In this document: piece after piece, positions 1 to 64,000 of the stretch
How positions within the stretch are numbered: position 1 is the first letter of the stretch
How the letters are laid out: every line of letters starts with the position of its first letter
Assembly (NCBI GenBank): GCA_021787205.1
Contig: JAJYME010000004.1
Coordinates: forward strand, 39,063 to 103,062
Reading direction: 5' to 3'
Length of the DNA stretch: 64,000 nucleotides
Source: a bacterium
GTDB lineage: Bacteria > Patescibacteriota > Minisyncoccia > UBA6257 > Colwellbacteraceae
The notes under the pieces: model-generated
Databases searched by the model: none
What the model was told of the DNA's origin: nothing
The model's input: only the letters and a program-made list of their open reading frames with translations
Made by a program: the position numbers and the translations under genes

Positions 1-49
1 CAAAATATCGAGAGCCGACGTTGTTGCCGCGGCTGGAAAGGCCGAGACC

Positions 50-853
50 ATGTGGGAAGCGGGTCTGGCTGAAAACGCCTACGAGAACTCGGAAGATGGC
101 ACCGGATTGCCCATAAACTTGATTTACGACGAGAGGCAGGCGGAGACCGATTATTTGAACAAACAATTTACCGATCTCACCGATAAGAAGGTCAAATACG
201 ATTATTTGAGGAGGGAGTATGACTCACTGGTCTCAAATATGAATGCCTCAAAGGACAGCTTTGAAAGTTTAAGGAACCTCTATGAGAGTTTTTTGACAAA
301 ATTCAATATCAAGAAAGCCCAGTTTGAAAAAGATAAGAGGATTTATGATGAAAGAGTAGCTGACTGGAATTCGAGAGGGGTGATAACGGAGGAAGAATAC
401 AAATCTTTGCAAGAAGAGGGAACCAGATTAAGGTCGGTTGCCGCCGACTTGAACGCGGACTTCGAGGATCTCAAGAATATCTACAGCCAGTTGGAGGCGG
501 CGAAGGACAGTTTTAACATGGTGATCGGAAAAGTAAACGCGGTTGCTGAACTGGTCAACAAGACGGCGGAATCCTTGAACGAGCGAGTGGTGGAGTACAA
601 CCATCTTTCCGAAGGAAGAGATGAGTTTGTGACTGGGTATTACAAACAATCGCCGACGGAAAAGCAAATAGACATCTTCCAATTCGGATCGAAGGAGGAG
701 CTGGTCTTGATAATCGCCCACGAGCTTGGGCATGCATTAGGCATGGGGCATGCGACAACATCAGAATCGATAATGTATCCAAAGACAACGGATAAGGTGA
801 AGAGCGCCTCGGCCGAAGACTTGAGGCTTCTGAGAGAGGCTTGCGCCATGTAG
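50..853 (+). CDS. Metzincin-type zinc metalloprotease with a long coiled-coil N-terminal region; the ORF may continue upstream of the window, since the frame is open to position 2
   Basis: The C-terminus carries HELGHALGMGH, which fits HExxHxxGxxH, followed by SIMYP (a Met-turn-like motif). The N-terminal ~200 aa are rich in E/K/L heptad-like sequence. No in-frame stop lies between the window edge and the first ATG. Confidence 0.55.
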   Translation: MWEAGLAENAYENSEDGTGLPINLIYDERQAETDYLNKQFTDLTDKKVKYDYLRREYDSLVSNMNASKDSFESLRNLYESFLTKFNIKKAQFEKDKRIYDERVADWNSRGVITEEEYKSLQEEGTRLRSVAADLNADFEDLKNIYSQLEAAKDSFNMVIGKVNAVAELVNKTAESLNERVVEYNHLSEGRDEFVTGYYKQSPTEKQIDIFQFGSKEELVLIIAHELGHALGMGHATTSESIMYPKTTDKVKSASAEDLRLLREACAM

Positions 854-902
854 AGAAAGACGGTTATCAACCGTCTTTTCGCTTTTGTGAATAAGGCGCC
901 TG

Positions 903-908
903 TGCTAT
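903..908 (+). promoter_or_regulatory. Extended -10 element TGCTATAAT, 14 nt upstream of the pilin-like gene
   Basis: The sequence gtgctataatttt sits immediately upstream of the ATG at 922. Confidence 0.4.
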
Positions 909-921
909 AATTTTCTTAATT

Positions 922-1548
922 ATGAGACTGGCAAAAATCGCCGGACAATCTTTGGTAGAAATCCTGATCGCGGTCGGGGTTTCATCATTGATTATCGGCT
1001 CAGTAGTCACAACATACATCGCTTCGCTTAATTCGAATGCCAATGCGAGAATAAACGCGGTGGCTACTCAGTTGGCTCAGGAGACATATGACAACGTAAA
1101 GGCGATGTCCGAAGCTGATTGGAACAGCGTCTATCTAAAGAGCAAAGCAACCAATTACTATCTCCAGCTTAACGGTGTCGGATCTTTCGATATCATTGCC
1201 GGTACTGAAAATATCGCCGCGGGAGGAACGAATTATACCAGGGCTTTTACTTTGCAAAACGTCTCGAGGAGCTTGGGGGGCGACCTAGTCACCTCAGGAA
1301 TGGGTCCTGACGATCCCTCTACCCAACTAGTCATGGTGACGGTGGGTTGGACAATCGGAGGCAAACCTGGGACCACAACTGTCGGCGGCTATATCTCAAG
1401 AGTAAAAAATACATCTTTGAAGATTACGACCTGGAATGGGGGATCGGGAAGCGAAGGGCCGTTCGTCGGACAGACAAATACTTTCTCGGCATCCTCGAAC
1501 GTCGACTGGAGCACTTTGCCGGGAACTCTGAAAGTTTTAAATTTTTAA
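922..1548 (+). CDS. Type IV pilin-like / pseudopilin protein
   Basis: The N-terminus MRLAKIAGQSLVEILIAVGV fits the prepilin pattern: Gly, then Q/F-S-L-V-E with Glu at +5, then a hydrophobic helix. Confidence 0.55.
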   Translation: MRLAKIAGQSLVEILIAVGVSSLIIGSVVTTYIASLNSNANARINAVATQLAQETYDNVKAMSEADWNSVYLKSKATNYYLQLNGVGSFDIIAGTENIAAGGTNYTRAFTLQNVSRSLGGDLVTSGMGPDDPSTQLVMVTVGWTIGGKPGTTTVGGYISRVKNTSLKITTWNGGSGSEGPFVGQTNTFSASSNVDWSTLPGTLKVLNF

Positions 1549-1561
1549 CAAGACTAACAAG

Positions 1562-2539
1562 ATGCTTTTTGAAAAAAAGAAAACGATATTATCTGCAGCG
1601 ATATGCCTGGTGTTATTCATGTCTGGTTTTATGATTGCCAGGGCGGCGCCCACCTTTCCGGTCAGCTCCACCTATCCGGAATACTACGCCTGGAATGACG
1701 CTATTGGCTGGATCAATTTCCTGGCTTCCGGAACTGTCGATGTGAGGACGGACGGTCTTCAGGGCTATGCCACTTTTGGCGCTGACGCTACGCCTAATTT
1801 TATCTCCCTTAACTGTTCGACCGGTCCGGCAGGATCAAGCTGTTCGCCGGTGAGTTATGGGGTTTCTAATGATGGGCTGGGAAATCTAGCCGGTTGGGCT
1901 TGGTCTGATGCCTTCGGCTGGATAAGCTTCAGTTGCAAAAATCCTGAAACCGGAGGAACGGCGCCCGATTACAGCTGCACACAGTCCAACTACGGCGTAA
2001 AAATAGATGTTAATGGCAATTTTTCAGGATATGCCTGGAATGATGTCGTCGGCTGGATAAGCTTCAATTGCAACCAATCTACGGGAAACAGCTGCGCAAC
2101 GGTAAATTACAAATTGAAGAGCGCCTGGCTCGCCGGTCCGGCATCCGGGGATTTGATTTCGGGGACGTTCGATACCCAGACGACTACCGGAGTCGCTTTC
2201 AATTACATCCTTTGGAGAGGAAGCCTGAATAATGGAAAGGTTTCTTTCCAATTTGCGACCTCGAACTGCGCCAATGGAGCAACGGACGCGCCAACCTGCG
2301 CGACGAACGTCGGTTGGGGCGGATCGAAAACGAGCGGCGACGGCGCTTTTCTGGGGCCGGGGGGAACCACGGCTAAAACCGATACTTATACAGCGGGACC
2401 AGAAGTTCCGATGCAGATCCAGAACCAGGCTACCCATTACAACAAAAGATATTTCAGATACAGGATTTATGTCGAAACTTCAGCCGACCACTCAGGGACG
2501 GCGGTAGTCGATGACGTAGTCGTAAACTGGTCACCATGA
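1562..2539 (+). CDS. Secreted repeat protein (three AWNDxxGWISF-type repeats), hypothetical
   Basis: A signal-peptide-like N-terminus is followed by the repeated motifs AWNDAIGWINF, AWSDAFGWISFSC and AWNDVVGWISFNC, spaced about 60 aa apart. Confidence 0.5.
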   Translation: MLFEKKKTILSAAICLVLFMSGFMIARAAPTFPVSSTYPEYYAWNDAIGWINFLASGTVDVRTDGLQGYATFGADATPNFISLNCSTGPAGSSCSPVSYGVSNDGLGNLAGWAWSDAFGWISFSCKNPETGGTAPDYSCTQSNYGVKIDVNGNFSGYAWNDVVGWISFNCNQSTGNSCATVNYKLKSAWLAGPASGDLISGTFDTQTTTGVAFNYILWRGSLNNGKVSFQFATSNCANGATDAPTCATNVGWGGSKTSGDGAFLGPGGTTAKTDTYTAGPEVPMQIQNQATHYNKRYFRYRIYVETSADHSGTAVVDDVVVNWSP

Positions 2540-2602
2540 ACAAAGGCATCTCCATCGGAGATGCCTTTGCATATTTTGTGAAATTATGAGTTATGTTATA
2601 AT

Positions 2603-3061
2603 TTGATCAGATTGAGAAGGGGAGATATCAAAAATATAAAAGGCATAGCGGCGTTGCCGGTAATCCTTCTGATTTCGGCAATCGTCATCGAGCTTGTGGT
2701 GGCGGGAGCCTTTTTAGCTTTTTCTTTTTCAACCGGCAGCTTCGGAACCCAACTTTCCGCAGAAGCGTTCTTCGGAGCCAGAGCGGGGGCGGATGATGCG
2801 ATGTACCGGATCATAAAAGGCAATTACTCGCCATCTTATAATTTTAACTTGCAGATAGGAACCAGGACTGTGACTTCGACGATAACAGTCGAACAGGATC
2901 CGGTAGACTTAGGTTCATGTTCGGTCAGCTGGGGATGCCATTATAGAATCAGATCGACCGGAAAGTCCTTCATCAGAGAAAGGAAAGTCGAGCTGATACT
3001 ATCCGTCAATCCAACGACCAGGGAAATAAAAAAAGAATCTTTTAGAGAAATAGAACTATGA
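2603..3061 (+). CDS. Membrane-anchored hypothetical protein in the pilus-like cluster; TTG start as in the ORF track, true start uncertain
   Basis: A hydrophobic N-terminal segment AALPVILLISAIVIELVVAGAFLAF is present, but it is not a canonical prepilin motif. A TGTTATAAT element lies just upstream (2589-2596). Confidence 0.35.
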   Translation: MIRLRRGDIKNIKGIAALPVILLISAIVIELVVAGAFLAFSFSTGSFGTQLSAEAFFGARAGADDAMYRIIKGNYSPSYNFNLQIGTRTVTSTITVEQDPVDLGSCSVSWGCHYRIRSTGKSFIRERKVELILSVNPTTREIKKESFREIEL

Positions 3062-4638
3062 AACTTTTTGAAAAAAAAGAAAAAAATCCAGGGGAGACCA
3101 ACCCCAAGATCAGTCTTGATGGTGTCAATCCGACTGCGATAAGCAAAACACTCAACCAGCTTTTTAAGACTGTCTTTCCCATTTCCTTACCGGGAGGACT
3201 GTCTGTCTCCGATTCTGGGTTCTATTACTCCCTTTTTGATGAGAACGGGAAGTTGGTCAGGGGCATAGCCCTAAAGACTCCGACGGGGGCCGTCGAGAAG
3301 GGCAGGATAAAGAACAACCAAGCCGTCGTTTCGGTTCTTAAGGAATTGGGAAGGATGGCGGGGATAGAATTTGGAAAAACTTCAGTAATATTATCCATCC
3401 CGGACAACCTGGTTTACTCCCAAGTAATGACCATTCCCGAGACCGCGGAAGCGGACTTAAAGGAAACGATAGAGCTGAATATAAAGACCATCTCGCCGAT
3501 GGATCTTACGAAAGCTTACTATGATTACGAAATCATAGGTCAGGCTGATACCGGTTTCGGGAAAGATATCCTGGTCTCATTCATCCAATCGGAGATGTCT
3601 GATGAATGGTCCCACGCTCTTAAAGAAGCCGGATTTGTTCCAGTGGCGGTCGAATTCAGCAGCTTCTCCTTAGCGAGAATGGCTGAGGGAATCGTCAAAC
3701 CGGACGAACTGGCGATGGTAATAGACATTTCGGTCGGAGGAATAAGCCAGATAGTTCTTAAGAACAGGAAAATGGCTTTTGACTATCTCGTTCCCTGGAC
3801 AACGATACAAGGAGCCGAAGAGAGAATCTCTTTTGACAGGATGAAGGAGGCTTTGTTTTCGGAAATAAACAAGGTTATTAATTTTTCCATCGGCAAATTC
3901 GGAGGAGAAATAAAAACCCTCATATTAAATTCGGCGGGAATGGTGGACGAGCTTCTGGCTGCTTTGAGCAGCGCCTTCCCGAAGCTTAAAATAATCAGAC
4001 TCGATCTTCCTGGTGGAAAAACGGCGGATTTTGCCGTTTCTATCGGGGCGGCTAAGAGAGGGGTCATCCCGAGGTCAAAGGACGAGATGATAGCTTTGAA
4101 CTCAGTAGTTGTCATAAAAGAGTTTGAAGAAATAAGAATGCTTTTAGCCATGCAATATTGGAGAAGGTTCGCCTTGGCGATGATGTCTTTCATATTGCTT
4201 ACGATAAGCGCCGGGGACTTGTTGGTAAATAAGTTCTTGTACATACCGGAACCGCCGGTAGATGTTTCTCAGACGGAGACGGTTGAATATAATAGGCTCA
4301 AAGCAAAGGCGGCTGAATTCAACTCACTTGTTTCTTCTATCTATTCCATCCGTTCCGAAGAGAACAAGATTACTGATTTCATTAATATGCTTAATGCGAC
4401 TTCGGGATCAGACATCCGTCTCACGAAGATCGCCTATCAGGGTCCAACCCAACCGGTGGTGATAAACGGGGTCGCCCCTTCCACCTCGGTGGTAAGCAAC
4501 TTCCAAACGCAGTTATCCAAAGTGAGCGGCATTTCAAACATTGATTTCCCGTTGGCGTCGGTCCAAGTCCTGCCATCGGGGGAGACGAGTTTCATCATGT
4601 CTTTCTCAGCGGTATTGGAAACATTCAACGCAAAATAA
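3058..4638 (+). CDS. PilM-like (actin-like ATPase fold) fused to a PilN-like transmembrane/coiled-coil segment
   Basis: The N-terminal 350 aa resemble PilM: a central TM helix AMQYWRRFALAMMSFILLTISAG is followed by a PilN-like C-terminal region. It overlaps the upstream gene by ATGA. Confidence 0.5.
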   Translation: MKLFEKKEKNPGETNPKISLDGVNPTAISKTLNQLFKTVFPISLPGGLSVSDSGFYYSLFDENGKLVRGIALKTPTGAVEKGRIKNNQAVVSVLKELGRMAGIEFGKTSVILSIPDNLVYSQVMTIPETAEADLKETIELNIKTISPMDLTKAYYDYEIIGQADTGFGKDILVSFIQSEMSDEWSHALKEAGFVPVAVEFSSFSLARMAEGIVKPDELAMVIDISVGGISQIVLKNRKMAFDYLVPWTTIQGAEERISFDRMKEALFSEINKVINFSIGKFGGEIKTLILNSAGMVDELLAALSSAFPKLKIIRLDLPGGKTADFAVSIGAAKRGVIPRSKDEMIALNSVVVIKEFEEIRMLLAMQYWRRFALAMMSFILLTISAGDLLVNKFLYIPEPPVDVSQTETVEYNRLKAKAAEFNSLVSSIYSIRSEENKITDFINMLNATSGSDIRLTKIAYQGPTQPVVINGVAPSTSVVSNFQTQLSKVSGISNIDFPLASVQVLPSGETSFIMSFSAVLETFNAK

Positions 4639-4675
4639 AGATCGGCGTCATTCAGACGCCGATCTTTATTTAATT
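4638..4675. terminator. Bidirectional rho-independent terminator between convergent genes
   Basis: A 13-bp stem AAAGATCGGCGTC / GACGCCGATCTTT is flanked by A and T runs. Confidence 0.6.
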
Positions 4676-5217
4676 TCTTTCCCGATCTGATCGATGACCC
4701 CCGATATCTTTTCCAGATCGTCTTTCGCTATCTTATCAAGGACGAAGTCTCCGGCTTTCAGCCTTTTCTCATTGCGAATGGCTGATTGCCCTCTGACACC
4801 TATTTTGATTCTTCTGAAATCATCGGAGCCAAGATGTTCGATGATTGACTTGATACCATTATGGCCACCCGAGGAGCCGCTCTTTGACGATTTCCATTTG
4901 CCGGCTTCTATGTCGGAATCATCGTGAATGACAATGAGATTTTCGATTCCGGCGTCAAAGTAATCGAGAGCCGATCTGACTGGATTCCCGGATTCGTTCA
5001 TAAAAGTTTCGGGAATGATAAAGATGATACTTCCCGCTTTAAGATATTTGAAGGGTTTTTTGCTTGGGGCGATAAAATCATCAAGTTTGGCGCCGGCGAT
5101 CCTAAAGACAGCGAGCCTGCCGACGTTGTGATAAGTGTTTTCATACTGGGTTCCGGGATTGCCCAGTCCGACTACGATTTTTACATCATCCTGCTTGCTT
5201 ATCTGAGAAGTAATCAT
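4666..5217 (-). CDS. pth: Peptidyl-tRNA hydrolase
   Basis: VVGLGNPGTQYENTYHNVGRLAV is the classic Pth N-terminal signature; the length is 183 aa. Confidence 0.85.
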   Translation of the reverse strand: MITSQISKQDDVKIVVGLGNPGTQYENTYHNVGRLAVFRIAGAKLDDFIAPSKKPFKYLKAGSIIFIIPETFMNESGNPVRSALDYFDAGIENLIVIHDDSDIEAGKWKSSKSGSSGGHNGIKSIIEHLGSDDFRRIKIGVRGQSAIRNEKRLKAGDFVLDKIAKDDLEKISGVIDQIGKEIK

Positions 5218-5260
5218 TACTATATAGATTAATACAAATAAATTTAATTTAGCAACTTAT

Positions 5261-5800
5261 ATGAATAAAAAGTTAAAGTCGGCTCTTATAGAAGTCGTCA
5301 GCATCATAGGAGTCGTATTTGTCCCTTTTATTATAATCCATCAGTTTGTCGCCAGACCTTTCTTGGTATCCGGAGCCAGCATGGAGCCTAATTTCAAGAA
5401 CGGAAATTATCTGATAGTCGACCTGGTTTCCTATCATTTGGGAGGATTAAAGGCGGGAGATGTGGTGATTTTCAAATATCCCGGAGATCTTTCCACCTAT
5501 TACATCAAGAGAGTCATCGCCTTGCCCGGAGATACGGTCAAGTTTTCCGGAGGGAAGACTTACGTCAACGGCAAAGAGCTCGATGAGGAATATTTGCCCA
5601 AAACGACTGACACTGAGTCGGTAAAGCGGGAGTTTGTTCTCCAAAAGGATGAATACTTTGTCATGGGAGACAACAGGGGCGCGAGTTATGACTCGAGGAG
5701 CTGGGGTCCGCTGCCAAAGGAAGATGTCATAGGGATAGTAAAGGTGAGAGTCTGGCCGCCGTTTGAAATATACAGAAATATAAACGATAATAAACAGTAA
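5261..5800 (+). CDS. lepB: Signal peptidase I
   Basis: The GASMEPNF (Ser box), VMGDNRGASYDSRSWGP and KRVIALPGD motifs are present. Confidence 0.85.
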   Translation: MNKKLKSALIEVVSIIGVVFVPFIIIHQFVARPFLVSGASMEPNFKNGNYLIVDLVSYHLGGLKAGDVVIFKYPGDLSTYYIKRVIALPGDTVKFSGGKTYVNGKELDEEYLPKTTDTESVKREFVLQKDEYFVMGDNRGASYDSRSWGPLPKEDVIGIVKVRVWPPFEIYRNINDNKQ

Positions 5801-5809
5801 AATAAAGAT

Positions 5810-7150
5810 ATGGAAAACAACGCGAGCAAAAACCAGGAGAAGGAAGCGGTGAAAAGCTCTCCGCTTCAAGCTCCAAAAGGGATGAGGGATATTTTACCTG
5901 AAGATTCGATTTATTGGGATAAGATATTCGAGATTGCCAAAGACACGGCTGATTTTTACGGCTTTGGACATATCGATACTCCTATTTTGGAATACACTGA
6001 CCTGTTTTCTCGCGGAGTCGGCAGCGGAACCGATATAGTAGAAAAAGAAATGTACGCCTTCAGGACGAAAGGAGGGGACAACGTCGCCTTAAGGCCTGAA
6101 TTTACCGCTGGCGTGATGAGATCTTTTATTGAGAATGGCATGAGCAGATTTCCCCAGCCAGTAAAGCTTTGGTATTTCGGGCCCACTTTCAGATATGAGA
6201 ATCCGCAAGCCGGGAGATACAGACAGTTTTATCAGATGGGCTTGGAAATCTTGGGAGGGGAGACTGATCCGGTCTATGACGCCCAAGTAATCGTAGCTTC
6301 GATAAGATTGTTCGAGGATTTGAAATTAAAAGACATCATTGTCCAGATTAATAGCATTGGCTGTCACACTTGTCGCGCCCAGTATCGCAAAAAACTCCAG
6401 GATTTTTATAAAAAAGAGATCGAGGCGGCAGAAAGAAGGAGAACGAGGGTTGTCTGCAGAGATTGTGAGAGAAGAGTTGATATAAATGTCTTGAGGCTCT
6501 TGGATTGCAAAGAAGACCTTTGCCAAGACATCAAATCACGCGCCCCAAGCATTCTGGACTCGTTGTGTTCGAATTGCAGGGATCACTTCAAGTCGGTTCT
6601 GGAATTCTTGGATGAAGTCGGGATCAGATATGAACTCAATACCTTCTTGGTGAGGGGATTGGATTATTACAATCGCACCGTCTTTGAATTCGTGGATGCC
6701 AATTATGGAATGGCTCTGGGAGGCGGCGGCCGATATGATTATCTGGCGGAGATCTTGGACAACAAGAGTTCTGTTCCAGCCATCGGTATGGCCTTGGGAA
6801 TCGATCGAATCGCCAATCTTTTGAAAGAAAAACAGATAGGGGTTCCCAATAGGAAAAAAGAAAAAGTTTTCGTCATTCACATCGGCGAAATCGCCAAGAG
6901 GAAGACTTTTGCTCTTATGGAGGAATTGAAGCGAAACCGAATCGCGGCTTCCGAAGCTTTCGGCAAAGATTCGCTTCAAGCGCAAATGAGGGTGGCGGAT
7001 AAGGAAGAAGCCAAGATGGCGCTTATAATCGGCCAAAAGGAAGTCTACGAAGAGGCGACGATCATAAGGGATATGAAAACGGGGATCCAGGAGACTGTTC
7101 CGAATTCAAAACTGATCGAGGAGATCAAGAAGAGACTCCATAAACAATAG
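5810..7150 (+). CDS. hisS: Histidyl-tRNA synthetase
   Basis: KGMRDILPED, FRYENPQAGRYRQFYQ and GGGRYD are class II HisRS motifs. Confidence 0.9.
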   Translation: MENNASKNQEKEAVKSSPLQAPKGMRDILPEDSIYWDKIFEIAKDTADFYGFGHIDTPILEYTDLFSRGVGSGTDIVEKEMYAFRTKGGDNVALRPEFTAGVMRSFIENGMSRFPQPVKLWYFGPTFRYENPQAGRYRQFYQMGLEILGGETDPVYDAQVIVASIRLFEDLKLKDIIVQINSIGCHTCRAQYRKKLQDFYKKEIEAAERRRTRVVCRDCERRVDINVLRLLDCKEDLCQDIKSRAPSILDSLCSNCRDHFKSVLEFLDEVGIRYELNTFLVRGLDYYNRTVFEFVDANYGMALGGGGRYDYLAEILDNKSSVPAIGMALGIDRIANLLKEKQIGVPNRKKEKVFVIHIGEIAKRKTFALMEELKRNRIAASEAFGKDSLQAQMRVADKEEAKMALIIGQKEVYEEATIIRDMKTGIQETVPNSKLIEEIKKRLHKQ

Positions 7151-7179
7151 GTTTTGGCCGGTTACCGGCCCGTTAAATA

Positions 7180-7215
7180 AAAACGGCACATTAGGTGCCG
7201 TTTTTATTTTTTGTT
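7180..7215 (+). terminator. Rho-independent terminator after hisS
   Basis: The stem AAACGGCAC / GTGCCGTTT is followed by TTTATTTTTTG. Confidence 0.6.
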
Positions 7216-7226
7216 ATAATTGGGAC

Positions 7227-7637
7227 ATGGATTGTTTGTTTTGCAAGATAGCCAGCAAGGAAATACCATCCGAGTTGGTTTATGAGGATGAGAACAGTTT
7301 TGCTTTTTTGGATATCGCCCCGATGTCAAAGGGCCACACGGTCGTAATTCCCAAAAAACACGCGGAAAATATGATTGATTTGCCGATGGAGGAGGTAGGT
7401 CCGCTCTTCACCGCGGTCAAAAAAGTAACCGAGTTGCTTCAAGAAAAGCTCTCGCCAAAAGGGTTTACAATTGGCATAAATCATGGTAGAGTTGGAGGGC
7501 AACTTGTAGATCATCTTCATATACACGTTATCCCCCGATATGAGGGAGATGGCGGCGGTTCGCTTCATTCGGTGGTTAAAAATCCGCCAAAAGAAAGCGT
7601 TTCCGAGATAAGAAAGGAGATTGTCGGGTCGAATTAA
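7227..7637 (+). CDS. HIT-family (Hint-like) nucleotide hydrolase
   Basis: The histidine triad HLHIHVIPR is present; a TGTTATAAT element lies 8 nt upstream. Confidence 0.8.
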   Translation: MDCLFCKIASKEIPSELVYEDENSFAFLDIAPMSKGHTVVIPKKHAENMIDLPMEEVGPLFTAVKKVTELLQEKLSPKGFTIGINHGRVGGQLVDHLHIHVIPRYEGDGGGSLHSVVKNPPKESVSEIRKEIVGSN

Positions 7638-7669
7638 CAAATCAACAAGCTTTAATTTAAGAATCATTT

Positions 7670-7885
7670 ATGGCTATTAGCGTCAAAAAGAAGGAAAACG
7701 AATCTGCCGGCTCTTTGATTTTCCGTTTTACAAAGAAGGTCCAGACCAGCGGCGTTCTCTTGGAATCAAAGAAAAGGAGATTCTCAAAGAGAGTTCCCAA
7801 CCTTCGCTCTCGTCATGACTCAGCTCTTCACAGGATTGCGAAGCGCGCCGAGTACGACAAGATGAAAAAAGAAGGAGTCCTTTAA
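7670..7885 (+). CDS. rpsU: Ribosomal protein S21
   Basis: A 71-aa basic protein with an S21-like R/K-rich pattern: FRFTKKV..SGVLLESKKRRFSKR. Confidence 0.7.
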   Translation: MAISVKKKENESAGSLIFRFTKKVQTSGVLLESKKRRFSKRVPNLRSRHDSALHRIAKRAEYDKMKKEGVL

Positions 7886-7995
7886 GCGGAACATTTCCTC
7901 TTTATTCACTTGATGAATAAAGTAATGCATCCGATGGGACAAGGATATGGTCCTGATCCCGTTTTCATTTTTATTTTTAAATTTACTATTAAGTT

Positions 7996-8433
7996 ATGTC
8001 TATTAAAGAACAATTGGACGCTGACTTAAAAACCGCTATGAAAAGCGCCGACTCTTTTAGCGTCGGCGTTTTGCGATTAATAAAGTCCGCTATCCAGAAT
8101 GAAACCATCGCCAAATACGGCACTTCCGGCACCTTGAATGACGCCGAAATGCTTGCCGTGTTGAAGAGGGAGGCGAAGAAGAGAAAAGAATCAATCGAAG
8201 TTTATTCCGCCTCCGGAAGAGAAGATCTCGCCGAAGGAGAAAGGAAGGAGTTGGAATTGCTTTCCAAATATCTCCCCGCTGAAGTTCCCGCTGAGGAAAT
8301 CGAGAAGGTTGTCAAAGAGGTCATTGCCTCCGGGGCGACCGAATTTTCAACCGTAATGAAAGAGGTTATGGCTCGTTTTAACGGAGCCGCCGATGGAAAG
8401 GCAGTCTCTGAAATCGTCAAGAAATCCTTATAA
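7996..8433 (+). CDS. GatB/YqeY domain protein
   Basis: The N-terminal pattern IKEQLDADLKTAMKS...VLRLIKSAIQNE matches the YqeY family. Confidence 0.75.
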   Translation: MSIKEQLDADLKTAMKSADSFSVGVLRLIKSAIQNETIAKYGTSGTLNDAEMLAVLKREAKKRKESIEVYSASGREDLAEGERKELELLSKYLPAEVPAEEIEKVVKEVIASGATEFSTVMKEVMARFNGAADGKAVSEIVKKSL

Positions 8434-8813
8434 TGCAAGATTATAAAAAGACAATCGAAAAGGTCTTGGAGAAAGCGCTCGAATCTTTAGGGATATCGGG
8501 CGCTTCTTTGGAGGTCTATTTGATCGATGATGAGGCAATGCGCCAACTGAACCTCCAAACCAGGGGGAAGGACAATCCGACGAATGTCCTTTCGTTCGAA
8601 TATCCCGATATGCCAAGGCCGGATATTCCGGACTACAAGTATTTGGGAGAAATATATTTGGCGCCTAATTTTATCGATGAGAATAATCAAATGATCGAAC
8701 GGTTGGCGGTCCATGGGCTCTTACATCTTTTGGGATATGACCATATCAAACCTGAAGATGAAAAAATAATGGATCCCATCGAGGATGCCCTGTTTGAAAA
8801 AATGAAAATATAG
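8433..8813 (+). CDS. ybeY: Endoribonuclease YbeY (rRNA maturation)
   Basis: The HGLLHLLGYDH zinc-binding motif is present. Confidence 0.8.
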   Translation: MQDYKKTIEKVLEKALESLGISGASLEVYLIDDEAMRQLNLQTRGKDNPTNVLSFEYPDMPRPDIPDYKYLGEIYLAPNFIDENNQMIERLAVHGLLHLLGYDHIKPEDEKIMDPIEDALFEKMKI

Positions 8814-9084
8814 GATTCCGAAAACCTTATTATCTTAATAAAAAAAGATGACGGTAAAATCTTACAGAAAGAACAAATTGAATTCAAAATACGCCCAAGC
8901 TGACAACAAACCGACAAAGCCCGGCCCCTCGGGAAAAAAGAAGGCAAAAAGGGGGTTGCCGAGCCTGGAATTGCCGATCAAGCCTTAGAAAAGACGAATC
9001 CCGCAGGAATGCGGGATTTTTGCGCTAAAACCTTTCAATAAATGAGGAAAAGTGATATTATGGTGAAAACGAGGCAAAGCACAA

Positions 9085-10311
9085 ATGGCAAACAGTGTTA
9101 TTTTAGGGTTAGACATTGGGTCTGAAAACATAAAAACGGTTATTGCCGAGCCAGGTAATGGAAAACTTCGGCTGTCTTACGCGTCTTCAAAAAAGTCATT
9201 TGGTCTAAGGAGGGGAGCGGTCGTCGATATGGAGGAGGCAAAGAAAGCGGTGGCTGACGCCTTGAAAGAAATCAGGGGCTTCTATAAACCGGCAATCAAA
9301 AACATTTATGTTTCTGTTTCCGGATTCGGAGGTCATTATGACAAGACAGAAGGGACGATAGCTTTGGGAAGACCGGGCGCGGTGATAAACAAGAACGATA
9401 TCTTGCGCGCCGAAACGGAAGCGGCGGCGGTGCCTCTGGCGCCTAACCGAAAAATACTTCACACCCTAGTAAACGAGTATATCGTTGACGGGGCGCCGGA
9501 CATCAAGGATCCGATCGGGATGTCAGCAGCAAAGCTGAAGGTCTCCGGAATGGTGATCGACATCTTTACCCCGGCTTACAAGAACTTGGAAAAGATTGTC
9601 CGGTCAGTCGGGGGGGAGATAAGCGGAGTCGTTTATGCGCCGCTATCAGCCTCAATTTCAATCTTAACAAAAAGCCAGAAAGAAAATGGAGTCGCCTTGA
9701 TCGACATGGGGGCAGAAACGACCAGCTTGGTTGTCTATGAGGATAACAAGCTGATCCATCTCAACTCCTGGCCGGTCGGTTCCAAAAATATTTCGAACGA
9801 TCTGGCGATTGCCTTGCAGATCCCGATTGAAACAGCTGATAAGCTGAAGGTCACTTACGGATACGCGGTATCGCATGATATCTCGAGCAGGGATACAATC
9901 GATCTAAAAAAGATAGATACGGCGGTTGTCGGAACACCTTCAAGACGTTATGTCTCGGAAGTGATCGAAGCAAGATTGGAAGAGATCTTTGAACTCATTG
10001 ATAAAGATTTGGTCATGATAGGCAAGTCTAGAAAGTTGCCCTCAGGAATAGTCCTAACGGGCGGAGGGGCCAAGCTCCCAGGGATTGCGGAGCTGGCAAA
10101 GCACAAATTCAAGCTTTCGACTCAAATTGGGCTTGTGCCATCGGGACTGTTTGAAGTCATTGACCATAATCTATTAGAATATGTGGAATCGCCGGAATAC
10201 GCCGTAGTCTTAGGGCTTATTCTTAAAAGCGAGGACGTGGGAGATATCAGTTTGAACAACGACAGTTTGTTGGAGAATATAAAAAAGGTTTTTAAAAGAT
10301 TGACACCATAA
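9085..10311 (+). CDS. ftsA: Cell division protein FtsA
   Basis: An actin-like fold with ILGLDIGSENIKTV and GGGAKLPGI, located directly upstream of ftsZ. Confidence 0.8.
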   Translation: MANSVILGLDIGSENIKTVIAEPGNGKLRLSYASSKKSFGLRRGAVVDMEEAKKAVADALKEIRGFYKPAIKNIYVSVSGFGGHYDKTEGTIALGRPGAVINKNDILRAETEAAAVPLAPNRKILHTLVNEYIVDGAPDIKDPIGMSAAKLKVSGMVIDIFTPAYKNLEKIVRSVGGEISGVVYAPLSASISILTKSQKENGVALIDMGAETTSLVVYEDNKLIHLNSWPVGSKNISNDLAIALQIPIETADKLKVTYGYAVSHDISSRDTIDLKKIDTAVVGTPSRRYVSEVIEARLEEIFELIDKDLVMIGKSRKLPSGIVLTGGGAKLPGIAELAKHKFKLSTQIGLVPSGLFEVIDHNLLEYVESPEYAVVLGLILKSEDVGDISLNNDSLLENIKKVFKRLTP

Positions 10312-11684
10312 TGGAAAAAAAGAAAAATACAAAAGCAAGCGAGAGCAAGAAGGTGACAAAGAGCACGACTGCGCGCAGCAAACCCAAAACCAAGAAGAGA
10401 GAAGGAACCGTTACTTATAGCAATGGAAGATCCGATATCCAGGTACCGGCCGTAAAGATCAAGGTTGTCGGAATCGGAGGTGGCGGCAACAATGCCGTTT
10501 CCAGGATGAACAAGGATTTCATCCGCGGAGTGGAATTCATCGCTTTGAACACCGATGTCCAGGATCTGGAAAAGACCGGGATTCGCAGATGTATCAATAT
10601 CGGACGCAACCTCACCAAGGGGATGGGCGCCGGAATGAATCCCGATGTCGGCAAACAATCAGCCGAAGAGTCGCGCTCAGAAATAATAGAGACTTTGCAG
10701 GGAGCGGATTTGGTTTTCTTGACTGCCGGCATGGGAGGAGGAACCGGTACGGGAGCAACACCGATCGTGGCTGAATGCGCCAGGGAGGTGGGAGCTCTGA
10801 CCGTGGCCGTTGTCACCAAGCCTTTTGCTTTTGAGGGTGCCCAAAGATCAAGGATCGCCGAAGACGGAATCAATAAGTTAAGGGACAAAGTCGATGCCTT
10901 GATAGTCATCCCGAACGAGAGAATATTCTCAATAATCGGAAATGATACCCCGGTAATGAAAGCCTTTATGAAAGTCGATGAGGTTCTTAAAAATACCGTT
11001 TCCGGAATTTCCGAAGTTATCACTTCGAGCGGATTGGTAAACGTGGACTTCGCGGACATAAGAGCTATCATGCAGGGAGCCGGCGTGGCTCTTGTCGGAG
11101 TCGGAATCGCTTCGGGCGCCGACAGAGCGGTAAAGGCGGCTACCCAAGCAGTCCGTTCACAACTTCTGGAGAGATCAATCGACGGAGCTCATGGAATCCT
11201 TTTCGGAATTTCCGGAGGAGTCGATCTTAAGATGTCGGAGGTCAACGAAGCGGCAAGAATCATTACTGAGAATGCCGATCCTTCCGCCAAGATCATATTC
11301 GGCGCTTACTATGACAGAAAGCTTGCGAAGGGCAATATCAAGATCAACTTGATTGCTACCGGATTCAACGGTTTCGTCACCCAAAAGGAAGGGGAGAAAG
11401 AGACGGCCGTCAAACTTGGTTCGATTTCAACCGGTTCCGCGTCGTTATCCGACCTTTCTATGTTCAATACCATCCCAGAATCGATGGAGAAAGACAAGCC
11501 GACGACTGAGAACAAGATTAAAAATCTTTTTGGAATCGGGAATGAGAAAGACTTCAAAGAAGCGAAGCTTCCTCCCATGGAAAGCTTCGAACACAAGAAG
11601 CCTGTATCTTCCGAACCGGAAGATGATGAGGATAATGATGATATGTTCAACATTCCTTCAATTTTCCGCCGAAAAAAGAAATAA
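10311..11684 (+). CDS. ftsZ: Cell division GTPase FtsZ
   Basis: The tubulin signature GGGTGTG and the VIGVGGGGNNAV-like N-terminus are present, followed by an acidic C-terminal tail. Confidence 0.9.
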   Translation: MEKKKNTKASESKKVTKSTTARSKPKTKKREGTVTYSNGRSDIQVPAVKIKVVGIGGGGNNAVSRMNKDFIRGVEFIALNTDVQDLEKTGIRRCINIGRNLTKGMGAGMNPDVGKQSAEESRSEIIETLQGADLVFLTAGMGGGTGTGATPIVAECAREVGALTVAVVTKPFAFEGAQRSRIAEDGINKLRDKVDALIVIPNERIFSIIGNDTPVMKAFMKVDEVLKNTVSGISEVITSSGLVNVDFADIRAIMQGAGVALVGVGIASGADRAVKAATQAVRSQLLERSIDGAHGILFGISGGVDLKMSEVNEAARIITENADPSAKIIFGAYYDRKLAKGNIKINLIATGFNGFVTQKEGEKETAVKLGSISTGSASLSDLSMFNTIPESMEKDKPTTENKIKNLFGIGNEKDFKEAKLPPMESFEHKKPVSSEPEDDEDNDDMFNIPSIFRRKKK

Positions 11685-11713
11685 AAATCACCCGAAAGGG
11701 TGATTTTTATTAT

Positions 11714-12346
11714 TTAATGATCATGATGATGTCCGCAACCGCAATCGCCTTCATCTCCGCAATCGCATTCCTCCTCATCTCCGCAATCGCATTCCCCGTG
11801 TTCGCAATCGTGGGAATGAATATGTTCACCGAGGTAGTTTTCCGCGAGATATGAGAGTAATTTCTGATATTCTTCAGCTTGCTCTTCACTGATGTTCTCG
11901 TTTTCCAGCTGCTCAAAATCATTCAAGAGATTGGTATCTTCGTCGGAGAGGGTTTTATTGACGGCGGGGTAAACTTCTTCTTCCTCCTTGTTAATATGGT
12001 TGTTGGCGAAGGAGACATAATCCCGGGCGCTATTTATAAGGCTTTCATCATTAGCGTTGCCTTTGTAGCCTTTGATTTCGGACATAAAATTGTCGAAGAG
12101 AACCTTTTCTTGTTTATGTTCATCAAGATGAGGCTGAAGCTCCGGCATTCTTTCCGAAAGCAGATTGGCTTCTTTTTGGTGATGGATCGAGTAAATGAAG
12201 AGTTCTAAGAAGGCAGCAAGCTGTTCCAAATCTTCAATTTTAACCTCTTGTTTATTCTCTAACTTTTGACAAGCGGCTTCGGTGATGTAGAGCATCAAAC
12301 GAATGATATTATGCTCGTCTTGCAATTGTTCTATTAACGGATGCAT
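11714..12346 (-). CDS. Hypothetical helical protein, possibly hemerythrin-like, with a Cys/His/Asp-rich metal-binding C-terminal tail
   Basis: The body carries spaced H/E residues (IHHQKEANLL, HLDEH); the C-terminus is HIHSHDCEHGECDCGDEEECDCGDEGDCGCGHHHDH. Confidence 0.4.
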   Translation of the reverse strand: MHPLIEQLQDEHNIIRLMLYITEAACQKLENKQEVKIEDLEQLAAFLELFIYSIHHQKEANLLSERMPELQPHLDEHKQEKVLFDNFMSEIKGYKGNANDESLINSARDYVSFANNHINKEEEEVYPAVNKTLSDEDTNLLNDFEQLENENISEEQAEEYQKLLSYLAENYLGEHIHSHDCEHGECDCGDEEECDCGDEGDCGCGHHHDH

Positions 12347-12426
12347 GAAAATATTCTAACAGTTATCAACCTTTGTAGCCAGGGGGAGACGACCCCCACA
12401 AATCTTGACTGTTTGGTTAATTGGGA

Positions 12427-12432
12427 TATAAT
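12427..12432 (+). promoter_or_regulatory. Candidate -10 element TATAAT upstream of the intron-containing tRNA
   Basis: gggatataatg lies 36 nt before the tRNA 5' end. Confidence 0.3.
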
Positions 12433-12467
12433 GATTAGGTACCTAAAAGAGGGTATAAATCGAATAT

Positions 12468-12768
12468 TCCCCTGTAGCTCAGTGGTAGAGCGGCTCGCTG
12501 TGGCTTAACGCAGCCTCCGAAAGTAATTTCGGTTGAATAACAAGGTGAATTCGGGGAAGTCCTGACCCATAAAGACAGGATAATCCCGAGCCAAGCTCTG
12601 ATAATTATCAGAGAAGGTGTAGAGACTATCTCGAAAGAGAGTACTTTTCCGACGAACGGAACGGGAAGCGCCTTGCATCCATTTTGGATGATGATATAGT
12701 CCATCCCTTTTAGTAATAGAAGGACAAGTGTAACGAGATGGTCGTAGGTTCGAATCCTACCGGGGGAG
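12468..12768 (+). tRNA. tRNA (anticodon GUU, Asn, after splicing) interrupted in the anticodon loop by a 229-nt group I intron; CCA is not encoded
   Basis: 5' exon (12468-12501): TCCCCTG TA GCTC AGTGGTA GAGC G GCTCG CUGU. 3' exon (12731-12768): UAA CGAGA TGGTC GTAGG TTCGAAT CCTAC CGGGGGA G. The 7-bp acceptor and the D and T arms are intact. Joining the exons gives the loop CUGUUAA. The overall sequence closely parallels E. coli tRNA-Asn as I recall it, including the G73 discriminator. Confidence 0.7.
12502..12730 (+). ncRNA. Group I intron (self-splicing type) within the tRNA anticodon loop
   Basis: The conserved group I elements appear in order. P-like: GAAUUCGGGGAAGUCC. Q-like: AUAAUCCCGAGCC (UUCGGG pairs with CCCGAG, P4). 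R-like: GUAGAGACUAUC. S-like: GAUAUAGUCC (GACUA pairs with UAGUC, P7). Other features: a P2 hairpin CCGAAA-GUAA-UUUCGG; a P6-like 8-bp hairpin CUCUGAUA/UAUCAGAG; a P1 pairing of exon GCUGU with intron GCAGC with U-G at the splice site; a terminal G at 12730; and a possible P10 UAA/UUA. Confidence 0.8.
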
Positions 12769-12775
12769 CATAATA

Positions 12776-12802
12776 AAAACGAGGCGAAAGCCTCGTTTTT
12801 CC
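12776..12802. terminator. Rho-independent terminator downstream of the tRNA
   Basis: AAAAACGAGGC GAAA GCCTCGTTTTT. Confidence 0.6.
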
Positions 12803-12903
12803 ATATGTAGCATGTTTTAATCGCGCATTAAGGGTTCAGGCATTGCGGGTTGGATCGTATTTGATTTACTGAAGAATAAACGCGCAATCTTTCATAGAGC
12901 TCA

Positions 12904-13398
12904 TTAATCTTTTTTGATTATATGTGTGAAGGTGTCTAATTTGTCGTTCATCATCAAATCCTTAACAGTGAACGGTCTAAGGTCTATTTCTCTCAATTCA
13001 TCAATAGAAACCCATTTGATAAATAAGCGCTTTTCTTCACCACGATCAATTTCTATGACTTCTCTGTCAACTGTTTCAAGGCATTCTTCCGGTTCAACAA
13101 TGTAGTAGTATTCTACACCATGTTGAACAATTCCTTTTTTCTCATAGAAATTTTCTTGAATACAAAATAGGGTTGCTTTTTTAACGGTGTAATCTAATTC
13201 TTCCTTGATTTCTCTAGCAACAGCGTCAAGAGAATCCTCGCCTATTTCAATGTGCCCACCGGGAATGTGATAATATGGCGCATTATCGACATTCATAATC
13301 AGGAATTTGTCATTGTGTCTGATAATTCCTACAGCTCGATTATAGTAATTATAATCATCCGTTTTGAATCTAATCTCTGGTTTCATTTTCAAATTCAT
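12904..13398 (-). CDS. NUDIX hydrolase
   Basis: The Nudix box GGHIEIGEDSLDAVAREIKEELDY fits Gx5Ex7REUxEExGU. Confidence 0.8.
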   Translation of the reverse strand: MNLKMKPEIRFKTDDYNYYNRAVGIIRHNDKFLIMNVDNAPYYHIPGGHIEIGEDSLDAVAREIKEELDYTVKKATLFCIQENFYEKKGIVQHGVEYYYIVEPEECLETVDREVIEIDRGEEKRLFIKWVSIDELREIDLRPFTVKDLMMNDKLDTFTHIIKKD

Positions 13399-13455
13399 AT
13401 ATCTTAAAATATCAACGCTATGCTTTATCTTACCATATTTTTAGGGATCCAGTGA

Positions 13456-13620
13456 TTACAAGCAATATCGGCAGATTTCCACCCAATTGCTATAGGAAAA
13501 TATATGCCGGAATTGGCAAGACAACCGGAAATTCTTCTTGAAAAATAGACGCTCAGTCCTTTTTATGCTTAAATCAAGCCATAAGATCCCGGTAATCGGA
13601 ACCGGGCTAGTGTCAGTCTC
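13456..13620 (-). pseudogene. Start-less C-terminal remnant of a paralog of the Cys-rich membrane protein gene at 15920-16666
   Basis: The minus-strand frame has no start codon for 55 codons and ends ...FSYSNWVEICRYCL*. It shares about 50 bp (13447-13496 vs 15911-15960) with the 3' end of the 15920 gene, which ends ...YYGNWVGICRYCP*. Confidence 0.4.
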
Positions 13621-13658
13621 CTTTGGGGGAGCAGGTGGAAAATCTTAATAAAAACATC

Positions 13659-14597
13659 ATGAAAAATAAAACCATTATTTTTACGATCATTATTTTGGTC
13701 ATTATAAGCGGCGCTTTATTTATCGGTCTTAGGCGATCGCAACCATCCGGGAATATCGACAAGACATCAAGCCAAGATGCAATCGAAGCTCCCAAGTTTG
13801 AAGCTTTTAAAGCAACCAAGTTCTTTGCCGGCACTCCGGCGTCTCCCGACTTTAAGACGAGGGAGTCTGCTTTGCAATTCAAAACTGTTATTGAGAACGG
13901 AGCGAAGAAGGGGCCTAATTTCGCTGGCGCTTATACCGTCGTCTCTTGGGGATGCGGCTCAGCCTGTCAAAACCACGCCATCCTGGATGCGGAGAGCGGG
14001 AAGATCCTTGTTTTCGGAAATGATTATGTGACAACCAGGGACCTGAAGTTTAATAAGGAGAGCAATCTTATCATTTTCGATCCTTATGATCCCGAACTTA
14101 ACCCGGCTTCTTTGGAATATGACTTTCCAGCCCGTTATTTTGTTTTTGAAAACGGCGCCTTAAGAGAGATATATAAAGAATCCTGCCTGATGGGATCAGG
14201 GGGATTAGAGTGCGGACAGCTGTCCTTCGGGTTTATCAGATCGCTTTCCTCTAACGCTATCTCTTTCGATCCGATTGAGATGCTCTCAGGAACGATTGCT
14301 CGCGACCAGGCGTCAAAGGACTTAAATTGCCCAATCGATCGGGTGGAGGAATGCGCTCCCAGTCTTAATAATGATTACTATATCAGGAATCTGGATAAGA
14401 CGGCCGTTAATTTTCCAATTGACCAGAATACGATCTTTTCCGTGGAGGCAAACCAAGGATCGCCAGTTCTAAATGAGGTCTCGATTTCCGAATTCGGCAA
14501 CGAGTATTCCGAATCAAACAATTTGCGTCTGGCGCCGTTCAAGATAATGGTCAAGAATGGAAGAGTAATCAAAATCGAGCAACAATATTTACCATAG
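13659..14597 (+). CDS. Hypothetical secreted/membrane-anchored protein
   Basis: The start is set at the internal ATG (MKNKTIIFTIIILVIISGALFIGL, a signal anchor). The rest is a Cys-containing soluble domain with no recognisable family. Confidence 0.45.
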   Translation: MKNKTIIFTIIILVIISGALFIGLRRSQPSGNIDKTSSQDAIEAPKFEAFKATKFFAGTPASPDFKTRESALQFKTVIENGAKKGPNFAGAYTVVSWGCGSACQNHAILDAESGKILVFGNDYVTTRDLKFNKESNLIIFDPYDPELNPASLEYDFPARYFVFENGALREIYKESCLMGSGGLECGQLSFGFIRSLSSNAISFDPIEMLSGTIARDQASKDLNCPIDRVEECAPSLNNDYYIRNLDKTAVNFPIDQNTIFSVEANQGSPVLNEVSISEFGNEYSESNNLRLAPFKIMVKNGRVIKIEQQYLP

Positions 14598-14668
14598 TCG
14601 AAAAAAGAGGGACATTAGTCATTCTCCCTCATTCTTCCCAATATTCTTTTTTGATATAATAAATCGAT

Positions 14669-15094
14669 ATGAAGTACAGCGAGTTCAAAAGAACCATTAC
14701 CCAGTGTCCCTTTTGTTATGGGGACCATAATGAAACGATTATTGAAAACGATCGGGCTATTCTTACCTATTCTTTAGCGCCTTATCATAAGCATCATTTG
14801 CTAGTCATCCCCAAAAGACATGTTGAAAAGATCGACGACATTTCATCTGAGGAGTACGAAGCAATTGATTCTTTAATCAAGAAGGGAATAGAGATTCTTA
14901 AGGCGCTTGGCTATGATAACTATACTATCTTAGTCAGAGAGGGGGCCGGTTCAGGCCGAAGCGTTCCTCACATCCATTATCACGTTATTCCTGATATCAG
15001 GTTGGGGGATAATGATCACGCCGGCGCTGACAGGCTGATTTTGGAAGCCGATCAAATTGCGGCTCTGATGTCGGAAATCAAGAGTGTTCTTTAG
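14669..15094 (+). CDS. HIT-family protein (second copy) with an N-terminal CxxC
   Basis: CPFCYG ... HHLLVIPKRH ... HIHYHVIP histidine triad; TGATATAAT lies upstream. Confidence 0.7.
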   Translation: MKYSEFKRTITQCPFCYGDHNETIIENDRAILTYSLAPYHKHHLLVIPKRHVEKIDDISSEEYEAIDSLIKKGIEILKALGYDNYTILVREGAGSGRSVPHIHYHVIPDIRLGDNDHAGADRLILEADQIAALMSEIKSVL

Positions 15095-15127
15095 GGCTGT
15101 CTGTTCTAAGACAGTTTCACTATAAAA

Positions 15128-15841
15128 ATGACCAAATTATATAAAAAACATAAGATATATATTTTTGCATTCCTGCTTGCTCTGATGCCGGCATCGACTC
15201 TGGCCGCTGCCAATTCAGGTAATGCGGGAAGCTCCACCGCTGCCGCGGTCGGCAGCGCGACGATAGCCAGCCCGGTCTGTTTCGTTTTCGCGAGGAACCT
15301 TGGATATGGCATGCGCGGAAGTGACGTCGCAAATCTTCAATCATATTTGGCGGCAAATACAAAGTATGCTGGCGGAGCGACCGGGTATTTCGGACCTCTT
15401 ACGCGCGCAGCCGTCGCGGCGTGGCAGGCAGCCAATAAAATTTCCTCGACCGGGTATATTGGACCGCTTTCGAGGGCGAAAATATCTTGCCCGAGCAATG
15501 AAACGACCACCTCTGTCATGTTCAATGCCAACCCGTTATCCGGGACGGCGCCCCTCGCCGTTGATTTCTCCGTATCATTAAAGAATGCAGGACAATATAT
15601 AATCGAGTTTGGTGACGGCGCTAACAGCGGTCCGCTTCAAAGCCGTTGTTTGAGCTCGAACTCCAGCCTTGGCGCGCCCAACGCCATATCGTGCGGGATT
15701 TCCGCGGAGCATTCTTATAAGATAGCCGGCGATTATACCGCGACACTTCTTCCATACATAGCCTGCCTTTACGCGACTACGGGCGTCCGATGTATGATAG
15801 CAACGATGCCGTTGGGGCAAGTAAAAATAACGGCGCGTTAA
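15128..15841 (+). CDS. Secreted protein with a peptidoglycan-binding-like domain and a PKD-like domain
   Basis: A signal peptide is followed by GSDVANLQSYLAANTKYAGGATGYFGPLTRAAVAAWQ (PG_binding_1-like), then FNANPLSGTAPLAVDFSVS...IEFGDGANSG (PKD-like). Confidence 0.5.
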   Translation: MTKLYKKHKIYIFAFLLALMPASTLAAANSGNAGSSTAAAVGSATIASPVCFVFARNLGYGMRGSDVANLQSYLAANTKYAGGATGYFGPLTRAAVAAWQAANKISSTGYIGPLSRAKISCPSNETTTSVMFNANPLSGTAPLAVDFSVSLKNAGQYIIEFGDGANSGPLQSRCLSSNSSLGAPNAISCGISAEHSYKIAGDYTATLLPYIACLYATTGVRCMIATMPLGQVKITAR

Positions 15842-15919
15842 TGCTCATCAATAAGATCTGAAATATCAAGGCCAGCTGATAGCTGGCCTTTTTGTTCTTT
15901 ATTATCAGGGATTGAGTGA

Positions 15920-16666
15920 TTAGGGGCAATATCGGCAGATTCCCACCCAGTTGCCATAATAGAGCTTTGAATAATCAATAAGGTAGCAACCTTTGATATT
16001 GATTTCTTGTCCGCCATAATAATAATGTCCGGAACAATAATACAACGATCCGCAGCCGCTGTCGCACTTCGCGGTGTCCCTGTTATTCGTACCAGTTTTC
16101 TCTTTTACGCAACAATAGACGCCTGAAATGCCAGAGGAACAGTTTCCTTGAGGGGCAATCGTGGCGTTTCCAGTAGAGCAAGTATAACAATGGCTATTGG
16201 TGCCGTAGATTCCTTTGAGCCCTTTATCGTCGACGCACGTCGAGCCATAGAGATCGGTTCTTTGGATTATGTTACCGGGATTTTTTGGAAACGATCCCGC
16301 GCCAAAGAACCAAATGAAAAGGCCGATAATGAAAGCTATTATCAGCAGGGGAAGCGGATTGACCGGCTTGTCCTTCGCTTCCGGTCTGGCGTCGGGTTCG
16401 ATATCATTTCTGACGCCGCCGAAGAATATATAGAAAAACAATTGGGGGATGATGCCGTAATAAGCAATAAGGCCAATCGTGATAAGAACGACGGCGGCGA
16501 TGTTGTTTTTCACAGCCTCAATAATGATTTCTTGAGAAAAATTATCCAGGCGGATCTTTTGATTAAGGAGAAAGATCAGAATGAGGAAGAGGGGGAGGAT
16601 GAGATAGCACACCTTAAGGATGCGATAATACCACTTGCCCTCTAAAATTGATTTTTTAATTGGCAT
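15920..16666 (-). CDS. Membrane protein with a Cys-rich extracellular C-terminal domain, hypothetical
   Basis: The start is moved to the internal ATG (MPIKKS...), because the first ATG of the ORF would translate through a strong hairpin at 16678-16707. Three TM segments are followed by a Cys-rich region: CVDDKG, CYTCSTG, CSSGISGVYCC, CDSGCG. Confidence 0.45.
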   Translation of the reverse strand: MPIKKSILEGKWYYRILKVCYLILPLFLILIFLLNQKIRLDNFSQEIIIEAVKNNIAAVVLITIGLIAYYGIIPQLFFYIFFGGVRNDIEPDARPEAKDKPVNPLPLLIIAFIIGLFIWFFGAGSFPKNPGNIIQRTDLYGSTCVDDKGLKGIYGTNSHCYTCSTGNATIAPQGNCSSGISGVYCCVKEKTGTNNRDTAKCDSGCGSLYYCSGHYYYGGQEINIKGCYLIDYSKLYYGNWVGICRYCP

Positions 16667-16848
16667 GTTTTTATTAAAAAGACCTGGACCGATAGGGGGT
16701 CCGGGTCTCAAATGCCTCTTGTGAGTTATTATATCATTAGTCTGATTTTCTACAAGGCGAGACCGGTTCCAGGAGATGTGGAAAACGGTTTTCGGATTTA
16801 TGTGTTAAAATGTTGGAAAGGTCATAATTATAATTTGGTGACAAACTT

Positions 16849-17241
16849 ATGGTTAAAAAAAGAAAATTGATATTGGCGCTAACCATTTCGGTTTTCGCGT
16901 TTCTGGCTTTTTATCTTTTATCTAGCCAGCCAATCGTCTTAACCGGCAGCTGCGATCTTCATGACGCCATAGGAAACAGGATCTCAGTAAACCAAGGAGA
17001 AGTAGCGACTGTAGGGAAGATCCGGATCGGAGTCGTCGCCACAAAGGGCGATTTGGTGAGAATATCTCTCAAGACGGATAGTAAGGCTGAGGGTGAAAAT
17101 TTCAATCTGGCTCTTTGTGAGAGCCGAAGGGCAGACGGGTATCGGATCCAAGTCTTGGCTATCACGGAGAGACGCTGGCTATTATTTCCCAAACCAGGAA
17201 GCAGTACTGGCTCCGTTAGCCTCTTTGTGACCGGGGAATAG
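16849..17241 (+). CDS. Hypothetical secreted protein
   Basis: The N-terminal signal/TM segment is LILALTISVFAFLAFYLL; no family was recognised. Confidence 0.4.
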   Translation: MVKKRKLILALTISVFAFLAFYLLSSQPIVLTGSCDLHDAIGNRISVNQGEVATVGKIRIGVVATKGDLVRISLKTDSKAEGENFNLALCESRRADGYRIQVLAITERRWLLFPKPGSSTGSVSLFVTGE

Positions 17242-17329
17242 CAACGACCGGTTCATCAAGCTTTTGTTCTGAATCCGTCTTCTTGCCGATCGATTGAGTC
17301 AAAAGTCAAAAATAAATTATAATTAAATT

Positions 17330-17806
17330 ATGAAATTATCAGACTTCTACAAGTTGGCGGCAGCTATCATAGTTTCGGAAATGGCAGGGATCATCGGATC
17401 AGCCTTTACTTTTCCGGCGATAGGTAGTTGGTACGCCGGACTTGTAAGACCGAGGATCGCCCCGCCAAATTGGTTGTTTGGCCCGGTATGGACCGCTCTT
17501 TTTCTGCTGATGGGCATTGCCGCTTTCTTGGTTTGGAGGAAAGGACTTGGAAATAAGGAGGTAAGATCGGCTCTTTTCCTCTTTGGAGTCCAGTTAGTTC
17601 TCAACGCCTTGTGGTCATTCATATTCTTTGGAGCGCATTCCTTAGGGGGAGCCTTTATCGAATTGGTCGTCCTTTGGATCGCGATTGCGGCAACGATGGC
17701 GGCTTTTTCAAGAGTCTCCAAGGCGGCGACCTGGCTCATGGTTCCCTACATTTTATGGGTCACATTCGCGGGCTTCCTAAACTTCCTGTTCTGGGTATTA
17801 AATTAG
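17330..17806 (+). CDS. TspO/MBR (tryptophan-rich sensory protein) family membrane protein
   Basis: The conserved segments PPNWLFGPVWTALF and LFLFGVQLVLNALWSFIFFG are present across five TM helices. Confidence 0.8.
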   Translation: MKLSDFYKLAAAIIVSEMAGIIGSAFTFPAIGSWYAGLVRPRIAPPNWLFGPVWTALFLLMGIAAFLVWRKGLGNKEVRSALFLFGVQLVLNALWSFIFFGAHSLGGAFIELVVLWIAIAATMAAFSRVSKAATWLMVPYILWVTFAGFLNFLFWVLN

Positions 17807-17852
17807 TCACCGGATATGTTAGAATAAAGGAAAGGTCATAAATTATTAAGGA

Positions 17853-18059
17853 ATGCTAAAAGATCATAATCACGATTTGGTTCACCAGCTTTCCGAGACA
17901 TCCGACAGTATCTGGAGGATGGAAGAGTATTTAAAAAATGCCGACGGATGCGAGAGCTGCCAAGCGCTCTGGAATGAGATAAAGAACGATTGCGAAAAAC
18001 ACGCCGAGCTCTTAAAGGGAGAAATCGCAAGACATGTCAGCGAGAACAGATTCGAATAA
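17853..18059 (+). CDS. Small hypothetical protein (68 aa) with a CxxC pair
   Basis: It is an ORF only; the sequence contains CESCQALWNEIKNDC. Confidence 0.3.
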   Translation: MLKDHNHDLVHQLSETSDSIWRMEEYLKNADGCESCQALWNEIKNDCEKHAELLKGEIARHVSENRFE

Positions 18060-18151
18060 TTTGTCCTCGCGCACCTCTTAAGATATAATGAAAGAAGAGG
18101 GAATTAATACTATCCCCGCGTCTATAAACAAAGGTCGTATTTTAAAATCTT

Positions 18152-18358
18152 ATGAAGATATTAAATTGGTTAGCCCTTGTCCTTGTAATCGTCGGCGGAT
18201 TGAATTGGGGGTTGGTTGGATTCTTAAACTTTGATTTAGTGGCCATGATTTTCGGGACAATGACATTCCTTTCAAGAGCGGTTTATTCGCTCGTTGGGTT
18301 GAGCGCCTTATATATGCTTTTCGGCCTGACAAAGGTTAAGGAAGGAAATTGGTTATAA
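18152..18358 (+). CDS. DUF378-family small membrane protein
   Basis: LVLVIVGGLNWGLVGF matches the DUF378 signature; there are two TM helices. Confidence 0.6.
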   Translation: MKILNWLALVLVIVGGLNWGLVGFLNFDLVAMIFGTMTFLSRAVYSLVGLSALYMLFGLTKVKEGNWL

Positions 18359-18361
18359 GTT

Positions 18362-18392
18362 AAAAAGAGGCAAAAGCCTCTTTTTTGTTTTT
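18362..18392 (+). terminator. Rho-independent terminator
   Basis: AAAAAGAGGC AAAA GCCTCTTTTTTGTTTTTC. Confidence 0.6.
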
Positions 18393-18412
18393 CTTGCCGA
18401 ACCCAATCGTGA

Positions 18413-18418
18413 TATAAT
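18413..18418 (+). promoter_or_regulatory. -10 element (GTGATATAAT) upstream of the P-type ATPase gene
   Basis: cgtgatataatttgccaaATG; only 7 nt separate the -10 from the ATG, so the leader is very short. Confidence 0.4.
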
Positions 18419-18425
18419 TTGCCAA

Positions 18426-20693
18426 ATGGAGAACGGAATTAAACACTTGAGTTCTGAGGAGGCAAAGAAAAAGTTGGATTTCTACGGTCCCAATATTTTG
18501 GAGGAAGAGAAGGTGTCCTTATTTATAAAAGTATTAAAATGGCTAGTTTCACCAATTTCGCTCATGCTTATAGCCGCCGCTGCTCTTTCTGAATTTTCAG
18601 GGAAAGATTTTGACTTCTACACCATTGTTTTTCTACTCTTTTTAAATTTTTTCATAACCTACTGGCAGGAAAAGAAGGCGGATACGGCAATAAGGCAATT
18701 GAAACAACGATTGATTACCACAGTTAATGTCCTAAGAGACGGTGATTGGGTTAAGTTAGATTCAAGATATTTGGTACCGGGCGACGCGATAAAGCTCTTT
18801 ATAGGAAACGTAATTCCTGCGGACCTAATCATTGATCAGGCAGATAATTTGATGGTCAACGAATCGACGATAACGGGAGAATCCCTGCCAAAATCAAAGG
18901 GTGCTGGCGAAACTCTTTATTCGGGATCGATTATTGTTACTGGCCGCGTGGTAGCGACAGTCCAATCTACTGGCAGCAAGACATATTTTGGTAAGACCCT
19001 CTCCTCGGTGGAAAGGGTTAAAAAAACCAGCATCCTGGAACAAGACATATTGAGTATTTCAAAGTACCTCTCGATTTTAAGTCTGGTCTGCATTTCAATC
19101 CTGACAATCCTTTTCTTGCTCGCAAAACAGCCGCTGATAGAGATCATGACTCTTGACCTTAGTCTTTTGATAGCCGGAATTCCAATTTCTTTGCCGACGG
19201 TCATGACGCTTATAATAAGTTTCGGAGTCTTGGAGTTGGCAAAAAAGAACGCTATCGTGAGGCGCATCTCGTCATTGGAGGATTTGGCTAATGTAGACAT
19301 CGTCTTAAGCGATAAGACCGGAACTTTAACCAAAAATAAACTTTCAGTCCAGCAAATAATCGGTTATAAGAAAACACCTGATGAGGTTTTGACTTATGCC
19401 TATCTGTCTGCTTACAATGATGCTGACAACCCAATAAGCGCCGCAGTCATTGATAAGTTTGAGAAGTCGGGAATCAGATTGCCAAATGATATCGTTTTTG
19501 GTGACATGGTGCCGGCAGATGGAAACAATAAGAGATCGACCACCGCGGTGACGGTCAATGGAAATAAAAAGGTATTGGCCTTCGGGGCTCCCCAAGTGGT
19601 GGGCGCCCTATGCGAGGAGGGGGGAGATCTTATAGACAAAGACATTGTCAGATCGGCGTCAAAAGGGTGGCGCATGCTTGGAGTCGCTTTAAAGGAAAAC
19701 GAAAAATGGATTTTGGCTGGAAGCTTGGCTATAGCTGATGATTTATGGGAAGATTCGGGTGAGGTGGTATCCTTTTTGCGCGAACAAGGAGTAGCGGTAA
19801 AAATGGTCACCGGCGACAATCGGGCCATTGCCCAATATATAGGAGAGAAATTGGGAATTGAATCTGAAAATGTCTACTACGAGGTTTTTCCTGAAGATAA
19901 GTACAAACTTGTCTTAAGGGAAAAAGAGGGCCATCACATCGTAGCTTCTACCGGAGACGGAATAAATGACCTGCCCGCTCTTAAGGCCGCCAATGTCGGA
20001 GTTGCAGTTCAAAATGCCGTGGACGCCCTGAAGGGAGCCGCCGATATAGTTCTTCTATCGCCCGGATTGGCTGTCATTAAAGATGCCATAATAGAGTCGA
20101 GAAAAATATTTCAGAGACTCTATAACTATTCTATTTACAGAGTTTCGGAAAGTTTCAGATTAATTCTTTCAATATTCGCGCTGGGGCTGATTGTCGGAGC
20201 CTATCCTTTAACTCCAGTCCAGTTGATAATACTGGCGCTGTTAAACGATATCCCAATTATCTCCCTGGCTTTTGACCGGGTGAAAATAACGAATAAGCCA
20301 TCAAGGATACAAGTACTAAGAAGGTTTATCATAAGTAGTAGTTACGGATTGATTGGAGTTGCAAACAGCGTCGCTTTTTTCTTATTGGCTGTCTACGTTT
20401 TTCATATTTCAACACCTATCGTCATGACTCTATTTTTCTTGAAATTGACGATAGGCGGGCATATGTTGATATACGTGGCCCATACAGAAGAAAAATGGTG
20501 GAGGTTCCTTCCAAGTAAGCAGGTAATCTTTGCAACGACGGTTACTCAAGCCATTGCGACAATTCTGGCCCTGATGGGTATTTTTATGGAGAAAGCGCCT
20601 TGGCAACTGGTCTTCTTTGTATGGGTTTGGGCGTTTTTCTGGATGCAGGTTTCCGAGCTATTCAAATTAATTTTCACCAAAGATGGGAAATAA
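18426..20693 (+). CDS. Cation-transporting P-type ATPase (P3A/P2-like, H+/Mg2+ type)
   Basis: DKTGTLT, TGDN and GDGINDLPALK are present across roughly 10 TM helices. Confidence 0.8.
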   Translation: MENGIKHLSSEEAKKKLDFYGPNILEEEKVSLFIKVLKWLVSPISLMLIAAAALSEFSGKDFDFYTIVFLLFLNFFITYWQEKKADTAIRQLKQRLITTVNVLRDGDWVKLDSRYLVPGDAIKLFIGNVIPADLIIDQADNLMVNESTITGESLPKSKGAGETLYSGSIIVTGRVVATVQSTGSKTYFGKTLSSVERVKKTSILEQDILSISKYLSILSLVCISILTILFLLAKQPLIEIMTLDLSLLIAGIPISLPTVMTLIISFGVLELAKKNAIVRRISSLEDLANVDIVLSDKTGTLTKNKLSVQQIIGYKKTPDEVLTYAYLSAYNDADNPISAAVIDKFEKSGIRLPNDIVFGDMVPADGNNKRSTTAVTVNGNKKVLAFGAPQVVGALCEEGGDLIDKDIVRSASKGWRMLGVALKENEKWILAGSLAIADDLWEDSGEVVSFLREQGVAVKMVTGDNRAIAQYIGEKLGIESENVYYEVFPEDKYKLVLREKEGHHIVASTGDGINDLPALKAANVGVAVQNAVDALKGAADIVLLSPGLAVIKDAIIESRKIFQRLYNYSIYRVSESFRLILSIFALGLIVGAYPLTPVQLIILALLNDIPIISLAFDRVKITNKPSRIQVLRRFIISSSYGLIGVANSVAFFLLAVYVFHISTPIVMTLFFLKLTIGGHMLIYVAHTEEKWWRFLPSKQVIFATTVTQAIATILALMGIFMEKAPWQLVFFVWVWAFFWMQVSELFKLIFTKDGK

Positions 20694-20775
20694 GAGCAAA
20701 GCCTTCGTTAATTGACGCTACTTGTTTTTTGTTGTACAAATCAGTTAGAAATCTTTAAGAAGGAGGAATTCTCTT

Positions 20776-21341
20776 TGAGCGTAACGTTAAGACGAGAAGA
20801 AGGTGCCGAGACGATAGTGAGATGCTTTTTGGAGGCATCCATTTACGGAAACTGTTATCCGTTCGCGATTGCGATGCACAGAGGTCTTGGCTGGCAGATA
20901 ATCGGTCTATTCAGGGAGCAGAAGATAATCCATGCGGGCGTGAAGTCTCCGGAGGGAAAAATCTGGGACGGCCGCGGCGAGATATCCGAATTTCAGTTCA
21001 CGGAGCCATTTCTGGCTGCTTCTAATATTCCGGCAATCACAGACATAACCGAGAGCGATCTTTTTTCAAGGGATGACGTCAGCGAATATATGATCGAGGA
21101 TTATCTTGAGAAAGCTCAGATGATTTGGCCAGACCTTCCATGGATGGGCCAAACCATAAGGCAGCAGGTAACAGCCTTTGCCGAGGAGCTGGAAGCGCTT
21201 AGTCGGAAATACAAGCTTTGGGTGTGCGCTCCATTGCTTGGAATGACGCCGGTTCTCTTTAGGGGACAAGGCGATGAAAAAGGCTATGGAATCTCGGTGA
21301 CCGGAGATGGAGTCACTTACACCATAAACAGGGAACTCTGA
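20776..21341 (+). CDS. Hypothetical cytoplasmic protein (TTG start with a perfect SD)
   Basis: AAGAAGGAGGAA lies 7 nt upstream of the TTG at 20776; the ORF-track start at 20712 has no RBS. No family was recognised. Confidence 0.45.
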
Positions 21342-21344
21342 TCC

Positions 21345-21376
21345 CGACCCCGATTTTTTCGGGGTCTTTTTTTTGC
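21345..21376 (+). terminator. Rho-independent terminator
   Basis: GACCCCGA TTTTTT CGGGGTC TTTTTTTTGC. Confidence 0.6.
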
Positions 21377-21489
21377 ATTTTTCAAAAGAATAAAAAGTTG
21401 GTCGGATATCAGAACCGGGCTATTTTTTCGGATCAGAATCGTCGCGTCCGGGTATCTTTAAAAACGACAGTTGTGATATAATCAATCCA

Positions 21490-22095
21490 ATGAAAACTTC
21501 ACGTAAGGTTAAGAAGAATCCAGCTTTGCGAAGCGTTCTTTTAATCATTCCCTGGCTGATCATTATAATAGCTTTCGCGGCTCTGGGGGTAAAAGCGATG
21601 GATCCGGCAATCGTAACCATCCTGATGTTCTCCTTTACCGCCATGTATTTTGTGACAATCCTTTTGATAGAGGAAGACAAGATGAATGATAGGGCGATCG
21701 CCGCCATTTTCAGTTTCGTTGTCGTTATTGGGTTGGGGTTGTGGCAGATAAACAACATCAACAGGGAAGCGGATGTCAAAATGATCCAGATGGAAGATAG
21801 GCTCAACCAGGAAATAACCGATTCGCGCAAATCAACAACCAATCCTATACAATACATTGAATACAAGTGCCTTAAGGGAAAACACCTATCCGGTCTTTTT
21901 TATGAGAACAGCGCGACCGTGACCTTGTCTGACTCGAGAATCTTCAACCTCCAGAGAACGGTATCGGCCGATGGCCAACGTTTTGCAAGTGAGAATGATA
22001 AGACAGTCTTTTGGATCAAAGGAGAAACTGCCAGGTTTGACGAAGGCAGCAAGACTGTTTATGAGGGTTGTGAGATAATAAAAGGACAGCAATAA
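21490..22095 (+). CDS. Membrane-anchored protein with a C-terminal MliC-like (lysozyme-inhibitor family) domain
   Basis: Two N-terminal TM helices precede the C-terminal region C...ATVTL...RTVSADGQRFAS...FWIKGETARF...C. This resembles the MliC pattern (SASGARY ... W.KGDEA ... C) as I recall it. Confidence 0.45.
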   Translation: MKTSRKVKKNPALRSVLLIIPWLIIIIAFAALGVKAMDPAIVTILMFSFTAMYFVTILLIEEDKMNDRAIAAIFSFVVVIGLGLWQINNINREADVKMIQMEDRLNQEITDSRKSTTNPIQYIEYKCLKGKHLSGLFYENSATVTLSDSRIFNLQRTVSADGQRFASENDKTVFWIKGETARFDEGSKTVYEGCEIIKGQQ

Positions 22096-22121
22096 AAAAA
22101 CACCAACAAGGGTGTTTTTTT
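22094..22121. terminator. Bidirectional terminator between convergent genes
   Basis: AAAAAAACACC AACAA GGGTGTTTTTTT. Confidence 0.6.
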
Positions 22122-22126
22122 ATTGC

Positions 22127-23971
22127 TTAAATCAATCGGCGTTTTATAAGAGAGGATATTCTTAGAGAATTCACCAGAGGAAAGAGGTCCGAAATGAGAT
22201 TGTAGGCGGCAGCCCCAGTCGGTCCGATGATTCCAGCGAAGACGAGGATAAGGCCAAGGACGTTCGAGATTCCCCAAATCCAAAAGTCCTGAACGGAAAT
22301 CTGTTTGGCGATCCTCCCGATCCTGATTGATTCGGGGATGGTGGATAAATCATCATTCATCAAGACTATCTGGGCAGAATCGATTGTCCCTTCCATACCT
22401 CTTCCACCCATGGCAATCCCGACATTGGCAATAGATAGAGCGGCCGCATCGTTTATCCCATCGCCAACCATGGCAACCGAACTTTCTCTTTCTAACTCTT
22501 TGATAATCTCAACTTTGTTTTCCGGAAAGAGATTAGCTCGCCATTCGTCGATACCCGATTTTTCAGCAATTAGCTTGGCCGTCTGAGGATTGTCTCCGGT
22601 TAGCATAATGATTTTTCCGATCCCTAGCGAATGGAGGTCAGAAACGGCGTCGGGGGTATTGCTTTTAACTTCGTCAGCGGCCGAGACGAATCCGACGACG
22701 AGGTTGTTTTTGGTAACGAAGGAGACGCTTCGTCCGGAAGCTCTTGCTTCTTCCGCTGCATTTTTCAGACCTGGCGGAATCTCGATCCCTTTCTCTTCGG
22801 CCAGGATTTGTTTGCCAAAGATGATCTGATCTTTCCCGTGTCTGGCAATCACACCTTTTCCACCCATTTCATCAACCGTTTCCGGGATTGGCCACGAGAC
22901 CTTCTCTTCTGTGGCTCGGGCTATGATCGCTTTGGCGATGGGGTGGTTCGACTTAACGCTTCCGATCGCGGCCGTCTCGAGAACATCTTTCTTGGAGAAA
23001 GAGGGTCCGGGGGTTATCTCTGTCACGACCAGCGTCCCGGTTGTCAGCGTTCCAGTCTTATCAAAGACAACCGTATCAACCTTAGCTAGCATTTCCAAGT
23101 GTCTGGCGCTTTTGATGATGATCCCAAGGCTGGAGGCCTTACGAATTGCTTCCAGGTAGGCGAGGGGAATAGCAACTGCGATATCATCGGCGCAGACTAC
23201 CAGGACTATCGCTAAGACGAATTGCAGGTTTCTGGTTATAAGATAAAGGACGGCGGAAATGAATAATATGGAGATAAGATATATCTTTCCAAATTTCTCT
23301 CCCATTGTCTGGACGCTCGGTTTCTGGTTTCTGGCGGACTCAATAAGGCTTATTATCTTTTCCAGAGTGGTGTCTTTGCCGATCCTGGTCGTTCTGACTC
23401 GGATATTGCCTGACTTTATCAAGGTCGAGCTTAAGACGAGATCGCCCTTATTCTTATCAACGGGCAATGATTCGCCGGTGATAGATGATTCATCAACGGC
23501 GGCACCGCCTGAAATAATAATGCCATCAATCGGTATTCTTTCTTCAATTCCGATGATGATTATGTCTCCGATCCTTATTTTCTCAATAGGAGTTTTGACG
23601 AGAGCACCGTTATTCTCGACTAGGGCGATATTGGGTCGGAGCTTCAGGAGACTCTTTATATTTTTTTGAGTCCGATCCTTTGTCACTTCTTCCAGAATCC
23701 TGGCGGCGGCAAGCATTAATTCGATGAAGACCGCGGAAGCCCATTCCCGATTAAGGAGGGCAAAAAAGAGAGCAACCGAAGCCAGAAGGCTCATTGATTG
23801 CCAATCCTTATGACGAAAGGCTTGATAAGCATCCCAAGCAACTGGGGAGAATCCAACGAGGGAGATAGCAACGAGGAGGGTATTGCTGACTAAGCCAGCA
23901 TAGTGAAGAGCCAAGGTACCTATCAAAATCGCGGTAAGGATGATATCTAACCGGCGCTTAAAGGCATTCAT
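22127..23971 (-). CDS. P1B-like (heavy-metal type) P-type ATPase lacking the canonical CPC motif and any N-terminal metal-binding domain
   Basis: DKTGTLT, GDGINDAAAL and TGDN are present, with P1B-like topology. TM6 reads VLVVCADDIAV where CPC/CPx is expected. Confidence 0.7.
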   Translation of the reverse strand: MNAFKRRLDIILTAILIGTLALHYAGLVSNTLLVAISLVGFSPVAWDAYQAFRHKDWQSMSLLASVALFFALLNREWASAVFIELMLAAARILEEVTKDRTQKNIKSLLKLRPNIALVENNGALVKTPIEKIRIGDIIIIGIEERIPIDGIIISGGAAVDESSITGESLPVDKNKGDLVLSSTLIKSGNIRVRTTRIGKDTTLEKIISLIESARNQKPSVQTMGEKFGKIYLISILFISAVLYLITRNLQFVLAIVLVVCADDIAVAIPLAYLEAIRKASSLGIIIKSARHLEMLAKVDTVVFDKTGTLTTGTLVVTEITPGPSFSKKDVLETAAIGSVKSNHPIAKAIIARATEEKVSWPIPETVDEMGGKGVIARHGKDQIIFGKQILAEEKGIEIPPGLKNAAEEARASGRSVSFVTKNNLVVGFVSAADEVKSNTPDAVSDLHSLGIGKIIMLTGDNPQTAKLIAEKSGIDEWRANLFPENKVEIIKELERESSVAMVGDGINDAAALSIANVGIAMGGRGMEGTIDSAQIVLMNDDLSTIPESIRIGRIAKQISVQDFWIWGISNVLGLILVFAGIIGPTGAAAYNLISDLFPLVNSLRISSLIKRRLI

Positions 23972-24094
23972 GGCTTTATTTTAACATAAAAGACCGAGTC
24001 TGTATTGAAGCTGAAAGCGGACGACTGGTTTGACACTCACTTTCGAGAAAGATATGATTATAAAAATAACCTCCCGGGTAGGTATCCCAAAACA

Positions 24095-24532
24095 ATGAAG
24101 AATAACGCAATAAAAAAAATCTTTTCATCTTTTTTGATCGGGTTAATGTTGATTATCAACGGTTTTTGCGTTTTTCAATTTGTCTTCTCGGGAGTATCGG
24201 TTGTCGAGGAAGCCCAGGCGGCGACCATCGAAGCCGCCCCTCAGCCAGCCAACGCTTGCGGGAGAATAAAAGACGAAGGAAATGACCACTCCAATCATCT
24301 AATGATGAGCGAGGCCGGTGAGGCCACTTCGCATTTTTCTTGTTGCGTTGACGGATCACATAGGAACGTCCTGGATGCTGTCAACTTTGCTGAGTTCTTT
24401 CACCAAGTGGCACCGGTAACACTAATTGCCTCGGAGCAGCTTTCTCTAGATCTTGAGGCGAGCCCTATTGTTGGCCAGAGCTTACCAGCCCCCAATCTCT
24501 CGATAGTCAAGACAACGGTGCTGCGCAGATAA
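24095..24532 (+). CDS. Hypothetical membrane-anchored protein
   Basis: The internal ATG start gives MKNNAIKKIFSSFLIGLMLIING (a TM segment). Downstream is a Cys/His-containing soluble region (HFSCCVDGSH). Confidence 0.4.
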   Translation: MKNNAIKKIFSSFLIGLMLIINGFCVFQFVFSGVSVVEEAQAATIEAAPQPANACGRIKDEGNDHSNHLMMSEAGEATSHFSCCVDGSHRNVLDAVNFAEFFHQVAPVTLIASEQLSLDLEASPIVGQSLPAPNLSIVKTTVLRR

Positions 24533-24619
24533 AGTTTAAAATTTGTAGATATAATCCCAGAGCAGCAAATCAATGTTGTGTTTTTGCTGTTCTTTAGAAA
24601 ACAAATATTTAAATTATTT

Positions 24620-26470
24620 ATGTCAAAAAAAATTATAAAAGTGCCGATAAAAGGCATGCATTGCAGATCTTGTGAACTTTTAATCGAGGAAAAAATAAGA
24701 CCGATAAAACGCGTTGTCGATGTCAAAGTCGACCATATGAAGGGGGAGGCAGAAATCTTTTACAAAGAAAACAGCCCCGCTCCCGATATGAAATCAATAA
24801 AAGAAGCCGTAGTCGAAGCCGGTTACGAAATCGGGGTGGCGGAAGAGCTTCCCTTTATTACCAGAAACAAACAGGAATATATCAATCTCGGGATAGCCTT
24901 CTTGGTCTTGATGATCATATACCTGATCCTGAAGACTACCGGTTTGACGGATATAAACCTTAATCCGAGCACTGGAAATCCCGGATGGGGCTTGATGATT
25001 TTGATAGGCCTGGTGGCTGGGTTTTCAACTTGTATGGCGCTTATCGGCGGATTGCTGCTGGGAGTCTCGGCAAAATATGCCGAGAGCCATCCGGAAGCGA
25101 CTCCGGCCCAAAAGTTCCGCCCCCACATATTCTTTGTGATAGGAAGGGTGCTCTCGTACGCATTCTTTGGCGGGCTGTTAGGACTATTAGGAACAGCCTT
25201 TAAAGTCTCTTCGACCATGAATGGAATCATTACCATTGCTGTCGGAGGAGTAATGTTGCTTATGGGCTTACAGCTTATCAATATCTTCCCACGATTGAAT
25301 AAGGTAAAGATAACCTTGCCGAAGGGTGTGGCGCGAAAACTCGGAATAAACCAGAAGGATGGAGAGTATAGTCATAGAAACTCGATCCTAATGGGAGCAA
25401 TGACATTCTTCCTGCCTTGCGGTTTTACTCAAGCGATGCAGCTTTATGCGATAAGCACCGGAAACTTCTTCGCGGGAGCGATGACTATGGGGCTGTTCGC
25501 CTTAGGAACGGCGCCCGGTCTCCTGAGTATCGGGGGAGTCACCTCAGTCGTTCAGGGCAAATTCAAGGAGAGATTCTTCAAGACCGCTGGTTTAGCCGTC
25601 CTATTCTTCGGATTATTTAACGTTAGCAACGGTTATAGCTTGGCCAGTATGAGTTTTGGCGGATATTCTTCTGGTGAAGGGAGAGCGGCGGTGATCAATG
25701 ACAAGAACGTAAAATTGGAAAATGGAGTCCAGGTAGTTAGAATGATTGAAGGCACAGCCGGATATTCACCCAATGCTTTTTCCATTAAAAAAGGAGTTCC
25801 GGTCAAATGGATAATCAACGCCCAAAATCCATATTCGTGCGCCAGCTCGATCATACTTCCTAAGCTGGGGATTTCAAAAAATCTTGAGGCGGGAGAAAAT
25901 ATTATCGAGTTTACTCCTGAAGAAACGGGCAGACTGCCATTCTCCTGCTCGATGGGTATGTATAAAGGGGTGTTCAATGTTTATGACGGAGATGGAGGTT
26001 TGGGTAATGCCCAGGGTGAATCGAAGGATGAAACTTTGGCTGATGACAGCGCTGACAACTACACCGCCCCGACCCAGGCGGCGCCGGTGCCATCGGGATC
26101 GTCATCATGTACTATGGGGGGTTGCGGTTGCGGAGGAGGAGCTCAGAATGTCACAAAAGACACCGAAGACACCCAGGCGAAGGTAGAGGACGGCGTCCAG
26201 ACAATTAACAGCACCTATACCTCGAGCAAATATTTGTCACCAAACTCCTTCAGGGTAAAAGCAGGAAAGACGGTGAAGTTTACGATTGACGTCAAGGATG
26301 ATGGAAGGGGCTGCGGATACGCAATAACCGTTCCCGGATTGTACGATAACATCGTCCCCTTGGTTGGCGGCAAGAAAATTGTCATGCAATTCAAGCCGAC
26401 CGCTCCCGGGAAATACGACATTACCTGCGGAATGGGAATGATCCGTTTCGGAACAATCGTTGTCGAATAA
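24620..26470 (+). CDS. Multi-domain metal-handling membrane protein: an N-terminal HMA domain, a DsbD/CcdA-like polytopic core, and two C-terminal cupredoxin-like domains
   Basis: The HMA domain is GMHCRSCELLIEEKI (MxCxxC). The TM core has paired Cys-containing helices (GFSTCMALIGG, FFLPCGFTQAM). Two repeats carry FSCSMGMYKGVFNVY and YDITCGMGMIRFGTIVV. Confidence 0.55.
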   Translation: MSKKIIKVPIKGMHCRSCELLIEEKIRPIKRVVDVKVDHMKGEAEIFYKENSPAPDMKSIKEAVVEAGYEIGVAEELPFITRNKQEYINLGIAFLVLMIIYLILKTTGLTDINLNPSTGNPGWGLMILIGLVAGFSTCMALIGGLLLGVSAKYAESHPEATPAQKFRPHIFFVIGRVLSYAFFGGLLGLLGTAFKVSSTMNGIITIAVGGVMLLMGLQLINIFPRLNKVKITLPKGVARKLGINQKDGEYSHRNSILMGAMTFFLPCGFTQAMQLYAISTGNFFAGAMTMGLFALGTAPGLLSIGGVTSVVQGKFKERFFKTAGLAVLFFGLFNVSNGYSLASMSFGGYSSGEGRAAVINDKNVKLENGVQVVRMIEGTAGYSPNAFSIKKGVPVKWIINAQNPYSCASSIILPKLGISKNLEAGENIIEFTPEETGRLPFSCSMGMYKGVFNVYDGDGGLGNAQGESKDETLADDSADNYTAPTQAAPVPSGSSSCTMGGCGCGGGAQNVTKDTEDTQAKVEDGVQTINSTYTSSKYLSPNSFRVKAGKTVKFTIDVKDDGRGCGYAITVPGLYDNIVPLVGGKKIVMQFKPTAPGKYDITCGMGMIRFGTIVVE

Positions 26471-26484
26471 AATAATCAAAAAAG

Positions 26485-26688
26485 ATGAAAACAAATTATA
26501 AAATAGAAGGATTGACTTGCGGCGCCTGCGTAAAGCTTGCCTCGAACCGCATTAAAAAGATAGCCGGAGTCCAGGAGGTCGATATCGACATCAAATCTGG
26601 AACACTCAGTATCACAAGCGATGGGGAGTTAAGCGTTGAAAGCCTAAACGAGAGTTTGGCTGACACCGAATATAAAGTAAAAAAATAA
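26485..26688 (+). CDS. copZ: Copper chaperone (HMA domain)
   Basis: A 67-aa protein with GLTCGACV (MxCxxC). Confidence 0.8.
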
Positions 26689-26693
26689 AAATC

Positions 26694-29600
26694 ATGTCGG
26701 AAAGAATAATATTGGATGTTAGGGGAATGCATTGCGCATCCTGTGAAAAAATAATATCCGAAGAGCTGAGTGACCTTGGGGGAATCTCAGATATAAGCGC
26801 CGATGCCAAAAAGGGGAGGGTCGTTGTGACTATTAATGAGGGCGTCACTCAGAACGAGGTCATTAATTCGATAAGAAAAGCGGGATATGAAGCGACGGTG
26901 GCCGAGGTCACTCCGCTCAGCCCGGCTTCAAATGATATAGCGATTCAGATAAAGAAGGGCGGTGAGTCTCGGGATCTCAAGATGAGGTTGAGCTCCCACA
27001 TCGAAGCCGACGGAAAGATATTTGAGAACAATACCTTCGAAGGAAAGATAAAAAACAGCAGACAAGCCGAGTTTGTAATCCCGGAGAATGAGACGGAAAT
27101 CGGGGATTTAGCCGAAAAGCTTAAGACCGCAGTCGATTTTCCCGCCCTGTTTGACTCGGTTTTCAGTGGCGGCAATAAGGAAGCAGCTTCTTCAGGGTTG
27201 GAAAAAGAAAAACAACTCACGACTTCACCGGCTGTCTCAACTGCGGATGAAAATAAGAGGGTTAGCTTGTCGCTTTTTGGAATGCACTGCTCATCCTGCG
27301 CGGCGATCATCGAGCGTTCTATCAAGAAGGTGCCTGGCGTTAAGCAGGCCAGCGTCAATTTTGCCGCTGAAAAAGCAACCGTCGTTTTCGACGGATCGGC
27401 AACAGATACAGGCAGCCTTGTGAAAGCGATCGAGAAAGCGGGATATAGGGCGGAGTTGGTTGATACAAGGGACCAAGATTATGATCGCAAGAAGAGGGAT
27501 GGGGAAATCAAGTCGTATTTGAAGAAGTTTTGGTGGAGCTCCGCTCTAAGCTTGCCCATGCTTTACTTTATGCTTTTCGATTTCTTTGCCATTCCCGGGA
27601 AAGCGGCGGTTCTGCCGTACATAGGTATAATCTCGCTAATTCTGACGATTCCGATCCAATTCGTAATCGGTTCGGGATTCTATAGGGGAATGTATTCATC
27701 TTTAAAAATGAAAACATTCAACATGGACAGCTTGATAGCCATCGGAACATCTACTGCTTTCATATACAGCACCGTAAACTTTTTTACTTATTTTTATAAG
27801 ACGGGTTCGCTTATCGGATTGAACGGAAAGATTCCCGAATTGTATTTTGAAACAGCAGCATTTTTGATAACTTTCGTAATCTTGGGCAAGTGGCTCGAGA
27901 TGAGAACCAAGGGCAGGACTGGAGATGCGATAAAGAAGTTAATGGGGCTCCAAGCGAAGACGGCGAGGGTTTTCCGGGACAGCAAGATCTTAGATATCCC
28001 AATAGAAGAGGTGGTAGCTGGAGACATCGTCATCGTCCGTCCTGGAGAGAAGATTCCCGTCGATGGACAAATTGTAAAGGGTTCTTCCGCCGTTGACGAA
28101 TCGATGATAACTGGAGAAAGCCTTCCCGTTGAAAAGAATGAGGGAGATAAAGTAATCGGAAGCACGGTTAATAAAACGGGAAGTTTTGAATTCAGAGCGA
28201 CTCGCGTCGGTTCTGAAACAGCCTTAGCTCAAATAATCAGATTAATCGAGGAGGCGCAGGGATCAAAGGCGCCAATCCAGGGATTCGCGGATAAGATCTC
28301 AGCAGTCTTTGTTCCGCTAGTGATCGGACTGGCCCTGCTGACATTTATTGTCTGGTACTTTGTCATCGGATCATCGCTGACATTTGCCTTAATGGCCTTT
28401 ACGGCAGTAATCGTTATCGCTTGCCCGTGCGCCTTAGGTCTTGCCACTCCGACATCATTGATGGTCGGAACGGGAAAGGGCGCCGAATATGGAATCTTAG
28501 TCAAAGGGGGAGAGCCCTTGGAGGCTGCCTGCGGAATAGACGCCATAATTTTTGACAAGACCGGAACTCTGACTAAAGGAAAACCGGAGGTGACTGATAT
28601 AGTCCCATTCGAATCATTAGAGGAGGACGAGGTCTTGGAGATTTCGGCGAGCTTGGAGAAACTGTCCGAACACCCTTTGGCGGAAGCTATTTATACTTAT
28701 GCAAACGAAGAAGGTCTTTCTCTTAGGGAGGTGGACGGATTTGAAGCCATCCCAGGTCATGGAGTGAAGGGCAGGGTGGACAACGTCGAATATTATTTTG
28801 GAAATCGCAGGCTGATGACAAACATTCTCGGCCTTCAGATAGAGAAGATAAACCGCAAGCTGATAAAGCTTGAAGAGCAGGGAAAGACAGCGATGATCCT
28901 TGCCGGAAAGGAAAGGATCTTAGGCGCGATTGCCGTTGCCGATACTGTCAAGCCAACCTCGGCGGAAGCGGTGGCTAAGCTAAAGAAGATGGGTATCGAT
29001 ATCTGGATGATTACTGGAGACAATGAGCGCACCGCCAAAGCGATTGCCCAGCAGGTTGGCATCACAAACATATTGGCTGACGTCTTGCCTGAAGATAAGG
29101 CAAACGAGGTAAAGAAATTACAATCGACCGGAAAGAAAGTAGCCATGGTTGGAGACGGCATAAATGATGCTCCGGCTTTGGCCCAGGCAAACTTGGGAAT
29201 AGCAATGGGGTCAGGGACTGATGTGGCTATGGAGGCTGGGGGCATCGTGATCATAAAAAACGATCTTAATGATGTCGTTACAGCGCTTAAGTTGTCCAGG
29301 GAAACCATGGCAAAGATCAAACAGAATATGTTCTTTGCTTTGTTCTACAATGTAATCGGGATCCCGATCGCGGCCAGGGTATTTATGGTTTTCGGTTTAG
29401 TGTTGAAGCCGGAGTTGGCGGGGCTAGCGATGGCTCTGAGCTCGATATCAGTTGTCAGCAATTCGTTGCTACTCAGGTATTTCAAGCCAAACAGAAGGAA
29501 TTATATTTCCCTGATCGCTCCAGTCGTGATGATCCTGATATTTACCTTCGGATTCATTCAATTCGCTAAAACCAGCTCAAACATGGAGAAGCAAGAAATG

Positions 29601-29975
29601 TCTGACAAGACTGCCACTAAGGAATCAAAATCGGAGATAGGCAATTTTATCTCGGGAAAAGAAATGAAAACTAATTTTTCCAACGGCAATCCTAAGATAT
29701 TTGTTGCCGTGAATGATTTTCCATCAACGGTTGTCGCAGCCGAAGGCGTTCTTTATTTGAAAGAGAATGAGATGGTTGTCGGATACGATGAGGCGATGAT
29801 GATGAAAAATGAGGGTCTGATCTCTGGCGTTGGAAGCAGTTTGAAGGATTTCTTCGGATTACCGACTGTGAGGGTAGTCGGGATTTTGGATAAAACCGGG
29901 ACTGTTTTGGACGGTTATCACTTTGTCACTAAAGGAACGCTGGAGAAAATGACCGGTTCTCCGTCTACAAAATAA
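26694..29975 (+). CDS. copA: Copper-translocating P1B-type ATPase with two N-terminal HMA domains and a ~200-aa C-terminal extension of unknown function
   Basis: [10 protein letters not shown] and [10 protein letters not shown] (HMA domains), [17 protein letters not shown] and [10 protein letters not shown] are present. The ORF continues about 200 aa past the last TM helices. Confidence 0.9.
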
Positions 29976-30141
29976 GAGCTTAAAATCGATTGAAACAATC
30001 TGGATCATAAAACAATAAACGCCGTCAAACGGCGTTTATTGTTTTATGGGAAAGCGGATTTGTGATAGTATTAGGATATCAGATAAGGCCCAGGATTCCA
30101 TCTTCGCCCCAATAACACTCCAGAGGCTTAGAAGCGAAACA

Positions 30142-30798
30142 ATGCAAATAAAAACAAGAAACAAAAATGATATCTTGTTGCTTATCGGCGGATTGATTTT
30201 CATCGCGGCGGCAACATATTTAGGCCTCTTAGTCATGAAAGACAGACAACCTGAGCCGGTAGCTTGTACGATGGAGGCAAAGCTTTGTCCTGACGGATCG
30301 TATGTCGGGAGAATGGGACCTGATTGTAAGTTCGAACAATGCCCCGGGGTGAGCAAAAGACGGATTTCAACCGAAGGATGGAAAAAGATGGAGGATGCAA
30401 TCGACGAATTGACCTTCTTATATCCCGAAGACCTCTCAACTAAATATATAAAGGCCTATGACTGGCCACCTAAGGTCCAGGTATTGACTGGCAAATTTGA
30501 TTGTACGGAGGCCGGGTCGGAAACAGCGAGAGCCGGAAGAACATCGAGAGTTTTTGTCGATGATGTCGAATATTGCGTGACCAAAATATCCGAGGGAGCA
30601 GCGGGGAGCATATACACCCAATACGCCTATGCTTTTCCCAAGAATGGAAAAAACGTGATTCTGACTTTTACTACCAGACAAATCCAATGCGCCAACTATG
30701 AGCAGCCGGCGGCAGCAGAATGTTATGCGGAAAGGGAATCCTTTTCGATGGACGACATAGTTAACGGAATGGCGAGCAGCTTAGTTTTCAACAAATAA
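30142..30798 (+). CDS. Hypothetical secreted/membrane-anchored protein
   Basis: The internal ATG start gives a signal anchor LLLIGGLIFIAAATYLGLLV. Downstream is a Cys-containing soluble domain. Confidence 0.45.
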   Translation: MQIKTRNKNDILLLIGGLIFIAAATYLGLLVMKDRQPEPVACTMEAKLCPDGSYVGRMGPDCKFEQCPGVSKRRISTEGWKKMEDAIDELTFLYPEDLSTKYIKAYDWPPKVQVLTGKFDCTEAGSETARAGRTSRVFVDDVEYCVTKISEGAAGSIYTQYAYAFPKNGKNVILTFTTRQIQCANYEQPAAAECYAERESFSMDDIVNGMASSLVFNK

Positions 30799-31020
30799 AA
30801 AAATAATGATCAAGAATCAGGCAATAGTCTGATTCTTTTTATTTAAAGACATGTGGAAGTTTGCAGAAAAAAACCATATAACAATATTCATATTTTTAAT
30901 CGCCGTTTTCCTGCTTCTCTGGAATTTAGACAGATACCTCAAGATCTGTCCTTGGGGTCTGGCTCCAGCGGTCCTGGGCATAATTTTCGAGGTCGTCATC
31001 TTGATAAGAAAAAAGAGGAA

Positions 31021-31656
31021 ATGAGATTCAGGAACAGGGAAGAGGCCGGAGAAAAGTTGGCGACGGCTCTTCAAAAATACAAGGATACCGATGCGGTTGT
31101 CTATGCCATGCCGCGAGGGGGCGTTCCTTTGGGGGAGATTGCGGCTAGGCGTCTTAACCTGCCGTTGGATTTGGTAATCGTCAGAAAGGTAGCCCATCCG
31201 AATGATCCTGAATTCGCAATTTGCGCAGTCGCGGAGAGTGGAAAGAAATTGTGCAATGAGGATGCTGCTTATTTGGATCAGGCCGCGCTTGATCTTCTGA
31301 TAAAAGACCAGGTAGCTGAGGCCGAGAGGAGAAGGGAGGTTTACTTAAGGGGTCGGAGACGCATTTCTCCCGAGGGTAAGACGGCGATAATAATTGATGA
31401 TGGAGTGGCAACCGGCCTGACAATGAAGCTGGCGATTGAGACAATAGCAGCCGCCCGTCCGAAAAAGATAATCGCCGCCGCTCCAATCGTCCCGAAAGAT
31501 GCTTATCGGGAAATATCAAAGAGTGTAGACGAGTTTGTCGTCCTCGAAGTGCCACAAGCCTATTTAGGCGCCGTCGGATCGTATTATGACGAGTTTCACC
31601 AACTTGAGGACAGTGAGGTTACAAAATTATTAAAAAAACATAATGACAATATTTAA
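31021..31656 (+). CDS. Predicted phosphoribosyltransferase (type I PRTase fold)
   Basis: The PRPP-binding loop TAIIIDDGVATGLT is present; AGAGGAA lies upstream of the ATG at 31021. Confidence 0.7.
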   Translation: MRFRNREEAGEKLATALQKYKDTDAVVYAMPRGGVPLGEIAARRLNLPLDLVIVRKVAHPNDPEFAICAVAESGKKLCNEDAAYLDQAALDLLIKDQVAEAERRREVYLRGRRRISPEGKTAIIIDDGVATGLTMKLAIETIAAARPKKIIAAAPIVPKDAYREISKSVDEFVVLEVPQAYLGAVGSYYDEFHQLEDSEVTKLLKKHNDNI

Positions 31657-32533
31657 TTTAGCTGAATATAAATATCTAGTTCCCGATTTGAGCGGGAGCA
31701 AAAAAGATGAAGTCGGGAAATACAAAATCAAGAAATTCGGCAACGGGACATCGATAATATCGATTGAAACTTCGGTTGAGGGGAAGAGATGCGCCGTTTT
31801 TGGCGGCGCCACTCATTTAACGTCCCTTTTTGAGACACTCCTCCTATGTCACACCCTGAAAAAAGAAGGAGCGAGACAAGTGACCGCAATCATTCCCTTC
31901 ATACCTTATGCGAGACAGGATGAGAATAAGAAAGGCGAAAGCTGGGGAATGAAATGGCTATCGGAAATGCTGGCTTCTTCCGGGGTGAATGAGGTAATAA
32001 CGATCGATATCCATTCAAAGCTAGCGGCGGAGTTAGGAAGTCTTCCGATCGTCTCATTGTCCTCGGCAGAAATCCTGGCCAGGCCGGCTTTAAAGATAGT
32101 AAAAAGAAGTTCTGTTTGCGTGGCGCCTGACGAGGGGGCGATTGATAACTGCATTGAGATTAGCGAGAAATTGGGAATGACGGCTCCCGTCGCCCATTTT
32201 TCAAAGAAGAGGTCGAGCCGGGGGAAGGTAAGGATAATCTCCTTTATGGGGAAGGCGGGAGAAGAGGCGGTAATCGCGGATGACATAATCGACACCGGAT
32301 CCACTCTAGTCGAAGCTTGCAAGAGACTTAAGAAAGCCGGCGTGAGAAAGATAACGGTTTTCGCAAGCCACGGAGTATTTGACGGAAAAGATTGGAAGAA
32401 ATCCTTTGGCCTCGGAGTTGATCGGATTTATTGCACTGATTCCAACCCGGCTATGAGAAGGTTAGATCACCCGAAAGTGAAGATCGTTTCGATAAAGAAT
32501 CTTATAGCAGAACATCTTATTCCCGGACTATAA
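31643..32533 (+). CDS. prs: Ribose-phosphate pyrophosphokinase family protein
   Basis: GARQVTAIIPFIPYARQD and VIADDIIDTGSTL are Prs motifs. Confidence 0.75.
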   Translation: MTIFNLAEYKYLVPDLSGSKKDEVGKYKIKKFGNGTSIISIETSVEGKRCAVFGGATHLTSLFETLLLCHTLKKEGARQVTAIIPFIPYARQDENKKGESWGMKWLSEMLASSGVNEVITIDIHSKLAAELGSLPIVSLSSAEILARPALKIVKRSSVCVAPDEGAIDNCIEISEKLGMTAPVAHFSKKRSSRGKVRIISFMGKAGEEAVIADDIIDTGSTLVEACKRLKKAGVRKITVFASHGVFDGKDWKKSFGLGVDRIYCTDSNPAMRRLDHPKVKIVSIKNLIAEHLIPGL

Positions 32534-32577
32534 TAAGGTTTGTCTATTATGCCCGAGAGGGATAAAATTAATGTTAA

Positions 32578-35040
32578 ATGACCAAAGAGGAAGCGCAAAA
32601 ACAAAGTGCGGAGGAATTGACTAAAAACCTTGGGACTTCGGTTGAAACCGGTTTGAAAACCGAAGAGGCGGAAAGAAGACTGGGCGTTGACGGCTTGAAC
32701 AGTCTCCCCAAGGAGGGACACTCTGGTCTCAAGACTTTCTTTAATCAATTCAAGAGCTCAATGGTCTATTTATTGATCGGCTCCAGCTTGGTTTCTTTTG
32801 CCTTGACCGATATTCTGAGCGGCATAGTAATAATGACCATTGTCGTTATTAACGTCGGACTCGGCTTTTATCAGGAGTACAAGTCAGAAAAGTTAGTTGA
32901 GGGACTTTCTAAGTTTGTAAGCAAACAAGCAGTGGTAAGGAGGGACGGGCTAAACCAACTAATTGATTCCAGCCTGATCGTGACCGGAGATATCGTAATC
33001 CTCAAAGAGGGCGACATCGTTCCGGCGGACATAAAAATCACAGAAGTCGACGGTTTGGAGACGAATGAATCCCAGCTCACGGGAGAAACGGTAGCGGTGA
33101 GCAAAAAAGAGAACGATTTAATCTATTCTGGCAGCATCATCGAGAACGGAGGGGGAGAGGGCATTGTCTATGCGACCGGAGAGAATACCGAATTTGGCAG
33201 CATAGCCAGGGTTTCAGCAGCCATAAAGCGCGAAACCAGATATGAAAAATCATTGAATGAGTTAAGCTTTTTCTTGGTTAGGATAGTGGGAGCGATTTTA
33301 GCCATAGTCTTTATGGTCAAGATGTGGCTTGATTGGGGCTCTTTCAATCTCATAGAGGTGTCTTTGTTCATAATCGCGATGGCGGTAGCGACCGTCCCCG
33401 AGAGTTTGCCGGTAATCGCCTCCATCTCCCTTTCTAATGGCGCCTTGAAGCTTGCCAAGAAACATGTTGTCGTAAAGCACCTGACTTCTGTAGAAGACCT
33501 TGGTAATGTCACCATGCTTTGTACGGATAAGACGGGAACGTTGACGGAAAACAAAATGACGATCACCGGGATCGTTTCTGAAGATCAGGAGCTTTTTATG
33601 TCTTTGGCTTACGCCTCAGTCGAGAAAATAGGAATCGGGAGAAAGAAATATCAGAATGCTTACGACGAAGCCTTCAATGCTTATGCGACTAAAAAGACGA
33701 AAGAATCGGTTGACGAAAGGATGAGGACAATAAAAGAATTCCCATTCGATTCCGATGCCAGGAGGAGAAGAGCAGTCATTTATGATAAAGTCGCTAAAAA
33801 ATACTTTTTGGTGGTTATCGGCTCTCCGGAGACTTTGCTGCAGATTGCGGAGACCGAAAGATCGGAGCAGTATAAAGAAATATTAACTGAAGAGGGGAAT
33901 AAGGGATTGAGACACCTAGCGTTGGCTTACAAAGAGGTTGCTTATGACGATAATTTCGACATCATAAAGAGCGAGTCGGGAATTGATTTTCTTGGTTTTG
34001 CCACTTTTACCGATCCTCTAAGGGCGACATCGCAGCAGACGATAAAGGAAGCTGAGGCTTTAGGAATTTCGATAAAGATATTATCCGGGGACAGCAAGGA
34101 AGTTTCGGAATATGTCGGCAAGGAAGTCGGATTGATTTCCGGAAATCAAAAGGTATACACCGGAGACGAGCTTTTCGAAATGTCGGCGGACGAATTCAGA
34201 CGGGTAATAAATGAAAACAACGTTTTTGCTCGCGTGAATCCGGAGCAGAAATACAGGATCATAGCCGCCCTGAAGGAAAACAACATTGTCGCTTACCAAG
34301 GAGATGGTATCAACGACGCCCCGTCCTTAAAGTTAGCCGATGTCTCAATCGCAGTCAGTTCGGCCACCGATGTGGCAAAGGAAAGCTCGGATATAGTCCT
34401 TCTAAAGAGAAATCTGGAGGTCGTAATTGACGGGATAAAGTATGGAAGATCGATTTTCGTAAACATAAACAAATTCATAAGGCATACAATGATAAGCAAT
34501 TTTGGCAACCTTATTGCCTTATCAATCCTATTCCTTCTGTCCTCGGACCTACCCATGCAGACCATCCAAGTCCTTTTGCTGACAGTCATCGCTGATATCC
34601 CGATGATTGCCATATCAACCGATTCGGTCGATAAGGGAGAGATCATAAGGCCGGAGAAGCAAGACATAAGAGGTCTGATGTCAGTCTCTTTGGTCTTGGG
34701 AATACCGACGGCGGCAATGGATCTGGGGTATTTCTTCTTGATTCGAAATGAAGCCCCGAGAATCCTCCAGACAAGTTTGTTTATCTTTTTTGCCCTTACC
34801 GGTCTGGTTGTCTTTTACGCGATAAGGACGAAGAGACATTTTTGGAGGTCGAGGCCGTCGACCCCGATAAACATCGCATTCGTGGCAGCTTTCCTGATAT
34901 CTGTTCTTATAACCTATTTGCCAATCTTTCAACGCTGGTTCGGATTCGTATCGCTTCAAGCGAGTGCGATTATGATCATCACCATTTTCACGATCGGATA
35001 TCTTTTCTTAGCCGATCTGATTTATTCTAAGACAAAATAA
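32578..35040 (+). CDS. Cation-transporting P-type ATPase (P2-like)
   Basis: CTDKTGTLTENKM, LSGDSKEV (a TGD variant) and [11 protein letters not shown] are present. Confidence 0.8.
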   Translation: MTKEEAQKQSAEELTKNLGTSVETGLKTEEAERRLGVDGLNSLPKEGHSGLKTFFNQFKSSMVYLLIGSSLVSFALTDILSGIVIMTIVVINVGLGFYQEYKSEKLVEGLSKFVSKQAVVRRDGLNQLIDSSLIVTGDIVILKEGDIVPADIKITEVDGLETNESQLTGETVAVSKKENDLIYSGSIIENGGGEGIVYATGENTEFGSIARVSAAIKRETRYEKSLNELSFFLVRIVGAILAIVFMVKMWLDWGSFNLIEVSLFIIAMAVATVPESLPVIASISLSNGALKLAKKHVVVKHLTSVEDLGNVTMLCTDKTGTLTENKMTITGIVSEDQELFMSLAYASVEKIGIGRKKYQNAYDEAFNAYATKKTKESVDERMRTIKEFPFDSDARRRRAVIYDKVAKKYFLVVIGSPETLLQIAETERSEQYKEILTEEGNKGLRHLALAYKEVAYDDNFDIIKSESGIDFLGFATFTDPLRATSQQTIKEAEALGISIKILSGDSKEVSEYVGKEVGLISGNQKVYTGDELFEMSADEFRRVINENNVFARVNPEQKYRIIAALKENNIVAYQGDGINDAPSLKLADVSIAVSSATDVAKESSDIVLLKRNLEVVIDGIKYGRSIFVNINKFIRHTMISNFGNLIALSILFLLSSDLPMQTIQVLLLTVIADIPMIAISTDSVDKGEIIRPEKQDIRGLMSVSLVLGIPTAAMDLGYFFLIRNEAPRILQTSLFIFFALTGLVVFYAIRTKRHFWRSRPSTPINIAFVAAFLISVLITYLPIFQRWFGFVSLQASAIMIITIFTIGYLFLADLIYSKTK

Positions 35041-35062
35041 AAACCTCCCTAGGGAGGTTTTT
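35041..35062. terminator. Bidirectional terminator
   Basis: AAACCTCCC TA GGGAGGTTTTT. Confidence 0.6.
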
Positions 35063-35063
35063 A

Positions 35064-35768
35064 TTATCTTGAGTTGGCGCCGCTTTCGGTTTCCAAATTA
35101 TTCTCTGGCGATTCCTGACGCTGGACCGTCGGCTGCTGCTTGGATCCGTTTTTCAGTTTCTGAAGTTCGGATTGAAGCCTTTTGATCATATCAAGCAATG
35201 ACTGGATCGTCGGATTGGAATTACCATTATTGACGGCAGTCGTGCTTAGCTTGAGGCAGGCAGTCCTATCTGCGTTGAATTGTCTCGAGGCAGATTCTCT
35301 AGCCACGGTCTGGTTCTTCTCAGCGATGGAAAGAGAATCTTTCATCGTCTTTTCGGCCGTTTTTAAGGCAGTCTGGACGGTAGTCCTATCCTCGGATGAA
35401 TTCCAAGCGGAGACAGCGGCTGACTTATAGGTTGTCCTGGCGGAAATAACGGCAGTTTGATAAGTTTGAATGGAAGAAATTAAGGCGCTTTCTCTGGTAT
35501 CGACAGCCTTGCTCATACAGGACAAGTATTCTTTACCAGTACCTTGAACGGCGCTTGATTCTTCTCCGACTTCAAGCTTGATGCCTTGAGTTCCGGGGAG
35601 AGAGGCGTCGGAATTGGTTTTGGCCTCTTCTTGGGCGGAGGCGACGGAGACGCCGGCAAGAGCGGCGACGCCGATCAGGCCCGTTATTAGTAACTTTTTC
35701 ATTGTTGATTCATTATAGCATCGTTTTTTGCCGACTTCTTGTGGAAAACCTGGGAGGCTTGACAACAT
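35064..35768 (-). CDS. Secreted coiled-coil hypothetical protein
   Basis: The signal peptide MKKLLITGLIGVAALAGVSVASA is followed by an A/S/T/Q-rich helical region. Confidence 0.5.
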   Translation of the reverse strand: MLSSLPGFPQEVGKKRCYNESTMKKLLITGLIGVAALAGVSVASAQEEAKTNSDASLPGTQGIKLEVGEESSAVQGTGKEYLSCMSKAVDTRESALISSIQTYQTAVISARTTYKSAAVSAWNSSEDRTTVQTALKTAEKTMKDSLSIAEKNQTVARESASRQFNADRTACLKLSTTAVNNGNSNPTIQSLLDMIKRLQSELQKLKNGSKQQPTVQRQESPENNLETESGANSR

Positions 35769-35967
35769 GGAGATAATTTGTTATTTTAATGATAAATAAT
35801 TTAGCCTTATAAATCCGGGTTAATCTATTTGATCAGATCCGGATTTTTTATTTTAGTGTCTCATTGGTCTAGTCGTTAGGCCGCAAACAAAAACAGACAC
35901 TTGATAGGAGGGGGTGTCTGTTTTTTAGTGCGTGCTCGTTATTCGGCTTTTTTATTTACAAATAAAA

Positions 35968-37290
35968 ATGAGACAAAAAACAAATAGTTTCAGATCCAAT
36001 GATGGATTTGAAAAAAAGAAAAAATCCTTCGGAGAACGTTCCGGAGGTTATAACAAGGGTCGTCGCGGATCGGGAGGCGGCAGGAGAGCTTTTATCGATG
36101 AATCAAGGTTCATCTCTAAGGCTAAGGATAGAAAGATCGTCGAGTATTCTCCTAAAAACAGATTTTATGATTTGCCGATAAACGAGGCCTTAAAGAAGAG
36201 CATCGAGGCTAAGGGCTATGAGAAGCCGACCTTGATCCAAGACAAGGCAATCATTCCTGCATTGGAAGGAAACGATTTGATCGGTATCGCCAATACCGGA
36301 ACCGGTAAGACCGCGGCCTTTCTTATTCCGCTCATTGATAAAGTCTTGAACAATAAGAATGAGAAGGTGTTGATTATCGCCCCGACGAGAGAATTGGCGG
36401 AACAGATAAGCGGAGAGTTAAGCGGCTTTTCAAAGGGCATGAAGATTTTTTCAGCCTTAGCCGTTGGCGGTATGAATATCGGCTCTCAGATAATGAATAT
36501 CAGGAAAGGAGTCAGCTTCGTAATCGGAACTCCTGGAAGAATCAATGATTTGATAACCAGGAAGGTTTTGAAATTAGAACAGTTCGGAACTTTGGTTCTT
36601 GATGAAGCTGATAGAATGCTTGATATGGGATTCATTGGAGAGGTGAGAAATATCTTCGAAAAGATGCCCGAGAAGAAGCAGGTCCTGTTCTTCTCCGCCA
36701 CTTTCGAGAAGGAAATCCAAAGGTTAGCCGATGATTTTTTGAAGGATCCAGTCAAGATAGAAGCCAAGACCGGAGATACTTCCGAAAATGTCGACCAAGA
36801 TGTCGTCAAATTCAGCCGCTATGAGGAAAAGATGGACACCCTTCACAATCTTCTCATTGAGGGGGGATTCAAGAAGGTGCTTATCTTCGGAGAAACGAAG
36901 ATGGGCGTGGAAGAAGTCTGCACGAATCTGAAGGACAGGGGATTCAAGGTGGTATCAATTCACGGAGATAAATCCCAAAGAGACCGTAGAGTAGCCCTTA
37001 AGATGTTTAAGGAAGAAAAGGCGGAAATCATGGTTGCGACAGATGTCGCCGCCAGAGGATTGGATATCCCTGAAGTTACCCACGTCATCAACTATGACAT
37101 TCCCCATACGTATGAGGATTATGTCCATAGAATCGGAAGAACTGGACGCGCCTCAAGCAAAGGAACGGCTTTGACTTTCGTAAAAGAGAGCATGTCTTTA
37201 TATGGAGACAGGCCGGAGAGAGGTGACAGAAACAGATACAGAAGGGGAGAGAAAAAGCCAGTCAGACAAAATAAGAAATTTAGAAGATAA
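35968..37290 (+). CDS. DEAD-box ATP-dependent RNA helicase with an Arg/Gly-rich N-terminal region and a basic C-terminal tail
   Basis: The helicase motifs ANTGTGKTAAF, PTRELA, DEAD, SAT and HRIGRTGRA are present. Confidence 0.85.
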   Translation: MRQKTNSFRSNDGFEKKKKSFGERSGGYNKGRRGSGGGRRAFIDESRFISKAKDRKIVEYSPKNRFYDLPINEALKKSIEAKGYEKPTLIQDKAIIPALEGNDLIGIANTGTGKTAAFLIPLIDKVLNNKNEKVLIIAPTRELAEQISGELSGFSKGMKIFSALAVGGMNIGSQIMNIRKGVSFVIGTPGRINDLITRKVLKLEQFGTLVLDEADRMLDMGFIGEVRNIFEKMPEKKQVLFFSATFEKEIQRLADDFLKDPVKIEAKTGDTSENVDQDVVKFSRYEEKMDTLHNLLIEGGFKKVLIFGETKMGVEEVCTNLKDRGFKVVSIHGDKSQRDRRVALKMFKEEKAEIMVATDVAARGLDIPEVTHVINYDIPHTYEDYVHRIGRTGRASSKGTALTFVKESMSLYGDRPERGDRNRYRRGEKKPVRQNKKFRR

Positions 37291-37360
37291 AAAACGCCCG
37301 GGATTCCGGGCGTTTTTTAGACTTTTATTCCAATTTCAAGCATAATGATACCTGAGTCTT

Positions 37361-39457
37361 ATGGAGAACTTCATAGCATTAGTGACGCCAATGCTCCAAC
37401 ATATCGGAGTATTCGGCTATTTGGTGGTTTTTGCGGTAACTTTTACCGAGGCCGTAGCTTTTATCGGTTCATTTATCCCAGGCGGAACGATTTTGACGAT
37501 TGCCGGATTTTTTGCCGCCCAAGGATACTTTAGTTTTGCCAAATTATTGACCGTCTCCGCCTTAGGTGTCATGCTCGGTGACGGGCTTAGCTTTTGGTTG
37601 GGATCAAAAAGCAAGAGACTTTTTAAGGAAAAGAGATTTTTGCTTAATGAAAAAAATCTCGAGAAGGGGAGAAAATTCTTTGAAAAACATGGAGGAAGAA
37701 GTATTCTTTTTGGGAGATTTATCGCCCCAGTCAGATCGGTCATTCCTTTTGTCGCCGGGGCCTCGAAGATGGATAAGTGGGAATTCACCTTTTGGATGAT
37801 CATCGGCGGCATATTATGGTCCTTATTCCATATCGTCCTGGGATTCTTCTTTAGCGGGACAATCGAGACTTTGGGAATGTGGTCGACAAGGGTTGGTGTC
37901 TTTGTCGCGGCGATAATCGTCGGAATAATCATTCTCCAGCTTATGGTCAGGTTTGCCCATCCGATATTCGAATTCTTGGGGTCGCTGCTTAAATCAATAA
38001 AAGAAGCAATATTGGAAAATCCGGACGTGAAGAAAATGGCCAAGAAGCATCCGAAGATATTCGCCTTCTTAGGGAAAAGGCTTGATACCGGCAATTTCAC
38101 GGGAATGCTTTTAACATCCCTTCTAATAGCCTTTGTCTACATCCTTTCCGTTTTTGCCGGGACGGTTGAAGACGTGGTGACAAACTCGATAATCACCGGC
38201 GCTGACCTAAGGGTCGAGAATCTGGTTTATTCCTTCAGGAACACGGACCTGATCAAGTTCTTCTTATGGGTGACGACTCTTGCCAATGTTCGGGTAATTA
38301 TCGTCTTTGCGACCATCCTTTCCCTGATATTGTGGGTAAGGAGGAAGAAGGAGTTCATACTGCCGTTCTGGGTGACTCTTTCCGGATCGACTTTGTTCTA
38401 CACGATAACGAAGCTGATCGTTCACAGGCCAAGACCGGAATTGGCTTATTATGCCGAGCGCGGCTTTTCTTTCCCTAGCGGACATTCGACAATCGCGGTG
38501 GCTTTTTACGGATTTGTCGCCTACATCCTTTTCCGCAGAAAGCATCATTGGAAGATGAAGGCTAATGTTGTTTTCTGGGGATTATTAACTATCTTAGCGA
38601 TCGGTTTCTCGAGAATTTATCTCTGCGTCCATTATCTGAGCGACGTCATGGGAGGCTATATGATGGGCGCCTTGTGGCTGATAATCGGCATCATCCTTTC
38701 CGAGTGGTTGCTTAAATACAGCAATGAGGAGAGGCAACCGGCTTCAAGGAAGGTGTGGGTGACCTCCATCGTCTTAGCTATCCTGGGAATATCGTTCTAT
38801 GCTTATGCGGCCTATACTTTCAGACCCGTCCCTAATAACAAGGCGATCATACAGGATAAGGTGACGACCGCCGATATCCAGACGATGTTTAACGCTTACA
38901 ATCTTTCAAAATACTCCGAAACATTGTATGGAAACCCGATGGAGCCGGTCAGCTTGATCATGGTTGCCGATAATGATGAGAAATTCGTGAGCTCGATGAA
39001 GGAGGCGGGGTGGAGCCTTGCCGACCAACTCAACGTATCGACTTTAATTGAAGCCGGTCGGACGGCGATGTTCAATGAAGAATATCAAACCGCTCCGATC
39101 ACGCCTTCTTTCTGGAATGCCCAAACCCACGACTTCGGTTTTCAGAAGCCGACTTCGGAAAATAGCGTCCGATTCAGGCATCACGCCAGATTTTGGAGAA
39201 CGAACGTCAGGACTGAAGATGGAAAAAATATTTACGTCGGGACAACAAGCCTCGATGTCGGCATAAAGTGGTATATCACTCACAGAATTTCTCCGGACAT
39301 AGATACGGAGAGAGAATTGGTACTAAATGATCTCGAGACAATCGGGGCGGCAACTTACGTTGAAAAGATCCAACTGGTGGCTCCGCTTCTGGGAAAGAAC
39401 TTCGCCAGGGATCAGTTCTTTACGGATGGAAAGGCCTACATCATTTATTTTAAATAA
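37361..39457 (+). CDS. Fusion protein: DedA/SNARE-associated membrane domain + PAP2 phosphatase domain + a C-terminal domain of unknown function
   Basis: The N-terminus is DedA-like (GYLVVFAVTFTEAVAFIGSFIPGGTIL). The PAP2 motifs KLIVHRPRP, PSGHS and SRIYLCVHYLSDV follow. About 250 aa after the last TM helix remain unassigned. Confidence 0.65.
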   Translation: MENFIALVTPMLQHIGVFGYLVVFAVTFTEAVAFIGSFIPGGTILTIAGFFAAQGYFSFAKLLTVSALGVMLGDGLSFWLGSKSKRLFKEKRFLLNEKNLEKGRKFFEKHGGRSILFGRFIAPVRSVIPFVAGASKMDKWEFTFWMIIGGILWSLFHIVLGFFFSGTIETLGMWSTRVGVFVAAIIVGIIILQLMVRFAHPIFEFLGSLLKSIKEAILENPDVKKMAKKHPKIFAFLGKRLDTGNFTGMLLTSLLIAFVYILSVFAGTVEDVVTNSIITGADLRVENLVYSFRNTDLIKFFLWVTTLANVRVIIVFATILSLILWVRRKKEFILPFWVTLSGSTLFYTITKLIVHRPRPELAYYAERGFSFPSGHSTIAVAFYGFVAYILFRRKHHWKMKANVVFWGLLTILAIGFSRIYLCVHYLSDVMGGYMMGALWLIIGIILSEWLLKYSNEERQPASRKVWVTSIVLAILGISFYAYAAYTFRPVPNNKAIIQDKVTTADIQTMFNAYNLSKYSETLYGNPMEPVSLIMVADNDEKFVSSMKEAGWSLADQLNVSTLIEAGRTAMFNEEYQTAPITPSFWNAQTHDFGFQKPTSENSVRFRHHARFWRTNVRTEDGKNIYVGTTSLDVGIKWYITHRISPDIDTERELVLNDLETIGAATYVEKIQLVAPLLGKNFARDQFFTDGKAYIIYFK

Positions 39458-39458
39458 G

Positions 39459-39488
39459 AAAATCCGCCCGCTGAGGCGGATTTTTGTC
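39459..39488 (+). terminator. Rho-independent terminator
   Basis: AAATCCGCC CGCTGA GGCGGATTTTTG. Confidence 0.55.
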
Positions 39489-39610
39489 GTTTTTGCCTTA
39501 AGACTTTATAATTCATAAAAAGATGGGGTGTGGCAGCCGTTTGTCGTCCTATCTTTGCTAAGATAAGTTTTTTGAAGCTAGGAACAAAAGATCAGAAATA
39601 ACAAAAGAGG

Positions 39611-40315
39611 ATGACGATAATATCAAAAATAAGGAATGAATTGGAAGAGAGATCAAATTTGCAGACGAAGAAAAGCGCAGAGAGATTCTTCAGGGAGCCG
39701 GTAAAGATATACGGAGTGAAATCTGCCGAGGTCGGAATGATCGCGAAAAAATATTATAAGGAAATCAGGGAGCTGCCCAAAGGAGAGATATTCGCCCTGT
39801 GCGAGAAGCTCTATCAATCGGGAATGATGGAAGAATCTTTTATTGTCTCTTCGTGGACTTGGGCGATGAGCAAAAACTTCAAGCCTTCGGACTTCAAGGT
39901 TCTGGAAGGATTCGTGAAAAATCATATTTCTAATTGGGCTTCATGCGACGGCTTCTGTAACCACGCCCTCGGCGACTTCATGGTGATGTATCCAGAATAT
40001 ATCAAAAAACTTGCTGGATGGGCAGTCAGTGATAACAGGTGGGTGAGAAGAGCAGCGGCGGTGAGCCTGATTGTTCCTGCCAAGAAGGGTTTGTTCCTTA
40101 AGGAATCATTCAGCATTGCCGACATTCTTCTTGAGGACGAAGACGATATGGTTCAAAAAGGCTACGGATGGCTTTTGAAGGCGCAGACTGAAAAGCATAC
40201 GGAGGAAGTCTTTGAATATGTAATGAAGAATAAAGGAAAGATGCCTAGAACCGCTCTTAGATACGCGATTGAGAAGATGTCGCCCGAACTAAAAAAGAAA
40301 GCGATGGAAAGATAG
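39611..40315 (+). CDS. DNA alkylation repair enzyme (AlkD/AlkC-like HEAT-repeat glycosylase family)
   Basis: The N-terminus LEERSNLQTKKSAERFF...YGVKSAEVGMIAKKY and the overall ~230-aa helical repeat pattern fit the family. Confidence 0.6.
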   Translation: MTIISKIRNELEERSNLQTKKSAERFFREPVKIYGVKSAEVGMIAKKYYKEIRELPKGEIFALCEKLYQSGMMEESFIVSSWTWAMSKNFKPSDFKVLEGFVKNHISNWASCDGFCNHALGDFMVMYPEYIKKLAGWAVSDNRWVRRAAAVSLIVPAKKGLFLKESFSIADILLEDEDDMVQKGYGWLLKAQTEKHTEEVFEYVMKNKGKMPRTALRYAIEKMSPELKKKAMER

Positions 40316-40351
40316 TCCAGATAGGGCAAATGCATAAAATAAACCGTTTGT

Positions 40352-40359
40352 GGTATAAT
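40352..40359 (+). promoter_or_regulatory. Extended -10 TGGTATAAT
   Basis: ttgtggtataatcgg lies 10 nt before the ATG at 40369. Confidence 0.45.
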
Positions 40360-40368
40360 CGGAACAAG

Positions 40369-40815
40369 ATGAACAAATTGCGAATAATCGTGACGGTAGC
40401 GCTTCTGGCAGTCGTTGCCATAAGCGGATACTTCATTCTCGCTCCCAGCAAAAACGGAGGCGCGTTTCCAACGAATCCCCAACAGCAAAACCAAATTTCA
40501 AATCCAACTCAACCTGATGTTCCCGGAGCCCAAGTCGGAACCGGAGGCGGGTTAGGTGAAAATCAGGGGAAAGTGGTCGTTCCTTCCCAGCCAATTTCTT
40601 CCGGGAATGGCGGCGCTGGCTGCAAGGTTGGGGGATGCTCGGGACAACTTTGCCTTGATGCCTCCGGAGAGGAGATAGCCTCCACTTGTGAATGGAAGGA
40701 AGAGTATTCTTGTTATAAGAAAGCGAAGTGCGAGAAGCAAACCACCGGAAAGTGCGGTTGGACAGAAACTGCGGCTTTCAAACAATGTTTAGCAGAAATT
40801 AACCCCTCTTTATAG
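40369..40815 (+). CDS. Secreted Cys-rich small protein, hypothetical
   Basis: A signal anchor LRIIVTVALLAVVAISGYF precedes a C-terminal region with 8 Cys: CKVGGCSGQLC...CEWKEEYSCYKKAKCEKQTTGKCGW...C. Confidence 0.45.
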   Translation: MNKLRIIVTVALLAVVAISGYFILAPSKNGGAFPTNPQQQNQISNPTQPDVPGAQVGTGGGLGENQGKVVVPSQPISSGNGGAGCKVGGCSGQLCLDASGEEIASTCEWKEEYSCYKKAKCEKQTTGKCGWTETAAFKQCLAEINPSL

Positions 40816-40826
40816 AGGGGTTTTAT
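40801..40826 (+). terminator. Rho-independent terminator
   Basis: AACCCCTC TTTATA GAGGGGTT TTATT. Confidence 0.55.
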
Positions 40827-40854
40827 TGACAAAAACGGGTGATTATGATATAAT
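40826..40854 (+). promoter_or_regulatory. Consensus sigma70-type promoter: TTGACA, 17-nt spacer, TATAAT
   Basis: TTGACA at 40826-40831 and TATAAT at 40849-40854 form a perfect hexamer pair with optimal spacing, about 40 nt upstream of the gene at 40893. Confidence 0.6.
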
Positions 40855-40892
40855 CTAACCAGAAACTTAAATATGTTTGGAGGTGTATTTCT

Positions 40893-41366
40893 TTGTTCCA
40901 AAGACATGGTTTTTGGCAAAGCCGCGATGGCATAACAGGGAAGACCTTTGAAATAGAGGTGTTGGGAGTTTGTAGGAATGTCGGAGGGGAGGTTCAGTAC
41001 CTTCCTTATCACAAGGCGATGAAGGTTGCCATGAGCAACCAGCCTTGGGACGATCCGACAGACCCCGAACCTAGATTTCCAAGAGATTTGCATTTCCTGG
41101 TGTGCGAAGAATTAGGGATTGATTGCTCGGAGTTGCGCTATTACACCGCGGTCGGGACCGCATTCGACTTCTTCCATGGGATCGACGCCTTTTTTACCTA
41201 TAAAAGGGGAGATAAGGTCTACTGGGTCACTTTGGACCTGTCGCTCAGGCAGAAGTTTGAATATAAAGCTGACATCCTTGTTGGCTTTATGGAGAAGATC
41301 GACGACCTCAAGGCGTGTGCCCGGGAGATCGCGCAGGCGTTTCAGCAAAAAATCGCTACTATTTAG
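40893..41366 (+). CDS. Hypothetical protein (157 aa)
   Basis: It is an ORF downstream of the consensus promoter; no family was recognised. Confidence 0.4.
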   Translation: MFQRHGFWQSRDGITGKTFEIEVLGVCRNVGGEVQYLPYHKAMKVAMSNQPWDDPTDPEPRFPRDLHFLVCEELGIDCSELRYYTAVGTAFDFFHGIDAFFTYKRGDKVYWVTLDLSLRQKFEYKADILVGFMEKIDDLKACAREIAQAFQQKIATI

Positions 41367-41383
41367 AGAAAGGGTTGATAACC

Positions 41384-41626
41384 GTGAAAATCTACCAAAT
41401 TTTTTGTGGCAGATGTAGGCATACCAGGAAGGTGACGCAAGAAGAGTTCATCGATTTGATCGGCGCCGAGGCCTGGGAAGCATTGGACGAGAGGATAAAG
41501 AAAGGAGAAGCCGAAGGAGGATTGCTGATCTTCAACGATGGATGCAAGAAGTGCAAGCCGAAGATGAGGATTGACGGCATCTTGTGCGCCTTAAAACCCC
41601 AAACACTTGTAAGCCGTGTTGTTTAA
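41384..41626 (+). CDS. Small zinc-ribbon-like protein (2x CxxC), GTG start
   Basis: CGRC ... CKKC; GAAAGGG lies 8 nt upstream of the GTG. The ORF-track start at 41315 overlaps the upstream gene. Confidence 0.4.
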   Translation: MKIYQIFCGRCRHTRKVTQEEFIDLIGAEAWEALDERIKKGEAEGGLLIFNDGCKKCKPKMRIDGILCALKPQTLVSRVV

Positions 41627-41650
41627 AAAGCAACACGGCTTTTTTCTTTC
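41613..41650 (+). terminator. Rho-independent terminator
   Basis: GCCGTGTTG TTTAAAAAG CAACACGGC TTTTTTCTTTC. Confidence 0.65.
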
Positions 41651-41688
41651 GAGGTATATTGCAATGCAAAGAACCTTCTGTTATCATC

Positions 41689-42030
41689 ATGATAATGGAG
41701 AAAATAAAGTTGGAGAATTCACGGGCTCAGATGAAAAAAGGAGTTCTTGATTTTGCCGTGCTTTTGGTAGTTTCTGAGGGCGCCATATACGCTCCGGACA
41801 TAATCGTCAAGCTGAAGGAGGCGGGGCTGAGAGTCGTCGAGGGGACGATTTATCCACTCTTGAACAGGCTGAAAGAGAGCGAGTTTTTAGAATATGAGTG
41901 GAAGGAATCGAAGTACGGTCCACCGAGAAAATATTACCAATTGACCAGCAGGGGGAGAGCAGCCCTTAGAGAGCTTACTGACGGATGGAACGAACTCTCG
42001 AGAACGATAAGCAATTTGTTAAAAAAATAA
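41689..42030 (+). CDS. PadR-family transcriptional regulator
   Basis: The winged-helix signature GTIYPLLNRLKESEFLEYEW...PRKYYQLTSRGR is present. The start is placed after the terminator, because the longer ORF-track start at 41584 would read through it. Confidence 0.75.
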   Translation: MIMEKIKLENSRAQMKKGVLDFAVLLVVSEGAIYAPDIIVKLKEAGLRVVEGTIYPLLNRLKESEFLEYEWKESKYGPPRKYYQLTSRGRAALRELTDGWNELSRTISNLLKK

Positions 42031-42031
42031 A

Positions 42032-43780
42032 ATGAAGAAAACAATCAGCATTAGCATCGCCGGAGAGGTGTTTTACATCGAGGAAGATGCATACAACAAG
42101 CTTGACGGCTATTTGGAAGCAATCAAGAAAAAATTCTCAAAGGACGGCGAAAAAGAAGTAGTTGACGACATCGAATCCGCTATCGCCGAGGGATTCATCA
42201 GGCAATCGAAAGGAAGGGAAAGATTGTTGAGCCTCGAAGACATAGAGGAGATGATTGAGACGATGGGAACGGTGGAGGATATCGTCGGAGAAGACGAAAC
42301 TTCGGCAAGGGAAGAGAACGAGGAGGAGGACAAGTGCTGTTCCGGCCGAAGGATTTACAGGGATAAGGAGAATAAGATGATTGCCGGGGTTTGTTCCGGG
42401 CTAGGATCTTATTTTGATATCGATCCGACGATTCTTAGGATTCTTTTTATTTTACTCGCATTTCTCAACGGGATCGGGATCGTAGCTTATGTCGTTCTTT
42501 GGCTCGCCATACCGGAAGCGAAGACAGCCTCGGACAGACTGATGATGAAGGGGGAGAAGGTGACTATCGAGGGAATCAGGGAAGTCGCTGAAGACAGGGT
42601 TCCGAACCGCGGAGAGACCGCTGAATCCGGAATTGGCGGAATCTTGCATAAGATAACCGAAATCTTTGCGGTAATAGCCAATGCCTTACTGAAATTGATA
42701 AAAATCTTAATAAAAGTTTTTTTTAAGGTTTTGGGTTTTGTCTTGGTTGTCGCCGGAATATTTGCCGTTTTCGGTATAATTTTCGGATTTGGTTTTGGGG
42801 CGATGGGAAGCTCAGCCCTTATTATTAAATTTTTCGCCTCATTTGGAGGACTCAAAGCCGCTTTTCTCGCAATATTGGCGTTTATCATCGCCATACTGCC
42901 GCTGCTTTTTCTAATTTTTATAGGGTCATCAATGATGGCAAGAAAGCCGATGTTCCGATTATCGGGAGTGATCACGGGACTTGTTATCTGGCTCTTGGCA
43001 ATCGGGGGATGTCTCGCTATCGTTTCCGTGAAATATGGGACGATAATCAATGAAAGGGCTAATGCGCCGATAATTTCGAAAACATACGACTTGGATAAGT
43101 TTGACTCTGTCGATATCGGTAATCTTTCAAAAGTCAGCATAGAAAAAGGCGAGACAGCTAGTGTCACCGTAAACGGAACAGATCGGGGCATAAGCCAAAT
43201 GAAAGCGGAGGTGAGAGACGGAAAGCTGACTCTGACCAGGAGCGGCAACATTAACGATGAAGAATGTCCTTTTTGCTGGTTTGTCGTTGATAACAACCGG
43301 CCGGTAGAGGTTGATATCATAGTGCCGGAATTACATTCGGTTTCTGCTGGAAACACGACCAGTGTCACGATTTTCGGTTTTGACGAAAACGATCTTCTTA
43401 TCCAGGCCGAAAACGCATCTAGGTGGGAGATTAATGATATCAATATCAAAAAACTGACGCTGACAGCTAAGGATGTTTCCTCAATCGAAGCTGTGGGATC
43501 GGGGGATGAAGTCGCGATCATCGCCAAAGACGCGTCGCGTATCAATCTGATGAGGTTTCCAGTCCATAAGGCTGACGTCTCGGCTTATAACGTCGCTTCG
43601 GTAAAGATCAATGCCGATTTAGAAGTCTCGGTCATGAAGGAGGGACCAGCCAATGTTTCTTACATAGGCAATCCAGCTATAAAAGAAATAAAGGTTAGAA
43701 GAGTTGAATCCAAAGATGGCGCAGTAGAGGGTAGCCAAGAAACAAACATAAATCCTAATAATGAAAATTCCGCCCAGTAG
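42032..43780 (+). CDS. PspC-domain membrane protein with a large C-terminal extracytoplasmic beta-rich domain (DUF4097/adhesin-like)
   Basis: The PspC domain (KMIAGVCSGLGSYFDIDPTILRILFILLA) is followed by several TM helices and a ~250-aa C-terminal repeat-like domain. Confidence 0.7.
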   Translation: MKKTISISIAGEVFYIEEDAYNKLDGYLEAIKKKFSKDGEKEVVDDIESAIAEGFIRQSKGRERLLSLEDIEEMIETMGTVEDIVGEDETSAREENEEEDKCCSGRRIYRDKENKMIAGVCSGLGSYFDIDPTILRILFILLAFLNGIGIVAYVVLWLAIPEAKTASDRLMMKGEKVTIEGIREVAEDRVPNRGETAESGIGGILHKITEIFAVIANALLKLIKILIKVFFKVLGFVLVVAGIFAVFGIIFGFGFGAMGSSALIIKFFASFGGLKAAFLAILAFIIAILPLLFLIFIGSSMMARKPMFRLSGVITGLVIWLLAIGGCLAIVSVKYGTIINERANAPIISKTYDLDKFDSVDIGNLSKVSIEKGETASVTVNGTDRGISQMKAEVRDGKLTLTRSGNINDEECPFCWFVVDNNRPVEVDIIVPELHSVSAGNTTSVTIFGFDENDLLIQAENASRWEINDINIKKLTLTAKDVSSIEAVGSGDEVAIIAKDASRINLMRFPVHKADVSAYNVASVKINADLEVSVMKEGPANVSYIGNPAIKEIKVRRVESKDGAVEGSQETNINPNNENSAQ

Positions 43781-43886
43781 CGGAATTTTTTAATCAGGAG
43801 GCTTAATCGTTGTTTTTGCCATCGAGTTTTACCTGAGGAAATTTATTCACATTAACTTCGTTGGCGGATGATGGTATAATTTCCTT

Positions 43887-44432
43887 ATGATCGATTTAAA
43901 ATCCAAGAAGGCGCAGATCATAATCGGAGCGGCCGGAGCATTGATTGTGGTCTTGGCGCTCATTATCGGATTGAGCTATAAAAAATCCTCAAATAATACC
44001 GGAGATACAGCCGGGAAGAATAATGGCTTTGTTGAGACGGATACGAAAAAAATGGTGCCTAAAGGCGCTTATGTTCCAGAGGTTGACCAGCAAACCAACG
44101 ACAAAGATCTCGCGGTTCCGAAAGATGTGGTAAGCGCGGCTCCTGATGTCGATGCCAAGATGAGGCAATTTGAAGTTAGCGCCAACGGCGGTGTCTTCAC
44201 GCCATCAAAGATATCGGTGAGAAAGGGAGATACGGTAAGAATAAATATCGCTTCGATAGACAAGGACTATGATTTTGTTTTGCCTGATTTTGGAATGAAA
44301 CAAATTATAAACAAAGGAACCCAGAGGATAGTTGAATTCCAAGCGACGAACGAGGGCCAGTATGTCTATTATTGTGAAAAGTGCGGAGGAATTGATTCTA
44401 ACGCAAAAGGAACGATTACGATCGTCCCTTAA
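43887..44432 (+). CDS. Membrane-anchored cupredoxin-fold-like protein
   Basis: A signal anchor precedes the C-terminus FEVSANGGVFTPSKISVRKGDTVRINI...YVYYCEKCGGID...GTITIV, which resembles a cupredoxin_1-type beta sandwich. Confidence 0.45.
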   Translation: MIDLKSKKAQIIIGAAGALIVVLALIIGLSYKKSSNNTGDTAGKNNGFVETDTKKMVPKGAYVPEVDQQTNDKDLAVPKDVVSAAPDVDAKMRQFEVSANGGVFTPSKISVRKGDTVRINIASIDKDYDFVLPDFGMKQIINKGTQRIVEFQATNEGQYVYYCEKCGGIDSNAKGTITIVP

Positions 44433-44467
44433 GAGAAAAAGAACGGGAAACCGTTCTTTTTTGTCAA

Positions 44468-46075
44468 ATGACAAAGGTTATCAAAGATAGTAGACTTAAT
44501 GGCATGGAACAGGTAAAGAACAACAAATGGAGCGTCTGTTTTGCCGGCGAGGCAGGAAAAGGGATAGACAAGACAGCGGTTCTTTTTGGCAAGATTCTAG
44601 CGTCTTATGGTTATAGCGTTTTTATCTATCGTGATTACGGATCGCTTATAAGAGGAGGCCACAACTTTAGCATAGCGACCATATCTCAGACGGATATATT
44701 GTCACATGAAGATAGTTTCGATCTGCTCTTGGCCTATGATAAGAATTCTGTCGAGATTCACAAGGATGGATTAAAGATCGGAGGACAGGTATTCGCCGCT
44801 AACGACTTCGGAATTGAGGCGATTAACCTTAATCAAGACAAGATAACCAAAGAAAGCGGGGCTTCCGGAAATTTTGGAAACAATATCGGATGCGGCGCCT
44901 TGATGAAACACTTCGGGATACCTTTTGAATTTTTTGCGGCAGCGGCCGAAAAGCAATTCGGAGACAGGGCTGATATTGTAAAAGAGCTGGGAAGAATTGG
45001 ATACGAAGAGGCGACGACGAAGTTTCAGTTGCCTCTCGGTGATGAAAAGAGAATCGTGATAGACGGATCGGAAGCGGGGGCGAAAGCAATAAGCGCCATC
45101 GGCGGCATCCCGGCTTTTTATTACCCGATGACTCCCGCAACCGGACTCTTTGAGAGGCTTCAGGAAGATTCTAAATGTGACGTCTTCCAGGTTGACGACG
45201 AGGTGGGAGCCATCAACGCGGCGGCTGGAGCGGCTTTTTCCCGAGGGATAGCTTTGACTGGAAGCTCGGGCGGAGGCATTGCCTTGATGGGGGAGGGAGT
45301 TTCTTTCATTGGCATAGCCGAATTGCCGGTAGTCATCTATTTTGCCCAGAGACAGGGGCCCTCAACCGGAGTCCCGACTTATTCCGAGCAAGCCGATCTT
45401 AAGTTTGCGCTCAATCTCGGTCCCGGGGAGTTTCCGAAGATCGTAGTTTCCGCCGGCGATGCCAAAGGAATGTACGAACTGACAGAAGAGGCGTTCTATC
45501 TAGCGCAGAAATATCGATGTCCGGTCACCATCCTTTCCGATAAGAACATAGCAGAAAATTATTTCTCAGTCAGAGAATCTGACTTGAAGTTGAGAGAAAT
45601 CGCAAAGGATTTGCAAAGAGGAGCGCTTCCCGGGCTTACGACAGTCAGGGCTTCGAGTTACGAACATAACGAGGAAGGTTTTACGATCGAGGACGCCGAA
45701 TCAGTTCAAGCGGCGAATGAAAGGAGGCTCAAGAAGATGGAGCTTATCAAGGAAGATGTCAATGATAATTTTGAAATGACGAGAACTTATGGCGAAGGAG
45801 AAAATCTGATTATTTTCACCGGTTCCGTCAAGGGAGCGATAATCGACAATCTCCCGGAAAACTATCGGGCAATGGAAATAAAGTACCTCGAACCCTTCCC
45901 AGGAGAAACGGTAGCGGCGGAAATAAAAAAGGCGAAGAGGGCAATGACGGTGGAGATGAATGCCACTGGATTGTTATCCCAAATAATAGCGGAAAAGACG
46001 GGGCTTGCTACCGAAAAACTATTGAAGTATGACGGAAGGCCGATTGTAAAGAAAGACTTAGAAAAATTAAGCTAA
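44468..46075 (+). CDS. 2-oxoacid:ferredoxin oxidoreductase, fused gamma-alpha subunit
   Basis: The N-terminal gamma-like segment GEAGKGIDKTAVLFGKILASYGYSVFIYRDYGSLIRGGHN is followed by an alpha domain with YYPMTPATGL. Confidence 0.8.
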   Translation: MTKVIKDSRLNGMEQVKNNKWSVCFAGEAGKGIDKTAVLFGKILASYGYSVFIYRDYGSLIRGGHNFSIATISQTDILSHEDSFDLLLAYDKNSVEIHKDGLKIGGQVFAANDFGIEAINLNQDKITKESGASGNFGNNIGCGALMKHFGIPFEFFAAAAEKQFGDRADIVKELGRIGYEEATTKFQLPLGDEKRIVIDGSEAGAKAISAIGGIPAFYYPMTPATGLFERLQEDSKCDVFQVDDEVGAINAAAGAAFSRGIALTGSSGGGIALMGEGVSFIGIAELPVVIYFAQRQGPSTGVPTYSEQADLKFALNLGPGEFPKIVVSAGDAKGMYELTEEAFYLAQKYRCPVTILSDKNIAENYFSVRESDLKLREIAKDLQRGALPGLTTVRASSYEHNEEGFTIEDAESVQAANERRLKKMELIKEDVNDNFEMTRTYGEGENLIIFTGSVKGAIIDNLPENYRAMEIKYLEPFPGETVAAEIKKAKRAMTVEMNATGLLSQIIAEKTGLATEKLLKYDGRPIVKKDLEKLS

Positions 46076-46776
46076 TGAATACGACAATCGATTTGAACAC
46101 AAAAGAAAAAATAACCTGGTGCCCGGGATGCTTGAATAATGTCGCCTTGATAGCCTTTAAGAAAGCAATTAAGGAATTGGGTGAGGAGGGGAAGGTAGAC
46201 CCGATGAAAATTGTCCTTGTGACTGATATCGGGTGCAATGGCAAGATTTACGATTATGTAAACCTTTCGAGCATTTACGGTCTTCACGGAAGGGTCATCC
46301 CCGCGGCTTATGGGACCAAGATCGGAAACCCCGACCTTAAAGTAATCGGTTTTGCCGGGGATGGCGGAACTTATGGCGAGGGAATGGGACATGTGGTCTC
46401 AGCTTCCAGGAAGAATTTCCCGATAACCATGTTTGTTTTGAATAACGGGGTGTTTGCCCTGACAAAGGGGCAGACCTCTCCCACGAAGAAGGATTCTGAC
46501 AATATAGCGCCTTTGGCAATTGCGAGGGCGGCCGGGGCTAAATTCTTGGCAAGGGGAACGACTTTTTTCCCGGATCAATTAACGATTCTGATGAAGGAGG
46601 CGATAATGCACGACGGTTTTTCCCTGACTGACATCGTGCAACCCTGCATTATTTTCAACAACAATTCAACCGAATTAAGAGAGAGGCTGGAGAGGGTTGA
46701 GGCGATGGGGGAAGAGCAGCTCTCAGATGAGCTGAAACAGGGGAAAATCCATACCGGGATTTATATTGAAAAGTAG
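46075..46776 (+). CDS. 2-oxoacid:ferredoxin oxidoreductase, beta (TPP-binding) subunit
   Basis: CPGC and GDGGTYGEGMGH are present; the gene overlaps the alpha gene by ATGA. Confidence 0.8.
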   Translation: MNTTIDLNTKEKITWCPGCLNNVALIAFKKAIKELGEEGKVDPMKIVLVTDIGCNGKIYDYVNLSSIYGLHGRVIPAAYGTKIGNPDLKVIGFAGDGGTYGEGMGHVVSASRKNFPITMFVLNNGVFALTKGQTSPTKKDSDNIAPLAIARAAGAKFLARGTTFFPDQLTILMKEAIMHDGFSLTDIVQPCIIFNNNSTELRERLERVEAMGEEQLSDELKQGKIHTGIYIEK

Positions 46777-46793
46777 TCAAAATATGTTATAAT
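46766..46793 (+). promoter_or_regulatory. Promoter TTGAAA-16-TGtTATAAT upstream of tRNA-Lys
   Basis: The hexamers are at 46766-46771 and 46788-46793. Confidence 0.45.
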
Positions 46794-46856
46794 GATCGGA
46801 CAGGTCCGAAAGGGTTTGTAAAGCGCTGAAAGTGTTTTTAACATCGGAAGCGCTTT

Positions 46857-46929
46857 GGATCGCTAGCTCAACCGGCAGAGCAGGCGCCTCTTAAGCGCAA
46901 GGTTCTGGGTTCGACTCCCAGGCGATCCA
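46857..46929 (+). tRNA. tRNA-Lys (anticodon CUU); CCA not encoded
   Basis: GGATCGC TA GCTC AACCGGCA GAGC A GGCGC CTCTTAA GCGCA AGGTT CTGGG TTCGACT CCCAG GCGATCC A. The acceptor and T stems are perfect. Confidence 0.85.
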
Positions 46930-46942
46930 CAAATAAAATTAA

Positions 46943-46985
46943 GAAGCTTGATAAGGCTCGGACCAATGGTCCGGGTTTTATTTTG
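46943..46985 (+). terminator. Rho-independent terminator after tRNA-Lys
   Basis: GCTCGGACC AATG GTCCGGG TTTTATTTTG. Confidence 0.55.
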
Positions 46986-47008
46986 ATAAAGGTCAAAACA
47001 AAAAAACA

Positions 47009-47206
47009 ATGGAAGAGAAAGAAGAATGCATGGCCTGCATTTGTCCCTGCCGAGAACATACCAAGCACAATCATCCTATTCACGAGGGGATGGAGCACGA
47101 AGCTTATATAAGGAGGGAGGAACACGAGGGAGTAAGTTGCAGGCATTGCGGCCATAACCATCGGGCGGATCGGAAATGCGACATTTGCGGCTGCGAGATA
47201 AAATAA
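47009..47206 (+). CDS. Small Cys/His-rich putative metal-binding protein (65 aa)
   Basis: MEEKEECMACICPCREHTKHNHPIHEGMEHEAYIRREEHEGVSCRHCGHNHRADRKCDICGCEIK contains 10 Cys and 10 His in 65 aa. Confidence 0.4.
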   Translation: MEEKEECMACICPCREHTKHNHPIHEGMEHEAYIRREEHEGVSCRHCGHNHRADRKCDICGCEIK

Positions 47207-47223
47207 TTTCGTAAAATAAAAAT

Positions 47224-47252
47224 AACCCTCTTTACGAGGGTTCATTTTTTAG
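47224..47252. terminator. Terminator hairpin between convergent genes
   Basis: AACCCTC TTTACGA GAGGGTT CATTTTTT. Confidence 0.55.
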
Positions 47253-47836
47253 ATTTCTTTGGGAAGAATATTCTCTTTTGCCCAGTCCAAGAATTGGTTC
47301 AAAGCAATGGTCCTTTCGGAATATTTGCCTTTTTGTGCTTCGGGGATGTGAATATAGGGCATCCTGGCTCCATGAGGAATGAAGAGGTGCCCAAACCCGG
47401 CGGATTTTGGGAAATCGGTGTCGGTCGGCAAATCGGATATTCGCCCTCTCACTCTTCCTTCGAATATGACCGGATTTTTGGCAGTTGCTTCATCGCAATA
47501 AGCGACAGCAACGACTGATTCGGCGTAGCGGCTTTGCCCGTTCAACATTCGTAAGACTCCGTTCATTCCGAGACGGGATTTTACGAATTTCGCAAGGGCG
47601 CCAGGATAGCCTTCACAGGCGGCGAGATAGATTCCCGCATCATCAACGAGCACCGGGCTTTTGCATTTTATATAAGCCAAAGACGCTTTGTATTTGACGA
47701 CGGTTTTGACATCCAGGAACTGGTATTCGGGGATAGAGCACTCCAGTCGTCTTAGGTCGAAATAATTTCCAAGAATCTGTTGTGCTAGAGCAAACTTGTA
47801 GTCCGATGAGGTGATCATGGTCATTACAGGTTTCAT
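47249..47836 (-). CDS. Non-canonical purine NTP pyrophosphatase (HAM1/RdgB family), tentative
   Basis: LVDDAGIYLAACEGYPGALAKF resembles the Ham1 core (..DSGL....G.PG..SAR.); the length is ~195 aa. Confidence 0.5.
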   Translation of the reverse strand: MKPVMTMITSSDYKFALAQQILGNYFDLRRLECSIPEYQFLDVKTVVKYKASLAYIKCKSPVLVDDAGIYLAACEGYPGALAKFVKSRLGMNGVLRMLNGQSRYAESVVAVAYCDEATAKNPVIFEGRVRGRISDLPTDTDFPKSAGFGHLFIPHGARMPYIHIPEAQKGKYSERTIALNQFLDWAKENILPKEI

Positions 47837-47932
47837 TGATAATTCCTCCTTTTAAATCTATTTTCTGGATCTGCTGCAAGAATATCACTTCGGTCTAGTT
47901 TTGTCAAGTATTTTCTCAAAAATATCCAAAAA

Positions 47933-47940
47933 AGCTATAA
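47933..47940 (+). promoter_or_regulatory. -10 element GCTATAAT upstream of recG
   Basis: aaagctataatttatccaATG. Confidence 0.35.
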
Positions 47941-47948
47941 TTTATCCA

Positions 47949-50063
47949 ATGACGGAAAATCTGGACGTTTCCTTGAAGGAAATCAAGGGAATTGGGGAAA
48001 AATTACTGGAAAAACTGAATAAGGTAGGTATTGAAACCGTTGCCGATCTTTTATGGTTCACGCCAGTAAGGATCGAAGATTGGAATAATCCAACGCCAAT
48101 CTCGGAGGTAAAGGAGGACGGATTTTATGTCGTCAGGGGAGTGATTGAGAAGGTGACAGAAAGAAGGATCTGGGCCAGAAAAATGTCCATCGTCGAGGCG
48201 ATGATCGGAGACGGGACGGGTTCGGTCCGGGCAGTCTGGTTCAATCAGGTCTATGTGAAAAGAGGATTTACCAAGGGCGATGAGGTGATAGTCTCGGGAA
48301 AGACGAGTTATAAAGGGAAGATATTCTTCTCATCTCCTACTTGCACGGTCATTGGGGAGGGCTTTGTCCCAAATATCGTTCCTGTCTACAAAAGACCAAA
48401 GGGAGTTTCCTCAAAGACCATCAATACCTTGGTTGGCAAATTATTGCCGATAGCAAGGCTTGAAGAATTCATTCCGGAAGAAATATTAGGAAAGGAAAAG
48501 TTTCTGGAAGTGAACCAGGCGCTCAAGGCAATCCACTTTCCGAATACCTCCCTTGAATGGTGGCAGGCAAAAAAGAGATTCGCCTTTGAGTCCTTATTCC
48601 TGATGCAGTTGGGAAGTTTGATCCAAAAGAAAAAGCTTTCCGAACTGGCGGCGCCAGCGATAAGCCCGGATTACGAATTTTTGAAAAAGACGATCGAGGA
48701 ATTGCCATACCCTTTGACCTTCGCTCAAAAAAGGGTGTTCTATGAAGTATTGAAAGATATGGAGAAAGGGACTCCGATGAGCAGATTGATCCAGGGGGAT
48801 GTCGGATCGGGAAAAACGATTGTGGCAGCGCTCTCGGCGATAGAAGCAGCCAGAAATGGCTATCAGGTGACCCTGATGGCGCCGACAGAAATATTGGCAA
48901 CCCAGCATTATGAGACGATAAAAAAGATATTTGGAAAATTAGGGATTGGGACAGCGCTCTTAACATCAAAAACCAGGAAAATATACTATGGAGACGGATT
49001 GGAGTCTGAGCCGAAGAAAGAAGATATTTTGAACGAGATAAAGTCGGGAAAGATCAAGATAATCGCCGGTACTCACTCTCTCATAGCCGGCGGGGGAAGA
49101 ACAAAGCCCATAATTTTTAACAAACTCGGGTTGGTGATAATCGACGAGCAGCATCGATTCGGAGTCAATGAGAGAGCGAAGCTGATTGACAGATCTAAAA
49201 ATGAGAATTTCTCTCCTCACTTTTTGAGTATGTCGGCAACGCCCATTCCCAGAACTTTGGCAATCGCCATGTTTGGAGACCTTGATTTGTCGGTAATTGA
49301 TGAGCTTCCTAAGAATAGAAAGCCGATCGTAACGAAAGTGGTGGACGGCGAGAGCAGGGACAAGGCCTACGAGTTTATAAGGAGGGAGATAGAAAATGGG
49401 AGACAGGCCTTTGTCGTCTGTCCGATGATTGATCGCGATGAGGAAGAGATAGACTTTTCGAACAACACGATGGCGGATGTAAAGACCGTTACGGAGGAAT
49501 ATAAAAAATTATCCAAGGAGATTTTTCCAAAACTGAAGGTTGGCGTCTTGCACGGAAAGATGAAAGCCGAAGAAAAGGCCCAAGTAATGCAAGACTTCAA
49601 GGAAAACAAGACAAATATCCTCGTTTCAACCTCCGTAATCGAAGTGGGAGTCGATGTGCCAAACGCAACTATCATGATGATCGAGTCGGCTGACAGGTTT
49701 GGTTTGGCCCAGCTCTACCAATTCAAAGGAAGGGTTGGTAGGGGAGAACATCAATCCTACTGCCTATTATTTACCGAAACTAATGGCGAGGAAGCGGTAA
49801 AAAGACTCCAAGCGATAGCGACAGCCAAGAGTGGATTCGAATTGGCAGAAAAGGATTTGGAAATCAGAGGCCCAGGAGAATTCCTGGGAGAAAATCAGAA
49901 GGGGTTGCCAGACGTGACAATGAAGGCTTTGCAAGATAAACAAATGATAAAGGAGAGCCGGGAGGCGGCGATAATGGTGCTTGAGGGCAAGATCGGATTC
50001 AAAGAATTCTCCGTTCTAAAAAAGAAATTAGACCACTTCCAGAAGAGTTTTCATTTGGAGTAA
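47949..50063 (+). CDS. recG: ATP-dependent DNA helicase RecG
   Basis: An N-terminal wedge/OB region is followed by the helicase motifs GDVGSGKT, DEQHRFGV and QFKGRVGRG. Confidence 0.85.
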   Translation: MTENLDVSLKEIKGIGEKLLEKLNKVGIETVADLLWFTPVRIEDWNNPTPISEVKEDGFYVVRGVIEKVTERRIWARKMSIVEAMIGDGTGSVRAVWFNQVYVKRGFTKGDEVIVSGKTSYKGKIFFSSPTCTVIGEGFVPNIVPVYKRPKGVSSKTINTLVGKLLPIARLEEFIPEEILGKEKFLEVNQALKAIHFPNTSLEWWQAKKRFAFESLFLMQLGSLIQKKKLSELAAPAISPDYEFLKKTIEELPYPLTFAQKRVFYEVLKDMEKGTPMSRLIQGDVGSGKTIVAALSAIEAARNGYQVTLMAPTEILATQHYETIKKIFGKLGIGTALLTSKTRKIYYGDGLESEPKKEDILNEIKSGKIKIIAGTHSLIAGGGRTKPIIFNKLGLVIIDEQHRFGVNERAKLIDRSKNENFSPHFLSMSATPIPRTLAIAMFGDLDLSVIDELPKNRKPIVTKVVDGESRDKAYEFIRREIENGRQAFVVCPMIDRDEEEIDFSNNTMADVKTVTEEYKKLSKEIFPKLKVGVLHGKMKAEEKAQVMQDFKENKTNILVSTSVIEVGVDVPNATIMMIESADRFGLAQLYQFKGRVGRGEHQSYCLLFTETNGEEAVKRLQAIATAKSGFELAEKDLEIRGPGEFLGENQKGLPDVTMKALQDKQMIKESREAAIMVLEGKIGFKEFSVLKKKLDHFQKSFHLE

Positions 50064-50131
50064 TGCGGATCCGCTAATTAGTGGAAAAGAGAAGATAAAT
50101 GTGATATTTTATAAGGGTCACATTTATTTTT

Positions 50132-50203
50132 GCCTCCGTAGTTCAACGGATAGAGCAACGGTCTTCGAAACCGTTGATGAGGGTTCGATTCCTTCCGGAG
50201 GCA
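50132..50203 (+). tRNA. tRNA-Arg (anticodon UCG); CCA not encoded
   Basis: GCCTCCG TA GTTC AACGGATA GAGC A ACGGT CTTCGAA ACCGT TGAT GAGGG TTCGATT CCTTC CGGAGGC A. Confidence 0.85.
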
Positions 50204-50383
50204 CATAGAATGACAATACATTTTTCCCGATTGACGCGGTCTTCACCCTCCAGCGGGGCGAATCCGCTCAGATCTCGGCAATTTACCAATGCTCTGCATT
50301 GGGCCAATCTAAATTGCCTACGATATGCATCGAGGAAAGATGTATTGTCTTATACAATATGAAGGATATAAATTTATTAACGA

Positions 50384-51841
50384 ATGACTAATAATATGGA
50401 GATTCCAAGCGAAGTAAAAAAAGTCTTAGCCGAGCTTGCCGGGCGCGGATTCTTGGCGTATATCGTCGGAGGATCGGTGAGGGATTTATTGCTCAATAAG
50501 GCCCCGAGCGATTGGGACATCACCACCAATGCCTTGCCGGATGATGTGCTTTCTATCTTCCCGGATAGTTTTTATGAAAATGATTTTGGAACGGTCGGAG
50601 TAAAGACCGAATCAGATAATGACAACTTGAAGGTGATCGAGGTGACTACTTTCAGGAAGGAGGGCGGCTATTCTGATTTCCGTCATCCTGATAAAATCGA
50701 ATTTACCGAAAAGGTTGAGGATGACTTATCAAGAAGGGACTTTACCATAAACGCCATGGCGATGGATGCGAATGGGAACCTGATCGATGTTTATGACGGT
50801 CGGAAGGACTTGGACTTAAAAGTCGTAAGAGCTGTCGGCGATCCAATCGAAAGATTTGAAGAGGATGCCCTTCGCCTCATGAGGGCTATCAGGTTCGCGG
50901 CTCAACTCGGATTTGATATTGAGGCCAAGACGCTTGAGGCGATTAACCAAAAGGCTTACCTTATCCAGAATATCGCTAAAGAAAGAATCCAAGTGGAGTT
51001 TTCAAAAATCGTGATGTCGGATTCGGCGGCTTGGGGAATCGTTATGTTAGACAGTTGCGGATTGCTCCAATACATCGTTCCTGAATTAAGGGAGGGAATC
51101 GGGGTTACTCAGAACAAACATCATATCTACACTGTTTGGGAACATAATTTGAAAGTTTTCGATTATGCATGTAAAAACAGCCCCAAGTTGGAGGTCAGAT
51201 TGGCAGCTCTTTTTCACGATATAGCAAAGCCAAAAGTAAAAGCGGGGGAAGGGGAGAACTCAACTTTCTATAACCATGAAGTGATGGGAGCAAAGATGGC
51301 GAAAGAAATCTTGAGAAGACTGAAGTATTCGACGGAAGTTGTAGACTGCACGACTCATCTCGTAAGAAATCACATGTTTTATTATAACGTGGGAGAAGTG
51401 ACTGAGGCGGGAGTGAGAAGATTTATAAAAAGGGTGGGCGAGGAGACTCTTGATGATTTGATGGTTCTGCGTGAAGCGGACAGAATTGGCTCCGGAGTGC
51501 CGAAAGCCGTACCTTACAAGATGAGACATCTGAAGTTCATGATCGACAAAGTAAGAAGGGATCCGCTGACTCCGAAGGCTTTGAAACTGAATGGAGATGA
51601 GTTGATGAAGTTGCTCGGAATCGGCCCAGGAGTAAAGATCGGTTTCATCCTCAATATTCTTCTGGAGGAAGTCCTTGATGATCCTCAAAAGAATGACAAA
51701 GAGTATCTGGAGAAGAGGGCGATTGAGCTTAACGATTTTGATGATTCCAGGTTAAAGGAAATGTTCCAAACCGCAAGGAATAAGAAAGATGAGTTTGAAG
51801 CGGCGGCGGAGAAGGAGATAAAAAGAAAACATAAAGTTTAA
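50384..51841 (+). CDS. cca: CCA-adding tRNA nucleotidyltransferase with an HD domain
   Basis: The N-terminal pol-beta NTase motif GGSVRDLLL...DxD, the RAIRFAAQLGF head/neck region and the HD-domain HDIAKP are present. Confidence 0.8.
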   Translation: MTNNMEIPSEVKKVLAELAGRGFLAYIVGGSVRDLLLNKAPSDWDITTNALPDDVLSIFPDSFYENDFGTVGVKTESDNDNLKVIEVTTFRKEGGYSDFRHPDKIEFTEKVEDDLSRRDFTINAMAMDANGNLIDVYDGRKDLDLKVVRAVGDPIERFEEDALRLMRAIRFAAQLGFDIEAKTLEAINQKAYLIQNIAKERIQVEFSKIVMSDSAAWGIVMLDSCGLLQYIVPELREGIGVTQNKHHIYTVWEHNLKVFDYACKNSPKLEVRLAALFHDIAKPKVKAGEGENSTFYNHEVMGAKMAKEILRRLKYSTEVVDCTTHLVRNHMFYYNVGEVTEAGVRRFIKRVGEETLDDLMVLREADRIGSGVPKAVPYKMRHLKFMIDKVRRDPLTPKALKLNGDELMKLLGIGPGVKIGFILNILLEEVLDDPQKNDKEYLEKRAIELNDFDDSRLKEMFQTARNKKDEFEAAAEKEIKRKHKV

Positions 51842-51846
51842 TTTTA

Positions 51847-51916
51847 TTTTCGATTCTCGGCCTTACAAATAAAAATAACCCCCACCTTTATACGGGGGTT
51901 ATTCTATCTGTCGGGC
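51847..51916 (+). repeat. Copy A of a ~70-nt direct repeat (copy B at 52085-52154) containing a terminator hairpin
   Basis: The first 44 nt (ttttcgattctcggccttacaaataaaaataacccccaccttta) and the last 16 nt (attctatctgtcgggc) are identical. The hairpin 3' arm differs (tacgggggtt vs ggtggggatt), yet both versions still fold. Confidence 0.7.
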
Positions 51917-51962
51917 ATTTTGAGATGCCGAACGAAAACCGCCCACGTATGGGCGGTTTGGT

Positions 51963-51980
51963 TCTGTCGGGCTGCCGAGA
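51963..51980 (+). repeat. 18-bp direct repeat of the tRNA-Pro 3' end (tctgtcgggctgccgaga; second copy at 52145-52162 overlapping the tRNA)
   Basis: The copies are exact and 182 bp apart. Confidence 0.7.
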
Positions 51981-52148
51981 CGCTTCGCTATCTCACGTCG
52001 CGGAAGCGTCCGTTCCTGTGAAACCCACGGTTTCACAGACATCCTATACGGAAGGGATACTGAGTCTCCCTTCCGACCCATCCCTTTTCGATTCTCGGCC
52101 TTACAAATAAAAATAACCCCCACCTTTAGGTGGGGATTATTCTATCTG

Positions 52149-52219
52149 TCGGGCTGCCGAGAATCGAACTCGGTCTTTACGCACCCGAAGCGCACGTACT
52201 ACCGGTATACTACAGCCCG
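52149..52219 (-). tRNA. tRNA-Pro (anticodon CGG); CCA not encoded
   Basis: Reverse complement: CGGGCTG TA GTAT ACCGGTA GTAC G TGCGC TTCGGGT GCGTA AAGA CCGAG TTCGATT CTCGG CAGCCCG A. G37 is present. Confidence 0.8.
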
Positions 52220-52473
52220 TTTATTTATTTGCTCGGTTGGGTGGCAGCTGGCGTCTATCCTTGTTTGGAAACGTCGCGCACTTGCTGGTTGCTATACAGT
52301 CCGAACATTGAAAATATTACCCTAATCTGGCCTAAAAAACAAGAAAATCGAAGACGATATTAACGCTAATGATAAAGAAGGAGAATCTTGCCGAGACAAG
52401 TTAGGGAGGGAGGAGTCTTGAAGTCAATTCTTGGCAAAATGACAAAATGGGGAAAAACTGATAAGATGAGGCC

Positions 52474-53409
52474 ATGATTAGCATTTTTCAGCGAACAATA
52501 CGCGATGAAAAAGTGAATGCGATTGAAGAATTCCGATCCGGGAGCTGGATTTATGTTGAATCTCCGACGATGGAAGAATTGGCTAATATTGCCAAAGACT
52601 TTGAGCTCGAAGAAGATCTTTTAAAGGATGGATGCGATCCTTATGAGGTTCCAAGAATGGAGGTTGAGAAGAACGCCATCTATCTCTATACCAGGGTACC
52701 GGTAAAGACAAACAACGAGATAACCACAGCGCCGCTACTGATCGTTCTGGGAGTCGATTTCTTCCTGACTATCTCAAATGAGAGATATAACTTTTTCCGC
52801 AAGATGATTTCTCAAGGAAGCGATTTTTTCACTAGCCAGAAAACGGCAATGCTGATTTATGTAATTTCTGAGATACTTGGAATTTACAATGAATCGCTTA
52901 CCAATATCAGAAGACAGGTGAGGATAGTCTCCGACCACATCGAGGAAATCAAGAATGACGATATTGTCAAATTCCTGGATTTCGAAGGGATCATCAATGA
53001 TTTTCTTTCGGCTTTGATTCCTACGAGCGCCATTCTGTCCAACCTCCTGTCGGGCAAGGCGCCAAAGGACTTGATCAAATTATACGAAGCCGACCAAGAC
53101 TTGATTGAAGACCTATTCTTGTATTCAACCCAAACGATCGAGCTTTGCAAATCAAGCCTTAAGACTATCGTCAATATCCGCGAGGCTTACTCCATCATCA
53201 TGACAAATAATCTTAACCGGGCAATCAAATTATTGACGGCGCTGACGATTATCGTTGCTCTTCCAACCTTGGTGACCAGCATATTCGGAATGAATGTCCG
53301 ATTTCCTTTTCCTGAAGGATCGTTTATGGTCTTTTGGGGAATAGTCATCGTCATGATCGGTTCGGTCGGGTTTACAGCGTATTTCTTCATTAAGAAGAAT
53401 TGGTTTTAA
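52474..53409 (+). CDS. corA: CorA-family Mg2+/Co2+ transporter
   Basis: The C-terminal two TM helices carry the GMN motif (SIFGMNVRFPF). Confidence 0.8.
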   Translation: MISIFQRTIRDEKVNAIEEFRSGSWIYVESPTMEELANIAKDFELEEDLLKDGCDPYEVPRMEVEKNAIYLYTRVPVKTNNEITTAPLLIVLGVDFFLTISNERYNFFRKMISQGSDFFTSQKTAMLIYVISEILGIYNESLTNIRRQVRIVSDHIEEIKNDDIVKFLDFEGIINDFLSALIPTSAILSNLLSGKAPKDLIKLYEADQDLIEDLFLYSTQTIELCKSSLKTIVNIREAYSIIMTNNLNRAIKLLTALTIIVALPTLVTSIFGMNVRFPFPEGSFMVFWGIVIVMIGSVGFTAYFFIKKNWF

Positions 53410-53410
53410 G

Positions 53411-53704
53411 ATGGGTTTGAAATTTTCCAGGAACATCGAAGACTTTACTTGTGCCAATTGCGGCGAAAAGATAAAAGGAAACGGGTATACAAACCATTGC
53501 CCAAAATGCCTTTGGAGCCGTCACGTCGACATTTTTCCCGGTGACCGGGCAAACGAGTGCGGCGGGAATATGAAGCCTATCGGGTATGAAACCAAAGGCG
53601 GAAGGATTGTCCTCATACATAGGTGCGAGAGTTGCGGTGAGATAAAGAGAAATAAGATGCAACCAGAGGACGACATGAGCCTTCTGGCAAATTTAGAGAA
53701 CTAA
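53411..53704 (+). CDS. RNHCP-domain zinc-ribbon protein
   Basis: CANCGEKIKGNGYTNHCPKC...HRCESCGE carries the RNHCP signature with two Cys pairs. Confidence 0.55.
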   Translation: MGLKFSRNIEDFTCANCGEKIKGNGYTNHCPKCLWSRHVDIFPGDRANECGGNMKPIGYETKGGRIVLIHRCESCGEIKRNKMQPEDDMSLLANLEN

Positions 53705-53730
53705 AAAACCGCGCAGGGCGCGGTTTTTTA
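53704..53730 (+). terminator. Rho-independent terminator
   Basis: AAAAAACCGCGC AGGG CGCGGTTTTTTA. Confidence 0.6.
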
Positions 53731-53944
53731 ATAAAGACGATCCTATAAAAAAATCAATAATATTAACGTTTGTTAAATTATTTATTTCTTCTTGGCGGCT
53801 TTCTTGGCAGGAGCCTTTTTAACAGCTTTCTTAGCGGCTGGCATTGGTTTTTTATAAAGTTAAGACCTTTATCTAATTATAAACGGAATCTGCAAAAGTA
53901 AAGCTGTGCATAACTTGCTGTCTTTGCTCGACAACCTTGATAAA

Positions 53945-53952
53945 TGGTATAA
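53945..53952 (+). promoter_or_regulatory. Extended -10 TGGTATAAT, 10 nt upstream of the ppsA start (very short leader)
   Basis: aaatggtataatgcaggtgttATG. Confidence 0.5.
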
Positions 53953-53962
53953 TGCAGGTGTT

Positions 53963-56338
53963 ATGCGAAACATAATTTGGTTTAAAGATTTAGGGATTGA
54001 AGATGTTCCCGAAGTGGGAGGAAAGAACGCCTCGTTGGGCGAAATGTATAACGCTTTGACTTCAAAAGGCGTTAAATTGGCAAACGGTTTTGCCATTACT
54101 TCAGGAGCTTATAGGACTTTTTTGGAAGAGGCCGGACTTACCGACAAGATTGCCGCTGTTTTGAAAGATTTGAATACGAAAGACATCACAAATCTTCAAA
54201 CCAGGGGAAAGAAAGTAAGAAGTCTTATCTTGGGAGCTGAATTGCCAAAACGGCTGCAGGAGGAAATCGCCGAAGCTTACAAGAAGCTCTCGACGGATTT
54301 TAATAAGAAAAACGTAGATGTCGCCGTCCGATCTTCCGCTACCGCTGAAGACTTGCCGGGCGCCTCTTTTGCCGGGCAACAGGAAACTTACTTGAATATC
54401 AGCGGTGAAAAAGCCCTGATGGAGGCTGTTAAGAAATGTTTTGCATCGTTGTTCACCGACAGGGCAATCTCATATAGGGTCGATAATGGCTTCGACCATA
54501 TGAAAACCTACCTTTCTGTCGGCATCCAGAAAATGGTCCGTTCAGACAGGGCCTGCTCGGGAATTATGTTTACCATCGACCCGGAAACCGGATTCCGCAA
54601 CTCAGTCATCATTAATGCCTCATACGGACTTGGAGAAATGGTTGTCCAAGGAGCGGTCATTCCTGATGAGTTCAAGGTTTTTAAACCGACTCTTGAGAAG
54701 GGGCATAAAGCTATAATTTCCAAGGAGCTTGGCTCAAAAGACGTAATGATGATTTACGGAGAGAAGGGCGCGGCGACCAAGGTCTTAAAGACTCCAGTCC
54801 AAATGAGAGAAAAGTTCTCATTGACCGATGACGAGGCTATCACACTTGCAAAGTGGGGAGTGCTTGTCGAGGAGCATTACGGAAAACCGATGGATATGGA
54901 ATGGGCTAAGGATGGGGTTTCCAAGGAACTCTATATTGTCCAAGCGAGACCGGAAACCGTCCATTCGAGGGAGGATAAATCGGTCATCTCTGACTATGTC
55001 ATGACCAAAAATTCAGGAAAGATCTTGGCTAAGGGCGCATCCGTTGGCAGCAAGATAGCTTCTGGAAAGGCGAATATCATCAAGACGGTATCGGGAATAA
55101 AAGGCTTCAAAGCCGGGGAAGTCCTGGTGACCACCATGACCGATCCCGACTGGGAACCGATCATGAAGATTGCTTCAGCAATCGTGACGGACGAAGGCGG
55201 AAGAACCTCGCACGCGGCAATCGTTTCCCGAGAAATCGGAATCCCTTGCATCGTTGGTTGCGGTGACGCGACCAAGAAAATAAAGCAGGGAGAGGAGGTT
55301 ACCGTAGATTGTTCTACCGGAGGAGAAGGTTTCATCTGGAGCGGAAAGGGGGAATGGGAAGTAAAAACTTACAAGATTGACAATAAAGAAAGACCGAAGA
55401 CGAAGATCATGATGAACGTCGGAAATCCTGATGAGGCCTTTGAAAATTCATTCATCCCTAACGATGGAGTCGGATTGGCGAGAGAAGAATTCATCATTGC
55501 TTCCCATATCGGGATCCATCCCCAAGCATTGATTGACTTCAAGAAACTCAAGGATGCAAAGCTCAAGAAAGCCATAGAGGAGAAGACCGCCGGTTATGCC
55601 AATAAGACTGATTTCTATGTCGATAAGTTGGCGGAAGGAGTCGGACAGATTGCTGCGGCGTTTTATCCGAAACCGGTAATCCTTCGTTTTTCTGATTTTA
55701 AGACAAACGAATATGCGACTCTCTTGGGAGGGGCTGAATATGAGCCTAAAGAGGAAAACCCAATGATCGGATGGAGAGGAGCTTCCCGCTACTATGATCC
55801 TAGATATGAAGAAGCTTTCGGATTGGAGTGTGAAGCTGTCCATAAGGTCCGCGAGGATTTGGGGCTTACAAACTTGATCGTCATGGTGCCTTTCTGCCGA
55901 ACCGTCGAGGAGGGCAAGAAGGTGGTCAAGAAAATGGCAGAATACGGATTAAAGCAAGGCCAGAACGGACTTAAGGTTTATGCCATGTGCGAGATCCCTT
56001 CAAATGTCATCCTGGCAGAAGAATTCCTTGATGTCTTTGACGGAATGAGCATCGGATCAAATGATCTTACCCAGCTTACCTTGGGAATTGACAGGGATAA
56101 TGCCGATCTTGGCAAAATTGCCAACGAGAAAGATGAGGCAGTCAAGAAGCTTATCGCGTCAGTCATAAAGACAGCGAACAAGATGGACAAATACATCGGA
56201 ATCTGCGGACAAGCTCCGTCTGATTATGAGGATTTTGCCTTATTCTTGGTGAAAGAAGGAATCCAGAGCATGTCTTTGAATCCTGATACTGTCATGAAAA
56301 CAACCCAGGCTGTAAAAGAGCTTGAAGACAGAATGTAA
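53963..56338 (+). CDS. ppsA: Phosphoenolpyruvate synthase (PEP-utilising enzyme family)
   Basis: The N-terminus VGGKNASLGEMY, the phosphohistidine domain GGRTSHAAIVSREIGIPCIVG and a C-terminal PEP-binding TIM-barrel region are present. The ATG at 53906 is rejected because it lies upstream of the -10 element. Confidence 0.9.
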   Translation: MRNIIWFKDLGIEDVPEVGGKNASLGEMYNALTSKGVKLANGFAITSGAYRTFLEEAGLTDKIAAVLKDLNTKDITNLQTRGKKVRSLILGAELPKRLQEEIAEAYKKLSTDFNKKNVDVAVRSSATAEDLPGASFAGQQETYLNISGEKALMEAVKKCFASLFTDRAISYRVDNGFDHMKTYLSVGIQKMVRSDRACSGIMFTIDPETGFRNSVIINASYGLGEMVVQGAVIPDEFKVFKPTLEKGHKAIISKELGSKDVMMIYGEKGAATKVLKTPVQMREKFSLTDDEAITLAKWGVLVEEHYGKPMDMEWAKDGVSKELYIVQARPETVHSREDKSVISDYVMTKNSGKILAKGASVGSKIASGKANIIKTVSGIKGFKAGEVLVTTMTDPDWEPIMKIASAIVTDEGGRTSHAAIVSREIGIPCIVGCGDATKKIKQGEEVTVDCSTGGEGFIWSGKGEWEVKTYKIDNKERPKTKIMMNVGNPDEAFENSFIPNDGVGLAREEFIIASHIGIHPQALIDFKKLKDAKLKKAIEEKTAGYANKTDFYVDKLAEGVGQIAAAFYPKPVILRFSDFKTNEYATLLGGAEYEPKEENPMIGWRGASRYYDPRYEEAFGLECEAVHKVREDLGLTNLIVMVPFCRTVEEGKKVVKKMAEYGLKQGQNGLKVYAMCEIPSNVILAEEFLDVFDGMSIGSNDLTQLTLGIDRDNADLGKIANEKDEAVKKLIASVIKTANKMDKYIGICGQAPSDYEDFALFLVKEGIQSMSLNPDTVMKTTQAVKELEDRM

Positions 56339-56342
56339 TAAT

Positions 56343-56375
56343 AAAAGGACACCGATCGGTGTCCTTTTATTTTAT
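56343..56375 (+). terminator. Rho-independent terminator after ppsA
   Basis: AAAAGGACACCGA TCGGTGTCCTTTTATTTT. Confidence 0.65.
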
Positions 56376-56407
56376 TAGGATGCGATTTTTGTTATAATGA
56401 ACTACAT

Positions 56408-57631
56408 ATGTCCCGCATCCGCGCCTTCACCCTAATAGAACTTCTCATAGTCATCGCGATCATCGCGATCTTGGGCTCTGCCACGGTCCTGGTCTTAAAC
56501 CCCATAGAGCTCATGAAGCAAGGAAGGGACGGAACAAGGATAAATGATACGGAGAACATAGAGAAGTCCATAAAGATGACCCTCTTCAACAATCCTTCCC
56601 TCATAGACTCCCTGTCTCCCACCAACATCTATCTCTCATTGCCGACAGGCTCCTGTCCGACCAACCCTCCCTCAGGCTATTCCTATGTCTGCAACGCCAC
56701 TTCTGCCAACATGAACAAAGTTGACGGCACAGGCTGGATCCCCTTGAGTCTCCAGAACATGGCAACGCTTCCAGTCGACCCCAATGCAGGGAACAACAAC
56801 GATTATTACGCCTTCGTGGCAGATCCCGTGACCAAGACGTTCGTGATCACTTCCTTGTTGGAATCTGAGAAACAAACCAAGCTTACGGCCGCAAAAGACG
56901 GCGGAACGGATCCGGGGAGATTTGAGAAGGGAAACCCGACACTTTGGGCGAATGCTTCAGGATTGATGGGATATTGGCCTATGGATGAGGGCATGGGAAC
57001 TACGACTGCGGATTTGTCAGGGAATGGTAATACTGGAAATGTAAGTGGAGCATGGACAATAGGGAAAATTGTGGGCGGAGTGAATTTTGATGGTTCTAGC
57101 AGCAATAACGTGGATGTAGCAAATTCTACATCTTTAAGTTTTGGAACTGGAAGTTTTTCTGTATCAGGCTGGGCATTTTATAGGAGTTATATATATCCAA
57201 GATCAAGTTTTATAATAAAAAAATCAGCCCAATGTTATTCAGATGGAGCTGCTAACGCTGGTTTTGATATAGGTCATTCGTATCATCCGGATGGTGCGGA
57301 TATATGCTTGAGGGATGCTAATAATGCTGCAATAAGAACAACTTTGACGTTTAATTCAAATCAAACTCCGCCAAATTTACAAAACAAATGGTCTCATTAC
57401 GTATTTGTTTTTAATAGAACAACTGGAAGAGTGATTGCTTATATTGATGGGATCCGTCAGTCTAATGAAATTAACATATCATCGATAACGGGAAGTGTTA
57501 ACAATAACAATTCTCTTACAATGGGAACTTTATATGGTTGGCAGACGGATGGAGTCATGGATGATATTCGGGTTTATAATCGTGCTTTGACGGCTGATGA
57601 GGTTGTTTCAATGTATAATGCAAACAAATAA
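56408..57631 (+). CDS. Type IV pilin-like protein with a C-terminal LamG/concanavalin-A-like lectin domain
   Basis: The N-terminus MSRIRAFTLIELLIVIAIIAILG is the canonical prepilin N-methylation motif. The C-terminus LTMGTLYGWQTDGVMDDIRVYNRALTADEV is typical of LamG-like jelly-roll domains. TGTTATAAT lies upstream. Confidence 0.65.
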   Translation: MSRIRAFTLIELLIVIAIIAILGSATVLVLNPIELMKQGRDGTRINDTENIEKSIKMTLFNNPSLIDSLSPTNIYLSLPTGSCPTNPPSGYSYVCNATSANMNKVDGTGWIPLSLQNMATLPVDPNAGNNNDYYAFVADPVTKTFVITSLLESEKQTKLTAAKDGGTDPGRFEKGNPTLWANASGLMGYWPMDEGMGTTTADLSGNGNTGNVSGAWTIGKIVGGVNFDGSSSNNVDVANSTSLSFGTGSFSVSGWAFYRSYIYPRSSFIIKKSAQCYSDGAANAGFDIGHSYHPDGADICLRDANNAAIRTTLTFNSNQTPPNLQNKWSHYVFVFNRTTGRVIAYIDGIRQSNEINISSITGSVNNNNSLTMGTLYGWQTDGVMDDIRVYNRALTADEVVSMYNANK

Positions 57632-57657
57632 AAAACGCCAATAGGCGTTTTTTATTT
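57632..57657. terminator. Bidirectional terminator
   Basis: AAAAACGCC AATA GGCGTTTTTTATTT. Confidence 0.6.
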
Positions 57658-57660
57658 GAA

Positions 57661-58461
57661 TTACTTGATTTCGAAAGTAAGAGTCATCTGGGCAGTCACT
57701 TCCTGAGAACCGGCTTCCATCGAAGGGGAGGCCGCTCCGGTAGCGAATGCGGAATCCATTTTGGCGGTACGGTAGTTAGTAAGAGGATAATAACCGCTTG
57801 AATCTTCATTAACGGCAATGATCTTGCCAACTTTTATTCCGGCAGCCTTGGCAATCGCTTCAGCCTTGTCTTTCGCTTTTTGGATGGCCAATTCTCTAGC
57901 TTTGGCTTTTACGGCTTCGGGTTCATCGATATCAAAATTGGGTCCCGACAAATCATTAGCGCCTTTAGCAACGACACCTGACATCAGATCACTGATCTTG
58001 GTAAAATCGCGGACTTTGATTTCCACGGTATTGCGGACGGTATAACCGACGAGTCTCTGGCTGGGGCAGACGGTATCGACGGAAGTGTAGATGCATTTGG
58101 GATACTCATATCTCGGCTCGATGGAATAGTTGGTGGTTTTTATATCAGCTTCGGCCACGCCGCTTTCTTTGACGAAAGAAATGACAGCATTGGTCTTATC
58201 GGCGTTTTTGGACTGGGTATCAGCCAAGGCGGTGGCGCTGCCTTCCGTAAAGACAGAGACGGAGAATTTGGCGATATCCGGCTTGGTCTCGACCTTGCCT
58301 TCCCCTTGGACGGAGAATGTCTTGTACTGTGACGGAGAGATTGAGCTGGAATATGTCTTGGCAGCTGAAATGATGCCATATGAGGCAACCACGATGCCGG
58401 CGACGATCGCGATTCTTACAACATTCTTAATGCGATCTTCGGTGAATACTTTTTTAAGCAT
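57661..58461 (-). CDS. SIMPL/DUF541-family secreted protein
   Basis: The start is set at the internal ATG, giving MLKKVF... plus a signal anchor. The body (EGKVETKPDIAKFSVSVFTEG...ADTQSKNADKTNAVISFVKESGV...IKTTNYSIEPRY) matches DUF541 repeats. Confidence 0.6.
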   Translation of the reverse strand: MLKKVFTEDRIKNVVRIAIVAGIVVASYGIISAAKTYSSSISPSQYKTFSVQGEGKVETKPDIAKFSVSVFTEGSATALADTQSKNADKTNAVISFVKESGVAEADIKTTNYSIEPRYEYPKCIYTSVDTVCPSQRLVGYTVRNTVEIKVRDFTKISDLMSGVVAKGANDLSGPNFDIDEPEAVKAKARELAIQKAKDKAEAIAKAAGIKVGKIIAVNEDSSGYYPLTNYRTAKMDSAFATGAASPSMEAGSQEVTAQMTLTFEIK

Positions 58462-58551
58462 GATATCATTATAAGGTCTTATTCGCTTTTTTGAAAGTTC
58501 TGGCCGTATCATGATATTTTTATTTTCTGAAAAATGGTAAGATATAACCAT

Positions 58552-59568
58552 ATGAAAATCGCATTTTTTGAAATTACGCCGGATGATAGAAGATACTTCG
58601 AGGAAGGATTGAGAGGCGGCGATCTTATTTTCACGGAAGATAAATTAGACAAAGATCATTTGCCGCAAGGGGAATTGGCAGAAGCGGAGGTGATTTCAGT
58701 GTTTACAAAGTCTAAGATTGATAAGGAGACAATGGCGGCTTTTCCAAACTTGAAACTGATTGCAACGAGGACGACCGGATATGACCATATCGATTTGGAA
58801 GCGGCGGCGGCAAGAGGGATAACCATCTCCAATGTTCCCAGTTATGGGGAGAATACGGTAGCCGAATTCACCTTCGGTCTTATCCTTTCCGTTTCCAGAA
58901 AGATATTCAAGGCCTATGACCAGATAAAGGAAACCGGTTCTTTTTCACTGGAGGGGCTACAGGGGTTTGACCTGCTCGGGAAGACGATAGGAGTCGTCGG
59001 AACAGGCAGGATCGGGAAAAACGTAATCAAAATAGCCAACGGCTTCGGAATGAAAGTCATCGCTTATGATATGTACCCCTCAGAGCAGCTAACCAAGGAT
59101 TTTGGTGTCCAGTATGTTTCTTTCAACGAGCTTCTGGGGAAAGCGGATATCATCACTTTCCATGTCCCTGATTTGCCGGAAACGAGACATATGATCAATA
59201 TGGAAAATATTGATTTGATAAAGCGGGGAGCGATCCTGATCAATACCGCCAGAGGACCGGTCGTGGAAACGGAAGCTCTGGTCAAAGCCTTGAATTCAGG
59301 AATCTTAGGCGGAGCCGGATTAGATGTCTTGGAGGAAGAGGTGGCGACAAAAGACGAAGTCGAGTTCCTGATTCACGGGAGAGAGGATGGGCACAACCTC
59401 AAGACCATTCTTGAGAACCACTTGCTTATCGATATGGAGAATGTGATCATCACTCCTCATAACGCCTTTAATTCCAAAGAGGCTCTGCGAAGGATCTTGG
59501 AGACCTCGGCGGACAACATCAAAAAATTCATCGAAGGGAATCCGGCAAACATAATAAAATCAAAATGA
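58552..59568 (+). CDS. D-isomer-specific 2-hydroxyacid dehydrogenase (D-lactate/phosphoglycerate dehydrogenase family)
   Basis: The NAD-binding motif GVVGTGRIGKNV and the catalytic region ...R...E...H are present. Confidence 0.8.
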   Translation: MKIAFFEITPDDRRYFEEGLRGGDLIFTEDKLDKDHLPQGELAEAEVISVFTKSKIDKETMAAFPNLKLIATRTTGYDHIDLEAAAARGITISNVPSYGENTVAEFTFGLILSVSRKIFKAYDQIKETGSFSLEGLQGFDLLGKTIGVVGTGRIGKNVIKIANGFGMKVIAYDMYPSEQLTKDFGVQYVSFNELLGKADIITFHVPDLPETRHMINMENIDLIKRGAILINTARGPVVETEALVKALNSGILGGAGLDVLEEEVATKDEVEFLIHGREDGHNLKTILENHLLIDMENVIITPHNAFNSKEALRRILETSADNIKKFIEGNPANIIKSK

Positions 59569-59981
59569 GAACTTTAGGCGTCCTCATAACGATAGTCTTT
59601 GGAATAGTCTTAGGGAAAATCTTAGCAATGCTCGTAGTGGGCATACCGGTGATGATGTTAGCGATAAAGTTCAGATCATTAATTGATGTCTTCTACTGGC
59701 TTGAAGCGATACTGTCCGCCTTTTTCATTTACAGCGGAGTGAGGTTGGGAATAAAAATCAGCTCCGGAAAGGACTTTCGAGTAAACAAGACCCTCGCTTT
59801 GGCTTGGGTAACGGTGATAGCCTCCGGAGTAATCATAATGACAATCGTTACCCAGATCGTAATCTCGAAATCAATGAGTTGGAGTTATATTTTGGCTAAC
59901 GGGCTGTCTTTCTTGCTAGCTGGAATCTATGGCGTAAAACATCAGCTAAAGAATATTGAAAATAAAGAGTATTACATATAG
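59565..59981 (+). CDS. Hypothetical membrane protein (4 TM)
   Basis: A hydrophobic ORF that overlaps the upstream stop by ATGA. Confidence 0.45.
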   Translation: MRTLGVLITIVFGIVLGKILAMLVVGIPVMMLAIKFRSLIDVFYWLEAILSAFFIYSGVRLGIKISSGKDFRVNKTLALAWVTVIASGVIIMTIVTQIVISKSMSWSYILANGLSFLLAGIYGVKHQLKNIENKEYYI

Positions 59982-59991
59982 AATAGATATC

Positions 59992-60201
59992 ATGGGAATG
60001 TTTGACCAAATCAAGGCTGCCCAGAACATGATGAAAAACATGTCTCCTGAGCAAATCAAGGAGATGATGGAACAGGCGAAGGAAAGCCAAAAAATGCTTG
60101 AAGATATGATCCAAAAATCAGTCGAAAAAGCGATCAAGGAACGTGATTTAATTTCTCGCGCGGATGCTGAGAAAATGATTGAAAAGAAAATCGGGAAATA
60201 A
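59992..60201 (+). CDS. Small helical hypothetical protein (E/K/M-rich)
   Basis: It is an ORF only; a terminator hairpin overlaps the stop (60191-60215). Confidence 0.35.
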   Translation: MGMFDQIKAAQNMMKNMSPEQIKEMMEQAKESQKMLEDMIQKSVEKAIKERDLISRADAEKMIEKKIGK

Positions 60202-60255
60202 TCCCGGTTTTTTTATTTAATCCCGGTGGATTTTTACCCACTTCTCCTATATACT

Positions 60256-60972
60256 AAGAACTCAATGAAACTTCGCATCCAAAAATATTTATCCGAACAG
60301 GGAATATGCTCCCGCCGTGAAGCGGAGGATCTTATAAGAAGGGGACTTATCTCAGTAAACGGCCAGGTGGTAAGGGAGATGGGTGTCCAAATCGATCCGG
60401 AGACGGACAGGGTCGAGCTTCTCGACCGGGGTCGGGAGGTTATGACGGAAAAGACGACAATCGCTTTGCATAAACCAAGAGGCTTGGTTTGCTCTCGAGA
60501 TTCTTCTGAAGGGGAAACCATATTTGATGCGTATCCTCAATTTCTTCCCTTGAACATCGTCGGTCGTCTCGATAAGGACAGTGAAGGATTGATTCTCATT
60601 TCCAATGATGGCGCCATCACGAAAGCGGTGACGGGGGATAGACACGTGACCGAGAAAGAATATGAAGTGACCGTCAGGGAAGACATCCCTTCGAATATGA
60701 AGCGCCTTTTTGAGGCCGGCATCGAGTTGGAGGACGGACCTACCCTTCCAGCAAAAGTGAGGTTGATAAGCCCGCATACCTTTGTCATCGTTATTCGTGA
60801 AGGGAGAAAACATCAAATACGCAGGATGTGCGAGTTTATGCGACTGACCGTAACGAAGCTGAAAAGGATAAGGATAGCCCATATTTCCCTTTCTAACCTC
60901 AGAGCCGGGGAATATCGCGTCTTAACCAAAGAGGAGGTGGCGCCGCTCAGGGAGGCGGGAAAGACGGCCTAG
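60256..60972 (+). CDS. Pseudouridine synthase, RsuA/RluB family (S4 domain + catalytic domain)
   Basis: The S4 domain LRIQKYLSEQGICSRREAEDLIRRGLISVNG is followed by the catalytic-Asp motif VGRLDKDSEGLILISNDG. Confidence 0.8.
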   Translation, partial: KNSMKLRIQKYLSEQGICSRREAEDLIRRGLISVNGQVVREMGVQIDPETDRVELLDRGREVMTEKTTIALHKPRGLVCSRDSSEGETIFDAYPQFLPLNIVGRLDKDSEGLILISNDGAITKAVTGDRHVTEKEYEVTVREDIPSNMKRLFEAGIELEDGPTLPAKVRLISPHTFVIVIREGRKHQIRRMCEFMRLTVTKLKRIRIAHISLSNLRAGEYRVLTKEEVAPLREAGKTA

Positions 60973-60999
60973 CTAGCCCTCGACACCCTCTTGACAGCT

Positions 61000-61491
61000 T
61001 TTAGCCTTGGGAATAGAATTAAATCAGAACCTCGAAAAGTATGTTCGTGGTCAATCTTTTATACAAGGGAGGGATGCTATGAGCTCAGGACCTGAAGGCA
61101 AGCCCAAGAGGCTTTCACCGATCCGGGTCGTCCTTGATGCCATTCGCGGTGTCAAATTCGCTCCAGCTCCATTTCCGTCTACCTTTTTGAACATCCCGTT
61201 TTGTTCCGTTCCAGCGAGTCCCGTCGGCCGTTCCGGCTTCGGGTCCCATCTGGCCGCTCATACCCGAGCGGTTAGGCCCCCCTAGCGGAGCCGTAAAGCC
61301 CAAAGACGCTTTCGGCTTCTGTCGGACCGTCAGGCCCCCGTAACGGAGCCCAAAACCAAGCGGTTTCACCCCGAGTAACTACGCAGTGAAAGGGAGGCGC
61401 CGACGCAACAAGGTACCAACGATCGTCCCAGAAAAAAAGAACCACACAACCGGGGCCCATTCTCATTCGAATGGGCCCTTTTCCTTTTCTT
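61000..61491 (+). ncRNA. Candidate structured non-coding RNA (identity undetermined): a GC-rich segment ending in a strong intrinsic terminator
   Basis: Local GC is clearly higher than in the flanks. The overlapping ORFs have implausible G/P/R-rich translations. An internal repeated motif AGGCCCCC(C)UAGCGGAGCC / AGGCCCCCGUAACGGAGCC is present. The terminator is GGGCCCATTC TCATTC GAATGGGCCC TTTTCCTTTTCTT (61453-61491). Confidence 0.3.
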
Positions 61492-61495
61492 GGAA

Positions 61496-61524
61496 TTGAA
61501 AAAGGAATGAAAAATTGATAATAT
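61496..61524 (+). promoter_or_regulatory. Promoter TTGAAA-17-TAATAT for tRNA-Ala
   Basis: The hexamers are at 61496-61501 and 61519-61524; the tRNA 5' end lies 13 nt downstream of the -10. Confidence 0.5.
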
Positions 61525-61537
61525 GAAGATAAAAAAC

Positions 61538-61608
61538 GGGCTCGTAGTTAAACGGCAGAACGGTACATTCGCATTGTACAGATAGGGGTTCAATTCCCCT
61601 CGAGTCCA
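61538..61608 (+). tRNA. tRNA-Ala (anticodon CGC) with the G3-U70 identity pair; CCA not encoded
   Basis: GGGCTCG TA GTT AAACGGCAG AAC G GTACA TTCGCAT TGTAC AGAT AGGGG TTCAATT CCCCT CGAGTCC A. Confidence 0.85.
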
Positions 61609-61640
61609 CAAATTGAACCGCCGGAAGCCCGCAATATTTT
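61587..61640 (+). repeat. Direct repeat copy 1: the tRNA-Ala 3' 22 nt plus ~32 nt of downstream flank (copy 2 at 61696-61750)
   Basis: ggt(t)caattcccctcgagtccacaaattgaaccgccggaagccc(g/a)caatat appears twice, 109 bp apart, in the same orientation. Confidence 0.75.
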
Positions 61641-61695
61641 TTTCATTGGCGGGCTGAGGCGCGGCCCGAAGGAAATCCGCAGGATTTACCTGAGA

Positions 61696-61750
61696 GGTCA
61701 ATTCCCCTCGAGTCCACAAATTGAACCGCCGGAAGCCCACAATATATTTT
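61696..61750 (+). repeat. Direct repeat copy 2 (a partial tRNA-Ala 3' end that is not a complete tRNA)
   Basis: See copy 1. The upstream sequence gcgggctgaggcgcggcccgaaggaaatccgcaggatttacc does not fold as a tRNA 5' half. Confidence 0.75.
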
Positions 61751-61771
61751 TATTGACAAGAAGTTTGAAAA

Positions 61772-62152
61772 GTGGCAGACTGGAATCAGTCCAATAAAAA
61801 AAGTGAGGTGTTTTATGTGGAACCTAGAAAATCTAAGTTCGGAAAAGGAGAGATTCTTTCCAGAGGATTATTTGCTGACGAAAAAGACAGGTTGACATCA
61901 AGGAGTATCCAAGGGTTTTTCAATTCGACGATCACTATCGGAAGCACCGGAGTGATGACCGTCACGTTGTCCATCCTAGGACACAAGCTATTCGGGGAAC
62001 TGGTTGATTTTTGCAACCAGTGGGGTCTTGCAATAGACAAGGCCACGCTGTCCGGCGAACTTCTGATTGTTAAGATCGCCTTCGTCGCCGGCGTGACATT
62101 TACTCTCGTCGGAATAATGAATATTCTGACAAAAGCAGACAAGAATAACTAA
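61772..62152 (+). CDS. Hypothetical protein with a C-terminal hydrophobic segment; the start codon (GTG) is uncertain
   Basis: It is an ORF only; no family was recognised. The ORF-track start at 61772 is a GTG, not an ATG, and an alternative in-frame GTG at 61811 lies 3 nt after a GAGGTG SD-like sequence. Confidence 0.3.
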   Translation: MADWNQSNKKSEVFYVEPRKSKFGKGEILSRGLFADEKDRLTSRSIQGFFNSTITIGSTGVMTVTLSILGHKLFGELVDFCNQWGLAIDKATLSGELLIVKIAFVAGVTFTLVGIMNILTKADKNN

Positions 62153-62182
62153 CGCTCCTGATAACACATAAAGCACGAAAGA

Positions 62183-62212
62183 TCATCCCGCCTAAAAAGG
62201 CGGGATTTTTTA
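62183..62212 (+). terminator. Rho-independent terminator
   Basis: ATCCCGCC TAAAAA GGCGGGAT TTTTTAT. Confidence 0.6.
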
Positions 62213-62324
62213 TGGGATTAAAATTGACTCAGTTTGGTTTTTTATGCTATTACGATCTTACTTCCACTGAAGATATTCAGTGAAGAGAACCTATAAAATA
62301 ATATATATAAGGAGATGTGATTAA

Positions 62325-62978
62325 ATGGTAAAAATGACAGACGGAAGGAAACGCAAAGTAGGATCCTTGAAACTAGGTGTGTCAGTATTGGCTTTTGACG
62401 AGTTAGGCAGGGTGATATTCTCCGCTTTCAAGAAGTCCGCTTCTTCGGGGGAGATAAGAACAGCTGTCGGTTGGCGGGGTTTTAGCGCCAACTATCTTCC
62501 GGAAGAGGTCATAATACAATTAAGCGTCGGTCCGAATAAGAGCTGCAGAGTGGAGGGGATAATCGATGTTTCTTCTGACAACTCTCCATTTGGCACGGCT
62601 GATTTCTTGCATATCTTATCTTGCAGACACAAGAAACTTAACGCCATATTCAGGTCGGAAACGAAGCTGAACGACTGGTTCTTTGGGTCGGTTTTCGACC
62701 CAAAATCAAAAGGGGAGACCGAGCTGAAAGCAGTAGTAGGAAGCGGCTTTACAAGAACTAAGGCGAGGTTGGCGGAGCTCCCAGTCAAGACCGGTCGGAA
62801 GGGAGATGCTAAGGAGATCTTATCCAAATGGCATATAAACATTCCTTTTGTCCTTAGAAGGAGCCAATCGGCTTATATTCCTCATCTTGCAGATACCATT
62901 GCTTCTGGTGACTTAAGAAAAGAAGAGGATCGCCAGTTGTTTGGTAAAAATATCAATACCACGGTCATTTTCTCATAA
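62325..62978 (+). CDS. Hypothetical protein (217 aa)
   Basis: AAGGAG lies 8 nt upstream of the ATG; no family was recognised. Confidence 0.45.
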   Translation: MVKMTDGRKRKVGSLKLGVSVLAFDELGRVIFSAFKKSASSGEIRTAVGWRGFSANYLPEEVIIQLSVGPNKSCRVEGIIDVSSDNSPFGTADFLHILSCRHKKLNAIFRSETKLNDWFFGSVFDPKSKGETELKAVVGSGFTRTKARLAELPVKTGRKGDAKEILSKWHINIPFVLRRSQSAYIPHLADTIASGDLRKEEDRQLFGKNINTTVIFS

Positions 62979-62998
62979 ATTACAGAATCTCAAAAAAT

Positions 62999-63030
62999 AG
63001 AGCCGATTAAAAACCGGCTCTTTTATTTTT
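62999..63030 (+). terminator. Rho-independent terminator
   Basis: AGAGCCG ATTAAAAA CGGCTCT TTTATTTTT. Confidence 0.55.
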
Positions 63031-63041
63031 ATAAAACATCA

Positions 63042-63071
63042 TTGACAAAAACGAATCAAAATTGTATTGTG
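63042..63071 (+). promoter_or_regulatory. Promoter-like TTGACA-18-TATTGT
   Basis: cATTGACAAAAACGaatc shares ATTGACAAAAACG with the consensus promoter at 40826. Confidence 0.35.
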
Positions 63072-63133
63072 GGAGGAATCCGCGAAGCGGATCAATCAGA
63101 TCTCTTAAAAAAGAATAAAGGAGTTGGTTTATT

Positions 63134-63808
63134 ATGTTGTTATTTCCGGAAAAGTTATCTTTCAAGGGAATGGGTCACGTTGATATGCCGTTAACGAGTG
63201 CCGATTTATATGACTTAGGTTGGGCGACAAGCGAAGCTTTTCGCATGGTTTTGTCCTCCAAAGAAATAATGAAGGCAACCGGTTTAGACGGCGTGATGCA
63301 GGCAGTGCCAAGTCAGATTGAAGTCGAAGTGGCCATCGCGACAAAAAGGAGATACCGGGTCGAACGCCTTAAGACTTCGAATTCGGTCTGGAACGACCAG
63401 CAGATCTTAGGAATAATCTCGTGTGAAAAATTCGGGCAACATCTCTCTGGGGATGTAGCGCGGATCAGGAGATGGTTTAACGGTTCGAGGCCGAGGGACG
63501 GAAGAAGCAGTTCTTTATCCCTTAAGGGAGCGATAGCTTCCGGCTTCATCTTTGATGATCTCAAAAAGATCAAGATATTTTTCAGCGCCTCGTCGCACGG
63601 GCAGAAAATATGCTCTTATTGCGAATGGAGACTGAGGGTATCTTTCGATCTGATTGAGGGGAAGTATGAAGTCAGGGAAACGATGGCGGTCGGTCAAGTG
63701 CTTCAATTGGAAGCCACTAAGACTGGATGCGCCGGATACATCAAGATGGAGAATCATGGAGAGATCGAAGCTGACGCGAAACTCAGAGTAGAGGAGGAGA
63801 TGAAATGA
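63134..63808 (+). CDS. Hypothetical protein (224 aa)
   Basis: AAAGGAG is present as an RBS; no family was recognised. Confidence 0.45.
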   Translation: MLLFPEKLSFKGMGHVDMPLTSADLYDLGWATSEAFRMVLSSKEIMKATGLDGVMQAVPSQIEVEVAIATKRRYRVERLKTSNSVWNDQQILGIISCEKFGQHLSGDVARIRRWFNGSRPRDGRSSSLSLKGAIASGFIFDDLKKIKIFFSASSHGQKICSYCEWRLRVSFDLIEGKYEVRETMAVGQVLQLEATKTGCAGYIKMENHGEIEADAKLRVEEEMK

Positions 63809-64000
63809 TAGGCGGAGAAAACGTTTTTTCGACTGAGCAACCGATGAGATTTAACTTGTCAGACAGAAAAGTGCAGGAACTTGGAAGTCTGCTTTATAAG
63901 GTCTTTAAGAAACTAATGGGGACACCAAGAACGGTGGCCGCATTCAATATGGCCCAAATATTGCCAAAAGCGATAAGGGTAAGGGTAATTGCAGCTACCG
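63805..64000 (+). CDS. Hypothetical protein, 3'-truncated by the window edge; translationally coupled to the upstream gene (ATGA overlap)
   Basis: GAGGAGGAG lies upstream of the ATG at 63805. Confidence 0.4.
   Translation, partial: MIGGENVFSTEQPMRFNLSDRKVQELGSLLYKVFKKLMGTPRTVAAFNMAQILPKAIRVRVIAAT

Follow-up and report, generated by a model that had tools for sequence, protein, structure and literature searches.

What kind of gene, and what kind of insertion, occupies positions 12468-12768 of the window (by which we mean the whole 64-kb stretch of DNA that was analysed; coordinates refer to its forward strand unless stated otherwise)? At this locus a tRNA gene is opened in its anticodon loop by 229 nt, and the identity of the tRNA, the nature of the inserted element and the capacity of that element to splice are separate issues. 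We are highly confident that the gene encodes tRNA-Asn(GUU), that it belongs to a member of the Patescibacteria near Ca. Colwellbacteria, and that a 229-nt ribozyme, ORF-less and probably of the IA type, splits it between U35 and U36 and would restore a normal tRNA. The gene lies downstream of ftsA-ftsZ. The closest named relatives of the FtsZ, at 63-68% identity, are found in Ca. Colwellbacteria, Parcubacteria and Paceibacterota (Patescibacteria/CPR), and the host is, to judge from this protein, a member of the Patescibacteria (CPR) near Ca. Colwellbacteria.

The two exons together make up a complete tRNA. The 5' exon (12468-12501, 34 nt) comprises the 5' strand of the acceptor, the D arm, the 5' strand of the anticodon stem and the loop bases C32, U33, G34 and U35, and thus ends GCUCG-CUGU, the CUGU end being common to 87/87 examined family members. 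After 229 nt the sequence resumes with UAA-CGAGA, that is, with U36, A37, A38 and the 3' strand of the anticodon stem, placing the insertion point between anticodon positions 35 and 36 (CUGU | UAA). The remainder of this 3' exon (12731-12768, 38 nt) supplies the variable loop, the T arm, the 3' strand of the acceptor and G73; the CCA of the 3' end is not encoded at the locus. Joining of 12501 to 12731 yields a 72-nt RNA that ARAGORN calls tRNA-Asn(gtt), with the 7-nt loop CUGUUAA, an anticodon stem carrying a single mismatch (G·A) at its top, and a U1-A72 pair and G73 in keeping with the Asn type as represented by E. coli tRNA-Asn. This predicted product is identical at 72/72 positions to uninterrupted tRNA-Asn genes on 8 metagenome contigs, 3 of them syntenic. 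The sequence-only reading had already proposed a tRNA-Asn split at 35/36 with these same boundaries, and the Rfam match and covariation described below, as well as the identity of the exons to intron-less genes of relatives, agree with it.

The inserted segment (12502-12730) is identified as a group I intron by its Rfam match, by covariation across P1-P9, by its minimum free energy (MFE) fold and by an intact core. The Rfam model RF00028 (Intron_gpI) scores 78.8 bits (E 2.4e-18), well above the gathering score of 50; the span of the match, 12409-12723, differs from the true intron boundaries because the model wrongly aligns its P1/P2 with promoter sequence and ends before omega-G is reached. 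Folded alone, the intron reaches -69.7 kcal/mol and beats 200/200 dinucleotide shuffles (z = -3.6), and its MFE structure yields P2, P3, P4, P5, P6, P7.1, P7.2, P8 and P9. Neither a sense ORF nor an endonuclease gene was found inside the intron. An antisense ORF of 89 aa running across it (12435-12704) is without a Pfam match and was treated as spurious.

[quoted passage not shown] The internal guide sequence GCAGC occupies 12510-12514, and the wobble U12501·G12510 marks the 5' splice site. The CUGU/GCAG pairs, U·G wobble included, are unchanged in 45/45 aligned sequences; the +1 pair that extends P1 covaries in the same alignment (AU 17, GC 13, GU 5, UA 2) and forms in 83 of 87 introns. P2 (12517-12532) is a 6-bp hairpin with a GUAA tetraloop, all of whose pairs (6/6) have changed on both sides, with 97% of cells paired. 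P3, which joins AAGGUG (12542-12547) to CGCCUU (12669-12674), is 100% paired in the 45-sequence alignment, with covariation at 3/6 pairs. P4 (UUCGGG/CCCGAG, 12550-12555 with 12585-12590) is likewise 100% paired and encloses P5 (12559-12564 with 12576-12581), the outer pairs of which are conserved while the inner part aligns poorly. The P6/P6a hairpin (12591-12617) consists of a 2-bp basal stem, an internal loop and a 7-bp stem closed by a 4-nt loop; a basal pair swaps C-G for G-C in the ratio 30:15, and 6/6 aligned P6a pairs covary at 99.6% pairing. The guanosine-binding helix P7, in pseudoknot with P3, is made by G-A-GACUA with its bulged A (12622-12628) and UAGUCC (12697-12702), the latter just preceded by a conserved J8/7 AUGAUA, and its 6/6 pairs (GACUA/UAGUC) are invariant across 45/45 sequences.

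Between P7 and the 3' strand of P3, the MFE fold places two further hairpins, P7.1 (12629-12640, GAAA loop) and P7.2 (12644-12665), both of them identical or compensated in a syntenic relative, L195. Hairpins P7.1/P7.2 at this position are the hallmark of subgroup IA. P8 (12676-12690, 5 bp) is 93.8% paired and covaries at 4/5 pairs; P9 (12706-12723, 7 bp with a GUAA tetraloop) is 95% paired and covaries at 6/7. The last intron nucleotide, omega-G (12730), adjoins the 3' splice site and is a G in 87/87 family members. No contiguous canonical P10 is present in 79 of these 87, the window copy included; many group I introns do without P10, and its absence does not bar membership. The sequence-only reading fared well on this fold. 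P1, drawn from the exon end and intron GCAGC with the wobble at the junction, the GUAA-capped P2, P4, a P6 hairpin, P7 and the 3'-terminal G are all there, and covariation in relatives backs the helices. Its possible P10 is not conserved, and what it described as a perfect 8-bp P6 hairpin is the 7-bp stem plus the 2-bp basal stem.

The covariation figures come from a MAFFT alignment of 45 sequences, made up of the window copy, L195 and a set of 43 short Asn introns drawn from many different phyla. Standard pairs fill 91.6% of the cells; sliding of the partners by 1-3 columns lowers this share to 36.5-45.2%, a difference that is inflated by the structure having been drawn on the window sequence. 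Counts of double changes are unaffected by this, and such changes occur in 59 of 89 pairs. The observed covariation score, 0.407, compares with 0.095 or less after sliding; 0/500 shuffles reach any of the observed measures. Covariation is strong in P2, P6a, P8, P9 and the tRNA stems, with the CUGU/GCAG part of P1 and P7 invariant. P5, P7.1 and P7.2 pair in 60-67% of the cells, because sub-families differ in these regions and the MAFFT alignment is weak there. A conserved group I core with a P3/P7 pseudoknot is backed by compensatory changes.

Where does the intron belong among those already described? A 35/36 intron in tRNA-Asn had struck the sequence-only reading as unusual, set against a list of bacterial tRNA group I introns (Leu, fMet, Ile, Arg) that is out of date: the class entered a catalogue in 2020 (10.1101/2020.01.27.920355), and its splicing was demonstrated for Patescibacteria in 2026 (PMC13011429). 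The locus is a further example of this known and biochemically confirmed class, and it comes from the phylum in which the class is commonest. In outline, the tFind survey of Williams (2020, bioRxiv 10.1101/2020.01.27.920355), a computational catalogue, raised the number of known tRNA/site classes to 21, from the four classical types. One of these, "Asn.4Ug", is defined, as cited in PMC13011429, by tRNA-Asn as host, anticodon-loop site 4, U at -1 and G at omega, and the window intron fits the definition so cited on all points. Nakagawa et al. (mSystems 2026, PMC13011429) found 15 tRNA-Asn and 3 tRNA-Asp genes with 35/36 introns among 95 complete Patescibacteria genomes; across 4,934 complete genomes they counted 28 introns at this site, 19 of them in Patescibacteria and 25/28 of subgroup IA. 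Their tRNA-Asn 35/36 introns self-splice in vitro in a GTP-dependent manner, exactly at 35/36 according to the sequenced product, and mutation of omega-G to C abolishes exon ligation (PMC13011429). The Patescibacteria introns of that study, of which GCA_016700035.1 carries a validated example, share with the window intron the host tRNA, the site, the U-1/omega-G rule, the phylum and a mis-call as Thr(UGU); they are also IA type with P7.1/P7.2 and mostly lack an endonuclease gene (PMC13011429). A P1-3'/P2 pattern (...GCAGCUUCC-hairpin-GGUUGAAAAAU) is common to the window intron and the Patescibacteria row of their Table S5. Three Asn introns in the same table, from Bipolaricaulota/Nitrospirota and classed there as IA1, have 67-70% identity with the window intron, and one of the introns in the table matches L051 of our alignment at 96% identity. 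The window copy differs from the published set in coming from a draft MAG outside their complete genomes and in being, at 229 nt, shorter than the 86 relatives examined.

One could envision a different pedigree, in which an IC3 intron of the lineage found in cyanobacterial/chloroplast tRNA-Leu(UAA) and Azoarcus tRNA-Ile moved into tRNA-Asn. The P4-P6-P7 core strings (AAUUCGGGGAAG, AAUCCCGAGCCAAG and GAAGGUGUAGAGACUA) are indeed close to the strings that Table S5 of PMC13011429 gives for IC3 tRNA introns, and these introns too are small ORF-less ribozymes of the anticodon loop that draw P1 from anticodon-loop bases. Known IC3 introns, however, sit at 34/35 in tRNA-Leu(UAA), at 33/34 in tRNA-fMet, at 36/37 in tRNA-Arg(CCU) and in Azoarcus tRNA-Ile, whereas the window intron sits at 35/36 in tRNA-Asn. 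They run straight from P7 to P3', without P7.1/P7.2, and their 3' domain (the P9 region) is built differently, whereas the window intron carries a 37-nt two-hairpin insert (12629-12665) between P7 and P3'. Taken with the IA1 labels of the published homologues and the predominance of IA introns at 35/36 (PMC13011429), this makes an IC3 origin very unlikely, and the IC3/Azoarcus-like identity was dropped on the strength of the two hairpins and these labels. The kinship to the trnL intron suggested by the sequence-only reading thus holds for the P4-P6/P7 core sequence and fails for the architecture. An IA assignment is the reading that we retain; membership in IA1 in particular is probable from the architecture and the labels of the homologues, with P7.1/P7.2 paired in 60-67% of cells across the alignment.

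Core sequences of this kind are not confined to tRNA genes. The two-part core motif by which we searched for relatives also occurs in 68 viral contigs, where it interrupts genes for major head protein, DNA polymerase and RNA polymerase, in some cases with HNH homing endonucleases. Such phage group I introns have protein-coding hosts, none being in a tRNA, and many carry endonuclease ORFs, in contrast with the ORF-less window intron and its tRNA host. A blastn comparison with a phage collection returned only 91-nt core matches at 75% identity, in Staphylococcus phages, and was uninformative.

Scanning of one-genome-per-species contigs with the same motif gave at least 120 matches. Among the 120 matches listed, at least 97 are tRNA-Asn 35/36 introns: 69 loci called Asn, 17 called Thr(UGU), 3 called Thr(CGU) and 8 partial loci with an Asn-type exon 1. 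The others listed include tRNA-Phe(GAA) 33/34, Tyr(GUA) 35/36, Leu(UAA) 33/34 and a few more. The Asn-intron loci among these matches include members of Nitrospira, Aminicenantes/Acidobacteriota, Eubacteriales/Clostridia, Deltaproteobacteria, Bdellovibrionota, Planctomycetota, Bacteroidota, Bipolaricaulota, Margulisiibacteriota, Rokuibacteriota, Actinomycetota and several Patescibacteria groups. The closest introns among them, at about 80-82% identity in global alignment, come from Nomurabacteria (L094), Colwellbacteria (L195), Ca. Stahlbacteria (L065) and Saccharibacteria (L007). Most of these closest relatives are Patescibacteria.

Within the clade, the ftsZ-linked locus is found both with and without the intron. 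L195, a Ca. Colwellbacteria MAG whose FtsZ is 68% identical, has a homologous intron of 284 nt at the same site in the syntenic ftsZ-linked locus, with compensatory changes in P2, P3, P5, P6, P8 and P9. L246 (FtsZ 68%) and L224/L276 (79% over core) have an identical tRNA without the intron, and ftsA-ftsZ lies upstream in all three. Both allele types therefore exist in the clade, a comparison of filled and empty loci that rests on an exact-identity count. Since syntenic loci are filled or empty at similar divergence with identical exons, since the sequence of two short-read contigs, from organisms more closely related, ends precisely at the 5' splice site, and since the P1 loop of longer family members contains an HNH-like ORF, one might regard the intron as a currently or recently mobile element in this CPR lineage, not a fixed passenger; we consider that reading unlikely, if conceivable.

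The existence of intron-less alleles in relatives also invites the suspicion that the window copy is a decaying relic or tRNA pseudogene that no longer splices, its task being performed by a separate intact tRNA-Asn elsewhere in the genome. In keeping with this idea, the intron is the shortest among the 87 family members examined, and the part of the genome inspected for tRNA-Asn genes is the 64-kb window. Its sequence, however, bears no mark of decay in the core: all invariant core positions are kept. Of the 132 alignment columns with at least 90% conservation among the other 44 sequences, the window copy conforms at 122, and its 5 in-intron deviations all fall at positions that still pair (93/113 in P5, 211/221 in P8, and 145 with 130 in P6), so that the core is intact and the deviations amount to compensated pairs. 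The exons, for their part, are identical to functional-looking genes. Strong predicted expression signals also flank the gene. Upstream is a predicted sigma-70-type promoter (12405-12432; TTGACT-16 nt-TATAAT, 11/12 consensus matches) that ends about 35 nt before the tRNA 5' end and is conserved in a relative (L193); downstream is an intrinsic-terminator-like hairpin (12775-12800) with an 11-bp stem, a GAAA loop and a 3' arm running into a T-tract (-16.1 kcal/mol, z = -7.1), which a consensus scan missed because the Ts are absorbed into the stem. Flanked in this manner, and lying between a hemerythrin and a NUDIX gene that are both on the opposite strand, the gene resembles an independent transcription unit; it appears to be transcribed between this promoter and terminator, which would be its own. 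No second tRNA-Asn was detected in the 64-kb window by ARAGORN without introns or by the Rfam tRNA model, in agreement with the sequence-only reading, and in the published Patescibacteria genomes picked for splicing assays the interrupted tRNA-Asn is the sole copy (PMC13011429). We therefore hold a relic to be most unlikely and return to a tRNA-Asn that is probably spliced and functional.

The remaining alternative shifts the splice register and, with it, the identity of the tRNA. ARAGORN in intron mode calls the locus tRNA-Thr(tgt) i(33,229), that is, a tRNA-Thr(UGU) with the same 229-nt intron placed 2 nt upstream, at 33/34, and splice sites after U12499 and G12728. A local repeat (..CU|GU|GG.. 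/ ..AAG|UG|UAA..) permits the Thr and Asn registers alike: with junction sequences of CU|GU|GG and AAG|UG|UAA, each register has a U at -1 and a G at omega. The Thr register is nevertheless scarcely credible, and the call was rejected on P1 geometry, family comparison and exon identity: U12499 makes a Watson-Crick pair with A12512, whereas the invariant wobble sits at U12501; the adjoining intron pair covaries in the Asn register and, lying beside the invariant CUGU/GCAG, fixes the register of P1; the G-Y-G intron end that the shifted register needs occurs in only 21 of 87 homologues, whereas CUGU|...G|UAA fits 87/87; and the Asn-register product is the one that is identical over its full length to intron-less tRNA-Asn genes, with a U1-A72 pair and G73 that suit the Asn type. 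The two-base artefact of ARAGORN/tFind is, moreover, documented, and was settled for homologous introns by sequencing of their spliced products (PMC13011429).

Splicing of the window copy at 35/36 is thus expected from its intact core together with the in vitro data on its homologues, and would follow the usual order of events. In the precursor, the guide GCAGC would pair with C32-U35 to form P1, with the U35·G wobble marking the 5' splice site. Exogenous guanosine bound in the invariant P7 pocket would attack after U35; the terminal G12730 would then occupy the same pocket, and the freed 3'-OH of U35 would attack after G12730. The exons would be ligated into a normal 72-nt tRNA-Asn and the intron released.

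Existing knowledge of group I introns and of tRNA biology is unchanged by this locus, the main value of which lies in annotation. Default tRNA finders miss the gene, as happened here with the Rfam tRNA model and with ARAGORN run without introns, and the intron-aware mode mislabels it as tRNA-Thr(UGU). Missed or mislabelled in this way, the gene would leave the MAG apparently without a tRNA-Asn and scored as less complete. The locus also adds one more, unusually compact, example to the tRNA-Asn 35/36 introns, and its syntenic filled and empty sites are usable for the study of intron gain and loss in CPR bacteria. As for the organisms themselves, it has been speculated that GTP-dependent splicing of a possibly sole tRNA-Asn may gate translation capacity in reduced genomes (PMC13011429).

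Eight contigs (L198, L208, L224, L234, L246, L276, L288 and L312) carry a tRNA-Asn gene that lacks the intron and matches the predicted spliced tRNA of the window at 72 of 72 positions. In L246 (5977-6000, minus strand), L224 (5078-5101, minus strand) and L276, this gene lies near ftsZ, with ftsA-ftsZ upstream as in the window; these three loci are therefore empty-site alleles in related CPR genomes. A filled allele occurs at L195, a Ca. Colwellbacteria locus syntenic with the window, where tRNA-Asn (5216-5571, plus strand) is split at 35/36 by an intron of 284 nt whose P1 loop is expanded by about 58 nt. ARAGORN mis-calls this gene as tRNA-His(gtg) i(37,269). Two short-read Logan contigs come from closer kin of the window genome, their FtsZ proteins being 89% (L193) and 74% (L194) identical to the window's. 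Both end exactly on the final nucleotide of the tRNA-Asn 5' exon (...CTGT; L193:5253-5357 and L194:3961-3998), that is, at the 5' splice site. Such a precise stop suggests an assembly-graph branch at this site, arising either from the joint presence of filled and empty alleles or from different introns inserted on one conserved exon.

Longer members of the family (536-689 nt; for example L032, L038, L086, L100 and L102) have an open reading frame of about 105-125 codons in the P1-loop region. The product has a CxxC...HH...CANCHREVH signature and matches Pfam HNH weakly (E 6.7e-4; 20.2 bits, under the 21.4 cutoff); a small homing endonuclease of the HNH type is its probable identity. The window intron has no such HNH-like reading frame.

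Introns in other tRNA genes share the core motif of the family: tRNA-Phe(GAA) at 33/34 (L003, L019, L029, L061, L085, L088 and L114), tRNA-Leu(UAA) at 33/34 (L034 and L054) and tRNA-Tyr(GUA) at 35/36 (L096 and L109). The tRNA-Tyr loop has the same CUGU sequence that the GCAGC guide targets in tRNA-Asn. The motif is present as well in 68 viral contigs from IMG/VR (L121-L188), in none of which it is located in a tRNA. Among those sampled, the interrupted genes encode a phage major head protein (L121 and L123), DNA polymerase (L124) and RNA polymerase (L125), the last contig additionally bearing an HNH homing endonuclease gene (phrog_655, E 1e-31).

At 12768-12772, the tRNA-Asn gene of the window does not encode the 3' CCA, G73 being followed by CAUAA; its host would need a CCA-adding enzyme. 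By contrast, GAGCCA is encoded by many of the homologues found in other phyla. The scan for Asn-type introns, a sample biased by the search motif, gave at least 120 species-level matches (L001-L120). Since most among the matches listed lie outside Patescibacteria (in Nitrospirota, Acidobacteriota/Aminicenantes, Bacillota, Desulfobacterota-like, Planctomycetota and other phyla), the Asn-type class may be less Patescibacteria-specific in draft MAGs than it appeared in the complete genomes surveyed by Nakagawa et al. (PMC13011429).

Follow-up and report, generated by a model that had tools for sequence, protein, structure and literature searches.

Within the window, i.e. the whole 64-kb stretch of DNA that was analyzed, positions 22127..23971 of the (-) strand encode, from an ATG start, a CADD-type, P1B-like P-type ATPase of 614 amino acids. 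Its predicted architecture comprises eight transmembrane (TM) helices (MA, MB, and M1-M6) as well as the A, P, and N domains, and the helices of the AF2 model (pLDDT 85) cover residues 3-24, 30-53, 60-73, 77-111, 223-246, 249-281, 544-578, and 584-613. As an earlier note on this DNA had stated, all catalytic motifs are intact in the translation: the dephosphorylation motif TGES of the A domain (residues 165-168; 23468..23479), the phosphorylation motif DKTGTLT (residues 304-310; 23042..23062), SNHP in the N domain, with the 'HP' motif by which P1B pumps bind the nucleotide (residues 341-344; 22940..22951), TGDN (residues 458-461; 22589..22600), and the hinge motif GDGINDAAAL (residues 503-512; 22436..22465). 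All of these, like the membrane segments described below, lie on the (-) strand. DKTGT, TGE(S), TGDN, and GDGxND are likewise present in 60/60 homologues, among which H343 and P344 of SNHP show no variation. E1-E2_ATPase and Hydrolase are the only Pfam domains. An HMA domain was not found by the Pfam search and a His-rich domain is absent from the translation, which holds only six His residues in total, so that the lack of a metal-binding N-terminus described in the earlier note was confirmed; the N-terminus leads directly into helix MA. C260 is the sole Cys of the protein. The protein is probably a catalytically competent, single-subunit P-type ATPase.

The protein scored above the cutoffs of both the P-type superfamily model TIGR01494 (235.7 bits; cutoff 62.3) and the P1B model TIGR01525 (ATPase-IB_hvy; 472.8 bits; cutoff 346.25), the latter in a full-length alignment covering residues 60-604. 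An 8-TM topology with MA/MB before M1-M6 and an HP-bearing N domain, as in P1B pumps, is present, and the Foldseek matches were ZntA (4umv; best TM-score, 0.84), LpCopA (0.82), and sCoaT (0.78). The P1B-like topology proposed earlier is thus borne out by TIGR01525, the eight-helix AF2 model, and the Foldseek matches. In a simple neighbor-joining (NJ) tree of the 150 best matches (149 sequences in the tree), with a P3A pump as the root, the CADD sequences form their own clade (bootstrap 87/100), which is nested inside P1B and not basal. Its weakly favored sister is a PCP/P1B-5-like group: the clade was recovered in 87 bootstrap trees, and 27 of these showed this pairing. Identity with KdpB (P1A) was rejected: the kdpB model gave 173.7 bits, below its cutoff of 527.9, and no conserved partner genes were found at the loci compared. 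The PDB E-values were 4e-88 for CopA, the best sequence match with 31-32% identity, versus 2e-41 for KdpB. P2A features are missing as well: Cation_ATPase_N/C domains are absent, and the SERCA-type model gave 96 bits (cutoff 703). Taken together, HMM score, sequence, fold, and tree place the protein inside P1B, as a separate clade and not with KdpB or another CPx-less family. One P1B hallmark, the Cys/Pro-containing M4 tripeptide, is not present: the M4 motifs of P1B pumps include CPC, CPH, SPC, PCP, APC, SCA, and CSC, and CAD is not among them (PMC13460109).

The putative ion-site helix M4, VLVVCADDIAVAIPLA (residues 256-271; 23159..23206; HMMER alignment and AF2 model), contains CADD at residues 260-263 (23183-23194). 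The earlier note had located CAD at the CPC/CPx position of 'TM6', which is the sixth of the eight helices and corresponds to M4 in core P-type numbering. In HMMER alignments, C260-A261-D262 indeed coincides with the C-P-C of AfCopA and LpCopA. C260-A261-D262-D263 thus stands where C-P-C-A is expected, with the first Cys kept, Pro replaced by Ala, and the second Cys by Asp. We compared 229 CADD members spanning about 35-100% identity, and C-A-D-[D/E] occurs in 229/229, one of them with I in place of A; there is no reversion to CPx. Position 263 is D in 224 members and E in five, and P269 of M4 is unchanged throughout. In the AF2 model, the M4 helix is interrupted at residues 259-261.

The M2 segment E76-M86 (EWASAVFIELM; 23714..23746; family alignment) ends with M86, which pairs with L197 of LpCopA, halfway between its E189 and E205, and which is present in 229/229 members and is never Leu or Ile. 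The lone Cys, C260, is likewise retained in every member; together with the absence of Leu and Ile at position 86, this argues for a need for sulfur. W566 and N570 of the aligned M5 segment QDFWIWGISN (residues 561-570; 22262..22291) are not substituted in any of the 229 members. In M6, represented by YNLISDLFPLVNSLR (residues 590-604; 22160..22204; alignment and AF2 model), N591-x-x-S/T594-D595-x-x-P598 replaces M-x-x-S-S; N591, D595, and P598 are without substitution in the same set, S/T594 is conserved, and the helix is kinked at 595 in the AF2 model. The LpCopA equivalences obtained with HMMER are C260=C382, D262=C384, N570=N689, N591=M717, and D595=S721, so that the Cu-binding M717 and S721 are exchanged for N591 and D595. 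Compared with 116 other P1B representatives, M86, W566, and P598 are specific to the CADD family. The alignment of 229 members contains no Lys, Arg, or His as membrane counter-ion, and about 20 intramembrane residues do not vary across this deep family. The putative M5/M6 ligands and the M2 Met are therefore altered together with M4.

None of the described P1B signatures is matched in full. From that of P1B-1 (CPC, YN, MxxSS, HMA) only the first Cys and the Asn remain, and the P1B-1 model TIGR01511 (331.9 bits) stays under its cutoff of 397. SPC in M4 and HEGxT in M6, typical of P1B-4, are both missing. P1B-5, P1B-6, and P1B-7 are defined by PCP, SCA (with N-x18-H-N-x-S/T), and CSC, respectively (PMC13460109); none of these motifs is present, and the M6 Asp and the M2 Met alone are common to the PCP group. 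For P1B-2 (CPC, M5 Lys, M6 DxG), the picture is mixed: the subfamily model TIGR01512 (IB2_Cd) passes with 389.8 bits (cutoff 313.5), automatic annotation reads 'Cd2+/Zn2+-exporting ATPase', and ZntA is the top Foldseek match. ZntA binds its metal through Cys and Asp (C392, C394, D714), and a site composed of Cys and Asp is proposed here, too. Together with a ZIP-family gene near 5/85 loci, this might suggest a plain Zn2+/Cd2+/Pb2+ exporter equivalent to ZntA/CadA, whose Cys and Asp ligands are merely rearranged. But CPC is absent, N570 occupies the position of the M5 Lys, and N591, which pairs with ZntA D714, that of the M6 D-x-G Asp. Moreover, the ZntA equivalog models remained far below their cutoffs (309 bits vs 1005; 279 vs 1240), and the CADD clade lies apart from the CPC/DxG group in the tree. 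We therefore regard a ZntA/CadA equivalent as improbable.

The CADD family is large, lineage-wide, and widespread in Patescibacteria (Candidate Phyla Radiation, CPR). Among the 120 genome matches listed, at least about 110 are true CADD members; Patescibacteria MAGs account for nearly all of them, and one derives from an archaeal contig. An identical protein is encoded on seven contigs from at least three independent data sets, which, together with the invariant motif, rules out an assembly or sequencing artefact; because CADD is invariant in the homologues, chance does not account for it either. No plasmid-borne relative exceeded about 38% identity. Our literature searches found no description of a CAD/CADD class or of a P1B-8 or higher class, although an older mention is possible, and searches on FUPA families and CPR P-type ATPases returned nothing relevant to CADD pumps. 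It is thus likely that the CADD class represents a previously undescribed subclass of P1B (heavy-metal) pumps.

The genomic neighborhood does not point to a particular cargo. No conserved neighbor, operon, chaperone, or regulator was found, and five long contexts have nothing in common. The 147 immediate neighbors matched 133 Pfam families, of which DoxX was the commonest with seven. All-vs-all clustering of ORFs of at least 35 amino acids within 2.5 kb of 85 loci did not reveal any partner or small subunit that recurs among them; generic ABC ATPases (12 loci), ZIP (5), NDH-2 (5), and P2-type ATPases (5) formed the largest clusters. Upstream gaps are mostly shorter than 130 nt, and Rfam detected no riboswitch in the window, nor at those 18 loci where the upstream gap is longest. 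The window also contains a copper island (HMA-DsbD-cupredoxin, CopZ, CopA), whose canonical CopA is three genes away from the CADD ATPase gene. A functional link to this island was rejected: in other genomes, the two are not conserved side by side.

The lack of a cargo-related context at the loci examined and the missing universal M4 Pro could be taken as signs of a non-transporting, regulatory, or decaying ATPase, of a monovalent ion or proton pump, or of an importer. However, invariance of the catalytic motifs and of about 20 intramembrane residues is what marks a functional ion site, and the AF2 model retains an unwound M4 at residues 259-261. The Pro is also missing from the SCA (P1B-6) and CSC (P1B-7) classes (PMC13460109), and a P3A-like H+ pump is already encoded next door in the genome. 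All of these possibilities are therefore very improbable. Of the two suggestions made in the earlier note, the one of an uncharacterized substrate specificity gained support, whereas the strict conservation of the catalytic motifs and the intramembrane polar residues makes a regulatory or non-transporting variant unlikely.

Most likely, the protein acts as a single subunit and exports a divalent cation, for which Asp and Asn would be the main ligands. The pump would go through a normal E1/E2 cycle, in which a cytoplasmic divalent cation may be held mainly by the carboxylate and carboxamide oxygens of D262, D595, N570, N591, and S/T594. The thiol of C260 would assist in binding, and the thioether of M86 possibly too. 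By analogy to other P1B pumps, from which the direction is assumed, the bound cation would then be exported. Since a membrane Lys/Arg/His counter-ion is lacking, the empty Asp cluster is probably neutralized by protons, and H+ counter-transport may therefore occur. From ligand chemistry only, the cargo is most likely a borderline first-row transition metal, e.g. Mn2+, Fe2+, or Zn2+, rather than Cu+/Ag+; the Cys and the Met, neither of which ever varies, favor these three. Zn2+ is hence a cargo that this explanation shares with the ZntA-like reading discussed above. The absence of a metal-binding domain, a chaperone, a conserved operon, and a riboswitch suggests a constitutive housekeeping efflux role. 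As a whole, the explanation that we favor, a competent single-subunit P1B exporter of a divalent cation belonging to the CADD class, has a better than even chance of being correct.

With an acidic residue in M4, an Asn in M5, and N-x-x-S/T-D-x-x-P in M6, the ligand set fits the P2A pumps for Ca2+/Mn2+ as well, and thus the cargo could be a hard cation. The protein might then be a Ca2+ (or Ca2+/Mn2+, SPCA-like) extrusion pump, in which a P1B scaffold converged on the ligands of the P2A 'site II' and Ca2+ is exchanged for protons, and which at the same time would provide CPR cells with housekeeping Ca2+ export. The proposed pairs with SERCA are D262/E309, N570/N768, N591/N796, S/T594/T799, D595/D800, and P598/P803. 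In established P-type alignments, E309 of SERCA is located one residue after the M4 Pro; D262 likewise lies one residue past the universal Pro position. The CADD M6, N-F-I-[ST]-D-F-F-P, resembles M6 of LMCA1 (I-N-L-V-N-D-S-L-P) and that of SERCA (N-L-V-T-D-G-L-P). The M6 kink at D595 in the AF2 model and the lack of a membrane counter-ion residue in the family are in agreement with such a site. Since the other P-type ATPases of the window are P3A-like, MgtA-like, and CopA, there is no obvious Ca2+ pump among them, and the near-universal, stand-alone distribution among the matches listed would suit a universal need. But C260 and M86, which are never substituted, would be without a role in an all-oxygen Ca2+ site, and the family is nested among transition-metal pumps. 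In addition, hhalign with the neighboring P3A-like pump ended at M5, short of M6, so that the M6 equivalence to P2/P3 pumps is based on motif spacing only, and the view is limited to 64 kb, with a Ca2+ exporter possibly encoded elsewhere in the genome. We consider a Ca2+ extrusion pump with a housekeeping role, both taken together, as unlikely but worth bearing in mind. It is rather doubtful that a P1B scaffold serves here, for the first time, to pump a non-thiophilic hard cation, Ca2+ (or Ca2+/Mn2+), with an independently re-created P2A 'site II' and proton counter-transport.

Seven P1B classes are listed in the papers searched (including PMC13460109), and the M4 motif of each is built on Cys, Ser, or Pro. 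Both P1B classification and cargo prediction rest on the M4/M5/M6 ligand signature. In the CADD class, two of the three thiophilic positions have changed to Asp and Asn, the 'universal' M4 Pro is gone, and there is no metal-binding domain. This class would therefore widen the known chemistry of the P1B scaffold and offer a natural experiment on selectivity switching inside one fold. Annotations such as 'Cd2+/Zn2+-exporting' and 'heavy metal translocating' are probably wrong for hundreds of CPR genes. The CADD pump is among the few membrane transporters that are widely shared by these minimal-genome organisms, and the identity of its cargo thus bears on CPR ion and metal physiology. Should the Ca2+ reading be true, Candidate Phyla Radiation bacteria would rely on this pump for housekeeping Ca2+ extrusion, a lineage-defining answer to a universal problem.

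Compared with known systems, the P2A pumps (SERCA, SPCA, LMCA1) offer a functional analogy only, namely an acid directly behind the position of the M4 Pro, Asn in M5, and M6 N-x-x-[STN]-D-x-x-P. They have 10 TM helices without MA/MB, another N domain, and PEGL in M4, and with an identity of only about 19% and much weaker scores the resemblance reflects no family relationship. CopA (P1B-1; PDB 3RFU, 3J08, 7R0G) shares the first CPC Cys and the M5 Asn with the CADD protein, in which the second Cys is changed to Asp, Pro to Ala, the Tyr of YN to Ser/Thr, M717 to Asn, and S721 to Asp, and the HMA domain is absent. sCoaT (P1B-4; PDB 7QBZ), the top PDB profile match (E = 8e-125), has no classical N-terminal metal-binding domain, and neither does the CADD protein. 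However, it carries SPC and HEGST with a His counter-ion, in contrast to CADD and N-x-x-S/T-D without His. ZntA (P1B-2; PDB 4UMV/4UMW; 27-28% identity) has the same eight TM helices and domains and a mixed Cys/Asp site, but differs by CPC, the M5 Lys counter-ion, D714 in M6, and an N-terminal HMA domain, where the CADD protein has CADD, N570, and N591. P1B-5 proteins (PCP/TPCP, e.g. Sinorhizobium Nia) usually possess a C-terminal hemerythrin domain, which is absent from the CADD protein. Their M4 reads [ST]-P-C-P instead of C-A-D-D, and N570, N591, W566, and P598 have no counterpart. The PCP motif of this class has been linked to Ni2+/Fe2+ (PMC13460109). The class shares with the CADD protein the P1B scaffold, the Met at position 86, and the Asp at position 595 (QExxD).

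The ORF at 22127-23971 (minus strand, ATG start) encodes a P-type ATPase of 614 amino acids, the CADD pump, which together with its relatives carrying C-A-D-[D/E] in membrane helix M4 forms the CADD class. Its translation contains TGES (residues 165-168), the M4 segment VLVVCADDIAVAIPLA (256-271), DKTGTLT (304-310), SNHP (341-344), TGDN (458-461), and GDGINDAAAL (503-512). Pfam detected E1-E2_ATPase and Hydrolase only and no HMA domain. The N-terminus leads straight into the first membrane helix, and the protein has six histidines and a single cysteine, C260. In HMMER alignments, the C-P-C of AfCopA and LpCopA falls on C260-A261-D262. An earlier note had described a P1B-like ATPase with CAD replacing CPC/CPx and with neither an HMA domain nor a His-rich N-terminus, and the motifs, domains and alignments agree with this description. 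Its "TM6" is indeed the sixth of eight helices, but is named M4 in core P-type numbering.

An artefact or a one-off can be ruled out, since seven contigs encode the identical protein (among them two NCBI MAG assemblies and one Logan assembly from an independent run) and the motif is kept across homologues. The best 120 homologues (43-68% identity, 550-644 amino acids) are assigned, where named, to Parcubacteria, Nomurabacteria, Minisyncoccia or Patescibacteria. DKTGT can be recognised in 119 of them; all of these carry C-A-D-D in M4 and none the canonical CPx, which the earlier note had regarded as the sign of an artefact. The extent of the motif was determined by a word-index-free search against 1.84 billion representatives: it is kept to ∼35% identity and spans some 40 clusters (50% identity), and matches switch to CPC-type pumps near E = 1e-102. 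Invariant or nearly so in an alignment of 229 CADD members are A67 in M1, I83 and M86 in M2, F227 in M3, L257, C260, A261 (228/229), D262, D263 (224 Asp, 5 Glu) and P269 in M4, W566, N570, G573 and V577 in M5, and A587, N591, F592, D595, P598 and N601 in M6; position 594 is Thr or Ser in all members but one.

The CADD pump reached 472.8 bits with TIGR01525, the NCBIfam P1B model (cutoff 346), and stayed below the cutoff of the Cu subfamily model. Scores of the KdpB, P2 and P3 models were far under the P1B score. Among PDB sequences, CopA, sCoaT and ZntA (E = 1e-69 to 1e-88) ranked well ahead of KdpB (E = 2e-41), so that the protein does not group with the KdpB-like family, lacking CPx by design, that the earlier note had considered. 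Eight membrane helices were predicted by AlphaFold2 (pLDDT 85, pTM 0.78), with helix breaks at 259-261 (M4) and 595 (M6). The best Foldseek matches were ZntA (TM-score 0.84), LpCopA (0.82) and sCoaT (0.78), and the cutoffs of the ZntA and CopA equivalog models of NCBIfam were missed by far; a plain ZntA equivalent is less likely. A neighbor-joining tree of 149 P1B representatives was rooted with the P3A-like pump encoded next to the CADD pump. Its 33 CADD sequences formed a single clade inside the P1B radiation in 87 of 100 bootstraps. The sister of this clade varied among these 87 trees: the PCP group (P1B-5-like) in 27, SPxE in 10, and CSC/xxPD in 6. Models, fold and nested clade therefore show that the protein has both the scaffold and the descent of a P1B pump, although it fails the classical P1B M4 motif test.

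One genome per GTDB species was scanned with a degenerate DNA pattern for [LF]-[VIM]-x-C-A-D-[DE]-x-[AV]-[VIM]-[AS]-x-P, which gave at least 120 matches. Among the matches listed, ∼110 are real CADD ATPases, having both DKTGT and the M6 motif, and the records are almost all Patescibacteria (CPR) MAGs. The matches listed include Paceibacterota/Parcubacteria, MAGs labelled Saccharibacteria, and the candidate groups Uhrbacteria, Moraniibacteriota, Komeilibacteria, Magasanikbacteria, Dojkabacteria, Shapirobacteria, Wolfebacteria, Taylorbacteria, Yonathbacteria, Lloydbacteria, Nealsonbacteria, Gribaldobacteria, Liptonbacteria and Wildermuthbacteria; a few sit in records labelled Gammaproteobacteria, Bdellovibrionales or Acutalibacteraceae. 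Seven loci (L014, L040, L041, L054, L060, L126, L030) from MAGs with these three labels, and also from a 1.5-Mb contig, encode true CADD pumps that belong to a single subgroup (FLVACADDMAVAIPLA). These labels may be in error; alternatively, the gene may have moved beyond CPR. The contig of locus L121 carries a CADE-variant pump (M6 YNFIFDF; 3674-5530, plus strand) and an archaeal SSU (16S) rRNA (1-886, minus strand, 838.8 bits). The family is therefore present at least once in an archaeon, which it probably reached by transfer between ultra-small lineages. Acidobacteria-labelled loci (L016, L043, L076, L124 and others) were false positives: the pattern matched ILIGCADDLVVSDPG in an acidobacterial protein unrelated to the pump. 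Homologue P0020 (623 amino acids, on a 2.7-kb ENA contig) joins a CADD M4 to a ZntA-like C-terminus (FADMGTALLALLNATR) and resembles a product of chimeric assembly or of recombination. No close relative was found on plasmids.

Across the loci compared we found no conserved genomic context. Neither here nor in the 18 loci with long leaders is there a riboswitch ahead of the gene. Its neighbours here are a P3A-like pump on one side and, on the other, a copper island made up of an HMA-DsbD_2-cupredoxin fusion, CopZ and CopA; an MgtA-like pump lies beyond. This neighbourhood is peculiar to this genome. Some 17 kb (18426-35040) hold four P-type ATPases, each of a different kind: besides the CADD pump, the P3A-like H+-pump type (18426-20693; TIGR01647 624.5 bits, just over the cutoff of 615.5), CopA (1093 amino acids; 26694-29975, plus strand) and the MgtA-like pump (820 amino acids; 32578-35040), whose C-terminal part matches MgtA structure 8UY7 (E = 4e-29). 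The 630-amino-acid fusion (24578-26470, plus strand), immediately upstream of CopZ and CopA, combines HMA with a membrane domain of the DsbD_2 type and two stretches resembling cupredoxin, a domain arrangement that is unusual in copper islands. CopA continues ∼160 residues beyond M6 (∼29496-29972, plus strand) and thereby gains a further hydrophobic helix as well as a soluble domain without Pfam match. A divergently transcribed ORF (24005-24532, plus strand) encodes a membrane-anchored protein with HFSCCVDGSH and no Pfam match; called as 128, 145 or 175 amino acids depending on the assembly (175 here), it may truly start at an ATG near 24096. The window also contains a group I catalytic intron (Rfam RF00028; 12409-12723, plus strand; 78.8 bits, full-length model match), and no rRNA was reported within its 64 kb.

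Profile/HMMER alignment equates LpCopA C382, P383, C384 and A385 with C260, A261, D262 and D263, Y688 and N689 with S/T569 and N570, M717 with N591, and S721 with D595. N591 stands where ZntA has Asp and P1B-4 has His. M86, W566 and P598 set the CADD class apart from other P1B classes, the PCP group being the only other one with Met at position 86 plus Asp at 595. M86 aligns with L197 of LpCopA and is presumably located mid-membrane, since L197 lies midway between two M2 glutamates, E189 on the outer and E205 on the inner side. No conserved Lys, Arg or His was found inside the membrane in the 229-member alignment. Judged from sequence, the thiolate/thioether site appears replaced by a pocket in which three Asp, two Asn and one hydroxyl predominate and exactly one Cys and one Met remain, both invariant. 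What the gene encodes is intact and under strong constraint: an ATPase on the P1B scaffold with a remodelled, oxygen-rich intramembrane site and without metal-binding domain or partner. Of the alternatives in the earlier note, a non-transporting protein is less likely given this intact and constrained gene, and an uncharacterised substrate specificity is favoured by the remodelled site.

The motifs described for P1B-1 to P1B-7 are CPC, CPH, SPC, PCP, SCA and CSC, plus APC in M. tuberculosis CtpG (PMC13460109). CAD/CADD, P1B-8 or a CPR-specific P-type ATPase found no mention in the literature searched, where an older mention is possible, and database names of the homologues are generic ("cation-translocating", "Cd2+/Zn2+-exporting"). 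The 2014 P1B classification paper is reportedly older than most CPR genomes. CADD is probably a new P1B subclass with a probably non-canonical cargo. The nearest P1B representatives (P0147-P0269) show several further signatures outside the motifs in PMC13460109, among them CPG paired with HEAS(V), GAC paired with HxxSE and an Asp in M5, SPxE paired with Hxx[PS]D, and CPC paired with HxxPD. The variety of P1B sites looks greater than seven classes.

The CADD pump would cycle by the standard E1/E2 scheme, with a cytoplasmic divalent cation held by D262, D595, N570, N591 and S/T594 and then exported. Since there is no built-in counter-ion, the empty acidic site would probably be protonated during the return half-cycle. 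The M6 motif N-x-x-[ST]-D-x-x-P has the spacing of Ca2+-ATPases (INLVNDSLP in LMCA1, NLVTDGLP in SERCA), a likeness in motif spacing, as hhalign with the P3A pump ended at M5. D262 is, as we take it from established P-type alignments, one residue past the universal M4 proline position, like E309 in SERCA. Because of this P2A-like ligand pattern, a Ca2+ or Ca2+/Mn2+ pump is the main rival, and should the cargo prove to be a hard cation, the class gains in interest. A monovalent-ion or proton pump is less likely. In our view the cargo is more likely a transition metal of borderline character (Mn2+, Fe2+ or Zn2+), since the CADD clade nests among transition-metal pumps and since its weak sister group and the common M86/D595 point to the P1B-5 class, which is linked to Ni/Fe (PMC13460109). 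The only Cys of the protein and the mid-membrane Met, which are never substituted, likewise argue for such a cargo. An analogous solution is found in the NRAMP Mn2+/Fe2+ transporters, with their site of Asp/Asn plus sulfur.

Follow-up and report, generated by a model that had tools for sequence, protein, structure and literature searches.

A copper-handling locus in a bacterium of the Patescibacteriota (family Colwellbacteraceae; GenBank assembly GCA_021787205.1, contig JAJYME010000004.1) places, next to copZ and copA, a gene that fuses an HMA metal-binding domain, a membrane core with a pair of cysteines and two cupredoxin domains in one protein. What does such a protein pass across the membrane: copper, or reducing power for copper handling? 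We addressed this in a window of 64,000 nucleotides (the whole stretch of DNA analysed, contig positions 39,063 to 103,062 of the forward strand), in whose numbering all coordinates are given. A first-pass annotation had described the locus from the letters alone, and every feature it placed was found, by open reading frames, Pfam domains and motifs, where it had put it.

The cop operon and its control region

By ORF coordinates the cop operon is tightly packed in the order small gene, fusion gene, copZ and copA; copZ starts 14 bp past the end of the fusion gene, and the gap between copZ and copA is 5 bp.

24030-24058, + strand: candidate sigma-70-type promoter, TTGACA - 17 nt - TATGAT, upstream of the small gene (consensus match)
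24066-24085, no strand assigned: palindrome ATAACCTCCCGGGTAGGTAT with a GC core, just 3' of the -10 hexamer, candidate CsoR-type operator
24095-24532, + strand: small gene, 145 aa (ORF list)
24620-26470, + strand: fusion gene, 616 aa plus stop (ORF list; ATG start shared with homologs), with modules in the order HMA, TM0, DsbD_2 core, Cup1, Cys-rich linker, Cup2
26485-26688, + strand: copZ, 67 aa (ORF list; Pfam HMA)
26694-29975, + strand: copA, 1093 aa (ORF list; TIGR01511)
29496-29972, + strand: non-canonical C-terminus of CopA, a ninth hydrophobic helix (residues 935-960) and an orphan soluble domain of ~135 aa (hydropathy)

Motifs and Pfam agree with the initial reading of copZ (GLTCGACV; Pfam HMA, E = 1.4e-12) and of a copA with two N-terminal HMA domains. 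CopA scored 630.7 bits with TIGR01511 (cutoff 397) and has the complete set of P1B-1 motifs (CPC 577, N-x6-YN-x4-P 878, P-x6-M-x2-SS-x5-N 906 and DKTGT), by which it is a Cu(I)-exporting P1B-1 ATPase. Its C-terminal extension is conserved in the CopA of at least 23 related loci, and the C-terminal domain found no relative in Pfam or among PDB sequences. This domain is predicted to lie outside the membrane, as are the Cup domains of the fusion, and may contact them.

The small gene encodes a membrane-anchored protein whose N-terminal helix carries 'GFC'; it also has a CC pair (C83-C84) and an SPP motif, ends in a basic tail and matched nothing in Pfam or NCBIfam. Of 81 loci, 18 have a syntenic counterpart ahead of the fusion; the counterparts share 12-27% identity, with the CC pair as the sole invariant feature. 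The protein, with 15 relatives among 1.84 billion representatives, is a lineage-restricted accessory.

The TTGACA/TATGAT site matches 11 of 12 consensus positions and is the top promoter-like site in 23900-30200, making it a candidate near-consensus promoter of the operon. The palindrome that follows is imperfect and, judged by its sequence, may be a CsoR-type operator; its core, ACCTnnnGGGTAGGTA, is unique within the window, though 34 of 100 shuffles yield at least one match at up to two mismatches. A similar box lies ~30 bp 5' of the small gene in one related locus (L002), and boxes of the form TACC-N7-11(GC-rich)-GGTA are 18-fold enriched 5' of the fusion in related loci. We found no csoR gene in the window. 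Among relatives, csoR is often immediately 5' of the fusion and copA immediately 3': 28 of 72 related loci have csoR 5' of the fusion in the same orientation (all eight ORFs tested were PF02583), and about 70 of 80 genome loci have a co-directional copA 3' of it, the synteny that the initial description had proposed to look for. copZ is in the same place in most two-Cup relatives. The synteny, the csoR neighbours and the CsoR-like boxes bear out a copper-handling role beside copZ-copA.

Modules, ligands and topology of the fusion protein

Against Pfam the fusion scored 38.3 bits for HMA (cutoff 24.8; residues 8-70), 110.7 bits for DsbD_2 (cutoff 24.9; residues 126-332) and 75.5 bits for Cupredoxin_1, matched in two stretches (cutoff 27), all scores far above chance. 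The AF2 model (mean pLDDT 80.5) has seven helices, TM0 and a six-helix core. Pfam, conservation and the model together uphold the three modules recognized at the outset, namely the HMA domain, a DsbD/CcdA-like core with a Cys pair and two Met-rich cupredoxin-like domains.

24626-24835, + strand: HMA domain, predicted cytoplasmic, residues 3-72, with GMHCRSC (C15, C18)
24869-24937, + strand: TM0, residues 84-106, an extra helix predicted to join the inside HMA to the N-out start of the core (AF2 helix, hydropathy)
24986-25642, + strand: DsbD_2 core, six helices, residues 123-341 (Pfam PF13386)
25031-25033, + strand: C138 in TM1
25418-25420, + strand: C267 in TM4, 'LPCG'
25709-25984, + strand: Cup1, CupA-type cupredoxin, residues 364-455, ligands C407, C443, M445, M447
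26108-26131, + strand: linker motif C497-x4-C502-x-C504
26180-26464, + strand: Cup2, CupA-type, residues 521-615, ligands C565, C603, M605, M607

Across 120 full-length homologs, conservation reaches 99-100% at the TM Cys pair, at the HMA CxxC and in both C...CxMxM sets, with M607 as the exception (76%); the Cys pair and the metal ligands on which the initial reading depended are thus conserved. The HMA domain is of the Atx1/CopZ type, with a PF00403 match above the curated cutoff, a beta-alpha-beta-beta-alpha-beta fold and a GMxCxxC loop whose C15 and C18 are each 99% conserved. Lysine and arginine in loops 3-4 and 5-6 average 6.7 and 4.0, against at most 0.5 in the outward loops. TM0 is found in the fused forms (CPR, Acetoanaerobium) and is missing in Deinococcus and Streptomyces, where HMA is a separate gene. 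Because of the helix count, the positive-inside rule and the presence of TM0 only when HMA is fused, the HMA domain is predicted to be cytoplasmic and the Cup domains extracytoplasmic.

The PF13386 match covers profile positions 2-198 of 199 (E = 1e-31) and was repeated with the isolated core. In the AF2 model TM1 is broken at 135-137 and TM4 at 265-267, and C138 and C267, the paired membrane cysteines that had been pointed out, lie at these breaks. Four phyla share C138, P266-C267-G268 and M290 without exception. Close CPR homologs conserve M139, M212, M273, H157 and H169, the last four of which reach 90% or more in a diverse CPR set; outside CPR, His and Met near the core Cys are partly lost. 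The proposed likeness to DsbD/CcdA held at the level of the Pfam family, but PF02683 (DsbD_TM) gave no match on the window fusion at E up to 0.01 or on its core at E up to 10, and the core profile recovered neither CcdA nor DsbD among solved structures. Many homologs have weak precomputed PF02683 matches, and the Acetoanaerobium homolog passes that profile (36.8 bits, cutoff 27.1). Since this homolog passes and the window protein does not, homology to DsbD/CcdA is plausible at the superfamily level only. Aligning the core halves as a 3+3 inverted repeat with hhalign gave a probability of 0.4%; such a repeat is suggested by the geometry of the model alone, with a broken helix at each Cys.

The C-terminal part contains FSCSMGMY (residues 441-448) and ITCGMGMI (residues 601-608). 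Cup2 aligns with Cup1 at 33% identity (E = 4e-14) with the ligands in register; it matches CupA weakly (E = 0.08), again with the ligands in register, as are those of Cup1 with CupA. The cupredoxin fold of the Cup domains superimposes on 4F2E/4F2F, and Cup2 is modelled at pLDDT 85-97. Across the 120 homologs, C565 of Cup2 is conserved in 100%, C603 and M605 in 99% and M607 in 76%. By their sequence, both domains carry the binuclear Cu(I) set of CupA, with S1 formed by the Cys pair and S2 by Cys and two Met, the motif defined in PMC5552934 and PMC5646241. A type-1 (blue) copper site was rejected, as neither Cup domain has the conserved His of the ligand set His...Cys...His...Met; the plastocyanin and nitrosocyanin profiles matched far under their cutoffs.

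Between the Cup domains, the linker (residues 460-508) is disordered, acidic and rich in Ser, Thr and Pro (pLDDT < 50). It contains a CxxxxCxC motif, overlooked in the first-pass annotation. Conservation of this motif among close homologs is 93-97%, and of 33 long forms with two ligand-regex matches, 20 have it; it may be an additional Cu(I)-thiolate site.

As with S. pneumoniae CupA and the CopA MBD (PDB 4F2E, 2MRY, 4F2F), the domains are encoded next to CopA in a cop operon. CupA consists of one domain on a single N-terminal TM anchor; it faces the cytoplasm and feeds a cupredoxin-type CopA MBD (PMC7558416), whereas in the fusion family one or two Cup domains come after seven helices, with a predicted location outside. 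The window CopA, unlike that of S. pneumoniae, has two HMA domains and no cupredoxin MBD; of 64 CopAs from related loci, 63 carry HMA and the remaining one a Cup domain. Standalone CupA-like genes (a TM helix, then KKEK) exist in some related loci.

We are thus highly confident that the fusion consists of a cytoplasmic HMA with CxxC, TM0, a six-helix DsbD_2 core with Cys in TM1 and TM4 and two outer CupA-type domains with binuclear Cu(I) ligands, and that it is transcribed together with copZ and the gene for a Cu(I) P1B-1 ATPase, copA.

Distribution of the family and its database name

The architecture had been called unusual, which did not survive a genome scan: there were at least 590 confirmed matches, among the matches listed nearly all in Patescibacteria, of which the fusion is a staple. 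The core-Cup module, with HMA fused or as a neighbouring gene, also occurs in Clostridia, Deinococcus and Streptomyces. HMA is an obligate partner of the core: in CPR and Acetoanaerobium it is part of the same chain, and in Deinococcus and Streptomyces it is encoded directly 3' of the core gene, adjacent to or overlapping it. This wide spread differs from the narrow range of CupA, reported from only a few streptococci (PMC7558416, PMC5646241). The suggestion that the protein belongs to no characterised family was right in that we found no experimental study of the fusion family in the literature, and wrong for the C-terminal repeats, which are of the characterised CupA / CopA-MBD type.

Among the closest described systems are the COG2836 proteins (HMA + DsbD_2 + DUF2318), inferred to be in the Firmicutes CsoR regulon (PMC4938975). 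They share with the fusion the joining of HMA to a DsbD_2 core and the association with copA, and the fusion may share their predicted CsoR control, but the third module of the fusion is one or two CupA-type Cupredoxin_1 domains, and DUF2318 was not matched in the window fusion. The COG2836 family is likewise experimentally uncharacterised.

NCBI and JGI label homologs "sulfite exporter TauE/SafE". These names are the sole support for a sulfite or organosulfonate exporter; PF01925 gave no match on the whole fusion (E up to 0.01) or on the core (E up to 10), and every flanking module and neighbour gene is copper-related. We rejected the name and regard the exporter reading as effectively refuted, its chance of being right as negligible.

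Possible passage of copper or electrons through the core

The fusion probably moves copper, or reducing power for copper handling, across the membrane. The role first suggested for it, a coupled reductase/chaperone or an exporter accessory with perhaps Cu(II)-to-Cu(I) handling, may still apply. Our preferred reading, held tentatively and with less than even confidence, is that the fusion serves the cop operon as an accessory in copper detoxification and acts as a transmembrane Cu(I)-thiolate relay. Cu(I) from CopZ or from the fusion's own HMA would pass by ligand exchange to the membrane pair C138/C267, which would open in turn to either membrane face, as in DsbD-type cores, and then on to the Cup domains outside and to the linker with its Cys motif. 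These would keep Cu(I) at the cell surface, off the cytoplasm and surface thiols, and may also take Cu(I) exiting CopA. Each station of a DsbD-like Cys cascade would then have been swapped for a Cu(I)-chaperone module.

Several observations fit the relay. Both end modules are Cu(I) hand-off folds with fully conserved ligands (120 homologs; four phyla), and the S2 Met ligands, relevant only to Cu(I) binding, are invariant (M607 apart). HMA is the constant partner of the core, where characterised DsbD-type cores use thioredoxin. The HMA and Cup domains are placed on opposite membrane faces by helix count, loop charges and TM0, and soft ligands line the core (M290 across phyla; further Met and His in CPR). 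The context is one of copper: the packed operon, the promoter and palindrome, copA downstream, csoR upstream, the CsoR-like boxes and the CsoR regulon of COG2836. The relay is, however, passive, with no evident energy source, and seems redundant with the ATP-driven CopA adjacent to it; not all His and Met by the core Cys are kept outside CPR, and the direction of transfer is not readable from sequence. By homology, moreover, the core sits among thiol-disulfide electron transporters (PF13386; PF02683 in Acetoanaerobium), and we know of no DsbD-type Cys pair demonstrated to carry metal.

That homology favours a close rival, which we hold possible though doubtful, in which the DsbD_2 core sends reducing equivalents outward and keeps reduced, or re-reduces, the Cys of the outer Cup domains and linker. 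Once reduced, these Cys could pick up Cu(I) that CopA has exported, or could convert Cu(II) to Cu(I), an activity that CupA shows in vitro; HMA would sense cytoplasmic Cu(I) and gate by it, or be the proximal CxxC electron donor. The layout of the fusion mirrors that of DsbD, in which a TM Cys pair is followed by a C-terminal outer domain with a Cys pair. As in DsbD, CcdA and ScsB, where the TM1 and TM4 Cys are essential, the polytopic core has one Cys in each of these helices at mid-membrane breaks, is N-out/C-out and precedes an outer domain bearing Cys. Unlike in DsbD/CcdA, the core is DsbD_2 (PF13386) and not DsbD_TM (PF02683), HMA replaces thioredoxin as the cytoplasmic partner, a Cu(I) cupredoxin stands outside in place of a thioredoxin fold, and the TM1 Cys ('STCM') lacks the neighbouring Pro typical of CcdA/DsbD. 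CupA reduces Cu(II) through C74/C111 and needs a re-reductant for these Cys, the source of which is stated to be unknown (PMC5646241, PMC7558416). Copper tolerance has been linked to DsbD and ScsB (PMC7785015), and CcdA genes adjoin the Streptomyces version. Outward electron transfer nevertheless leaves unexplained why HMA, and not thioredoxin, is the constant cytoplasmic partner. A thioredoxin-fold domain or gene, sought in the fusion and cassette, was not found, the partners being HMA and cupredoxin domains; the missing PF02683 match, even at E up to 10, and the missing TM1 Pro also speak against it.

The Cup domains could instead act as a surface sink, taking Cu(I) expelled by CopA while the core serves as an anchor or docking scaffold, HMA docks CopA or CopZ and nothing crosses the core. 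In CopC-CopD/YcnJ, CusF and CueP, an outer beta-sandwich copper domain joined to, or working with, a membrane transporter accepts copper at the outer face, and CusF and CueP accept Cu(I) for Gram-negative CopA. The fusion resembles these systems in having an outer copper-binding domain with a membrane partner, but is unrelated to them in fold and ligands; YcnJ imports copper, and CusF and CueP are soluble and not joined to a Cys-pair core. The fusion near-obligately adjoins copA, and many CopAs have their own predicted outer C-terminal domain as a possible docking partner. The number of Cup domains, one or two among the forms, and the extra Cys-rich linker of some forms fit a capacity role. 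A mere anchor is hard to reconcile, however, with the two buried Cys at helix breaks and with P266, G268 and M290, invariant across four phyla, and CupA itself manages with one TM anchor (PMC7558416). We therefore consider a sink unlikely.

A relay running inward is more improbable still. Here metal caught by the outer Cup domains, Cu(I) or else Hg(II)/Ag(I), would travel via the Cys pair to HMA in the cytoplasm; MerP-MerT-NmerA (mercury) and CopC-CopD/YcnJ (copper) are precedents. In MerT/MerP and MerTP fusions, thiophilic metal is relayed without ATP between an HMA CxxC, paired Cys in the membrane and one more Cys site, and the fusion shares this logic of ligand exchange; it is also formally like YcnJ, an importer made of an outer domain and a permease. 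merB lies near the Deinococcus version. The membrane part of MerT/MerP is, however, non-homologous, with HMA outside and transport inward, and NCBIfam MerTP touches the HMA region of the fusion only (31 bits, cutoff 180). The window cassette has no merA, and a gene transcribed together with a Cu(I) efflux pump under csoR-type control should be switched on by excess copper, a condition in which import would be futile.

Returning to the outward Cu(I)-thiolate relay, we propose, a shade more cautiously than for the relay itself, that a core of the DsbD superfamily has been repurposed for Cu(I) instead of electrons, and that HMA, Cys pair and CupA-type domains may form a self-contained, ATP-independent cascade. 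If so, the repurposed core would be a new class of copper translocator, working alongside CopA in the majority of Patescibacteria and here and there in Clostridia, Deinococcus and Streptomyces, and its outer domains would provide the first demonstrated case of a CupA-type Cu(I) site at work outside the cytoplasm.

Gene content of the copper cassette and its surroundings

The four genes of the cassette lie where the first reading of the sequence had placed them, separated by gaps of only 87, 14 and 5 bp:

24095-24532, + strand, small gene encoding 145 aa
24620-26470, + strand, fusion gene encoding 616 aa
26485-26688, + strand, copZ, an HMA protein by Pfam
26694-29975, + strand, copA, encoding 1093 aa

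The ATG at 24620 is the start codon in 116 of 120 homologs of the fusion. The first-pass annotation had read the fusion as three modules (an HMA, a DsbD/CcdA-like cysteine-containing core and two cupredoxin-like repeats). Pfam agrees with this reading, placing HMA at residues 8-70, DsbD_2 (PF13386) at residues 126-332, with a score of 110.7 bits where 24.9 is the cutoff, and Cupredoxin_1 in two stretches; the sequence motifs quoted in support are present in the window proteins. CopA has two HMA domains and the ATPase domains by Pfam, passes TIGR01511 and possesses the complete set of transport-site motifs (CPC, N-x6-YN-x4-P and P-x6-M-x2-SS-x5-N) that we take to be the signature of Cu(I) P1B-1 ATPases.

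In the small protein, which has a membrane helix at its N-terminus, neither Pfam nor NCBIfam recognised a domain. A word-index search returned only the protein itself, and exhaustive phmmer/HMMER searches found 15 relatives among 1.84 billion representatives, none of them annotated. Syntenic counterparts, found in 18 of 81 loci, are 12-27% identical and have in common only a CC pair (usually PCC) that never varies, an SPP motif and a charged tail. The position of the small gene is taken by csoR in many other lineages. The small protein is a real, fast-evolving and lineage-restricted accessory.

We noted several peculiarities of CopA, among them a C-terminal extension:

29496-29972, CopA residues 935-1093, a ninth hydrophobic helix past the canonical last transmembrane helix, followed by a soluble domain of ~135 aa

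The soluble domain is predicted to be extracytoplasmic, and we know of no P1B ATPase in the literature whose C-terminus forms a domain on the outside. The extension is kept in at least 23 related loci of Patescibacteria (CPR), often with a second partial repeat, and G71, M78 (in 'EAxMMK'), F95-G96, D114 and H117 are invariant in it. A profile of 23 of these sequences matched nothing in PDB or Pfam, a word-index search was empty, and a single-sequence AF2 model was unusable (pLDDT 44.5). The extension also contains a second literal DKTGT (residues about 1063-1077, window about 29880-29925), the catalytic one being at residue 621; the 'TGT..D.YHF' core around it is conserved in relatives, and the resemblance is probably due to chance. 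Between its two N-terminal HMA domains CopA carries an insert of ~115 aa (residues 73-190, window 26910-27263), which is 25-45% identical in a subset of related CopAs and has no Pfam match.

The genes around the cassette include the following:

18426-20693, + strand, P-type ATPase of 755 aa with Cation_ATPase_N
21490-22095, + strand, membrane-anchored protein with an MliC (lysozyme-inhibitor) domain by Pfam
22127-23971, - strand, divergent P1B-type ATPase of 614 aa, passing TIGR01525 and TIGR01512
30046-30798, + strand, 250-aa protein just downstream of copA, with an N-terminal membrane helix and a Cys-rich stretch, CTMEAKLCPDGSYVGRMGPDCKFEQCP
32578-35040, + strand, P-type ATPase of 820 aa with Cation_ATPase_N and Cation_ATPase_C

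Counting copA, the window has four P-type ATPases in a stretch of about 17 kb. The 614-aa ATPase has 'CAD' at residue 260 in place of the CPx motif and lacks an N-terminal metal-binding domain. The 250-aa protein had no Pfam match, and none was seen at that position in the other loci examined individually.

Metal sites and topology of the fusion protein

We compared the two C-terminal repeats with proteins of known structure. [quoted passage not shown] The two repeats share 33% identity (E = 4e-14), and repeat 2 matches CupA weakly (E = 0.08), with the alignment in register. CupA, presented in the literature as a streptococcal oddity, holds a binuclear Cu(I) cluster, with C74/C111 as site 1 and C74/M113/M115 as site 2 (PMC5646241, PMC7558416). 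This ligand set is reproduced exactly by C407/C443/M445/M447 of repeat 1 and C565/C603/M605/M607 of repeat 2. The repeats are cupredoxin-like as first proposed, though not generic cupredoxins: the sequence match and the ligands assign them specifically to the CupA type. A blue-copper electron-transfer site was rejected, because neither repeat has a conserved His in the alignment of 120 homologs.

A protein search gave 4556 matches at E up to 0.001, and conservation was scored in the top 120, all full-length, 53-66% identical and with the same three Pfam domains as the fusion (one homolog, P0092, had no HMA match). Conservation reached 99-100% for HMA C15/C18, membrane-core C138 and C267, C407/C443/M445/M447 of the first CupA-type domain (Cup1) and C565/C603/M605 of the second (Cup2), 93-97% for the linker motif C497-x4-C502-x-C504, and 76% for M607 of Cup2. 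Both core cysteines were also invariant in a more diverse core alignment (46 sequences), and C138, P266-C267-G268, M290, C407 and C443-x-M-G-M were invariant across CPR, Acetoanaerobium, Deinococcus and Streptomyces. The possibility, raised in the first-pass annotation, that homologs might have neither a conserved cysteine pair nor conserved ligands in the repeats did not materialize, since both are conserved. The invariant buried cysteines also contradict the idea that the protein is an external sink for Cu(I) with an anchor that is inert, which we consider unlikely. Comparison of the two halves of the core by hhalign gave no signal of an internal repeat.

The model of the fusion has seven membrane helices, TM0 (residues 84-106) and then a six-helix core, in which TM1 breaks at 135-137, directly before C138, and TM4 at 265-267, at C267. 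Because the HMA domain begins at residue 3 without a signal peptide, it must, we infer, be cytoplasmic. Basic loops mark the cytoplasmic side of a membrane protein (the positive-inside rule). In the mean of 120 homologs, the predicted cytoplasmic loops 3-4 and 5-6 have 6.7 and 4.0 K+R, respectively, and the predicted outside loops at most 0.5; the segment after TM6 is acidic. By this rule the basic loops predict an N-in, C-out protein. Independently of loop charge, TM0 is present where the HMA is fused (CPR, Acetoanaerobium) and absent where the HMA is a separate gene (Deinococcus, Streptomyces), the protein then beginning directly at TM1; such a pattern is expected if the membrane separates the HMA from the CupA-type domain. 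We thus predict that both CupA-type domains of the fusion are extracytoplasmic, in contrast to CupA itself.

The fusion is a real, well-conserved, copper-related protein, every part of which is of a known kind, and at the domain level it belongs to HMA, to DsbD_2 and to the CupA-type cupredoxin class. It falls outside CupA proper, from which it differs in anchor, membrane face and the metal-binding domain of its partner, and, by profile, outside DsbD/CcdA (PF02683). A COG2836 group, HMA-DsbD_2-DUF2318, inferred to be part of the Firmicutes CsoR regulon (PMC4938975), differs in the third module, and the fusion is not a member of it. MerTP was rejected, as its match was confined to the HMA region. 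The uncharacterised variant here is the combination of modules together with the predicted outer location of the CupA-type site; literature searches found no description of the fusion or of CupA-type domains in Patescibacteria.

Distribution, synteny and control

The architecture, described as unusual in the first-pass annotation, is common: scanning species-representative genomes for two conserved peptides gave at least 590 confirmed matches. The best 80 of these are essentially all from Patescibacteria (Parcubacteria, Microgenomates, Saccharibacteria, Gracilibacteria, Berkelbacteria and WWE3). Two size classes exist, of ~450 aa with one CupA-type domain and ~600 aa with two, and 20 of 33 long forms (those matching the ligand regex twice) have the linker Cys motif. 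Some one-domain loci have, between the fusion and copA, a standalone Cupredoxin_1 gene of 119-128 aa (L066 7440-7799; also L067, L068, L070 and L080), whose product (119 aa in some loci) combines a TM helix, with KKEK or similar after it, and a CGMNMFHG/CGMGMYHG motif. Judged by their sequences, these Patescibacterial proteins look like true homologs of CupA that face the cytoplasm; unlike in the CupA system, however, their CopA partner has an HMA rather than a cupredoxin metal-binding domain. One CopA (locus L047) has an N-terminal CupA-type domain.

Beyond Patescibacteria, HMA-TM0-DsbD_2-Cupredoxin_1 occurs in Acetoanaerobium noterae (Clostridia), where an HMA-CopA comes directly after it, and two plasmids carry the module in split form, with the separate HMA gene coming after the DsbD_2-Cupredoxin_1 gene:

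L087 3971-5218, DsbD_2-Cupredoxin_1 with an adjacent/overlapping HMA gene, Deinococcus sp. QL22 plasmid
L088 3959-5304, DsbD_2-Cupredoxin_1 with an adjacent/overlapping HMA gene, Streptomyces mirabilis pI (strain from creek-bank soil)

Both have metal-resistance surroundings: merB, a two-component system and DUF4396 in Deinococcus, and a P1B ATPase, a MerR-type regulator, CcdA genes and a BlaI/CopY-M56 pair in Streptomyces.

NCBI labels the fusion family "sulfite exporter TauE/SafE family protein". Neither the whole fusion nor its isolated core matched the TauE profile, and we rejected this assignment; given the profile searches, there is next to no chance that the name is correct. Taxon labels may also mislead, since many TPA 'binchicken' MAGs with a typically Patescibacterial cassette bear the titles 'uncultured Gammaproteobacteria', 'Pseudomonadales' or 'Bdellovibrionales' (L008, L019, L027, L031 and others) that look unreliable. 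In two loci (L065, 'Patescibacteria group', and L073, Gracilibacteria), the fusion and copA are split into several short ORFs under translation table 11, for which an alternative genetic code would presumably be a better fit than pseudogenes.

The first-pass annotation had called for a search for the fusion beside copA in other genomes. In about 70 of 80 genome loci copA follows the fusion on the same strand, and 5 of the other 10 end at a contig edge. Of four independent CPR genomes inspected one by one, three have the order small gene-fusion-copZ-copA, and the remaining one (L005) has csoR upstream and no separate copZ. In 28 of 72 loci a CsoR-family gene precedes the fusion in the same orientation (PF02583 was confirmed in 8 of 8 tested upstream ORFs). 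Boxes of the form TACC-N7-11(GC-rich)-GGTA, which we take to resemble published CsoR operators, have a density of 0.165 per kb in the 1.2 kb upstream, compared with 0.009 per kb in the remainder of these loci. At the level of the family there is good support for copper-responsive co-expression with the efflux pump. This co-expression contradicts a relay working inwards for copper uptake, which we regard as very improbable.

In the window itself, TTGACA-17-TATGAT at 24030-24058 ranks first among sigma-70-like sites over 6.3 kb. It is immediately followed by the palindrome ATAACCTCCCGGGTAGGTAT, which alone is not statistically exceptional, as 34 of 100 shuffles had a match at up to 2 mismatches. 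Copper-responsive control here would be based on this imperfect candidate box. No csoR gene was found within the window, the best tblastn match (E = 0.38, at 38.8 kb) being inside a 698-aa membrane protein.

Possible mechanism and significance

The identities of the modules, the topology and the membership of the fusion in the cop operon are firm. What passes through the core we propose tentatively. Among known systems, the fusion may in its working come closest to a cross between CupA and a DsbD-type cascade. We favour, with less than even confidence, a thiolate relay in which Cu(I) would move from the HMA via C138/C267 to the outer CupA-type domains, because two modules out of three are folds dedicated to handing on Cu(I) and have their ligands intact, among them the S2 methionines, which play no part in redox chemistry; because the constant cytoplasmic partner, fused or encoded next door, is an HMA and not a thioredoxin; and because the core cysteines are accompanied by Met/His residues (M290 in all phyla, others within CPR). 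A close rival, possible though somewhat less probable, is that the core carries reducing equivalents, keeping the outer cysteine sites reduced or resetting them after Cu(II) reduction. Such a reductase would fit what the core is homologous to (the Acetoanaerobium relative scores above the PF02683 cutoff) and its DsbD-like layout, and would address what re-reduces CupA-type cysteines after Cu(II) reduction, a question left open in PMC5646241; it leaves the HMA domain unexplained, however. Relay and reductase, the two leading hypotheses, are sharply testable.

The family is widespread and mis-annotated, and not surprising in kind. Since the misleading name "sulfite exporter TauE/SafE" has propagated in databases, a copper-related correction would touch thousands of entries. 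The exact CupA Cu(I) site is found in hundreds of Patescibacteria genomes and three other phyla. It is always joined to a two-cysteine DsbD-type core, has an HMA partner and is predicted to face outwards from the membrane. A core that moves Cu(I) would make the fusion a new kind of copper translocator; one that moves electrons would answer the question of CupA re-reduction. In addition, the fusion would show how monoderm bacteria with reduced genomes handle copper once CopA has expelled it.
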